From contig NC_088794.1 in NCBI RefSeq assembly GCF_011386835.1, positions 94,798,001 through 94,862,000 on the forward strand: a stretch of DNA of 64,000 nucleotides. The letters run 5' to 3'. Positions 1 through 64,000 of this stretch are shown piece after piece. This DNA is from Chrysemys picta bellii (lineage: Eukaryota). The notes under the pieces were generated by a model that did no database searches, was not told where the DNA came from, and worked only from the letters and a program-made list of their open reading frames with translations. The number at the start of each line of letters is the position of its first letter. Positions within the stretch are counted from its first letter, which is position 1. The translations under genes were made by a program, and so were the position numbers.

Positions 1-1178
1 GTTTTATTTGGGGGTGTGAATATAGACTAAGTTTTTGCTCTATTTACTCTTGAGATGCGGCCGGGGGGAGGGGGAGACATTTGAGTAAATCAAAAAAGGA
101 AGCAACCTCTATCCAAAAATAACGGTTTATATACCTGTTAAGATGGAAAGTCTTTTTATATTCTTTAATAGTGAAAGTGAACAAGTTTTGCTGGTAATGA
201 ATTAAACAATCAGTAGAAGCGGATTCACCTAGATATAATAATGCTTTTTCTTTACCTATTATGAATCTAATGGGAGGGAAATAATTTGAGTTAATCAAAA
301 CTCTGCAGAAAGGGAAGTGGCTACTAGAGTCAAGCATGGTTTACAGTGTTTTTATTGGACTTCATAGAAGAAAATAAGAAACTGAGTTTGAATCAGGGGT
401 TGCTACTTTCAAAGTTGAGTAGCTGCAGCTGCTTGAGCAGCCTGAAAATTTGAGGAGGCAGCCCTGTATCTGTAATTGTGCTTGATTCATATTTGGAAGG
501 TTTGTCACAATTATAAGGATTAGAAACTTTTTTTTAAAGGCAAGTTTGTATTCTGCGGAAGGTGATGGTACTTACTTTCTGCTCCCCATGGGGAAGTGAA
601 TTTTTCATAGGCATCTTGCACAGCTTGTAATTCTTACCTGTTACATTACGTACTGTATTTGTGTATCCCAAACCACCCTTGTGGCCGTTTTTAGCTTTTC
701 TACTCTAGTGGGGTAGGAGGGACAGGACAAAAAGGAAAACTTAATGGTTGTATAGCTAATGAGTTGATGATGTTATGGGTTCACATTCCTCAGTTTCCTC
801 TGTGCATCTCTCTTTTTTTGTTTTAATTTTTAAGTCTGTCTGAAATTATTTTCTCTTTAAAATTCACAGATGTGTTTCAGTAGCAGCGGGGTATCCTGAA
901 CTGACCTTTTAAGTTAGATTTCAGTTTTCAGATTTTAACCTCAGCTTCTGGGGTTTTCCAAACTTTTGAGTGGGTAACTCCTTTAATACAAAGACTATCT
1001 TGTGGACAACCTACCCCAGTACTTTGTCACAGAGGTTATGGGACGCCTATTATAGTGCTTGCTTATATGGAGAAGTAATACTACATTTATTGTTATGTCC
1101 TGATGGCACCAGTAAGCAGTGTTTGGACTACAGTTTGGAAACCTCTGCTCTACTGAAATCTTTTCTCTCTCTTTTCAG

Positions 1179-1301
1179 TGCTTACTATGCATTGTACTGT
1201 CATTCGTGTGGATTAATGGTGGGCTTCAGCCTCTATTCTGCCTTCGCTGCCCTGGTTCATCTGCGAGGCCTCTTTTGTCTTTTCAAGGACAATATTCTCT
1301 G
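1179..1301 (+). CDS. OIP5: OIP5 / Mis18beta internal coding exon (exon 3, 123 nt): AYYALYCHSCGLMVGFSLYSAFAALVHLRGLFCLFKDNIL
   Basis: Acceptor ctctcttttcag|TG at 1178/1179 and donor CTG|gttagt at 1301/1302. The peptide resembles the Yippee/Mis18 CxxC segment of OIP5 (human, from recall: [33 protein letters not shown]). Phase fits the next exon. Exons 1-2 were not found and probably lie upstream of the window. Confidence 0.93.
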
Positions 1302-2344
1302 GTTAGTACACACCAATATGACAGAGAATGACGAGTTAGAAATTAAGTCCAGAGTAGAGCTCTTCATGGGAAGGGAAGAATACCAATATAAGGAATAATA
1401 TTTTGATTTGTATAAAACCAGAATGGCAAATGCAGGTTGGTGATATTTTCTGCTGCCAGTGAGAACTGATAATATCAAAGCAAATCCTGAACTGCTTGTT
1501 CATAGTTTCTCTTTCTGGTAGTAAATGCAGATCAATCAAAAGCTGTGTGAATTCTAGTAATAAAAATGCTTCCTGTGGAAGTCCTTACTTTGTCCTTAAA
1601 TAGCAAAATCCTCAGCTACCAGTCTACTCTACATTTTTTTAATGTAGTGCTGAGAAGCTTATAAGAAGGCACATTAAACTTGTCTTCTACAAATATTCCA
1701 GTATCATTACAATCCTTTTGTTTAGAATGACACTGGCTAAGTTTTTTATAATGTATTGATTAATGTACATTATATTACTCTGTCTTATACCACCATTAGA
1801 ATGTAGCCACTGTTGTGCACTCTCCACCTGCAGCATCTATGTAAATTCTTAACTTGGAGAAATTATTTCGCCCTTGCTTTCTACTGCAAGGGTAATAGAA
1901 GTAGAGAGAGTGCAACTTTCCAGATTAATACATCTCAGCTAATACATATGTATTGCTTGAAGACTGTTTCTAGCTAGCTTAGTCATAAACACTAAGTTTT
2001 GTTCCTCACAATACAGAAATATATCACAATTGTGTATCACTTAACTAGAATTGAGTCAAACTTACTAATTGTTATAATAGCATGCTGGTTGTAGAGCAAA
2101 AGTGATCTTTTTAGACTGAGGGTCTATCTGTGGCAGCTATAAATTGTAGTTGGTGAAAGAGAGTAAACAATTGAGGAAAATGAAAGCTTTATTATTCTAT
2201 GTTAATATTAATTAATGATTACATTGACTATTTTTGGTCACAGGTTGGCACCTGCATTAGTTTCTGCATAAACTACCTTTTTATACAATGAATGTTTCTC
2301 TGGTTTTTATTACTATTCTCTCTTTTTTTACTTTTGTTTTTCAG

Positions 2345-2426
2345 TTATCTCTTAAAAACTAAAACCATGATAGAGGTCTCTGAGATGAACTTTCCTGCTT
2401 TGAGCCTAAAGGAACATCTGGGAAAA
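2345..2426 (+). CDS. OIP5: OIP5 coding exon 4 (82 nt): YLLKTKTMIEVSEMNFPALSLKEHLGK
   Basis: Acceptor ttttgtttttcag|TT and donor AAA|gtaaag. The YLLKTK motif is typical of OIP5, and the frame continues from exon 3. Confidence 0.93.
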
Positions 2427-3072
2427 GTAAAGTTTCTTTGTGATTTTGTGTGTGTTAAAACAGGGGTGAAATGCAAATTAAGTTTTCAGCACCACTGCAA
2501 ATACACTAAACTATTAAAACAGTCATGCTTAATAATCCCATGAACAAATGGATGTGCATGTTTTTCTGACACAGGACAGCAACTTATCTTTAAAGGGGAT
2601 TAAAGGAACACAAGCAGGTTTAATTTAACCGATAGTTCTTGTTTGTGTCAACATCCTGTTATTGAAATTCATTTTTCTTCAATTTATTCTTCACCACTGA
2701 CATTTACCTTCTGCATCAAACTTAGGATGGACAACAATTAGTCACAGTCTTATCTAATTGACTTCTATGTTCTCATATTTCAACGTTTGGGCTGTGCTAA
2801 ATGTAGAAGAATGCTGCTACTCTAAAATTTGGTTCTACTGTCTTTCAGTTTCATGGGGACTCTTCTATTTAAACCCTGTAACTGCTTTTACAGTACCTAT
2901 ATTTTAGGCCTATGTTAGTTTGAATATCCCTTTTTCTTCAACATTTATTCCTCCTAAGTTGTAAACCACTTCTGCTTTTGTTTTTGTCTGTTTTCTGGTC
3001 TGAATATGAAATTGGGCCTGATATGTTTTCTGAAGACTTCTCTCCTCCTGCAAGTCATCTTCAGGCCTTTCT

Positions 3073-3343
3073 GGGTACATCTACACAGCAACTATATACC
3101 CCTGCAGCTGGCCCGGGCCAGTCGACTTGGGTTTGGGCTGCAGGGCTGTTTCATTGCTGTGTAGACTTCCAGGCTTGGGCTGGAGTCTAAGCTCTAAGAC
3201 CATGTGAGGTGTGAGGGTCCCAGAGCTCAGGCTGCAGCCTGAGCCTGGAAGTCTACACAGCAGCAAAACAGCCTGAGCCCCATGAGCCAGAGTTGGTTGG
3301 CCCGCGCCAGACGCAGGTGTCTAGTTGCTGTGTAGATGTACCC
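3073..3343. mobile_element. PIF/Harbinger-type MITE
   Basis: Terminal inverted repeats (TIRs) GGGTACATCTACACAGCAAC / GTTGCTGTGTAGATGTACCC, flanked by a 3-bp TSD (TCT). Confidence 0.8.
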
Positions 3344-3899
3344 TCTGTGACCTGAATAGGGAGCATTCTGTTTTTCATGTTCACTAAACACTTTAAAGAG
3401 TCAATTGTTGCAGCCCTCGTTCAAGCAAAACTGCCATTGAAATCAATCAGTGTTTTGCTCAAATAATGGTAGCATTTGATCAGAAGTGCAAACGATATTT
3501 TTGAAAGGTTTGCTTACATGGGATGTTGCTAGAATGATCATAGGATTGAGCTCTTTATGGAATGTTTGCCATTCATAAAATAATGACATGTGCAGGACTC
3601 TGTTTACAGTGGTAACCTGATGGTAACTCAGGTTCTCCTTCAAATAATTGTCCACACAGATTTCGTTGGGGGTGTTCACTTGTGTGAGATCAGACACTGC
3701 TTTTGAAAAGAATCCTTTGACTGCACCTATATCCTGGATGTCTTATTGCCCTCTGTAGTTGGGGACATAAAGGGTGGAGAAGCCTCAACCATCACTCAGT
3801 TCCTTCTTATCACCTGTGGCTGCAAGTCAGAACCCCTTTAGTGTCCGCATCCTATGCGGCTTTAGCTTTAGCATTTCAGTAGTTACTACTTATTCTGTA

Positions 3900-4061
3900 T
3901 CAGAGGGGTAGCCGTGTTAGTCTGAATCTGTAAAAAGCAACAGGGGGTCCTGTGGCACCTTTGAGACTAACAGAAGTATTGGGAGCATAAGCTTTTGTGG
4001 GTAAGAACCTCACTTCTTCAGATGCAAGTAATGGAAATCCACAGGACCCTCTGTTGCTTTT
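3900..4061 (-). mobile_element. Penelope-like element terminal fragment with a hammerhead-like motif, nested in DIRS
   Basis: GGGGTAGCCGTGTTAGTCTG...GCATAAGCTTT..CACTTCTTCAGATGC resembles reptile Penelope ends. Flanked by the 13-bp direct repeat TACTTATTCTGTA (3887-3899, 4062-4074). Confidence 0.75.
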
Positions 4062-7045
4062 TACTTATTCTGTAGGTTACTTTTACCCACTGGGTTTATT
4101 TTAAAAATATACCCCCATGCAATACCTTAAAATGCCTGACATCAAATCACCAGGGTTCAAAACGTGTCCCTCTTGTGATGCAGCAATGCCCATTATTAAT
4201 GGATATTCTAGGTGTCTAATTTGCTTAGCAGGGGATACATCTCGGAGTGCTGCTCTGTATTCCACTCCTTTTCTAAATGTGCTTCAGCAGGCGAGGGAGG
4301 CAAGGCTTAAGCTCTTCCTCCTGGAAAAGCTGATGTAAGCCTCACTGGATCAGCAGACCCCTGGCATAACTTCACCAATTAGGTCAGTCACAGGTCTCCA
4401 GAGGCCCAGTGAGCCAAGACACCACTCTGAGCTCCTGGGCCACCTTCTAAGTTCTGTTTGTCCACCACATTCACATCTACTTCCAAAAAGAGGCTTCAAG
4501 GAGAGCCGCTCCTGGGATCAGGGCAGGTACCACTCCCTTTCCAAGCAGGAGACAGAGATCCTTTCCTAAGACTACTTCTATTAAGAGCTTGAAATCAGAG
4601 TCCTGCTTCAGTACCTCCATATTGAAATCGGACTGATGGTTCCTTTTCAGCATAAGGGCCTGTCAGCACCAAGTGCCCTACATGCGGTACTGGCCTCTTC
4701 AGTGCTGGGCCTAAAACAAGGTCTCTTGGTGCTGTGGAGTCACCTCTTATTGAGAGACTTGAAAAGGTGATCACCAAATCCTCAACTTCTCACCCAAAGG
4801 TTCACTCCTTTTTGTCTTACTCAATGTAATACACCAGGCCTCCTCCCCTGAGCATCCCCTTCCACCCCTTGTGAGTAGCACAGTGGGAATTGGGCTGGGA
4901 GTCTAGGGATTAATTTCTGAAGGGTGTCAGGAAGTCATTGGGGAGGGAGCACTCCATTGGTATCCACCCACGTGCCATCCGTCCCACTGCTCTTACCAGG
5001 TCTGGCCATACTTGTCCCCTTCAGCTGGGAAACCATATTCTAGGAAGTCAGAATCCTTCGCAGTCTACAATGCCAGAGCTCTATCACCAAAGAAACAACT
5101 CCAACCTGCACAAGTACCTGTCCTAGCCACAATTCATGAAAGTTGAGGAAGAATATAATGGAGACAACCACGCTCCTGAACAATCACCTTATGCCGTATC
5201 CTTGTGCTCCTCCAGATGAAGCAGTTAATTCTCTATCTGTTGCCTCATTGGATGAGCTAAAAGTCTTCCAAGACCTGATGAGATGAATGGTGGAGATGCT
5301 GGATACCATGATATCCTGCAAACTTCATCTTCAAGGAGATGGGTTAAAATAAGTGCTGGACTGCTTGAAACAGCCAAGATAATTTGGCATACACATGCCT
5401 CAGTTCCACTTACCTCCAAGAAAACTGATAGGAGGGTACCAGTTATCAGCCATGGGATTTGATTATCAGCATCCTACTTTAGGCAATCTGATGGTATAGG
5501 CATTTCAAGTAAATCTAAACATCAAGGCCAGCTGAAATCTACCCCTCAAGAGACGGACCCCAAAAAACTAGATCTCTGGCAGAAAAGTCTACTTGTTGAG
5601 CTTCCAGATGAGAATAGCAAATTACCAGATGCTACTCAAAATATGATTCTTTGATTTGGGATCAGCTTTCCAACTTTCTCAATAAATTCTTGAAGGAGAC
5701 CCAAGAGAATTCAAAATCTCTAATGGCAGAAGGTCCGCTTATAGGCAGCCTGGTACTTTAAACAGCACTAGATATATCTGATATGGCAGCAAGAACCATG
5801 CCCACTGCTGTTACAATAAGAAGGTCCTCTTGGCTGCAAGCAGCTGGGATCCTGAGGGAAGTCCAAGTTACCACTAAGGACCTCCCATTTGAGGGAAACT
5901 AGCTATTTAACAGTGGCACAGATGAGCACTTCCCACCCAGAAAGACTTGAGAGTGATCCTGCAATCCTGGGGACTGGAACATACAGCCTGAAAGAGAGCA
6001 ACGGAAGCATCAGCTGTTCTATGGTCATTTGTCTATCACAATATTATTCTCAGATTTTCAGTGCCCCAAGAAAGAGGCAGAGACTTCACCTGAGGCAAAC
6101 CGCTGCCTCTTCTTCAGCTGCCTCACAGTCTAGGGCATCAGACAGGAATCAAATTGGCAACACTGTCAAGGGGTTGTCTAGACCACCTTCAGATCCTTCT
6201 TTTTTCACCCCTGCCTGGCAGCTGCCTTCCAAGAAGCCTGGGTTAGAATAACCTCAGACTGATTGGCCCTTAAGATAATCATCAATGGATATCACTTCCA
6301 ATTTTAAACTGCTCCTATGCCCTCCTAATCCTCCTAGTCTCTCTTCGGGAACCCCTTCCCATGCGGGAGTCTACCTCCTGCTTCAACAAGTCTCTCATAT
6401 GACTGGGAGCAGTGGAGGAAATGCCCCCAGATTTCTGTGGTAAGAGCTTTTATTCCCATTGAGGTTAGGAAGTAAAGAAGAGGATGGGTCTCTATTTCCC
6501 TGTCTTTGATGTTTTAATGCTTTCATCCATCATTTCATGTTCCACATGCTTGCCCTAGATTCTATAATACCCTCTTTGGATCCAATGGTCTGTAGTTTTC
6601 AACTTCAGGATGCCTATTTTCACACTTAGATTTATTCAACTCACAGAAAGTAGCTGAGATTCATAGGACCATCTCATTAACAATACAGGGTCCTACCCTT
6701 TGGCCTCTCCACCGCCCCATTAGTCTTCAAAGTTCTTACTATGGTGGCAGCTCATCTGAGAAGGCAAACAATCCAGGTATACCTCTACTTAAACTGGCTC
6801 ATTTGAGGGAAATCCCCATAGCAAGTGATCAGCTCTGTTCATGTGTCTTTTAAATCTTCATCTCGCTGGGCCTCAAGGTCAGAGACCAATCCACACTAGC
6901 ACCAACTCAAAGGATAGAGTTGATCATGGAAGTGATTAGATTTCACACTTGTAGGCGCATACCTCCCTCAGCAGAGATTCCAAACTATGACAGATATCAG
7001 ACAGCTCCAAGCACTCCCCAAGACATGAGTGAGGACCTGTCTACT

Positions 7046-7222
7046 TTGTATACTGTGTTGTAATTGAAATCAATATATTTGAAAATGTAGAAAAACATCC
7101 AAAAATATTTAATACATTTCAGTTGGTATTCTATTGTTTAACAGTGTGATTAAAACTGATTAATCACAATTAATTTTTTTGAGTTAATCGCATTAGTTAA
7201 CTGTGATTAATTGACAGCCCTA
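7046..7222 (-). mobile_element. hAT-type non-autonomous transposon end fragment
   Basis: Ends in gattaattgacagcccta (reverse complement TAGGGCTGTCAATTAATC) with repeated gattaat/ttaatc subterminal motifs. Confidence 0.55.
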
Positions 7223-7513
7223 TTATTTACCTTACAGTAACACAGGAGATTCCATGCCTTGCCTGTTGTTATAGGATTCTTATTAGTGAAGGGTGGTTGA
7301 GGCTGCTCTCCCATTTATGCCCTCTGCTGTAGGGGCGAGAGGGCACTCAGGGTGTAGGCACAGCTACAAAAAACACTGCTGTTGAAAATAATTTGATCTT
7401 TGGCACAGGCGCACCAACAGTGGAATCTGGACAACACATCTCAAAGAACCACAGTTACTGTAGGGTATATAACTGTTCTTTACCTACCCTTAATTTTTTT
7501 TTTTTCCTTCTAG

Positions 7514-7672
7514 CTGAAAGAACAACTTGTGGGGGTCCATGTGCGCCTAGAGGTACTGATTAAGAGGCTGGAAGAACTGAACCAACAGATCAACATGGCT
7601 GACAAGCAGGGCTATGCATCAAGGACAGTTGGCCTAAAGCTAGGGTTTGCAGGAATCAAGTCAAGCAATTAA
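7514..7672 (+). CDS. OIP5: OIP5 last coding exon: LKEQLVGVHVRLEVLIKRLEELNQQINMADKQGYASRTVGLKLGFAGIKSSN*
   Basis: Long poly-T tract then tccttctag|CTG; phase 0 joins exon 4; TAA at 7670-7672. LKE...H.RL resembles the OIP5 C-terminal helix. Confidence 0.88.
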   Translation: MKEQLVGVHVRLEVLIKRLEELNQQINMADKQGYASRTVGLKLGFAGIKSSN

Positions 7673-8682
7673 TATGCCATCATAGAATATAGAGCCATTT
7701 GTGTATCGTTGCAGGTTTCTTCATTGTGGTGAACAAAGTGGTTTGAAATCACCACCACCCTGAAAAATGTCAGAGAAAGCTAATTTGCCACTTTGTTATA
7801 TGCGTGAAAATATATTTTGCTGAAATATAGCTCAGACTGGTGAAGTGGACTGGATTTTTGAGGAGCAAGAAACTGTTTCCTCCTTCTGTGACTTCAAAAC
7901 AAATACCTCATTCTTGCAGCACTCCTTCTCTTGGAGGTGTAATACAGCTTGTACTGTGGTTCTTCCTGAGCAATATATAGTTTAAAAACCAGCGGTTGGA
8001 AACTAAGATTTTACGTTCCTGAGAGTGATTCAAAATATGCTACCATGTGATGTTATTCAAGATCAGCCATTACACAATGTTCTTAGTGGGGGCTGAAACC
8101 CTGGTATCATCTCTTCATGTAGAGGAAATGTTCACAGGAGGTTGGCCTTGATCCAGATGTCTTCCTGTTGAGTCTTGAATGGGTTCTTTCTCTTGTTGTG
8201 AATTTTTTTATTTATTTAGTATGTGTGAGAGAGTGAGAGGACTCTTCTTCCTCCCTGGCTGTGGGGGTAGAAGCTTCTCTCTATACCTGGGAAGATGAAA
8301 GGAGCTTCCCTTTTCACTCCCCCTCCACAGAAGGCATACTTATGTTTTAAAGCCTCCAGTATGTTGGGAAATTATGCCTGAAATTTTGTATCAGGCATAG
8401 AGGGGAAAGTACGTACATGCTCATTTTAATTCCATTGATAAGTGATTTTTTTCCCCCATGCCCTGAGCAAAAGACTACAATCAGTATTGGTTCTGGCCTG
8501 AGTTGCTCATCTCAGCAACCCTAGTACCTCATGCTTTTTCAGTTAGTGGTTTGTTTGATTTTTCTCAAATCTGAGCTATGTAGGGAAAATGCAAACTTCT
8601 AAATGAGAGAAGGGAGTCTGGGACTGCTGGAAAATAGCCCACTCCATGATACTAGAATGGTCTGGATCAGCAGCCATCACAT

Positions 8683-8688
8683 AATAAA
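8683..8688 (+). terminator. Candidate OIP5 polyadenylation signal
   Basis: AATAAA about 1 kb after the stop, followed by a GT/T-rich stretch (atgtggagttttttgg). Other candidates exist further downstream. Confidence 0.35.
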
Positions 8689-9049
8689 TCATGTGGAGTT
8701 TTTTGGTTAATGATCATAGGAAGTCTTTTGAAGTATCCACACTGGTTAGGCCAAATACTTGGCAATAACCTAGAATAGCAACAGCTATGTTTTGAGGTAC
8801 TCAGACTGAAATAGGAGAACTTAATATCTCCTAAACTAGTGCTAAATTCAAATCTTGTAAATTACTTACTGCATTTTTAAGATGTATAATTGTATATGCT
8901 CCACAACCATCACAGGAACTGATATTCCAATATATCATAGCACTTTTCAATAGTAACAGAATTGGTAACTAAAGGTGAAGTCGAAAACTAGGTGTTTGAT
9001 GTAAATGTGAGATTTTTGTATATGTATTTTGCATGTCAACCTATTTGTT

Positions 9050-9257
9050 TGAGACCAGATAGGTGCAGTAATATCTTTTATTGGACCAACTTCTGCTGAT
9101 GGAAGGTACAAGCTTTCAAGCTACACCAAGCTCTTCTTCAGCTTGGTGTAGCTTAAAAGCTTGTACCTTTCACCAGCAGAAGTTTGTCTAATAATTTCCT
9201 GACCTACCTTGTCTGTCTCCTGTTCAAGGACTAACACAGCTACAATAACACTGCAAA
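9050..9257. mobile_element. Penelope-derived foldback insertion
   Basis: 44-bp inverted arms (9089-9132 / 9140-9183, 3 mismatches). 13-bp TSD CAACCTATTTGTT (9037-9049, 9258-9270). Confidence 0.8.
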
Positions 9258-10079
9258 CAACCTATTTGTTCATGCTAGCAGATTTTAATTTTATTTCCTC
9301 TTCTATAAGAGCTGTAGTCAGAGCAATTTACTCTCAGAGCAAATTGTTCTTTTAAATAGCAAATACTTCAGAAGTCCTTATTTTTGTTAAAGGTCCAAAG
9401 TTACTGAATACTACTTCACTAGTGTAGGAATAAGGGAATTTCTTGGGAGTTGTTCAAGCAGTGTAGATGACCAAATACTATTTTAAGGTCTAGGCTACAC
9501 TACCAGTAATACATAGTTGATCTCCTTTTGATGCGAATAGACTACCCTTGATCTTTGGACAAGGGTATGATCTTAATATTGTAACTTCATTTTTCAGTTA
9601 TTTGTTCAGCCTCTTAACTGTTGCATTCAGCATTAGTCTTGAAAAAATACCTAACTGTGGGACCAATTCTCTCCCCCCTTCTCCATTTCCCCTCCCTCTT
9701 TGTCTCTTGTCCCCTCTATCTCTGCAGTAACTCCAGTTACCTCCCATGGGCTTTAGTCCTACCTCCTGTCTGCTAAGATTAAATAAATAGTTGATGTTTA
9801 TAAAAAGTGCCATGTTTCAGAATCAGCAAGCGGGAGCAAGGGTATCGACACACTCACCCACTGTTTCGTTGTTGTTAACTTGTAAGAGAAGCCTCTGTCA
9901 GTTATGTTTTGTTCAGGTATTCAGCACTATCTTTGCCACGGATAAGGCTAGAATTTTTTAATTTTTGTTTTTTGAAAGCTGAAATTCAGCAGAATCTGAT
10001 TATATTCTATAGCTCATGTGTAAATCAAACAGGTTTGATCTGATCTCCGGAGTAAGTCTAAATCCCCTTTCTCTTAGGC

Positions 10080-10212
10080 CAGTGGTTTTTAACCTTTTTT
10101 AAAATTTATTTACAGATCCCTAAATTTTTAATGGAGGTGCGGACCCCTTTGAAAATCTTAACATAGTCTGGGGACCCCCAGAGGTCTGCAGATCACAGGT
10201 TGAAAACCACTG
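10080..10212. mobile_element. hAT MITE (133 bp)
   Basis: TIRs CAGTGGTTTT / AAAACCACTG; perfect 8-bp TSD TCTTAGGC. Confidence 0.88.
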
Positions 10213-10217
10213 TCTTA

Positions 10218-10449
10218 GGCCATGTCTACTCTAAAGCTGTAGAGCCATAGATGCTTCCTACATTGACAGAAGGGGGTTTCACTTGGTATGTAGTTAGCTA
10301 CCACCTCTTAGAGGTGGATTAAGTCAATGGAGGAATTCTTCTGCATGTACACGGGGACCGGGCGGGGGGGAGGTGCAGGAGGTCAACCTAACAATAGTAC
10401 CCTAACGTGACCTAGCTCAACCTAGCTAACTTTTCAGTGTAGAGCAGGT
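10218..10449. mobile_element. Harbinger-type MITE (decayed)
   Basis: Ends GGCCATGTCTACT / AGTGTAGAGCAGG; internal similarity to the copy at 17108. Confidence 0.6.
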
Positions 10450-12017
10450 TTCAGATAGTAAGCTCTTTGGGGCAAGGATCATCTGTTTGTTGTCTGTACA
10501 GCAGCAAGGGTGACGCTGTCCTGATCCATGAGTAGGGCTCCTAGGTGCTATAGTTACAGAAATAGTGCATTGTTGCAATATTTTACTTTCCTGGGGAGAG
10601 TAACTGTTCAATGAACAAGTAAAACTAGCTTTTTCTTTCTTTCTACGGTGGAGTGAATAGATATTGTACATGGACAAATAAACTCATGACTTTGTAACAA
10701 TGCTGTAATGGGAAATGCCTTAAATAGTAGAGGATGTTCTGCCATGCTAATTCCCCATTATACTTCACTGGCCTCCAGTGCTGAGGAGAAACTAATCCTG
10801 TTTGATTAGACTGCGGTCCTCTTTGTGGACAATCTGTTTCAGCCTTAACATGTTTCTTCAGTTCTAATTAAAGCCTGCTGTATTCTACGGCACATTCCTG
10901 TTCTAAATTTCTACTTACAAAATCCCACTCTGCTGTTTGAAGAAATCCTTCTATAGGTGAAATGAATGTAAATTAATAGATTCAGGCAGTCATTATTGCA
11001 GACAACTTAATACAATAGCTGTGAGGTATGAACTGCCCCATACATCTTAATAGGATGTTGACTTTTTAAACTTAAACACTGCACTGTGTCAACATTAAAC
11101 TATTTTATCAGAAATGTCCAGTGCTTTGTGCTTGTTCCACAATGCTGAGCAGCCCCTGCCACCCAGAACTCTAACTGTACCATATGCAGCTTATTTTGAA
11201 TGTACAGTCAATCTGTTATTCCTTGTGTTATGTAGTTTACGCTGTGTGAGATCTATTGCAGAACTTAATCTGCTGTAACAAAAGGCTTGCTAAAGAATTC
11301 TGCTCCTGCTTCTTAGAGTACAGAGAGGCCTATTAAGTCTATCTGTAATACTACAGTTACAATGTTTACAGTTTCACTGTGCAATATGTAGTCAGGGATG
11401 GGAGAAATTAAACTACACATTGCTGAGATATTAATTCTCTACTTCTAGAGGTGAGACTAATGCAGCTGCACAGGGAAAGCTTTGAAAGGAGCTATAACTC
11501 TCTTCTTACCATGCTATTTGCATGTTTAATGCTGCCTATGAAGGTTAAATAATTGAAAGGGAGAATGACAGCGACAACTAAGCTTAATTGAATGTTTATC
11601 TCCAGTCCTCTGGCATAAAAGGAGAAACAGACTAGTGGCATTTTTCAGAGGTGTTAAGCACCCCCAGGTCTGTTTGAAATAACCTCTGAAAGTCAGGCCA
11701 TCCGGGTGTGTGTTTAGTGTAAAGGGCAAACAGGAAGACTACACCTTACTGCTACAGCTTGGTAGTTTTATTCCTAAAGACAAAAGATGAGAAGAAAATG
11801 GAGCAAGGACAGAGTGGTAAAAGATGACTGATAAAGCAAACAATCAGACTAATGATTCTGGTACAACATTTTTCATAAATTAGCTGTTTTGGAGTCGCTA
11901 AGCAAAATCGTATCTCCTGTTAGCTTTGTATGAGGAAAATATAAATACAGAGGCATGACTAATGCTAGCTGAGGCCATAATTGCACATTCATCTGCTTTT
12001 ATGGAGTCATTCTATTT

Positions 12018-12428
12018 CAGTGGTTCCCATACTTTTTGCCAACCTTTGTCATCTGAAGAAATTTCCTGGACTCTTCATTTTTTATAGACAAGTTTCGTGT
12101 TATTCTATTAGATTAGTTTATTTTTAAAACATTTTATAATTAAGACTCCCAAAGGAACCAAAAACAAAAAAACCCTCTGCAATTATTACAGGTTATCACA
12201 TCACCCCTTTTTCACTTATAACTAAAATTTTATGATGTAGTCTTGAAGGGGCAAGTACTGGTAATACCACAGTGCCCCTCCCACCAGCATGATTTCTTGT
12301 GTGTGAGAGGTAACACTGTGCAGGATGTGCTAAAAGTGCCTGAATGCCATTCTGGGTCCACTGCAGTACTCCTTAAGGGACAGACCCCCTGCATAACACA
12401 TGGTGAGACCCCACTTCTGGAACCACTA
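12018..12428. mobile_element. hAT MITE (411 bp)
   Basis: Ends CAGTGGTTCC / GGAACCACTA; perfect 8-bp TSD TTCTATTT (12010-12017, 12429-12436). Confidence 0.85.
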
Positions 12429-12589
12429 TTCTATTTTGTATATCACATGCACAAGCTACATTAAAAGAACACTAAGACTGCAAAGTCAAGCTCTCAAAAG
12501 TTAGGAACTACCACTTTTAAGAGGGCCTATGCAAGGAGAGGTTGGTACTTGTACAGTAATAATTCTTTGACATATTTGGTCTGTAGGAG

Positions 12590-14830
12590 TGGTTCACATG
12601 AGGGATGTGCACAATCCTGTGCACTCAAATGTGTTAGGGAAGTCTGTGCCTGTGCTGTACATCTCCCCTTGCTTGACTACAAGGGCATATAGGGAGGAGA
12701 GGACCTGCACCATTCTAGTTCCTTCTCAGCTGTAGAGCATGGTAGACTCTGAAGCAGAGGGGAAAGAGTGGGATAGTGGAGCACCCCATAGGGACAAAAT
12801 ATATCAAAAAACTCCAGTTATGGTACAAAGTAAGTAACCTCTCCTTTTTCAGTTATCGTTCCTTGGGGTGCTCCATGTGACAAGACTCCTGAGCAGTACC
12901 TTAAGGAGGAGGGTGATCCAGTATACAGTGTAGAACAGCTTCACCAAAGGCCATGCCCATTCTGGAAGCATGGAGTAAGGCATAATGCTGTGAAAACTTG
13001 TGAACCAAGAGCCAGGTGACTGCCTTGCAAATGTCATTAATGAGTGCCATCCTATGGAGGGCAATTGAAGTGGATTGAGCTCCAGTACAGTTAGCAGTGA
13101 GACTCTAGGAGGTGGGGTGTACACCAGTGGACTCATAGCATGCCAAAATGCAACCTGAGGACCACTAAATCTGAGAAGAGATGTTTGACCTCTCAGCAAA
13201 GGAAACAAAAAGCCTTCATGGGGAACTCTGAAGAGCTCAGTTCAGTGAAGGTAGGAAGCCTGGGCTCATCTTCCATCCAGTAGGTGGAGGCTGGTCTTTT
13301 CCCTGAGCAAGTAGGGCTTAGGGAAAAAGCCAGCAGTTAAATATCCTGATTGATGGGGAACTCTGACACTTTAGGTAGAAGTGAAGGTGGGGATGCAATA
13401 TAATTGTCTGGCTAAACTGTATATGGGAGAGGAGAAGTCAGCTTGAGGGCTCCTAGTTCCACTAGCCTGGCTGAGGTGATTGCCACCAGGAATGAAGTCT
13501 TGAAGGACAGATGGAGCAGTGAGCTGGTCACCTTGGGCTCAAAAGGAGGCCCTGTTAGGTTATGTCTATGCAGCAATTGAACACCCATGGCTAGCCAGAT
13601 CAAGTGGCTCTGGGGTTGGGGGTAAGGGGGTACTGCAAAATTGCTGTGCAGCTGTTTGGGCTCAGGTGGGAGCCCAAGCTCTGGGGCGCTGCAAGGGGGG
13701 GGGAAGGTCCCGGAGCCCAGGCTCTAGCCTGAGACCAAACATCTGCACAGCAATTTTTAGGCCTACAGCCTAAGCCCCATGAGCCTGAGTCAAGCAATCT
13801 GGACCAGCCATAGCCAGGGTCTTTTATTCTAGTGTAGATGTACCCTTAATATGTAAGGCACTGAATTGAGGTCCCAGGGTGGGGTAGGGTCCCACACTGA
13901 AGGCAACAGGTTAAGGAGTCCCTCGAATTTTGCTGTAGGATATGTGAAGAGTGAGAAACAGTCAATTGACAAGTAGAGTGCAGTGATGGCAGCTAAATGA
14001 ATCAAGGTCAGGGACAACCCTAGCAATTTCAGGTCTAGGAGGTAGCTGAGGATGGATATCAGAGGAGCACAAGTAGGAGATATGGAGCGTTGGGTGTACT
14101 TTCTGGAAATGCTTCCACTTCTGCAGGTAAGTCTTTTGTGTGGTAAATTTTCAATCTAATAGCACTGACCTGGACGTCAGGAAAACATCCCTGCTTTAGG
14201 CCTGAGAATCATCAGGAAGCCAGGCCTTGTGGTGGGTTATGGAGTTCAACTCCTTGGGTTGGTGGGGCTTTCACTAGAGGAAAGCAAAGAGGCAGACATG
14301 TTGCCAGGTCAGCCACATCAGGGCTATGAAAATGGTCACTACTTTCTCATTTCAGTTTGAGCAGGGCTTTGTGGATCAGTGGAATTAAGGGGAAGGTGTA
14401 TAAGAGACCCAAAGGGCAAGGAGGGGGCTCCCAAGGAGTTGCAACCATGCTCCACCACCTTAAGAACTGATGACATTTAATATTGGAAAATATGGCGGCG
14501 ACCTACAGGAGACACCAGGTAAGGCAGCTCTTGCCTGTGGTCTTGATGGAAAAATCTGCTCAGCAAGTCTGCAATCAATCATGTTCTATAATGCCATCAA
14601 AGAGACTGCTAAGATAAGTATTCATGGAGCTATGCACTAGTTCCATAGCCTCACCAGCTCTGTGTATGGATCAGGATTTTGCTCCTCCTTGGCAGATTAT
14701 ATAATACATGCTCATTCAGTTGTCCAACATCACTGTGGTTGGCCTTGAAGGAGATGGAAGTAATGCCTAAGGTACTGCTCAAAGTTTGAGGACTGATGTG
14801 TAGCAACAACTGTCATGGAGCCCATCTGTA
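12590..14830 (-). mobile_element. Decayed DIRS retrotransposon 3' half (RNase H/methyltransferase/tyrosine recombinase relics plus ICR/terminal repeat)
   Basis: Minus-strand relics FLVAITSARLVELGAL (tyrosine-recombinase Arg motif, about 13450-13500), DICKAVTWLLVHKFSQHYA (C-terminal Tyr motif, about 12980-13035) and PTPPWDLNSV. An inverted pair ggagcacccc / ggggtgctcc around 12780-12875 resembles a DIRS internal complementary region. Confidence 0.75.
13558..13845. mobile_element. Harbinger-type MITE inserted in the DIRS recombinase region
   Basis: Ends GGTTATGTCTA / TAGATGTACCC; TTA TSD on both sides; same family as the 3073 copy. Confidence 0.72.
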
Positions 14831-16576
14831 TCATCTTTTAAATGAGTGCCACAGCTGAGAAAAGAGGTGGATATGAGAAGGGGATTCCCATGCAGACTGA
14901 CATCCTTGCACCTAGGTGTCTCAAACTGGGTACCCAAAAACACCTTCGAGGAGTTTTTGGTTTAGTGACTTGCCTAGCATCACAGGAATAGGACAGAACC
15001 CAATTCTCCAGAGCAGCATTCAACTGCCTTAACCATAAGACCATCCCCTCTCTTTCTACCTTCCACTGCCTTTTTCAGTGTATGCTTTCCAACTTCTGCA
15101 ACAAATGAGGCTGGGTCCTATCGGCAATAGCCTCTTTCACTACACAACTCTGATTCATTGCCAAAGGATGTCTATCCTGTGCACTGACAGGAGGAAGGGG
15201 TTCCTGTGGAAAAAACAGAATGTGATCATGTAATTAAAGACTCTCCCAATGCATGCACACAAGGGGAATGAACTGACATTGCACAGGAAACCTTAATTCT
15301 GGCATTTCCTAACTTGAGTATTTGACTCTGCAAGGTTAATGTAGTTTGTGTATGTAGGTTCCTAGGTTTTTAAAAATCAAAATTCCATCATGTGGCATAT
15401 CAACACCCACACAGGTTAGCAGCAGTGTTGGAACCTTTACATCTACCACACCAACCTCTGCCAGTTCAGCTAACACAGTAACTGATTAGCAATAGTAGGG
15501 TCTCCTCCTTTCTGTGGACCAGTGCTAGATGGGGACTGGACACTCAGCCAGTGGGTTTCCCAGATATTAGCTGACAGCTGAGGAAAGCAATCTTGGGTTC
15601 CATTCCTGACTCTGGAGGAGACTGTTCTCTAATGGTCACAGACTCCTTTCCATCCCTTCTGTGTCTCAGTTCCATCTCTTCCCTGCTCCTAATCCCACTC
15701 CCATTTTCCTTACTTAGCCATTCCCAGTGTGCCCATCACCTCCAATCATTGTCCCAGTCTCCTTGTCCAAACAGTCCCACTTCTCCCACGTATACATGCT
15801 CGTTCCTTATCTGATCTCATTCCCCAGCTCCACTGATCTTCAGTTCCATTCTCCCTCACCACTCCAACTCCCAGTTTCAATTTCCCTCTCCCCCTTCAGT
15901 CCCAGTTTCTGTCCCCCTCTCCTGAGCTACCTGTCCTAATGACAGCTTTTGTTCCCTCTGCATTCAAATCAGGCAACTTCCTCCTATGCGTGGGGGTGGG
16001 GGTGCGTGGTGCGAGTACAGAATTACCCAATGCAGTCCAGAGCTACAATTGCATAGATAGTCCTGCCAACACTGTGCTGGAGCATGCCCAATGTGGACCA
16101 AATAGTCAGGGGATGTAGCTGCTAAAATCTATTGAAACTGAGCAAACTGTAATTTTTCAAAATGACTTAACTTGAACAAATTTGGGCAGATTTTCATAGG
16201 AAAGGCAAATGGCACATCCCTGACATAAAGGCCACCTGCCAAATTGTGTGCTAGAGATTTTCAAAGAAAAAGTCATCAGAAATGTTTTAAATGTGTGCAA
16301 AACAATGTACATTTCCCTAGCTGTGTTCTTGTAAATGGCTGAATCATTTGGGCTGAAGTTTTTCAAACTAATTCAGCCTGAGGCACATTAAAGTTTTGGC
16401 AGAGTTGTTTAGAACTCTGAAAACAAGGTCTTATAATGAGAAGGGTCAGGTAACCTTATTAGGCAGAACTACCCGTTCCACCTGAAACAACATGGCTACC
16501 TTCTAGCTTGTCTTTTTTTTCCCCCCCTAACAAATGACACACAATGAGGTTTCAGTGCATTCTCAGCCCGTGCTGC

Positions 16577-16582
16577 TTTATT
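16577..16582 (-). terminator. Candidate Cyrano poly(A) signal (GCAAUAAA)
   Basis: The minus strand reads GCAATAAA, about 20 nt, CA, then GT-rich ttgtgtgtcatttgtt. Alternative TTTATT hexamers occur at higher coordinates (e.g. about 19.19 and 21.55 kb). Confidence 0.55.
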
Positions 16583-17107
16583 GCTAAAAAAATTGTATAC
16601 AGGTGCAGAGTTTCCAAGTTCATTTTTAAACAGTTCCTCTTTACAGTGTCAAAAGAATAAAGTCTTTTCTTCAAATCCCCAAAGATGCATAGATATAAAA
16701 GCAAGCTGCCTTTTGGAAAACTTCAGCTATATACAGGGAGAAATTTTCAGTATAACCACATAAAACACACTATCCAATGGAGTAAATAGGTTCCAGTGTT
16801 GCCACTAAATTCCTTCTCTAATCTTTCCTGTGCATGGTCTATTGAATACAATAAAAATGTGATCATGCTATTAGACGTTCAGTATTCTCTAACCTAGTTT
16901 CCAAACTTAAGGACTAAACTTTTTTTTTTTTTAAAGGCATCTACTCTATCCCCTTCCTATGTTGGAGCTGAAGACCACCTTCAACATTTCTCCTCTGCTC
17001 TTCCACCATGCTCCTCAAAGAGATTATTTACAAGGAAGTTTTATTTCCTTTTTGTTTAGAAGGGAAATAAGTGTGTGTTTGTAAATACACTAACTGCTTA
17101 CCGCTCA

Positions 17108-17393
17108 GGCAATGTCTACACTACAAATACTACAGTGACAGAAAAAACTCTTCCATTGTTGTAATGTACACTACAGTTGTGCCACTGTAGTGTACATTAC
17201 AACAATGGAAGAGTTTTTTCTGTCACTGTAGTAACTCCACCAACTTGAATTCTTAACCTCGCTACTGTCACTCTTCTGTCTACCTAGCCATAGGGGGTTT
17301 ATGTCAGCATAGGTGCAACATTCAGGGGTGTAGATTTTTCACACCCTGAGTGTCGTTACTATGTTGACCTGAATTTTAAGTGCAGACCAGTCC
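17108..17393. mobile_element. Harbinger-type MITE containing a perfect 50-bp palindrome
   Basis: Ends GGCAATGTCTACACT / AGTGCAGACCAGTCC; flanks TCA/TTA. Confidence 0.7.
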
Positions 17394-20300
17394 TTATTTG
17401 TGGTGGTGGTGGTGGGGGGGGGGGGGGGAAGGGAGATACTAATGCAGGATTTTAAACTGAAGAGTAGTCCTGAAGGATGTCCAGTAGGGTTAAACATGTT
17501 TTAACTATTCCTTTTTGCCTACAGAAGTTGGCCCAGAGGAAAAATTTCAACCATATTCTGATACTATAAAATACAGTCATCACAGATTAAACCTTAATAT
17601 TCCCTTTTGCATTTGGCAACTACTGTATATCTAAAGAAAGAACAATGAGAAAAAAACATATGGCCCCCACACCAAGCCTGCAGTGTGGGTGTGCTTGTAT
17701 TACACTGGCTAAGAATGTAGACAGGTGTTAACTTGACCCATAAACCCTTCCTCTTGCCCCATTTTGTTTCTTCAAAGAAACAGGAGGGAATTTCTGACAG
17801 AGGGATTTTCACATAAACTAGGTCCTCCTGCAAAGTTAGATGTAGCCATAATAAGATAGAAGTAAGGAATCTCGCAAACTACTTGTCTCAGTCTGAGAGC
17901 TTCTATGAGTTTACATGCTTCAGTCTAGGAAAAGCAGCATTAGTTCTTGTGCTCTGCTACAGATACCATAACTTTTTTTTTTGTACATTCTCAGCAGAAA
18001 TTTTCCCCAAACACCCACAAAATGGCTCAAGAAATATTCTTTACAGAAAACATAGTAAAAATTTGCAAACAAATAGATGGCACCTGATTTCCATTAGTTC
18101 TCTCATGTCACTCTTTTTAATCAGTGAAATTAAGAACAAAACATATTGTCACCTATGTTGCTAGAGGTCAGGACACCCATTGAGCAAATCTCATTTTGTA
18201 ACTTTTTAAAAAATTTTAGTCTCAGAGCTCAACAAAATAAACACACAAGTTTGTCAAAAATTTCAGGTTCATTCTTACAGGGTGCCATTACTGCTGGTTC
18301 ATACCAGTATGCTTCAGTACAGCAGCCTATGAGGCTAAAGAGTTACCTGAAAATACTATTAAAAAGCTATTCAACACCTGAAATATGTGGACTGTGCTTA
18401 TTGATTTCAACCCCCTCCAAAGAATTTACCTCCCTAGGTCAAGACCTCTTTCACCTATTGTCAGGCAAATCCTACACTCAGTTTACTATGAGTCAGTTTT
18501 TATGTTATCCAACTTGGATTTCACCTGTTGCCCTCCCCACACCCTGGGAAACTCTGCACCTTTCTGTTTGCTACAATTGCAGCAGCTGAGAAACCTCATC
18601 TCGCCACTAAACATGCTTAGTTCATGCCCTGTTTTTTACATGCTCAGGGCACTAATGTGAACCAGGCAAGAGGTTAAAAAGGCGAGTTCTGATCCTCGTT
18701 CCTGATATGCAGTTTTGGTGCCATGCTTCTGTCCCTATCTGTATAATCTGCCCCTTTCTCTACAGAGGCAGTGCATTCTCTAAAAACAACATTTGAGAAT
18801 CAAAGCAGTAAGTTCAAGCTATTGGTATATTAGTTCCTATTGCTTCATTATGAATAAATGCATATCTGAATTTACTGGTAATAACTATGTAACACTAGAC
18901 ATTTTGAATCATGCATAATTAGAATACTAGCTCTATAAGACTTGATTTGTGGGCCTGTGCCACTCTTCCTCATTTTGTCCATGCAGTTCTTTGTGCCTAG
19001 GGCTTCACAAATGAACATTCTCTTAGTTGCCCTGCAAACACACATTCAGTTTGAGAGAAAACAGAATTTACACAGGACATATGCTACAGCAAGTTAGAAC
19101 ATCTGACAGTAAAGATAAAAGGTAAGCCTTAGAGAATTTGGGTATACTGTGACTGCTTGGTACTTAGGTTTAGTGCCAGACATATCCTTTATTTATGCTG
19201 TGTATGTATACACATTATTCTGAAGTCAAACTTCAGGAAAAAGTGCAAAGCAGACTGAAGGAAAACGTATGTGTGTGGGGGTGTCCATAGGTAGCATTCT
19301 GCACTATGTGAGACACCCAGGTACCACTGTTGGCCCTTCGTGCCTTAGCCTGGCCATACTGTGGAGGCAACATGCTGAACCTTTGGGAGGAAAGGCTACA
19401 CCTTGAACTGCCCAACATATAGCCCTCTGGCTCAAGTAAAAAGCTGTACGAATGGACTTGGGAGGAAATCTCAGCTAGACTCCATTCACAGCTGAAAGGA
19501 TGGTCACTGCAATGCAGGGGAAAAAGGGGTCTCTAAGAGCACTGACAAACTTCCCCAGAAAAGGTTCTGTTCTCCCATTATTACGGAGAGGTAATTCCAT
19601 AAAACCCTGAAAATAACCTTGACAGCAGAGCTGGTAGTGAAGTCCTGTTTAAAATATCGTTGTCCTGAAACTTGCCACAGCTCTCTATTCCCAAAAACTT
19701 GCCACATGGATTTCTTAGTGCTGTGAAGGTCCTTAACAGCCAGCTGTATCAAGCAGGAGCTGCAATTCACAGCATAGGTACTGGCTAGAACTTCTCCAGC
19801 AGCACCAATGAGCAAGAAAGCAGACCACAGGTTCCTGCACAGTCCACACTTCTGATCTAGACTTAGCACTGCTTAGACCTAGTATTAGCATGGCACTACT
19901 TGACAACCACCACATTATCTGAACTTTCTGCTTTGTTTTGCAAGCAAGGAAATCAAGGGCTTGGGGGGGGGGGGGGGGGGAGAGGAGAAAAACCATACCA
20001 CAGCTCAGTGGCCTTAGGGCAGCAGGATCTCTGACATTGCTGCTATGAGCAGTCTTTGGAAATTTAGTCACCCCTGGAGAATAGTACACCAGAAAGTCTG
20101 CACTGGCAGCAACAAGCCGATAGCCTTCAAGTTTTCATTGTAACTGTGTAACACAGTCTTGCAAAACTCTACTCAGCTAGGAAAGTACATATTCTGGAAA
20201 TATGAGCAAGATAGTGTTTTCATTATTATGGTAAAAGACTGGCAATTAGACTTTCGTAATTGTATAAGGCTGGTCTAATACCATCTAGTATGTCTAGGAC

Positions 20301-22135
20301 ATGATCAAGTTAAGGTCTTCTCTGGGTATGTTTCCTCTTTTAATAATAATTTAATGGCTGGAATTTATTTCAAATCACCATCTTTTAGATCACAGGTTTT
20401 CATGTCCAAGACTACTATTGGATATGCCCTACTTGCCAACATTTAACGACTTATCCATACATCCATCTTGGTTACATTATATTAGTGGTGCCCACATTTT
20501 GCCTCAACAGAGGGTCATGTTATCAACTTGCCAGGGGACAAATGGCCCCACCGAGTTTACTAAATAATGAAGCAAAGTTCAGCCACTCTCAGACACTACA
20601 GATGGTAGCATGCAATATCCCATCCTGATCAAAGATATTAAGCCACCACATGGATCAATACACACTTTGGTTTAATAATTCAATTCAGGACAGAACATGG
20701 CATGCTGAGCTGTATATTCTCTGCAGGCTACACTTCTGTACTGAAGACAAGGTCAGCTGTGGGTTATATTTTAAAACTCCATGGGCTCTTTTGAGTGCCC
20801 CTCCAATAGTTGCCAGGGACAAATACCGCAGCAGCAGATCAATTCTCCTCTGCCTTACCAGAGAATCTACTGCAATTGGCTTTGCAAAACTCAAAGGGTG
20901 AACAGAAAACAGTTTTAATCTTAAATGGAAGCATATGGCCAGTTTGTACTTAAAATTTTAAAAGAGGAAGTAGGATAGTCTTTTGAAATAAATAAATCCT
21001 GCAATTCTGTCCCTGCAGAAGAAACATTTGGGTTGTCAACATTTTGCAATACTTTCTTTTCAGGACCTGTCACAGCTCTACTTAGTTTCTTTTTACAAAA
21101 AACAAAAACTCCGCTCTCCAATAAAAGTTTGAATAAAAGCTTTCCAACTGTGGGAAATGGGTCTTCTTCATATCTCAGCACTTTCCTCTCAGAGGCACTG
21201 CACATGCTACACTACAAAACAAACAACAGGGAAAACAGTCACTCATACACAACTGCCCAGTCTTCCCCTATATGCACCAATTCTGACGCATGACCTATAG
21301 TTACCCAGGTTTTATACCAGGCTCATCACCATGGTATTCAAGCGCCATATTCCCTCAAAAGAGGGGAACAGTAAAAGGAATTCTTCCATCTTCTTAAAAA
21401 GAGAGACACTGTTCTCTTCATGCAACTCCCTGCAGCACAGACCACAAACTTATTTGGTTATTACCACTTATTCTACTGTACAATCTTGGTAATGCAAGTT
21501 AGTTACTATTACATGCAAAACAGTTATTGCTACTAAAATTCTAGTTTTATTAAATCTTTTTATGGCTTTGTTTGCATCAGGGATATTTCCCCCTACATAC
21601 TGTGCTATTTTGCATTCCAGTTTCAGAGGTATTTTTTATCAATTGATTCCCCCAAGCACTAAACTACTTGATTCAATGGTATAGCTACTTTTGTTCAGAA
21701 CTGAACTAGCTTTGAGCACAGTTCCCCAGAGCTCTACTGTAAACAGCCCACCTGCCCAATATACATGGAGAGACGGAATATGCAGAGACTCTGTTTTTTA
21801 TTACATAATTAACTCTGCAAGAATCACTGGTTTTGTATCTCAATACATTTTGCCCATTTAATTAATCTAGATCAACTCAGAAACCCAAACTACCCATTTT
21901 TCCCAGGTGGCCATTTACAAGCAGGTCTCAAGAAAAGATGCAGTATCCTCTCTTAGCTGACAGCAGCCTGTTATTTTTAAAACAGAGGTGGATGAAAAAC
22001 AATAGTGACAGAAATTAAAAAGCTATTCCAGGAAATCAGATAGATATGATACACAGATTGTTGCAAACCTGGGTTGGGAGTCATTTCCATCTCTTGCTTC
22101 AGTAGCCTAAACTGCCTGTTTGAGAAAGTGATAAA

Positions 22136-22667
22136 TAAAGTTAAGATTTTGTCACAGTTATTTTTAGTAAAAGTCAGGGACAGGTCATGGGCAATAAAAA
22201 AAATTCAGGGAAGCCCATGATCTGTCTCTGACTTTTACTGAAATAATGGGGATGGGGGAACTGACCAGGAGACGACTGAAGCCCAAGCCCTGCAGTTGGA
22301 GGAGGGGGGAGCTCCAGCACCCACTGCGGTTGACAGCTTCAAGGCCCCTGCAGCTGCTGATGGCTCCAGTGCCAGTGACTGAGAGCTCTGGGGCCCCCAC
22401 TGTCCACAGCGGCTGACAGCTACAGGTCCCCTCTGCTCTCAATGGCTCAGAGCTCCAAGGCCAGTGGCTCAGAGATACGGGACCCCCACTGCCTGCAGTG
22501 GCTGACGGCAGTGGGGCCCCTGCACCCGCAGCGGCTCAGAGCCCCCGCCAGCTGACAGCTCTGGCCCCACCACCCCAGGCACAGGGCTGAAGCTGAAGGG
22601 AAAATGTCACAGAGGTCTCTGAAAGTCACAGAATCTATGACTTCCACGACAAAAAATCTTATCCTTA
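22136..22667. mobile_element. hAT MITE (532 bp) with GC-rich internal repeats, inside the predicted Cyrano last exon
   Basis: TIRs TAAAGTTAAGATTTT / AAAATCTTATCCTTA; perfect 8-bp TSD GTGATAAA (22128-22135, 22668-22675). Confidence 0.82.
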
Positions 22668-23553
22668 GTGATAAACCATTTGGATTTCACCTAGCTCAGC
22701 TTTAGTAGAGGGAGAGGCGTTGTAGAGAGAGAGAGAGAGAGAGAAAATTGCCACGCAGTTAAAAAAAGAAATCAGATAGCTGGGAAAAGTATTGGAAGGG
22801 TCAATCTATAATTTAGGATTCTAAGTGTACAAAACTGACAAAAAACGTATAGACCTCAATTTGAATGTAATGATTTAACTAGTCTTACTAATTAAGATTA
22901 ACATTAGTATCATATTTTTTAAACAGAGTTATTTCTGCAAAATGTTACTCTGCTCAATAGTTAACAGAGCTCATTAATTATACCCATATGAGAAGGCAGC
23001 AGAGTTGCCTATAAAACACGTACAGTGGCTCTTCAGCTTCTGTATGATGGAACGGATGGGTAGTAATGAAGCGGTCTACATAAAGATAGAATCTGCAAGA
23101 ACAGTTTAGGGTGTTTCATTAAGACTAAAAGGAAACAAATGCCACTGTCAATTTGGTGTGTGTCCTGGATTTGTCTTGCAGTTCACCTTATATGGACGAA
23201 GAGAGGATTAGTCTGGATGCTCACAGTCTACTGTTTAGCCTAGATGGACTTTACCAAAAACAATACAAAAAAGTCAGCTATTATTCCACAAAGCCCATCA
23301 ATTTAATAAATTCTGGTTCCAAAGATAACCTTGTCACTACGACTGCCTAAGAAGGATACTGCATCTTTAGACCACGTTCATAACATCTGTTACTGTCTGC
23401 TTTCTACTGTTAAGTTACATTGTTTATTATTGTCATTAATAATTTGCCACTCTGAAATTGTAAAAATACTACTAGGCTCATGCACTGATCCTAACATGGC
23501 ACTACAGTTTGCTACAAAGCACTAATGCTTATGGAACTATACACATCTCAAAA

Positions 23554-23579
23554 TGGAAGACATTGGTGATTTTGTTGTT
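23554..23579 (-). promoter_or_regulatory. Extended miR-7-5p binding site (Cyrano TDMD trigger)
   Basis: + strand TGGAAGAC-ATTG-GTGATTTTGTTGTT versus miR-7-5p UGGAAGAC-UA-GUGAUUUUGUUGUU. The minus-strand RNA therefore has an 8mer seed site, a 4x2 internal loop and 14 contiguous pairs to miRNA nt 11-24. Confidence 0.96.
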
Positions 23580-23643
23580 TTCAAACAACTTGTAACATCA
23601 TTTTGTCCACAAGTATTAAAATATATATATGTATATATATATC

Positions 23644-23651
23644 TATTGCAC
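23644..23651 (-). promoter_or_regulatory. miR-25/32/92/363/367 family 8mer site (GUGCAAUA)
   Basis: TATTGCAC on +, 64 nt 5' of the miR-7 site in transcript orientation. Confidence 0.65.
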
Positions 23652-36840: not shown

Positions 36841-37899
36841 AAAAACGTTCTTTTATCACATCAGAGCAAAGGCCTAGGTGCATAATTTAGTAAGTACATT
36901 GACCTTGGCAACAAGTTACAAATCTGGAAAAGGGGAAGCTTGTTTTTAAATAATATTGTATTAGGTGAATTTTCTCATTGTTTTTAGAATACTTTCCTGC
37001 TTGCGGTCTTCAATAATCATTTGGAAACTTGAAACTGAAATCAATTTTCTTGTTAACATTTCCCTCTCTCCAGGGTGCATAAAATCTCCTTTACTGCTGT
37101 AGGATTGCTTGTGAATCCTGACTTTGAATTTTTAAGCATCTGAAATCCATTCCCTTGTGTGCACCCCTCACACAATGCAACACGCTCACAAAAAAAATAG
37201 AGGAAGAAAAAATAGATCAAGTCATCAATTTAACAGAGTTCCGCTAAGATCCAGACTTCATGAATCTTTTAATAGTGTAATTTTCAGTCCTCTCTCTATT
37301 TTTATAATCTGAAATAGTCAGCACTCTTTTCACCAGTTGAATAGACTAAATTCAAATTATGGGTTTTGATTTTTCTGCCACATGCACATCCACAGTTGCA
37401 GCTGTTCTCTGAACATAAATTATAGCTGATTTACTATGCAGGAAATATGTTCTTTTAACCATCTGCTGCAGCCTACTAAGAACTCTGTATCTAATGCATT
37501 ACTCTGGGTTATCCATACTTCCAGCGTCTCTAAAGTTATTCAGATTTCTTCAGGGTGTATTCGAGCTCTCCTCATTCAGACAGACTTGAATTCAGCACCC
37601 TTTAAACCAGCACTCCTAACTATTTCTGCTATGGTTTTCTACGAACCCTTGAACTACAGTAATATTAAAGTACAACAGTGACAAGCCCAAAGATAGACAG
37701 ACGATATAAACCACAGCAGACGGGTAGCTTCTGGAGGAGCATTATCAACTTGAGTAAACTACCGTGTGTGTGTGTGTAACATTCAGATACGGGGAATCTA
37801 ATTAAACACTCCCCCTGGAATGCTGAGGCTCCAGTTTTGGAGCATCGCTAATGCACACAGTCTGCCAGGCCCAATCCGATTCGGGGGGTTGAGGGAGTG

Positions 37900-38960
37900 G
37901 GGATGAGATGGTGAGGAGGGGGCACGCAGACACCCATCCCAATCAGGGGAACACCGTACACACAAACACACACACGGCGCGGGAGGGGACTGGAGACAAC
38001 GAAGACGTACGTGCCCAGGCCCAGCGCGCTCAGGGATTAAAGGTGGGGGGCAGGTACTTAACCTGAGCGAGTACCAGCCGGAATTCGAACACGGCCAGGC
38101 CCAGCCCAATCAGGGTGCAGGAAGGGGAGGCGGGTACACACACACATACGTACCCGGGCCCAGCCCAAGCAGGGAGCGGTGAGGTCCCGCCACTAGCCAG
38201 GCTCAGTCTCGCTCCTCAAGCAGTCGTTCCCCGCTCCGTTTACCTGCCCCTGGCCGAGGCCGCCGGGCCGCGGCCGGCCCTCTCCCCTCAGCCTCCTCCT
38301 CTCACTCCGCCATCTTCCCCCGCTCACCTCGACCACCCGGCTGGGGGCTCAGGCGCCCGCCGCCTCCAGCCCCACCCACTCGAGAGCTAACCTATCGGGC
38401 ACCGCGTCGTCATCCTTCCGCCTTCGACGAGCATTGGTCAGTGGACGCATCCGTCAGAGGTACTTGGCGCCCGCCTGCAAAACTCTCTCCTCTGATTGGT
38501 CAGAAGAGGAACACCCTTTGGCGAAAGTATTGGTTACCCCGTGGGATAAGACCTCCCCTCTCACTCATTCTCTCACCCCTCCCCCGCACCTATATTTAAA
38601 GGGGCCGTTTCGAATTAAACGTGTGTTCCTGTGACTGCGATTCCAGCTGGCTGGCGCGTGGGAAAGGCACCGGGGGCGGGGCGGGGCGGGGCGGCACCGC
38701 TACTGGGGAGCGAGGTCATAGGACCGGAGCCCAGCCCTTACCGGAGGCGTCGAAGGTTATGGCGCCCCCCTCACCCAAGGCTGTTTTACCGCGAAAGCCC
38801 CACGCTGCCTAGAGCACGTGGAGCCAGCCCCGGGGGACCTGAGCTGTTCGCCCGCATGGGATTTGAACGTGTAGTACCACTAGCAGCGCCTGCCCCACCT
38901 TATCAGCTGGGACAGACATCCCGGAGCCGTCCTGGCAGCTAGGCCCGTATTCCCCTCAGT
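37900..38960 (-). promoter_or_regulatory. CpG island, putative Cyrano promoter
   Basis: The only long CpG-rich segment outside TEs. YY1-type motif AAGATGGCGG on - (38307-38316); three CCAAT boxes on - (38433, 38495, 38529); a (GGGGC)4 Sp1 array at 38672-38694. No protein-coding exon starts here. Confidence 0.85.
38244..38340 (-). ncRNA. OIP5-AS1: Candidate Cyrano exon 1 (TSS approximate)
   Basis: Contains GAAGATGGCGGAGT, matching my recollection of the 5' end of human OIP5-AS1. Donor GGCAG|gtaaac at 38244/38243; other donors at about 38062 and 38328. Confidence 0.55.
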
Positions 38961-39299
38961 GATAATACGAGGGAGGGGTAAAATTATGCGCACTTGTGCC
39001 CCATTCCCTCCTTTTATAAAAAAAAAAAAAGCTAAAGCTAAATCCTAGATTGGCTCTCTGCTAGTTTTTCCACAGGAACGCCCCTGGGTTGTTTTAGACC
39101 TTTACCCACTGTCTAAAATACAGTTGTCCTGATTACTCTAGACAAAAAGTGTTAATTTTTTTAAGTATATCAAAAGTAGGAAGCCTGCCAAACAATCAGT
39201 AGGGCTACTGGACAATCAAGGCACTAAATAAGTACTCAAGGAAGATAATGAAATTGTGGGAAAGTTAAATTAATTATTTCCCTTGGTCTTCACTGCAGA

Positions 39300-40330
39300 G
39301 GACCTAAGGGAGACTCCTATACCTGTCATTCTTTTTCAGTGACAAAGGTGAGGAACTGTCCCAGATTGAGGCATCAATGGAGGTGGTTTTAGAACAGACT
39401 GAAATTAAATAGTAATAAATCACCAGGACCAGATTGCCTCTGAAGCATCTTCCACTGGAACACCATTATCAGAAGACACTGGGATAGATGGATAATTAGT
39501 CTGACCCAATATGGCCATTCTTATGAATCCACCATGGTCGGTGGTAATTTGTTCCCATGGTTAAATTAACCTCATTGTTAAAAATGTGTGCTTACTTTCT
39601 GATTGGAATGCATCTGGTTTCAACTTCCAGCCATTGGTTCTTGTTATGCTCTTCTATATTAGATTAGAGCACTTTTAGAATGCTGTATTCTCTCCCCAGG
39701 AAGATATTTCTACACCAATCAAACCATGCCACCCCTCAATCTTTTTTGATAAGCTTATCAGAATGAGGTGTCAGTCTCTCATTGTAAAGCATTTTCTCTA
39801 GCCCTCAAAAATCACTTGAGTCTTTCCAGTTTTTCCAACATCCTTTTTTAAAATGCAGACACCAGAACTATACATGCTATTCTAGTATCAGGATCAATGC
39901 TATAAACAGAAAATCTTCCTACTCACTACTTCCATTTATACATCCAAGAATTATTTTAACCTTTTGGACACACAAAGCAGTAAGGGCTTATGTTGAGTTA
40001 CTTGTCCACTATGACTCAAATCCTTTTTAATCTCTGCTTTCCAAGATTCACTTCCGCCCTTCGATAGGTCTGGTCTGCATTCCTTGTTCCTAGGAATCCA
40101 ATTTTGTATTTAGCAGTATTAAAATGTATTATTTGAATAGGCCCAGGTTACTTAGCAATCCAGATAACTTGGTATGACTGCCCCATCCTCAACATTGTTT
40201 ATCACTGTCATCTGCAAATGTAGTGATTTTATATTTACTTCCAAATCATTGATGAAAGTGCATCAGGCCTATTACTGATCCTGCATAACCCCACTAAAAA
40301 CAGACCCATTTGATGATTTGCCCTTGACAA
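39300..40330. mobile_element. Old CR1/L3-like LINE fragments in both orientations
   Basis: + strand CR1 tail ..gtctgacccaatatggccattcttatg (about 39500-39525); - strand RT/3' relics at 39580-40260. Confidence 0.5.
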
Positions 40331-40398
40331 CTGGTAGTGTAGTGCTGTTTTTTAATCAGTGTGTCATCTGGTACTAAATAGGTCTAAGAATCTCAGAA

Positions 40399-40620
40399 CA
40401 TATCTACCCCGATATAACGCGACCCAATATAACATGAATTTGGATAGAACACAGTAAAGCCGCGCTTGGGGGGGGGGGGGGGGCGGGGGGGAGAGAAGAG
40501 GGGGACACGACATGGCTGCACACTCTGGCGGATCAAAGCAAGTTTGATTAACATGGTTTCACCTTTAACACAGGAAGATTGTTTGGCTCCCAAGGACAGC
40601 GTTATATCGGGGTAGAGGTG
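40399..40620 (+). mobile_element. Tc1/mariner MITE, same family as 26703
   Basis: TIRs ..TCTACCCCGATATAACG / CGTTATATCGGGGTAGAGGTG followed by TA. Confidence 0.82.
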
Positions 40621-40803
40621 TATATTGTATCTATGCAGTTATCACCTAAAATTGTCATTTCCTCACAGAATGAAACCAGGGTAGATGAGCTTTCCCTGCT
40701 CCTGCGCTCCAGCCGGGGAGCGGGGTTGGGGGCTTGCCCTGCTCCCTGTGGCTCCCAGGAAGCAGCCGGCAAGACACCCCCTTCCCCCGGCTCCTACGTA
40801 ATG

Positions 40804-41019
40804 CAGGTCTGTCGCATCTTACGTGCATTTAACATGCGCAAATTCAGCTTTACGCGGTCAGCAAAAACAAAATAAAAAGAAGAAAAATAATTTAAATACT
40901 ATTCCTGCAGTGCTGGCGATTCCACCCACCATTACATTCAGTGTAATTTTGACTATATGCAGTTTTCGCTTTAGGCGCTGACCGTGGAACGTAACCCCAG
41001 CGTAAGATAGACAGACCTG
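40804..41019. mobile_element. Tc1/mariner MITE
   Basis: TIRs CAGGTCTGTCGCATCTTACG / CGTAAGATAGACAGACCTG followed by TA. Confidence 0.72.
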
Positions 41020-41039
41020 TACACGCAGGCGCAGCCACG

Positions 41040-41697
41040 CGGTTCTGTGCGGTGCCCCGCCTGCAGGCACTGCCCCCGCAGCTCCCATTGGCCATGGCTC
41101 CCGGCCAATGGGAGCTACAGGAGTGGTGCCTGTGGATGTGGCAGCGTGCAGAAACACCTTGCCATGCCTCTCAGCCCGAGAGGGGACATGCTTCCGGAAG
41201 CTGCTTGCTAAGCGCCACCCGGAGCCTGCACCTGAGCCCTCCGCCCCAGCGCCCCAATCCCCTGCCACAACACTGATCCCCCTCCCACCCTCCAAACCCC
41301 TCAATCCCAGCCCAGAGCCCTCTCTTGTACCTCAAGTCCCTCACCTCCCCCCATGCCCCATCAGCCTGTCCCATCCCTGATCCCCCTTCCCACCCTCCGA
41401 ACCCACTGGTCCCAGCCCGGAGCACTTTCCTGCACCCCAGCCCCACCGAAGCCTGCACCCCCAGCCCCAGCTGAGCCCCCTCCAGCACCCCAAAACCCAC
41501 ATCCCAGAGCCCTCACACCCCATGCCCCAACCCAGAGCCCCCTCCCACACCCTGAACTCATTTGTGGTCCCAGCCCAGAGCCTATACCCCCAGCCGGAGC
41601 TCTCACCCCTACCCCCAATTTCATGAGCATTTATGGCCCGCCATACAATTTCCATACCCCAATGTGGCCCTCAGGCCAAAAAGTTTGCCCACCCCTG
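41040..41697. mobile_element. hAT non-autonomous element, one end truncated
   Basis: Ends ggccctcaggccaaaaagtttgcccacccctg; C-rich cccagcccagagccc internal repeats resemble those of the 52780 element. Confidence 0.65.
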
Positions 41698-41795
41698 AAC
41701 TAGTGGGATGGTGACAGGAAGGAAGAAAGGATAGTTTAGAACAGTGGAGAGATTAGTATAAAGCAGTAGGCTCAAGTTACTTACATGGGTAAGTA

Positions 41796-41990
41796 CACCT
41801 CTACCTCGATATAACACTGTCCTCGGGAGCCAAAAAAAAAAAATCTTCCTGCGTTATAGGTGAAACCGCGTTATATTGAACTTGTTTTGATCCGCCGGAG
41901 TGCGCAGCCCCACCCCCCCCAGAGCGCTGCTTTACCACTTTATATCAGAATGTGTGTTATATCGGGTCGCATTATATTGGGGTAGAGATG
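41796..41990 (-). mobile_element. Tc1/mariner MITE, same family as 40399 but inverted
   Basis: TA-CACCTCTACCTCGATATAAC ... ATTATATTGGGGTAGAGATG-TA; internal order is reversed relative to the 26703 and 40399 copies. Confidence 0.82.
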
Positions 41991-42691
41991 TACTGCAAGT
42001 CTTCCTTTTAACCAATGCCCTATTATGGAGCTGAGGCTTAGAATAACATTTCTCTCAGTTTGAACTTCCTTGCAGGGTGGATAGGATGGCAAATGACAGC
42101 TTGTTTCAAAGTCATGACTGCTTCAATTAATTACAGGATTTTTCATAGATAATCTTCTTGAACAAAGGAGATCACTTTAGGTTTCTTTCTGAAGTGTGTA
42201 GAATCAGACTAACTGTAGAGCCTAACAGCAACCTGTGCAAGTGAAATGAATATTAAAGAAATAGAATGAATTAAAGAATGCTGTATGTTCCTTTAAGTAG
42301 AAATGAGAAATGCTACAATCCAGGTGTCAGGAAAGCAGACATTAACTGTTAATCAGTTGCTCCACTTAAGGGCGATTGGTGAAGCATTAGCCTTAGATCG
42401 ATAAGAGTTAATAAGGAAGCAGGATATGCATATTGTGCCCCAGGCAAATTTTACAATTTTGCTCTCTCTGACCCTTTGTTTAGTTTGCACCCTTTTATCT
42501 GTATAAATAAGACTGTTTGAATCTTGCATGGTGCTCACATTATCTGAGTGTTATTAGCAGAGTGCTGTGCTAGTAAAACAGAGTGATCTGACAAACTGAG
42601 TCCTGAGTCTAACTTTGACAAACCTTAAGATTGTTCTACAGGGAACAGAGACCGTCACCACCACACAGGCACAATTTTTACAGTGAAGAGG

Positions 42692-42697
42692 TTTATT
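42692..42697 (-). terminator. Candidate CHP1 poly(A) signal (3'UTR about 2 kb, roughly 42675-44657)
   Basis: AATAAA on -, followed after about 20 nt by GT-rich ttgtgcctgtgtggtggtg. Confidence 0.6.
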
Positions 42698-44657
42698 TAT
42701 GGATTGATAAATACAGTATATGAACTCATTGGGACAATAAGGCACAACTGTTGACTACAACTACACAGGCAGAAGAAAAAGAGAAACACCTACTTTTAAA
42801 TAAGCAAATCAAAGCCTATAAAATCTTGTGTACCTTTCCATGTTAATATTGTCACATTCCTTTCCTTTTTACAATTCCTATTTTACATAATATGGTCATA
42901 AAACCAGAATGTTTCCTTCTTGTACCGAACAGAAATCTTTTACATTTCTCCAGCCTTACTACTAAATTGCAGTCTGAAAATTTCAAAGTGCAACATTTCT
43001 TTCTGCAATTCAATTAAAAACAGTGTCTGAAGAATCCACTGAAGGATTCTTTAATATAATTGAGTAAAGGAACTAAAGAAATCAATTTGAGGGTTGAATC
43101 TTAGCTCAATACTTACAGAAACTTATGTTAACACATGATGTAGAGGTGGGTGGAAGCACTTAAACACTGATTCTTCAATAGAGAAGGACCTCCAGGCCAA
43201 TTCAAGACACTCCACCTGTACTGGTTGTCAGATCATTTGTTGACTTATCCACATAGTGCACAAAAAGCTGTGTAGCCAATGAATTTGGAGGTTTACAGCT
43301 GGACACATTCATTGCTTTTGATTCTTGATTTAATATAGTCTTGCTGTTAAGTTTTTAATTTAAAAATAGTTATCCTTTCAGTTGTGTTAGTTTCATAAAG
43401 ATTTGTGCAAAGTATCTGATCAGAATATTATATTCTAAAATCTCACCTTTTAATCTGAATTGGGATATATTAGGCAGTTCCCTAAAAACACTTGTATCTA
43501 AACTTTCATGAAAGTGTTCCAAGTGCAGCTAAACTAACACCTACAGTGCAGATCCACCAGCCAGGGTGGGGCTCTGATAGATGTTAAAAAAAAAAAATCA
43601 TTGGTTTTCAAATTATCCAAGGATTAGTATGAAAGCAGCACAAGGTGTCATTAGTGTTATCACCACTGGACGGTGACAATGACATGAAATCAAGAAAAGT
43701 AGCCATGCACAAAGTTTGAATGATAAACACTGGTAAATAAATCTGCACTAATTAAAGCAATAAGTTGTGATGGTGGAGGTATGAGTGCCCTGTGGGAAGG
43801 AACGGTCATACAGAAAAGCAACCTAGGGAGGGGTGCTTTGTGGTCCACTGGCAGTCAGAGCCTGCAAGCTTAAGGAAAACACCCACTTCTGCACCTGGTA
43901 CTGGGGTCGTTTGAGGTTATGAATTACAGTGTGGAGTCCAGTTTGTTCCACAGAAGTTGCAACCTGCAATCATGACAGATTCCTCTCACCCCTGTGGATT
44001 AATTCCAAAGAATTCAGTCATAGCATTTGAGACTGCTCAGACCTGCCACTACTCCCAATCCTACAGTCCTGCAAAAGAAGCCACAGGACTTAAATTAATC
44101 ATTTAAGATAGCTCTAAAGGGCAGATCTGGAAAGAGGGAAGAAAGTTCTTGAAAAAAAAACAAGTGGGGAGCAAAAAAAATACAGCTCTGTTGTACTAGC
44201 ATGGGAGGGAATAAGGCAGTGCTACTCTGACACCTACCACTTACTGAAGGAATGATTTAGCTGAGGTTTGTTTCACACTATACACTACTCCCAGTAAAAA
44301 AATTCAGATGGCTTTTCTGTGGGATATTACCCCCTCTTGGCTTCCCAGATGTAGAGCTCCAGAAGAATAAGTCTGCAGCAGCAATACATAGGAAGGAAAG
44401 GCAATCACAGTCATACAGCAATGGAGAGGAAGAATCTGAAATAGGGAATTTTTAATGCTTCATTCCGAGCTGCACTGCAGCCACTTCCCTTTGTTCCTGC
44501 TACACAGGGAATATTCACCTTGGTGGAACAAGCTGGTGAGGGGTTGCAGATGTGTTTTCCATGCACCAGTAACAACACACTAAGGAAAGATGATGGGGAG
44601 AAAATGGTGTTCTAGTCCTTAGAAATTAGGAGTGGTAAGAAATGGGTCTCCCATCCA

Positions 44658-44711
44658 TCAGTGAAGAAATCGAATGCTCATTTTCTGCTCTACATCCACC
44701 TTCTCCAAAAC
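44658..44711 (-). CDS. CHP1: CHP1 last coding exon: VLEKVDVEQKMSIRFLH*
   Basis: Acceptor ttattgcag|GTT; TGA at 44660-44658; matches the CHP1 C-terminus. Confidence 0.96.
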   Translation of the reverse strand, partial: VLEKVDVEQKMSIRFLH

Positions 44712-45035
44712 CTGCAATAAAACCCAGAGACAGCTGGTTAAGTCACTTATGTACACAGTTCTGTTCCAGTTAAAATGTTGAATGATATTAAAAAGCAAGC
44801 AAGAGGAGTATGGGGCAGCCTGGCAAGCCATTCATTCATCTGGAGGCTGCTAATGCTGTGCCCCAGAAGCTAAGCTTTCCTTTTAAAAATTAAGAAAACC
44901 ACAATGAGAATTAAGTGTAACTCATCTAGCAATATCAATCTCCAGACAGCCAGAAACCGCTAAGAGAAGTGTGGACTATCCTCATTTGTTAGAGGTTGTT
45001 AACCTTTAACTCACGTGACAAGTATGAACACTGCA

Positions 45036-45395
45036 CAGTAGAACCTCCGAGTTATGAACACCAGTTACACAAACTGACTGGTCAATCACACTCCTCATTT
45101 GGAACCAGAAGTACGCATCAGGCAGCAGCAAAAACAGGCAAATATAGTACAGTACTGTGTTAAACTACTAAAAAAATGAAGTTTAAAAAAGATTTGACAA
45201 GGAAAGGAAATGGTTTCTGTGCTTGTTTCATTTAAATTAAGATGTCTGAAAGCATTTTTCTTCTGCATAGTCAAGTTTCAAAGTTGTATTAAGTCAATGT
45301 TCAGTTGTAAACTTCTGAAAGAATAAACATAACATTTTGTTCAGAGTTATGAACATCCTCCATTCCTGGAGGTGTAAGTAACTGAGGTTCTACCG
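45036..45395. mobile_element. Tigger-like MITE
   Basis: TIRs CAGTAGAACCTC / GAGGTTCTACCG followed by TA. Confidence 0.72.
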
Positions 45396-46077
45396 TATTT
45401 CACTACTGGACAAGGCATAAGGACTGGTCTACATCAGGAATTTGACTGGCACAGATAGTGTAGAAGAATAATTACTCTGCTTTAGTTATGCTAGTATAAT
45501 TCCCCTGTGTGACTATTTAAGAATATGGAGTAATTATTCTGCTATAACTGTGCCAGTCAATTTCACCATGTAGGCAAACCTCAAGGAATGAAGTGGATTA
45601 TCCTTTTCTGATCTAGTGTGATTAGAGTCTCACTCTGGGATCTCAAGTGGACCTTGGAAGACCACCACTGTTTTTTCCCTAGTTTGACTCCTGGCAAAGG
45701 CTATTTAACTCTCTCCCACAAGGAAGTTACCCTTGTGGTGGGCCTCTTGCCTGCAAATCTACTTGACTGAAAATTCAAAACAGATCCAGCTACATAACCT
45801 CAGAAGAAAAAGCTGGCAGAAGAAGAGGTATATAGGCTGATTATGAGTGATTATACACTGACAGCACAGCCCCAGAAGTGAACCCTGCCCTTCAAGAGGC
45901 TATGATCTCATTCTCTCTGCTAGGGCACAGGGGAATCATGATATACTGGGAAGGGCTGCTATAATAAATGCAAAAGTGAAGAGTAGTATCTTTTTGGCTC
46001 ATTTCCAACTGTTTATGTGACTGCTCAGTGATGACCACGTTCAATCACTTCTGTTATTCAAAAGGTTAATTCCCGAC

Positions 46078-46200
46078 CTTGACAAACTCTGTGAAGGAGA
46101 TGGCACTATCTCCATCCTGATCGGCCTCCTGGATTGTCCTGTCAGCAATACTGCCCAGCTGCTCGTCTGAAATGTTTACACCAACCATCATCCGCAATAC
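46078..46200 (-). CDS. CHP1: CHP1 exon 6 (123 nt): [41 protein letters not shown]
   Basis: cag|GTA acceptor and AAG|gtcggg donor; EF-hand [13 protein letters not shown]. Confidence 0.97.
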
Positions 46201-47556
46201 CTGCAAGATACAAAAACCCCAGGAAGTCTGAATATCCCCTTTAATAACCTTTAAGTTAAGAGTGTTATGGGAAGATGATTCTGAAAGTCTCGTGCAGAGT
46301 TTATTCACAGTACTCGGAACTAGGATACCATCCAAGTACCAACCCTGTATAGGCAGAACTCAGGAAGACCCTTGTTAACTGTCTGGAAATGTTTTCTATG
46401 ATCAAGATTTTCAGTTCCTTTTGTACACCAAACCTATTGGCCAAAACTGCCTCCACACAAATACAAGATATACTAGGGTGCCTTTGTGCACCCCCTGAAC
46501 ACAAGTGCTAGCTTCTTCCTCATTCCCAAAAAAGTGGAATTCAAAATGGCTCCTACAAAGTGAGTGAACAGGATTCTCGGAAGTTTCAACTATTTTTCAC
46601 AAGATTGACAACTGCTTGATTTGACCTTTCACTGTTTAGGATTGTTTGGTTGCTTTCTGAAGCCTTGCAAGTTGCAAACAGGCAATCAAAACTGGACTAG
46701 TCAGCTCTTCTCCTTCCTGCCAGTTTGTAAGGTGCTTTTCTGTGCTGCAGACAGAAGTGAGCACTTTTGATCAAATGCAGTTCCTTGCTCAAGGTGAGCC
46801 ACAAATTACTATGTCTACTTGGCAGGATTAGTAGAATGCAGTTACTCCCAACTCAAATCTAGCCTGATATGCACATCCATGCCATTACAGTAATGATTTC
46901 TTGTTGCTTTTCTCCATCGAGGAGGAAGGCAACAAAAGCTTTATCCCCATGGGAAAGAACTGGTCAGATACTAATCCACCTCAAAAAACAGACTCTTATC
47001 TAGTCTTTTTGTCCCTGCCATAAAAACTAAGTATGGTGTTTTTTTGTAGTGGCAGGTTACATCTGCTGATGTCTTTGTTCCAATGGAAGTATAGTCATCC
47101 ATAAATAATCAAACATGTTAAAAGTTAACTTAATACTCTGTTGAAATTTCTGATGGAGTAGGAAGTCTATGCTCTTAACGGAAATTGAAAGACAAAAGTC
47201 ACCACATATTTGAAGCTATAGGTAGGCAGAGTCCAGTCAGCCATACATTTTAGAATGGTCTGTAAGACTGGTCTAACCACGGTCACTTGCAGATGCATTA
47301 ACTATTGGATCAAAGGCTGCCATTCGACATTTTCCATATTCTGAAGCTGTTTTAGGTGAATGGCACTTTTTTTTGGGAAAGGTCACCCAAGTACCAATAA
47401 AATCTTTCACAAGTTATCAATGCAATGAGCATGTCAACTTCATTCTTTTACAAAAAGCATTCATAGGGAAAATTTAAGGGTTAAAGTTGCAAGCTAGATC
47501 GTCTAAAGACCAACAGACTCATTTTAAGTCCCATGTTAGCCCATAGTGCTCTTTAC

Positions 47557-47618
47557 CTGAAGCAGCTCATCTCGGGATATCTTGTCATCTTTATCCAGGT
47601 CATATAGTCGAAAAGCAA
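47557..47618 (-). CDS. CHP1: CHP1 exon 5 (62 nt): FAFRLYDLDKDDKISRDELLQ
   Basis: cctctag|TT acceptor and CAG|gtaaag donor; EF-hand loop DLDKDDKISRDE. Confidence 0.97.
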
Positions 47619-48799
47619 CTAGAGGGAAGGTGAGAATGAGTCAACTGAGTTCAGGTACTATTTGTTCATCTTCCCCATCCACATATGTAAACTTAAATGT
47701 TATGCAGTCAAAAACACTGTTGTCTCAAAGCTGGCAGCAATGTAGGTGTTGGGTCATTTTATAATGACTGTTGATGTAAATATTAGGCTACAGCTTTTAT
47801 ATGATCCTGTTAAAAATGTTTTATTGAATTATATAATTCAGAGTTCCCACCTACCATGAAAATCAGTTTGCTCCTGCAATTTGCCAGTGTCAATATATAT
47901 AGTCCTCTTCAGAGGATTGCACATTATTGTCAAGAGACAACAGCCACTTAGAAATTACCTTTCAAGATCAAACCAGTAGTCCATCTAATTGAGTACCCAG
48001 CATGACAGTGGTCAGTACTAGATTTACAGGAAGTCAAGAGCGTCCCTAATGGACAATTCTATAAATAGCCTGCTTGCAGGGGAAGTTTCTTTCTAACTCT
48101 GAAGCATGAGAGTTTATCTATCCCTCCTAAATGTATTTAATTCTTTAATTCCATAAGGAATCTTCTTTGCACTGTTACTTCTCTGACTGGCCTACACTTT
48201 GCCTGAAGTATATGGTCAAATCAGAGCCTAGAATGCGGATCAGAAGACTGTGCAGACTATCTAGGAAAGTGGATTACTCCTATATACACTTTGACCATAT
48301 GCTTCAAGCAGAGTAAGGAACAATCATGAGGGGAGAGTGGGATGGAGGTGTGAAGCTGAGTGGCAATACCACATCACATGAAGGACTAGAGAAATAGCAA
48401 GTGGTATGAGGAAGGGAACTGGAAGGCCCATTCCAGGGAGCATCTCTCAGAACTGCTTTGACACCACAGCATCCTATCATGAGACATTTAGGAAAGAGCT
48501 GAAATTAGTCCAGCATAATCAAGTCTCCAGTGAGCTATGAGAATCCCTGTAAGTAACTCTCTTTTACTGAGCTTCAACATATCCCAGTAGCTTCTGAAAG
48601 GTCTATGGCAGCCTCTGTTACAATCTACTACTTACAGGTTTTACTAAGTCAGTTTGTGTTTAAAAATAAGTACTGCAGTATGTCAGTTCAGACAGTGTCT
48701 TTGTGTAGGGTCACTCTCTCAGGAAACATAAGGGTGGAAGACTAAAGAGAGGCAGGAGGCCAAGGAATGGAATTGTCCAGGTAGACTGAAGTTCCTTAC

Positions 48800-48927
48800 A
48801 GTGCAGCTTGTTACTCCTGCTGTTGAGTGGTTCTGGTCCATTCTGGTCTTTGCTTTTTTCATTATCTTCAATGGGTCGGAAGTGGGCCAAAGTCCTCATG
48901 AATCCACGGAAATTCACCTGGTCCTCT
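48800..48927 (-). CDS. CHP1: CHP1 exon 4 (128 nt): EDQVNFRGFMRTLAHFRPIEDNEKSKDQNGPEPLNSRSNKLH
   Basis: atgcag|AG acceptor and CACT|gtaagg donor; CHP1-specific sequence. Confidence 0.97.
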
Positions 48928-49849
48928 CTGCATGGTATTACAACAGGTCAATTGTGTAAAATTTAGCATAATACATGTTATCTATTGCAGATGTGAACAC
49001 AAGCTTCAGTGACCAAACAAGTCCCTTCATGACATTTCTGTAGGGGCAAGTTAATTGAGTGTTCTATAGAGTTTTTATTTAGATCCAGCAACCCCTTGCC
49101 TTCTTGGTCTCCTTCAGTAGAGGGTGACCACAAGAAATTTCCTTGTGGTCATCCAGGAACAGCAAGTGTTTTCAAGAGCGGTAGCAGAATTACTGGTAGA
49201 TACATGATACAATGTAGAGAGGAGATGTGGTGTGATGTAGTAAAAAGAATCAAGATTTCTTAAGGTGAGGTTTGATAAGTCACTTAGTTTCTATAAAATA
49301 GGTATATTTACTCACCTCAGAAGCATTGTAAGGGGTTTACGGTTTCTAAAACATTTTAAAGTCTCTTAGATGAAGCACAAAATGTGGAACCAAAATTTAG
49401 AAATGAACACAAAGGTTCGTGCAAGTAGAATCTCAAAATCTCAGGCACTGGTTCTTAAAAATGACTACTAGCTTTGGGTGTCAAATTTGACACCTTAAAA
49501 GAGCTCTAAATTCAGGAAGTGTGAACTCCCACTCTCTGAAAATTGTGCCCCTTTAAGGTGCCTCAAGTTGGGCAGCTCAGAAGTTCCAGATCCCCAAAAT
49601 AAATTAAAGTTTTGTCCAAAGCTTTTTACCATAGGAAACCACACTACCTATGACCACCTCTTCTCAGGCCCTTTTTATCCAACAAAAGAGGAAGAAAGGC
49701 ATAAGCCAATCTTGTTTTTTCCTTAGTGGGTCAATGCTGAGGAACTGGGAGAAGGGTGAAGATCTGACACACTGGACCAAAAAGGGAGTTCCAGGTGCAT
49801 AAGACAGCTTGGTAGGAAAAAGGAGAACACAGAATGATGCAAACATGCT

Positions 49850-50560
49850 CTGAACAAATTGAAGTGGTTAGGAGACAGATGAAATGCAGTTTATGCTAGA
49901 CATTCAAGGCAAGAAGCTTACTGAACTGGAGGGTGAGAAGCCAGTGAAGCAACTACAACCTGTGCAGAGTGTAGTCAGAGTGACAGGCAAGAAAGATTTT
50001 GCAGCAGATTTCTGTACAGATCAGCTGGGTGTGTATGGGAGAGAAGAACATCAGTGAGCGCAAAGGAAATTACAAAAGTCAAGGCAAAAGACATCCAAGG
50101 GCTTGGACAAGGGTCTTGGTACTGGCAATAGGAATGGATAATTTTGGAGATGTAAAACAGTTTGAGGGGAAGAGAAAGAAGAGTCTGGTTTTAGTCATGT
50201 TAAGTTTTAGCTGGTGGTATGGTATCCAAGATGTCAGATGCAGATTTGAAAAATCAGTATTCAGGTGGCAGCAGAAGCCATGTAGCAGGTTGACATTACC
50301 TACTGAGAGAAGGCTAAGGACAAACCCCTACAGAGAAAGGGAAAGAGGAGGAGCCCCCAAAGAAGATACTGAAGGATCAGACAGACACCGAAGTAATTTA
50401 GAAGAGCAGTGTCTGAATCCCAGAGAAAGTGTCTCTAGGAGGGTCCAACTGACTATGTCAAGACAGCAAGAAGAATGAGGACAAAGAAGAGGCCTTATAG
50501 CTGATGGATTGACAGTCTGCCAAGCTGGAGACTGGGGTGCAGGATAAGGCAACTTACACT
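49850..50560 (-). mobile_element. Ancient LINE (L2/CR1-like) remnant
   Basis: Purine-rich degenerate stretch resembling antisense L2 ORF2; recognised by pattern only. Confidence 0.35.
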
Positions 50561-50727
50561 TGAATGTCACTTTTCATTGAAGTTTATGATTCTGGGAGGA
50601 GGGTAAGATGCTTTAAAGAAAATCCAAAGGTGGAGAACCAGACAATTAGGGAGTAAAGCTGCTTGATAAGAGATACTAGTGCTAGAAGTGAGTTCGTAGC
50701 TGATAAGTCACTATTGGCTCCTCTATG

Positions 50728-50945
50728 CAGGGTTGTTGTTGCCATGTTGGTCCCAGGATATTAGAGAAAGTGGGAGAGGAAATATCTTTCTTTGGACTAA
50801 CTTCCGTTAATGAGAGAGAAGTTTTCAAGCTTACACATAGCTGTTCTTTAGGTCTGAGAAATCTACTCTGTCACAGCTAAATACAAGATGGAACAGATTG
50901 TTTAACATAAGTAAACACATTTCAAGGCTCCTGGACTTTCACCAG
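50728..50945. mobile_element. Penelope-like fragment, same family as 9050, more decayed
   Basis: gccatgttggtcccaggatattagaga..aatatcttt..ggactaacttc..ttttcaagcttacacatagctgttctttaggtct. Confidence 0.6.
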
Positions 50946-51029
50946 AGGCATTCAGCAGCATGACAACAGAAATGGAGAATAGGTTGACATGTGAACCAGA
51001 ACTGAGTATTGATTAAGGATCATAACACC

Positions 51030-51175
51030 CTGGTAAGGTAAGCAAGTGTCCCCATATTACCAGATGGAAAACCATTCAAGAGAGGTTAAGTGACTGCCCA
51101 AAGTCTCACAGCAAATCCATGGCAAGACTGAAGATAGAATCTAGGTATTCAATTCCTACTCCCATGCTTTAGCCA
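51030..51175 (+). mobile_element. MIR/CORE-SINE remnant
   Basis: cccatattaccagatggaaaac..gagaggttaagtgactgcccaaagtctcacagc. Confidence 0.6.
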
Positions 51176-51257
51176 TAAACGTACCTCTGATTAGAACGTC
51201 ACAATGTTTGTCATAAAACTTGTAGACCATTTGGAAATGCATTCAATAGGAACTTAC

Positions 51258-51338
51258 CCCTCTGGGAAAAAGGCATTGATAATCCGGTCTCCCAGGGGGT
51301 TGATGGCAAGCTCAGGAATCCGTTGGAAGTCTTCACGG
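51258..51338 (-). CDS. CHP1: CHP1 exon 3 (81 nt): REDFQRIPELAINPLGDRIINAFFPEG
   Basis: tcccttag|CC acceptor and GG|gtaagt donor; phases chain correctly through exon 7. Exons 1-2 were not found and probably lie beyond 64000. Confidence 0.97.
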
Positions 51339-52779
51339 CTAAGGGAAGCAAGAATGAGAGTCTTCATAAACTTAGCTGTAGAGAAAGTTGCAAAGACTGA
51401 GTAAAGTCTAATGAAAGGATCCACAATACAGCATACCCGTTTGGATTTTACTTCTTCGGAAAAGTACTTTGCTGTTTGCTTTCCAACCATAATAGTGCAA
51501 TAGCTGTTAAGAGTTTATTAATGGCACCAAGATAAGGAGACTAGTACTGAGCTTGTATTACATTACACGCCTATAATAGTGCTAATTTATCAAGTTAATA
51601 CCACTTCTCAGATACAGCAAATACCAATTTGTGCAAGCAATTCTACCAAAGAATTTTAGTTATCCCTCTAGAATGATTGGGCAATACGCAACTACAGTAA
51701 AAGAAAGCAACATAATGAAAAGCAAGTAACAACTAAAGTAAATTGTGTTTAGGAACAAAGTCACTTGAGTTGGAAGGAACTTTAGATTAATTCATCTGGA
51801 GCGATGTATCATAGCCTTGGTATCCCCAAAAGCCACTAATCAATTTTCAGGTTTTAAATTTTAATTTCTTTCTGTCTGGACTCTTTGTTGTATGAGCAAG
51901 ATATTTATATAATGCCGTGGAAGTTAAAGCTGAGCTTGTTTCTGTATCAAACAGGAAGTTTTCCCTACTTTAGAACAGTAGCCATTTTCTATAGGCGCCC
52001 ATCTAAACTAAATAGCTGTGCTGCTTAAAAACTACACTGGTGGATGAAGTTACATTAGTATCAAAGAGTGCACTTGTATAGCTTATTCAAATTAAGAATG
52101 CAAAATAAGCAACAATAAAGCACCTCTATAGTTATATTGCTATGTTTGTAACAAAAAGTCTGACCAGTATAACTGTCAGTAATTGGTACAAGACTTCCTT
52201 ATTCATTTAGGCCTGTAGCTGGAAAGGTATTCATTAGTGGTAGAGATCAAGATTTACTAAAATGCTGGCTGAAAATGTAAACACATTTCTGCCAAGCAGC
52301 AATAATTTCAAACTCTTCCTTGTTGGGTGCCCAATTGTGACCTTGTGCCAGATTTGCAGAAATACTAAACACCGACAATTCCACTTGAAATCAACAGGGG
52401 CTTTGGGCACTTAGCCCTTCTGAAATTCAGCTAAAAAGGTCTCAAGTTGGGGACCGAAGAATTAGTTGCTTTTGAAAACTGTCTTAAGCAAATGAAGTGG
52501 CAATACCAGATGACAGTCAGTTCAAGCTTCTCTAAGCACCAAACCTAGTACTGCAAGAACCTGAACATGAGGATATTCTGGAGGCAATTATGAGCTACCA
52601 CTTCACAGAACTATAAACATTAGACAGAAAGACCCATGGAGTCTAATCTCACCTATTGCCAGTGGGGAACAACTCCCCACAATGTTCTCTAGTGCTCTTC
52701 CAGTCTAGTTTTAAAATTTCTCCTCCTGCTGATATACTTGAGGACCCAGCTGTAGTGTAATTATTGCTGGGATCCCAAT

Positions 52780-53374
52780 TTAAGTTCCCTCTAAGCTGTG
52801 CGGTCATGCAGCTACCTATTAAGCCTCGAGCAGGGGCTCAGGGCTGCGGCAGGGAGAGATTCCTCTCCCCCAGCACGGATCTGCTGCAGCAGGAGAGAGG
52901 AGCCCCCCGGGCCAAGGCTACCGGAGCTGCCGGGGAAAGGAGCCCAGCCCTGCCAGTGCTGTTGTAGCCGGGGAGAGGCACCTCTCCCCTGGCCCGGAGC
53001 TGCTGCAGCAACAGAGGACTGGGGTGAAGTCCTCTCTCCCCACTGCAGCCCCAGGGCAGCCTGCATCCCAAACCCCACATTCCTGGCCCTACCCCAGTGC
53101 CCACACTCCAACCCTCTGCCCCAGACCTGAGCGCCCTCCTGCATCCCAAACTGCTCATTCACAGCCCCACCCCAGAACCTGCACCCCCAGCCAGAGCCCT
53201 CATCTCCCCCACATCTCAACCCTCTGCCCCCTCCCACACTCCAAACCCCTCGGCCCCACCCCACGTATTTTGTTACATGCACCAATATGGAGGTGATGGG
53301 TCACACAGCACCTCCATACTTGTGCACATAAAATTCATTCCGCACATGGATGTAAAAAATTAGAGGGAACACCG
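52780..53374. mobile_element. hAT non-autonomous element (about 595 bp)
   Basis: TIR cores GTTCCCTCTAA / TTAGAGGGAAC; flanks ATCCCAAT / GTCCCAAT (7 of 8 identical). Confidence 0.75.
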
Positions 53375-53694
53375 GTCCCAATTATAGTATATTTGTCACA
53401 ACATGATTAAAACAGACTATGGTCTTATAGTGGTGAAATGACCAGGTTTTTTGACCATCTCCGAACAATGCTACTGACCTATGCATGCCCATGCCTGTGT
53501 TATGCTTCAGAGACATGATTAAGAACCATCTATACATCAAAAATAGTCATGTTGTAACCCAAACCCCTCAATACTGTTCTATTTGAAACAGATGAGGAAC
53601 ACAACATATTAGTGATTTAAACAAAGATGTAGTGAAGCATCCACACTGGGGTAAGAGCCATTTTAACTAGTGCTTTGGCTCCAATTTCAACGTG

Positions 53695-54179
53695 TAGGGC
53701 CCTACCAAATTCAGTCCATTTTAGTCAATTTCACAGTCATTTTAAAATTGTAAATTTAATGATTTCAGCTCTTTAAATCTGAAATGTCATGGTGTTGTAA
53801 TTGTAGGGGTCCTGACCCCAAAAAGGAGTTGTGGGGGAAAGAGGGTCAAAAGGTTGTTTTGGGGGGGTTGCGGTACTGCTACCCTTACTTCTGCGCTGCT
53901 GCTGGCCGTGGTGCTGCCTTCAGAGCTGGGTGCCTGGCCAACTGCTGCTGCTCTCCACCCAGCTCTGAAGACAGTGTTGTAGTAAGAGTGGCAATACTGC
54001 AACGCCCCTAAAATAACATTGTGACCCCCTTGCAACTCCCTTTTGGGTCAGGACCCCCAATTTGAGAAAAGCTTGTCTCTCCCATGAAATCTGTATAATA
54101 TAGGGTAAAAAGCACACACAAGACCAGACTTCACGGTCCGTGATGCATTTTTCATGGCCAAGAATTTGGTAGGGCCCTA
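53695..54179. mobile_element. hAT MITE (485 bp)
   Basis: Perfect 18-bp TIRs TAGGGCCCTACCAAATTC; flanks TCAACGTG / CCAATGTG (6 of 8 identical). Confidence 0.8.
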
Positions 54180-55000
54180 CCAATGTGTACAAGCCACTGA
54201 AAGCAACTACTCCCACATCCTGTCTAGAATTTTCCATTGACATAACATCAGATTCCTTGCTTGTTAAATTTCAGCTTCAGAGAATTTACATTCAACAGTT
54301 CAGCCTCATGTTGTGCCTGGTTTATGGCAAGAGATTAAAAATTAACTACAAGTAACCCCTAGGTTTCAAATCCACTTCTATTTTTGTACATTAAGGGGAC
54401 ATTATGGGGTAGGGATTATAATTGGAATAGCAGCAACAGTCATAAAAATAACAATGCAGAAAGGCAAGTTGTACTTTTTATACACCAAGGCCCCTCAGAG
54501 TCATTAGGGACCTACTTCACCTGGCTAAGGCTGGAGCCTACAGGAAACTGGATGTTCTATTTCTTCCTTGTTCATGTGCCATAGCAACAGGCTTCTCCCA
54601 GTGAGACTTTCCAGGAACCCTGTTTCTACTAAAAACTTGCTTAAAGGTTGCTTTGCCTATGATCTTTAACTGCAAATTGGTTAGTCTGCATAATAAAGAG
54701 CATCCATGACATTTTTCAGTACTAAACAAGCGTTTCTGCTGCAAACAATTAGTAGCTTTTAGATAGGCTATGTATTTCTGAACTGTGGGATGTGTCTCCT
54801 GAAGGGAACACAAGAGCCCAACATGGGGGAAAGACACCCACCTCATTGCCTTGTCCCAAGCAGTTGAAGGGCCATTACTGGCCACTCATTCTTTCACAGG
54901 CTACTGCTCTTATGTTCTGTCTTCCTTGACTAGGTGGTTATACAGAGTGCTGTTTCCCTGATGTCTGACAAGACAGTGAGCACCCCTGTGTAGAACAGAG

Positions 55001-56234
55001 TGTGACAGTGTACCCCATAAGGCTTTATGGGGAGGGGGTGCTTATAAATGTATGTATGACATAACTGGAATATGTTTTGTGCTGCCTGTGCCATGTAATA
55101 TATCTCCGTAAAGGTTATGGTCTACTATATCTATTCATCCTATTTGTACATATATATCATTTTCTACTTGAGGTTAAGAATATGGGCTGTATGCTTGCTT
55201 GGTTTCAAAGTAAGCTTTGGAAGGCATTTGGTCAGCTTCTTTAGGAAGGAATTTGCCAGGTTAAGTACCTGATCAGGAAACACTTGGAGAACAATGCATC
55301 TTGGAATGCTCCAATCCACATAAGAAGTCTTCCTGGAGACATGCAAGATACCATGTGGACAATGGCTTCGGCCTGTAAAGACTGAGTCATGCAGGGACAT
55401 GTGACTTGCCCAGGTGACTCCAGAACTCCATCTTGGAGCTGGACTTTGCATAGGAGGAAGGAAGGGGATCTCCACCCACGAGAGAGAGAGAGAGCGAGAG
55501 AGAGAGCGCGAGCGAGCGCGCCTATTTAAACCCATGGGAGACCCCTCCATTTTGTCTTCAGCTGGCTAAAGAAGGAGCTTCTCCACCCCCCCCAGGATAC
55601 TTGAAGGAAACTGGAACAAAGGACAGTAACTACAGGGGTTGTGAGTGATTGCTGGACCCAGGCTAAAAGGAGATTAGCTTGTAAAAGGGAACATTCTGGA
55701 ACTGGTGAGGAACTTATCTGTATTTAGTTTGATTAGACAGATTTGCGCATTTCATTTTATTTTACTTGGTGACTTACTTTGTTCTGTCTGTTACTACTTG
55801 GAACCACTTAAATCCTACTGTCTGTATTTAATAAAATCACTTTATTTAGTAATTTACTCAGAGTATGTATTAATACCTGGGGGAGCAAACTGTGCATCTC
55901 TCTCTATCAGTGTTATAGAGGGCGAACAATTTATGAGTTTACTCTGCATAAGCTTTATGCAGGGTAAAACGGATTTATCTGGGTTTAGACCCCATTGGGA
56001 GTTGAGCATCTGAGTGCTAAAGACAAGCACACTTCTGTGAGCTGTTTTCAGGTAAACTTGCAGCTTTGGGGCAAGTGATTCAGACCATGGGTCTTTGTTG
56101 GAGCAGATGGGAGTGTCTAGCTCAGCAAGACAGGGTGCTGGAGTCCTGAGCTGGCAGGGAAAACAGGAGCAGAGGTAGTCTTGGCACATCAGGTGGCAGC
56201 TCCCAAGGGGGTTTCTATGATCCAACCCGTCACA
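55001..56234 (+). mobile_element. Solo LTR (Gypsy/ERV type, 1234 bp) in CHP1 intron 2
   Basis: Termini TGTGAC...GTCACA; 5-bp flanks CAGAG / CCGAG; TATTTAAA at 55523 after a (GA)n tract; AATAAA at 55830. No PBS or internal gag-pol seen. Confidence 0.8.
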
Positions 56235-56778
56235 CCGAGGAAAACTGAAGAGAGAATGTGACAGCAGTTGTGGGGGTAGATAAATGGAAGACAGTTCCCA
56301 AAAGTGAGGAAAGGGGAAACAGGAGGAACTACTGGAGTAGTGGGGAGAGATATAAAAGTGAAATAAAGGGAGGAGAAAACTGGCAAGGAGATTAAAGCTT
56401 GCTTTATGCCAGTTTAAAAAACACAAACAGAATTTGAGGGAAGTTTCCCTGTGCAGACCAGGCCAGAGAGCTAGGAAACAAATGTCAGAAGTGGAAGAGA
56501 ACTAGGAGAAGAATAATGGGGAGAGAAAATGAAAAACAGAAAGCAAAGCAGAAAAATACAAAGGAGATCAAATGGGTAAATGAGTCAGGTGAGATGGGGA
56601 GTGGCACTACATGCGAAAGCAAGTATAGAGTCAAATATAGTAAAAAAAATTAAGTGACTGACACTACTGTAGAATCTCTAGAGATAGAAATTCCATGCTT
56701 GAATAAGGCGACTAGCAGTAGGAATATATTACAGCCCACCTGACCAGGATGGTGATGGTGAAATGCTTAAGGTGATTA

Positions 56779-59291
56779 CACTGGTCTACAATTTTTGAGA
56801 AGTCGTCTGCTTTAGAGATAAAATGTGCTATTTATTATGTATTTTGATGTGCTGAATTCAAATGACAATTAAAACAACTGATTGGCTACTGTTTCTAAGA
56901 TATTTAAGTTTTTACATTTTATGTCTATGTATATTGTGTAGATAGAGTTTTAATCATAAATTGTAAACCTAGGTCTTTTCATGTGTTTATGGTTGCTTTA
57001 CATGATAATATTTCACCTGTCCTATTTATGTAACACTTTAAAAATCATCAAAAAAGGGTTATATAAATATAATTTATTATGAAACAAAAAGGCAAAACAC
57101 TATTATGTATATAGTTTAGTCCTATTCAGTGTCTACTCGGTGCTTCTTGGCTTGTCTCTTGTATTCATTAAATGGAGCATCTCTTGTCACTGTCCAGCAA
57201 TAGTCTGCAAGCATTGATGGGCTCCATTTGCCTTGATAGCATCTCTCCATTGTTGCAATGTCCTGGTGAAATCGCTCGCCGTGCTTGTTGCTCACTGCTC
57301 CGCAGTTCGGTGGAAAAAAAAAAAAAAAAAAAAAAAGATCTAGATGAGAGTGCAAAAAATGTATCTTTTAGTGACGTTGCAACCAAGGCTTTTGTATGCC
57401 TTGAGGAGGTTTTCCACCAACAACCTGTAGTTGTCTGCCTTGCTGTTTCCGAGAAAATTTATTGCCACTAACTGGAAGGCTTTCCATGCTGTCTTTTCCT
57501 TGCCACGCAGTGCATGGTCAAATGCATCCTCTCGAAGAAGTTCACGAATCTGAGGACCAACAAAGACACCTTCCTTTATCTTAGCTGCACTTAACCTTGG
57601 AAATTTTCCACGGAGGTACTTGAAAGCTGCTTGTGTTTTGTCAATGGCCTTGACAAAGTTCTTCATCAGACCCAGCTTGATGTGTAAGGATGGTAACAAA
57701 ATCTTCCTTGATTCAACAAGTGGTGGATGCTGAACACTTTTCCTCAGAGGCTCCAATGACTGTCAGAGTGGCCAATCTTTCTTGATGTAGTGGGAATCTC
57801 TTGCACGACTATCCCATTCGCAGAGAAAACAGCAGTACTTTGTGTATCCAGTCTGCAGACCAAGCAAGAGAGCAACAACCTTCAAATCGCCACAAAGCTG
57901 CCACTGATGTTGGTCATAGTTTATGCACCTCAAAAGTTGTTTCATATTGTCATAGGTTTCCTTCATACGGGCTGCCTGACCAACTGGAATTGATGGCAAA
58001 ACATTGCCATTATGCAGTACAACAGCTTTAAGACTAGTCTTCGATGAATCAATGAACAGTCTCCACTCATCTGGATCGTGAACGATGTTGAGGGCTGCCA
58101 TCACACCATCGATGTTGTTGCAGGCTACCAGATCACCTTCCATGAAGAAGAATGGGACAAGATCCTTTTAACAGTCACGGAACATGGAAACCCTAACATC
58201 ACCTGCCAGGAGATTCCACTGCTGTAGTCTGGAGCCCGACAGCTCTGCCTTACTCTTGGGTAGTTCCAAATCCCTGACAAGGTCATTCAGTTCACCTTGT
58301 GTTATGAGGTGTGGTTCAGAGAAGGAGGATGAGAGAAAATGTGGGTCCTGTGACATTGATGGTTCAGGACCAGAAGTTTCATCCTCTTCCTCATCTGACT
58401 CAAGTGAGAATGATTCTGGTGCATCAGGAACCGGCAGTCCTTCTCCATGGGGTACTGGGCGAATAGCTGATGGAATGTTTGGATAATGCACAGTCCACTT
58501 TTTCTTCTTTGACACAGCTTTCCCAACTGGAGGCACCATGCAGAAGTAACAATTGCTGGTATGATCTGTTGGCTTTTCCTGTTCAACCACTGGCGAAGAT
58601 TTGTTGCACAAGTGTTGCAGCATATGTGTGGGGCCCACCTCTTGTCCTGATCTCCAATTTTGCAGCCAAAATAAAGGTGATAGCCTTTCTTAACCATAGT
58701 GGTTATGCTGTGCTTTTGTGATGCAAAAGTCACTTCACCACAAACATAGCAGAAGTTATCTGCACTGTTCACACAAGTACGACGCATCTCTGCTCACTTT
58801 GGCTAAACAGAAATGTGTCCCTTTGCAAAATCAAACACTGACAAATAAGAGCACAAGACTGTATGATTTCTAGATATAGGGGCAATTTGTTCAGCAGAGT
58901 GATGTAAGCTTCGTTATGATTGCATCATCCATGACTTCTAGGAATAACATGATGCAATTCATATAATGTATGACGCAATACCAGCTTCAGATTGCATCAT
59001 TCATTGTTTTGCCTAAAAAGCAAGTACTGTCCAAACCCAGTCATAGATTTATTCATAGATCCAGTCAAAGATGTATTTTAGTCATTTCTGGTTTAAATTG
59101 AGATCCCTTCCCTTTATAACTCACTTATCCCCCACCATTCCCAAGTCAAGGGTTGTATATACTGACGCAATAGCATATCTTGAAAACTAGAGCCAATCAA
59201 CAATTTTAAGCATCATTTTCGTTCTCAGTGACCCAGAATTAGTACAGTTTAACTACATTTATTTCAGAAGCATTTTGGCTGTAGAGCAGTG
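56779..59291 (-). mobile_element. Full-length Chapaev3 (CMC superfamily) DNA transposon, 2513 bp
   Basis: 12-bp TIRs CACTGGTCTACA / TGTAGAGCAGTG (1 mismatch); TTA TSD on both sides (56776-56778, 59292-59294); internal transposase. Confidence 0.88.
57122..58787 (-). pseudogene. Chapaev3 transposase pseudogene
   Basis: Fragments MRRTCVNSADNFCYVCGE..HICCNTC, CYFC, WRLFIDSSK, CGDLKVVALLLG, LHIKLGLMKNFVKA and HSHLD..GAVS.KHGERFHQDI..MLADYCW. In-frame stops at about 58168 and 57763, frameshifts near 58590 and 57375, and a 23-nt A run at 57314-57336. Confidence 0.88.
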
Positions 59292-60040
59292 TTACTGGTT
59301 CTGTTTTTGTAGCCTAATGGGGGATTTTAGCGGTTCCCATATTGAATGGGAACATGTCACCTCAGTACTGGATACAGAGAAAAAAATTGTACACACCATT
59401 AATGAGAGCTTCTTGGAGCAGCTAGTCCTAGAAGCCACAAAGGGAGAGGGAATTTTTGACTTAGTCCTAAGTGACTCAGGATTTGGTCCAAGAGGTGATT
59501 ATAGCTGAACCACTCAGTAATTGTGACCATAATGTAATTACATTTAACATCCTTGTAGAGGGGAAAATACCAAAGAAACCCACCACAGTAGCATTTAACT
59601 TCAAACAGGGAAACTACATAACATTGAGGTGGCTAGTTAAACAGAAACTAAAAGGAATAATCACAGAAGTAAAATGTCTGCAAGCTGCATGGAAACTTTT
59701 TTAAAAAATACTGTAACAGAGGCTCCAACTTTATGTATACCCCCAAATTTAAAACAAAGAAACCACAGTATGAGGGTCAAAAAATGCAACCATGGCTAAA
59801 CAAAGTAAGAGGTTGTTAAAGACAAAAGGACATTTTTTTAAAATTTGAAGTCAAATCCTACTGAGCAAGAAAAAAGGAGCATAATCTCTGGCAAATCAAG
59901 TATGATTAGGCAGGCCAAAAAAAGACTGAACAACTAGCAAAAGACCCCAAAAATTAACATAAGCAGGCTTCCTGCTTAACAATCAGAAGGGCCACTGGAC
60001 AATCAAAATGCTAAGGAAACACTCAGACAAGTCCATTGTG

Positions 60041-60248
60041 AAAAACAACAATGAGTCTGGTGGCATTTTAAAGACTAAGATTTATTTGGGCATAAGCTTT
60101 CGTGGGTAAAAACCTCACTTCTTCGGATGCAAGTGAGGTTTTTACCCATGAAAGCTTATGCCCAAATAAATCTGTTAGTCTTTAAGGTGCCACAAGACTC
60201 GTTGTTGTTTTTGTAGATACAGACTAGCACGGCTACCCCCTGATACTT
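60041..60248. mobile_element. Penelope-derived foldback insertion in CR1
   Basis: Inverted arms of about 80 bp around the loop cttcggatgc (60121-60130); 12-bp TSD AAGTCCATTGTG (60029-60040, 60249-60260). Confidence 0.85.
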
Positions 60249-62085
60249 AAGTCCATTGTGGAGAAGCTAAATGAATTCTTTGCATCTGAGGTCACTGCAG
60301 AGATTGTGAGGAGATTCCCACACCTGAACCATTCTTTTTAAGTGATAGTTCCTCAAATTTATCCCAGATTGCAATAGAGGTGGTTTTGGAACAAACTGAT
60401 AAAGAGTAAAGGCACCACGACCAGATAGTATTCATCCAAGAGTTCTGAAGGAACTTTAATATGAAATTGCAGAACTACTAACTGTGGTACGTAATCTATT
60501 GCTTAAATCAGCCTCTGTACCAGATGACAGATGTGTAGCTATGATACCACCATTAAAAAAAAAAAAAAAACACACACACACCCTCCCCAATTTAGGCCAG
60601 TAGGCCTAATTCAGTACCAGGCAAACTGATTGAAACCTATAGTAACTAACAGAATTATCAGACATAGATGAAAATTATATACTGGGGAAGAGTCAACATG
60701 GCTTTTGTGAAGTATGATTTCCCTTTACCAATCTATTAGAATTCTTTGAGGGCAAAGGTGATTCAGTTTATATACTGTACTTGAACTTTCAGAAAGCCTT
60801 TCAGAAAGGTCCCACACCAAAGGCTCTTAAGCAAAGTAAGGAGTCATGGGATACATTGGAAGGTTCTCTCTTGGATCAGTAACTGGTTAAAAGGTAGGAA
60901 AAACTGGTCAGTGGAGCAAGGTAAAGAGTGGGGTCCTCCAATAATCTGTACTGCTCAGCATATTCAAATGATCTGGGGAAAGGGGGTAAATAGTGAAGTG
61001 GCAAAGTCTGTGGACAATACTAAATTGCTTGAGAGTTAAATCCAAAGCGGACTGTGAAGAGTTAAAGGGAGCTCACAAAACTGACTGACCAGGCAGGAAA
61101 ATGGCAGATGAAATTCAGCATTGATAAATGTAAAGTAATGCACATTGGAAAAAATCATCTCAACTATGCATCTGAAGCGATGTGGTCTAAATTAGCTGTT
61201 ACATCTGAAGAAAAAGATTTTGGAGTATTTGTGGATGGTTCTCTAAAAACATCTGCTCTATGTGCAGCAGCAGCTCCGCACCCCCAAAACCCCAACAATG
61301 TTAGGAACCATTAGGAAAGGGTTAGATGATAAAGACAGAATATCATAATGCCACTGTACAAATCCATGACACCCATATCTTGAATACTCCATGCAGTTTT
61401 GGTCAATCCATTTCAAAAAAGATGTTTGCCTTTCTCAATAACTAGGGGTATGGAACAGCTTCCACATGAGAAATTAAAAAACAGACTGTTCATCTTAGGA
61501 AAAAAAGATGACTAAGAGGGGATATGACAGAAGTCTATAAAATCATGAATGGTGTGGAGAAAGTGAATAAGTAGTGTTATTTACTCTTCACAGCACAAGA
61601 ACCAGGGGTCACCCAATTAAGTTAATAGGCAGCAGGTTTAAAATAAACAAAAAAGGATTTCACACAACCACAGTCAGCTAGAATTCATGGCCAGGGGGTG
61701 TTGAAGACCAAAAGTATAACTGGATTAAAAAAATTAGATAAATTCCTGCAGGATAGGTCTACCAATGGCCATTAGCCAAGATGGCCAGGGATGCAAGCCC
61801 ATGACCTGGGGCAGGAAGAATCACGCGATAATTGCCTTGCTTGTTCATTTCCTCTGAAGCATCTGGCACTGGCCATTATCAAAAGACTGGATACTAGGCT
61901 AGATGGATCATTGGTCTCATCCAGTATGGCTATACTTATGTTCTAGATGTGGTATTTGCATCAGTGCATGAAAAAAAAAAAAAAAAAAAAACAGTAAATT
62001 TGTTTATTTTAGACAAAACTAGAATCCTTCTTTCCCCCAGTACATTTGTAAAACAGGTCATGTCGGACACAAGTATTCCAACCAA

Positions 62086-63578
62086 TTTCATAGAATCATA
62101 AAAGATTAGGGTTGGAAGAGACCTCGGGAGGTCATCTAGTCCAACCCTCTGCTCAAAGCGGGAACAACCCCAACTAAATCATCCCAGCCAGGGTTTTGTC
62201 AAGCCGGGCCTTAAAAACCTCTAAGGACGGAGATTCCACCACTTCCCTAAGTAACCCATTCCAGTGCTTCACCACCCACCTAGTGAAATAATTTTTCTTA
62301 ATAGCCAACCTAGACCTTCCCCGCTGCAACTTGAGACCATTGCTCCTTGTTCTGTCATCTGCCACCACTGAGAACAGCCTTGCTCCATCCTCCTTGGAAC
62401 CCCCCTTCAGGTAGTTGAGGGCTGCTATCAAACCCCCCCTCACTCTTCTCTTTTGCGGACAAAATAAGCCCAGTTCCCTCAGCCTCTCCTCATAAGTCAT
62501 GTCATGTTCCCATCACCCTAATCATTTTCATTGCCTTCTACTGGATGTTCTCCCATTTGCCCACATCCTTTCTGTAGTGGGGGGGCCAAAACTGGATGCA
62601 ATACTCCAGATGTTACCTCACCAGTGCCATGTAGAGGGGAATAATTACTTCCCTCAATCTGCTGGCAATGCTCCTACTAATGCAGCCCAATATGCAGTTA
62701 GCCTTCTTGGCAACAAGGGCACCCTGTTGACTCATATCCCCAGGTCCTTTTCTGCAGAACTGACATTTAGCCAGTCGGTCCCCACCCTGTAGCATGGGAT
62801 TCTTCCATACTAAGTGCAGGACTCTGCACTTGTCCTTGTTGAACCTCATTTCTTTTGGCCCAATCCTCCAATTTGTCCAGGTCACTCTGGACCCTATCCC
62901 TACCCTCTAATATATCTACCTCTCCCCTGAGTTTAGTGTCATCAGCAAACTTGTGAGGGTGCAATCCACCCATCATCCAGATCATTAATGAAGGTGTTGA
63001 ACAAAAATGGCCCTAGGACAGACCCCTGGGGCACTCCGCTTGATACTGGCTGCCAACTAGACATCGAGCCATTGATCACTACCCATTGAGCTCAACAATC
63101 TAGCCAGTTTTCTAGCCACCTTTAGTCCATTCATACAATCCATACTTTAACTTGCTGGCAAGAATACTGTGGGAGACAATATCAAAAGCTTTGCTAAAGT
63201 CAGATATATCATGTCCACCACTTTCCCCATATCCCCAGACCAGTTCTCATCATAGACGGCAATCAGGTTGGTCAGGCATGACTTGCCCTTGGTGAATCCA
63301 TGTTGACTATTCCTGATCACCTTCCTCCCCTCCAAATGCTTCAAAATGGATTCCTTGAGGACCTGCTCCATGATTTTCCCCAAGGACTAAGGTGAGGCTG
63401 TAATTCCCCAGATTCTCCTTCCCATTGTTAAAAATGGGCACTACATTTGCCTTTTTCCAGTCATCCGGGACCTCTGATTGCCATGAGTTTTCAAAGATAA
63501 TGGTCAAAGGCTCTGCAATCACATCAGCCAACTCCCTCAAATGCATTAGATTTGGCCCCATGGACTTGTGCATATCAA
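62086..63578 (-). mobile_element. CR1 LINE 3' portion (RT relic plus 3' tail), younger subfamily
   Basis: Minus-strand peptides [51 protein letters not shown] and [21 protein letters not shown]; ATTCTATG tail at about 62090. Confidence 0.92.
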
Positions 63579-64000
63579 ATATTGACAAATATCCCAGAAA
63601 CAACACCCCGATGAAGGCAGTAACTACTTTTATTGATTGCATCATGGTACCATTCTCTCATTTTATAGGACTTCATTGTGTTTCTCCCGTTTCTAAGTTA
63701 AAATAACTTAGCTGACTAACTTGTTTTCTGTAATAAGGCATAATTATTTAAGACCGAGCCTACGGGAGACCATAAAATCATTGTTATTGTTATTGTTCTA
63801 ATAGTGCTTTAAAATATTTGATAGGTGAACTGACCAACTCTATTCTGTACCATGAGCAAGTGTGCTGCACATCAGTGCTAATTTTCAGAATAGTAATTTA
63901 TTCAACAGATTCAGTTTGATCTGAACCAATTTCTCTTCAAAATTTTCAAAACTGCCACTTAATCAAAAAACCCAAAACCAATTGTTTGCCTAGATGTACT

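What the first reader, a model, noticed from the sequence alone, without database searches (positions are those of the whole stretch)
23554..23579. Intact miR-7 degradation-trigger site: the lncRNA Cyrano hidden between OIP5 and CHP1
Seen: the + strand reads TGGAAGAC-ATTG-GTGATTTTGTTGTT, which is miR-7-5p with its central UA replaced by ATTG. The - strand RNA therefore offers an 8mer seed match, a 4x2 central loop that should prevent slicing, and 14 uninterrupted pairs to the miRNA 3' end. Established: this architecture in Cyrano/OIP5-AS1 triggers ZSWIM8-dependent target-directed miRNA degradation of miR-7, within the Cyrano-miR-7-Cdr1as-miR-671 network of mammalian brain. Inference: the TDMD circuit is intact in this reptile. 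No ORF-based annotation would show it. The system is known in mammals and fish; the novelty would be its presence and structure in this lineage.
Basis: partly seen in the sequence, partly recalled or inferred. Interest (0 to 1): 0.9.

Follow-up and report, generated by a model that had tools for sequence, protein, structure and literature searches.

The report
Turtle Cyrano lncRNA miR-7 site
This is the turtle copy of Cyrano (OIP5-AS1), a long noncoding RNA whose near-perfect miR-7 binding site marks that microRNA for destruction; the site is real, transcribed and identical to the human one, but Cyrano is already known to be conserved across vertebrates, so finding it here is expected.

Summary
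Window 23554-23579 (+) reads TGGAAGAC-ATTG-GTGATTTTGTTGTT. The minus-strand RNA therefore offers miR-7 an 8-nt seed match, a 4x2 internal loop and 14 pairs to the miRNA 3' end.

- Transcription: contigs from four RNA-like runs cover the site. They are spliced with GT..AG introns on the minus strand, which gives a three-exon, ~10.2 kb noncoding transcript.
- Motifs: every published Cyrano motif is present in the published order and spacing.
- Neighbours: Mis18-beta/OIP5 lies convergent on + and CHP1 lies upstream on -, as in human.
- Comparison with human: the 26-nt site, including the CAAU loop, is identical to the human CYRANO trigger used for the 2026 cryo-EM structure.
- Partners in the same genome: four mir-7 loci (three encode the exact complementary miRNA) and a ZSWIM8 exon.
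- Uniqueness: across the 2.37 Gb genome the extended-pairing pattern occurs only here and antisense to the mir-7 genes.

Function as a ZSWIM8-dependent trigger of miR-7 decay is inferred, not tested.

Novelty is low. The literature describes Cyrano and this site as conserved throughout vertebrates, and turtles sit between the sampled lineages.

The parts
23554..23579 (-). miR-7 degradation-trigger site: RNA 5'-AACAACAAAAUCAC-CAAU-GUCUUCCA-3'
   Evidence: Identical 26/26 to the human CYRANO trigger. Covered by RNA contigs with no variant in 4 runs.
23644..23652 (-). UGUGCAAUA, miR-25/92 seed match, 64 nt upstream of the miR-7 site
   Evidence: This is LncLOOM element 2, described as about 60 nt upstream of the miR-7 site (PMC7798263).
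23537..23543 (-). UGUAUAG, Pumilio-recognition-like element just downstream of the site
   Evidence: LncLOOM element 6. It lies in the 34-nt 3' flank that matches human 31/34.
23478..23484 (-). UGCAUGA, Rbfox motif 52 nt downstream of the Pumilio element
   Evidence: PMC7798263 places WGCAUGA about 55 nt downstream of the Pumilio element.
16557..26488 (-). Terminal exon 3 (about 9.9 kb) holding the site. The 5' boundary is fixed by spliced contigs; the 3' end is inferred from the polyadenylation signal.
   Evidence: contigs are continuous over 22501-26487, the junction is at 26487/26488, and one X2 contig runs about 3.6 kb further left; acceptor ...TTTTCAG; poly(A) signal followed by a GU-rich stretch.
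16577..16584 (-). GCAAUAAA, polyadenylation signal and miR-137 match
   Evidence: LncLOOM's conserved poly(A)-signal element.
16686..16692 (-). CUAUGCA, miR-153 seed match about 100 nt upstream of the poly(A) signal
   Evidence: The spacing is as published.
28200..28297 (-). Exon 2 (98 nt)
   Evidence: a joint skipping 1711 nt with ends CT..AC on + (GT..AG on minus) in all 4 runs; donor GTAAGT, acceptor CAG.
38154..38317 (-). Exon 1. The 3' boundary comes from contigs; the 5' end is approximate. It begins near AAGAUGGCGG, the YY1-like AUGGCG motif with a 3-codon ORF (M-A-E-stop).
   Evidence: The loose end at 28298 maps to 38155-38184. One search gives the sequence and donor GTACGT. Contigs reach only 119 nt into the exon, so the transcription start site is not fixed.
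38000..39000 (.). CpG island, the presumed Cyrano promoter
   Evidence: GC 0.60-0.69, CpG observed/expected 0.7-0.9. Both fall to 0.37 and 0.12 at 39000.
1174..7669 (+). Context: the last three coding exons of Mis18-beta/OIP5 (1174-1302, 2355-2432, 7514-7669), convergent with Cyrano
   Evidence: Pfam Yippee-Mis18, 33 bits, above the cut-off; best hits are turtle proteins named Mis18-beta; tblastn exon map.
44658..51350 (-). Context: CHP1 coding exons upstream of Cyrano on the same strand. Residues 135-179 lie at 46075-46209, the last coding exon at about 44658-44711, and others near 47.6, 48.9 and 51.3 kb.
   Evidence: 44 of 45 residues identical to PDB CHP1 chains 2ct9/2e30; peptide motifs. 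Only the 46 kb exon was named by a database search.

Best explanation
This is the turtle orthologue of the lncRNA Cyrano (OIP5-AS1). It is a three-exon, roughly 10.2 kb noncoding transcript from the minus strand. It starts at a CpG island about 6 kb downstream of the CHP1 stop codon and ends convergent with OIP5.

About 3.2 kb into the RNA lies the conserved core with the miR-7 site. The inferred mechanism comes from mammalian work:
1. AGO-loaded miR-7 pairs through its seed (nt 1-8) and its 3' half (nt 11-24).
2. The 4-nt CAAU loop bends the duplex and blocks slicing, and the miRNA 3' end leaves the PAZ pocket.
3. The ZSWIM8-CUL3 ligase recognises this conformation, helped by the flanking trigger RNA, and ubiquitylates AGO.
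4. AGO is degraded and the released miR-7 is destroyed.

Shown here: the sequence architecture, transcription, splicing and strand, synteny, identity to the human trigger, and the presence of mir-7 genes and a ZSWIM8 exon. Inferred: that miR-7 is actually degraded in turtle cells.
For: Sequence and pairing:
- The site is exact and far beyond chance.
- It is 26/26 identical to the human CYRANO trigger, including the wild-type 4-nt loop. The 3' flank matches 31/34, and the 5' flank matches apart from a 4-nt insertion.
- Changing the loop length cuts ZSWIM8 binding and AGO2 polyubiquitylation in vitro (PMC13083262).

Transcription and gene model:
- RNA contigs of 4 runs from 4 studies cover the site and carry a minus-strand GT..AG intron plus a junction to exon 1.
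- Small runs X10 and X12 hold 0.87-0.88 of the words in 21-26 kb but 0.05 in 26-36 kb, while large DNA-like runs hold about 0.9 of both.
- All LncLOOM motifs occur in order and at the published spacing.
- The longest ORF is 94 aa, no better than shuffles.

Synteny: OIP5 and CHP1 flank the gene.

Partners in the genome:
- Three mir-7 loci encode the exact complement and a fourth encodes a U10 variant.
- A ZSWIM8 exon is 56/60 identical to PDB 9rwz_N.
Against: No functional data: no small-RNA data, no miR-7 levels, no tailing or trimming, and no tissue information.

The runs are only guessed to be RNA by the index; splicing is what shows it. Contigs cannot give strand directly (it is inferred from splice dinucleotides), expression level, the start site or the poly(A) site, so the 3' end rests on motifs alone. 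Some deeper runs hold up to 0.70 of the 26-36 kb 'intron' region, so unspliced or alternative isoforms exist.

The 127 nt around the site fold no better than shuffles (z +0.49). The published cloverleaf is therefore not supported by energy here, and covariation could not be tested.

Only one exon of ZSWIM8 was checked.
Confidence: 0.9

Rival explanations
1. The RNA is Cyrano, but in this lineage the site acts mainly as a high-affinity miR-7 sponge or binding platform, or serves another role of the conserved core such as Pumilio, Rbfox or hnRNP G binding. It does not trigger miR-7 decay.
For: No decay was measured here. The core also carries conserved protein-binding motifs. The site is predicted to be partly base-paired within the RNA (PMC7430676).
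Against: The pairing geometry, including the loop length that matters for ZSWIM8 recognition, is identical to the human trigger. ZSWIM8 and miR-7 are both present. Perfect conservation of all 26 nt is hard to explain by sponging, which needs only a seed match.
Confidence: 0.06
2. The plus-strand sequence is a decayed mir-7 paralogue (a miRNA pseudogene), and the minus-strand complementarity is incidental.
For: The plus strand is miR-7-5p apart from a 2-to-4 nt substitution.
Against: Rfam finds no mir-7 hairpin in the window, while it scores four elsewhere in the genome at 66-89 bits. The transcript is on the minus strand. The flanks match human CYRANO, not a mir-7 precursor. The gene is syntenic with Cyrano.
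Confidence: 0.01
3. A chance match in AT-rich intergenic DNA.
For: None beyond the low-complexity look of the T-rich half.
Against: 0 of 100 shuffles gave a match. The site is unique in 2.37 Gb apart from the mir-7 genes. The surrounding motifs and the synteny also fit Cyrano.
Confidence: 0.001

Closest known systems
Human/mouse CYRANO (OIP5-AS1, 1700020I14Rik) miR-7 TDMD trigger (Kleaveland et al. 2018, cited from my own knowledge; structure and biochemistry in PMC13083262)
   Same: - The 26-nt site is identical, including the CAAU loop.
- 31 of 34 nt of the 3' flank match.
- The same miR-25/92, Pumilio, Rbfox, miR-153 and poly(A)-signal motifs occur in the same order.
- The site lies about 3 kb into the transcript, in the large last exon.
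- The gene lies between CHP1 and OIP5 in the same orientations.
   Different: [quoted passage not shown]
- The modelled transcript of about 10.2 kb is at the top of the published range (2,340 nt in medaka to 10,155 nt in opossum, PMC7798263).
- Function is untested in turtle.
- The Cdr1as/miR-671 partners were not examined.
Zebrafish cyrano (Ulitsky et al. 2011, cited from my own knowledge and through PMC7798263 and PMC7430676)
   Same: The same conserved core with the miR-7 site, in a lncRNA that is otherwise poorly alignable.
   Different: Between fish and human only a 67-nt element is found by BLAST. The turtle core is much closer to human over at least about 170 nt, judged by eye.
Other TDMD triggers: libra/Nrep with miR-29b, HSUR1 with miR-27a, and Plagl1/Lrrc58 with miR-322/503
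   Same: The same pairing logic: seed match, central loop and extensive 3' pairing, read by ZSWIM8.
   Different: Different miRNAs and unrelated host transcripts. They are analogues, not relatives of this locus.

Membership tests
Cyrano / OIP5-AS1 lncRNA | [quoted passage not shown] | tested here: met
   26/26 identical to the human trigger sequence in PMC13083262 Supplementary Table 1.
Cyrano / OIP5-AS1 lncRNA | Position between CHP1 (same strand, upstream) and OIP5 (convergent) | tested here: met
   CHP1 exon on the minus strand at 46075-46209. Mis18-beta/OIP5 exons on the plus strand at 1174-7669. That this is the human gene order rests on my own knowledge.
Cyrano / OIP5-AS1 lncRNA | Transcribed and spliced RNA on the strand that presents the site, with the site in the large terminal exon | tested here: met
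   contigs of 4 runs cover the site. Junctions have GT..AG on the minus strand. The exon/intron contrast is seen.
Cyrano / OIP5-AS1 lncRNA | Ordered series of deeply conserved short motifs (AUGGCG at the 5' end, UGUGCAAUA, the two miR-7 halves, UGUAUAG, WGCAUGA, CUAUGCA, GCAAUAAA) | tested here: met
   All are present in order. Spacings of 64, 52 and about 100 nt compare with the published ~60, ~55 and ~100 nt.
Cyrano / OIP5-AS1 lncRNA | No protein-coding capacity | tested here: met
   the longest ATG ORF in the 10.2 kb model is 94 aa, and 28% of shuffles do as well. Only the 3-codon ORF at AUGGCG is conserved in position.
Cyrano / OIP5-AS1 lncRNA | Polyadenylated 3' end at the conserved GCAAUAAA | tested here: inconclusive
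Cyrano / OIP5-AS1 lncRNA | Cloverleaf secondary structure around the site (PMC7430676) | tested here: inconclusive
   the minimum-free-energy fold pairs parts of the site, as published, but z is +0.49 against shuffles. No multi-species alignment was available for covariation.
ZSWIM8-dependent TDMD trigger (functional class) | Lowers the level of the cognate miRNA, dependent on 3' pairing and on ZSWIM8 | not testable with these tools
   Only the parts were shown: mir-7 loci, a ZSWIM8 exon and the expressed trigger.

The most novel reading that the evidence does not exclude
The turtle site may treat the genome's miR-7 paralogues differently. The fourth mir-7 locus encodes a U10 variant, as in mouse miR-7b (the mouse sequence is from my own knowledge). 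RNAduplex pairs this variant across the CAAU loop, leaving only unpaired target bases instead of a 4x2 loop. Cyrano could therefore spare that isoform, or be sliced by it, which would make the locus an isoform-selective regulator rather than a uniform miR-7 sink.
Probability: 0.08. Interest if true: 0.35.

Novelty: already known. Interest (0 to 1): 0.15.

Why it matters
It adds little new biology. It does confirm in a turtle, with transcript evidence, that the Cyrano trigger is invariant to the nucleotide, together with its loop and its companion motifs, over the more than 300 million years (my own estimate) separating turtles and mammals. That fits the structural finding that loop length and pairing geometry are what ZSWIM8 reads.

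On the practical side, the report gives a usable gene model (three exons, promoter, likely poly(A) site) for a lncRNA that ORF-based annotation would miss. It also shows that the site can be recognised from raw sequence.

Tried and rejected
- Rfam scan of the whole window at gathering thresholds: no match. No model for Cyrano scored, and there is no mir-7 hairpin here.
- Thermodynamic support for the cloverleaf: none (z +0.49).
- AUGGCG at 41639-41644 as the Cyrano 5' motif: rejected. It lies in a GC-rich, partly tandem repeat, and the spliced contigs point to exon 1 at 38.15-38.3 kb.
- Finding ZSWIM8 through the Pfam SWIM family in the genome: the six hits did not include it. It was found with a 44-aa piece of the human protein taken from the paper's supplement.
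- Naming the Mis18 exon through the PDB: no hit. It was named through the large protein database instead.
- Rfam on the high-depth intronic element: no match.
- Literature search for an explicit report of Cyrano in a reptile: none in the held library.
- Earlier scan notes: nothing relevant.
- A full alignment to the human 137-nt fragment was not run, to avoid pasting a long sequence. The comparison was made with the paper's own flank units and by eye.

Full report
**1. The observation**

Window 23554-23579 on the + strand reads TGGAAGAC ATTG GTGATTTTGTTGTT. A search for the 22 specified bases with a free 4-nt centre, allowing 3 mismatches, finds only this place, and none of 100 dinucleotide shuffles gives a match.

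The genome that the window comes from (G000, 2.37 Gb) has four mir-7 loci above the Rfam gathering score.
- Three encode TGGAAGACTAGTGATTTTGTTGTT.
- The fourth encodes a variant with T at position 10.

So the + strand here is the organism's own miR-7-5p with UA replaced by ATTG.

RNAduplex of the minus-strand RNA with that miRNA gives 14 pairs, a 4x2 internal loop and 8 pairs, at -29.5 kcal/mol. A perfect complement gives -36.7 and the seed alone about -10.4.

Genome-wide, the pattern ACAACAAAATCAC-N(0-8)-GTCTTCC occurs five times: here, and antisense to the four mir-7 loci. The 321-nt core is single copy.

**2. Is it transcribed, and from which strand?**

The run index lists fourteen small runs (35-213 million letters of contigs, five studies) that hold 0.86-1.00 of the sampled words of 21000-26000. 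Large runs of about 2,000 million letters hold about 0.9.

For 26001-36000 the large runs still hold about 0.9. Small runs X10 and X12 drop from 0.87-0.88 to 0.05, although some deeper small runs hold up to 0.70.

Contigs of X1, X3, X10 and X2 (four studies, two organism labels) were laid on 22501-28500.
- Coverage is continuous over 22501-26487, with no difference at the site.
- The same joint appears in all four runs: it skips 1711 nt, with ends CT..AC on the + strand, which is GT..AG on the minus strand.
- A 100-nt block follows at 28199-28298.
- The loose end beyond it maps uniquely to 38155-38184.

Reading the junctions on the minus strand gives canonical sites: donor GTACGT after exon 1, acceptor ...GTGCCAG before exon 2, donor GTAAGTAT after exon 2, and acceptor ...GTTTTCAG before exon 3.

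These runs therefore contain spliced RNA made from the minus strand, and the site lies in the last, large exon.

**3. Gene model**

- Exon 1 ends at 38154. It lies in a CpG island (38000-39000: GC 0.60-0.69, CpG observed/expected 0.7-0.9).
- Exon 1 contains AAGATGGCGG (38308-38317). This is the YY1-like AUGGCG motif that LncLOOM reports at the Cyrano 5' end. Here it opens a 3-codon ORF.
- The contigs reach 119 nt into exon 1, so the start site is only approximate.
- Exon 2 is 28297-28200 (98 nt).
- Exon 3 starts at 26488. One X2 contig runs about 3.6 kb to the left of 22501.
- At 16686-16692 and 16577-16584 lie CUAUGCA (miR-153 seed) and GCAAUAAA (poly(A) signal and miR-137 match). They are about 100 nt apart, as published for the Cyrano 3' end, and a GU-rich stretch follows.

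With a 3' end near 16557 the transcript is about 10.2 kb and the site sits at about nt 3172. The longest ATG ORF is 94 aa, matched by 28% of shuffles.

**4. The conserved core**

Three other LncLOOM elements lie around the site on the minus strand.

| Element | Position | Spacing here | Published spacing |
|---|---|---|---|
| UGUGCAAUA (miR-25/92 seed) | 23644-23652 | 64 nt upstream of the site | ~60 nt |
| UGUAUAG (Pumilio-like) | 23537-23543 | just downstream of the site | not given in the passages read |
| UGCAUGA (Rbfox) | 23478-23484 | 52 nt further downstream | ~55 nt |

The human CYRANO trigger RNAs are listed in Supplementary Table 1 of PMC13083262.
- Their miR-7 site, AACAACAAAAUCAC-caau-GUCUUCCA, is identical to the turtle sequence at all 26 positions.
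- The human 34-nt 3' flank matches with 3 mismatches.
- The human 25-nt 5' flank matches apart from a 4-nt insertion and two changes next to the site.

That paper reports three things that bear on this site.
- The wild-type loop length is 4, and changing it substantially reduces ZSWIM8 binding and AGO2 polyubiquitylation.
- About 25 nt of flank on each side help binding without sequence specificity.
- The loop contains an A:U pair in the cryo-EM structure.

**5. Neighbours**

- A Pfam Yippee-Mis18 match (33 bits, over the cut-off) lies on the + strand at 1174-1302, with another exon 1.4 kb before the window.
- The large protein database names this gene's closest relatives as turtle Mis18-beta (Chelonia mydas, Pelodiscus sinensis) and as Mis18-domain proteins of Chrysemys, Chelonoidis and Gopherus.
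- tblastn places the last three coding exons at about 1.2, 2.4 and 7.5-7.67 kb.
- On the minus strand, 46075-46209 encodes 45 residues, 44 of them identical to residues 135-179 of CHP1 (PDB 2ct9, 2e30).
- Further CHP1-like exons lie at 47.6, 48.9 and 51.3 kb, and the last coding exon ends near 44658.

The order is therefore OIP5 on +, then Cyrano and CHP1 both on the minus strand. To my knowledge this is the human arrangement read in reverse. The organism is a turtle, judging by the protein hits.

**6. The rest of the pathway**

A 44-aa piece of human ZSWIM8, taken from the paper's supplement, finds one locus at 90% identity and three paralogues at 51-55%. The open frame at the best locus matches PDB 9rwz chain N, 'Zinc finger SWIM domain-containing protein 8', at 56 of 60 residues.

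Only this exon was checked. Cdr1as and miR-671 were not examined.

**7. Interpretation**

The locus meets every testable defining feature of Cyrano/OIP5-AS1. The mechanism (seed plus 3' pairing with a 4-nt loop, the 3' end released from PAZ, recognition by ZSWIM8-CUL3, AGO ubiquitylation, then miRNA loss) is taken from mammalian work and is an inference for the turtle. It is a strong inference because the RNA determinants are identical and the protein and miRNA partners are present.

The rivals fare poorly.
- A sponge-only role does not explain invariance of all 26 nt and of the loop.
- A decayed mir-7 gene is contradicted by strand, flanks, Rfam and synteny.
- Chance is excluded.

**8. What did not work or stays open**

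- The 127 nt around the site fold no better than shuffles, and covariation could not be tested for lack of other species' sequences.
- The start site and the poly(A) site are not fixed by reads.
- Tissue and expression level are unknown.
- Some runs cover much of 26-36 kb, so unspliced or alternative forms exist.

**9. Novelty**

Cyrano is described as conserved throughout vertebrates: 18 curated species including chicken, Xenopus, fishes and elephant shark (PMC7798263). It is also described as present from human to lamprey, with the 26-nt core complementary to miR-7 in all species with sequence (PMC7430676).

No paper in the held library names a reptile explicitly. A turtle is bracketed by the sampled lineages, so its presence here is expected.

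Noticed in passing
window 26700-26893: A MITE-like element in Cyrano intron 2: 194 bp with 24-nt terminal inverted repeats that are 92% complementary. Summed RNA-contig depth there is 7,158-17,985, against 76-86 on the exon, so it belongs to a very abundant repeat family. No Rfam match.
   Followed up: partly
L004 (G000:C20:20643740-20643830): The fourth mir-7 locus encodes a U10 variant (TGGAAGACTTGTGATTTTGTTGTT). From my own knowledge this matches mouse miR-7b. RNAduplex pairs it across the CAAU loop of the Cyrano site at -29.6 kcal/mol, leaving only unpaired target bases.
   Followed up: partly
window 41000-41700: A GC-rich (0.66), strongly C-skewed stretch between the CHP1 3' end and the Cyrano promoter. 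It is partly tandem with a period of 30. It looks like a repeat rather than a second promoter, and it carries a chance AUGGCG.
   Followed up: partly
window 23612-23651: An (AU)n microsatellite between the miR-25/92 site and the miR-7 site. It is present in human CYRANO too, with a different length. The reads tool flags it as a skipped repeat.
   Followed up: no
window 22501-26487: The contig of run X10 differs from the window by 11 substitutions and 3 indels in this 4 kb of exon (nearest to the site: A>G at 23516, indels at 23413 and 23418). None falls within 23520-23652, the core with the miR-25/92, miR-7 and Pumilio elements. The variants are too few for a test.
   Followed up: no
window 45655-45662, 48735-48742, 56285-56292 (minus strand): Three further miR-7 8mer seed matches on the minus strand within the CHP1 gene span. 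By the exon map, the first two lie in introns. Probably chance.
   Followed up: no
window 38308-38319 (minus strand): The conserved 5' AUGGCG opens only a 3-codon ORF here (M-A-E-stop). If the motif matters, it is more likely as a YY1 or initiator element than for a peptide.
   Followed up: no
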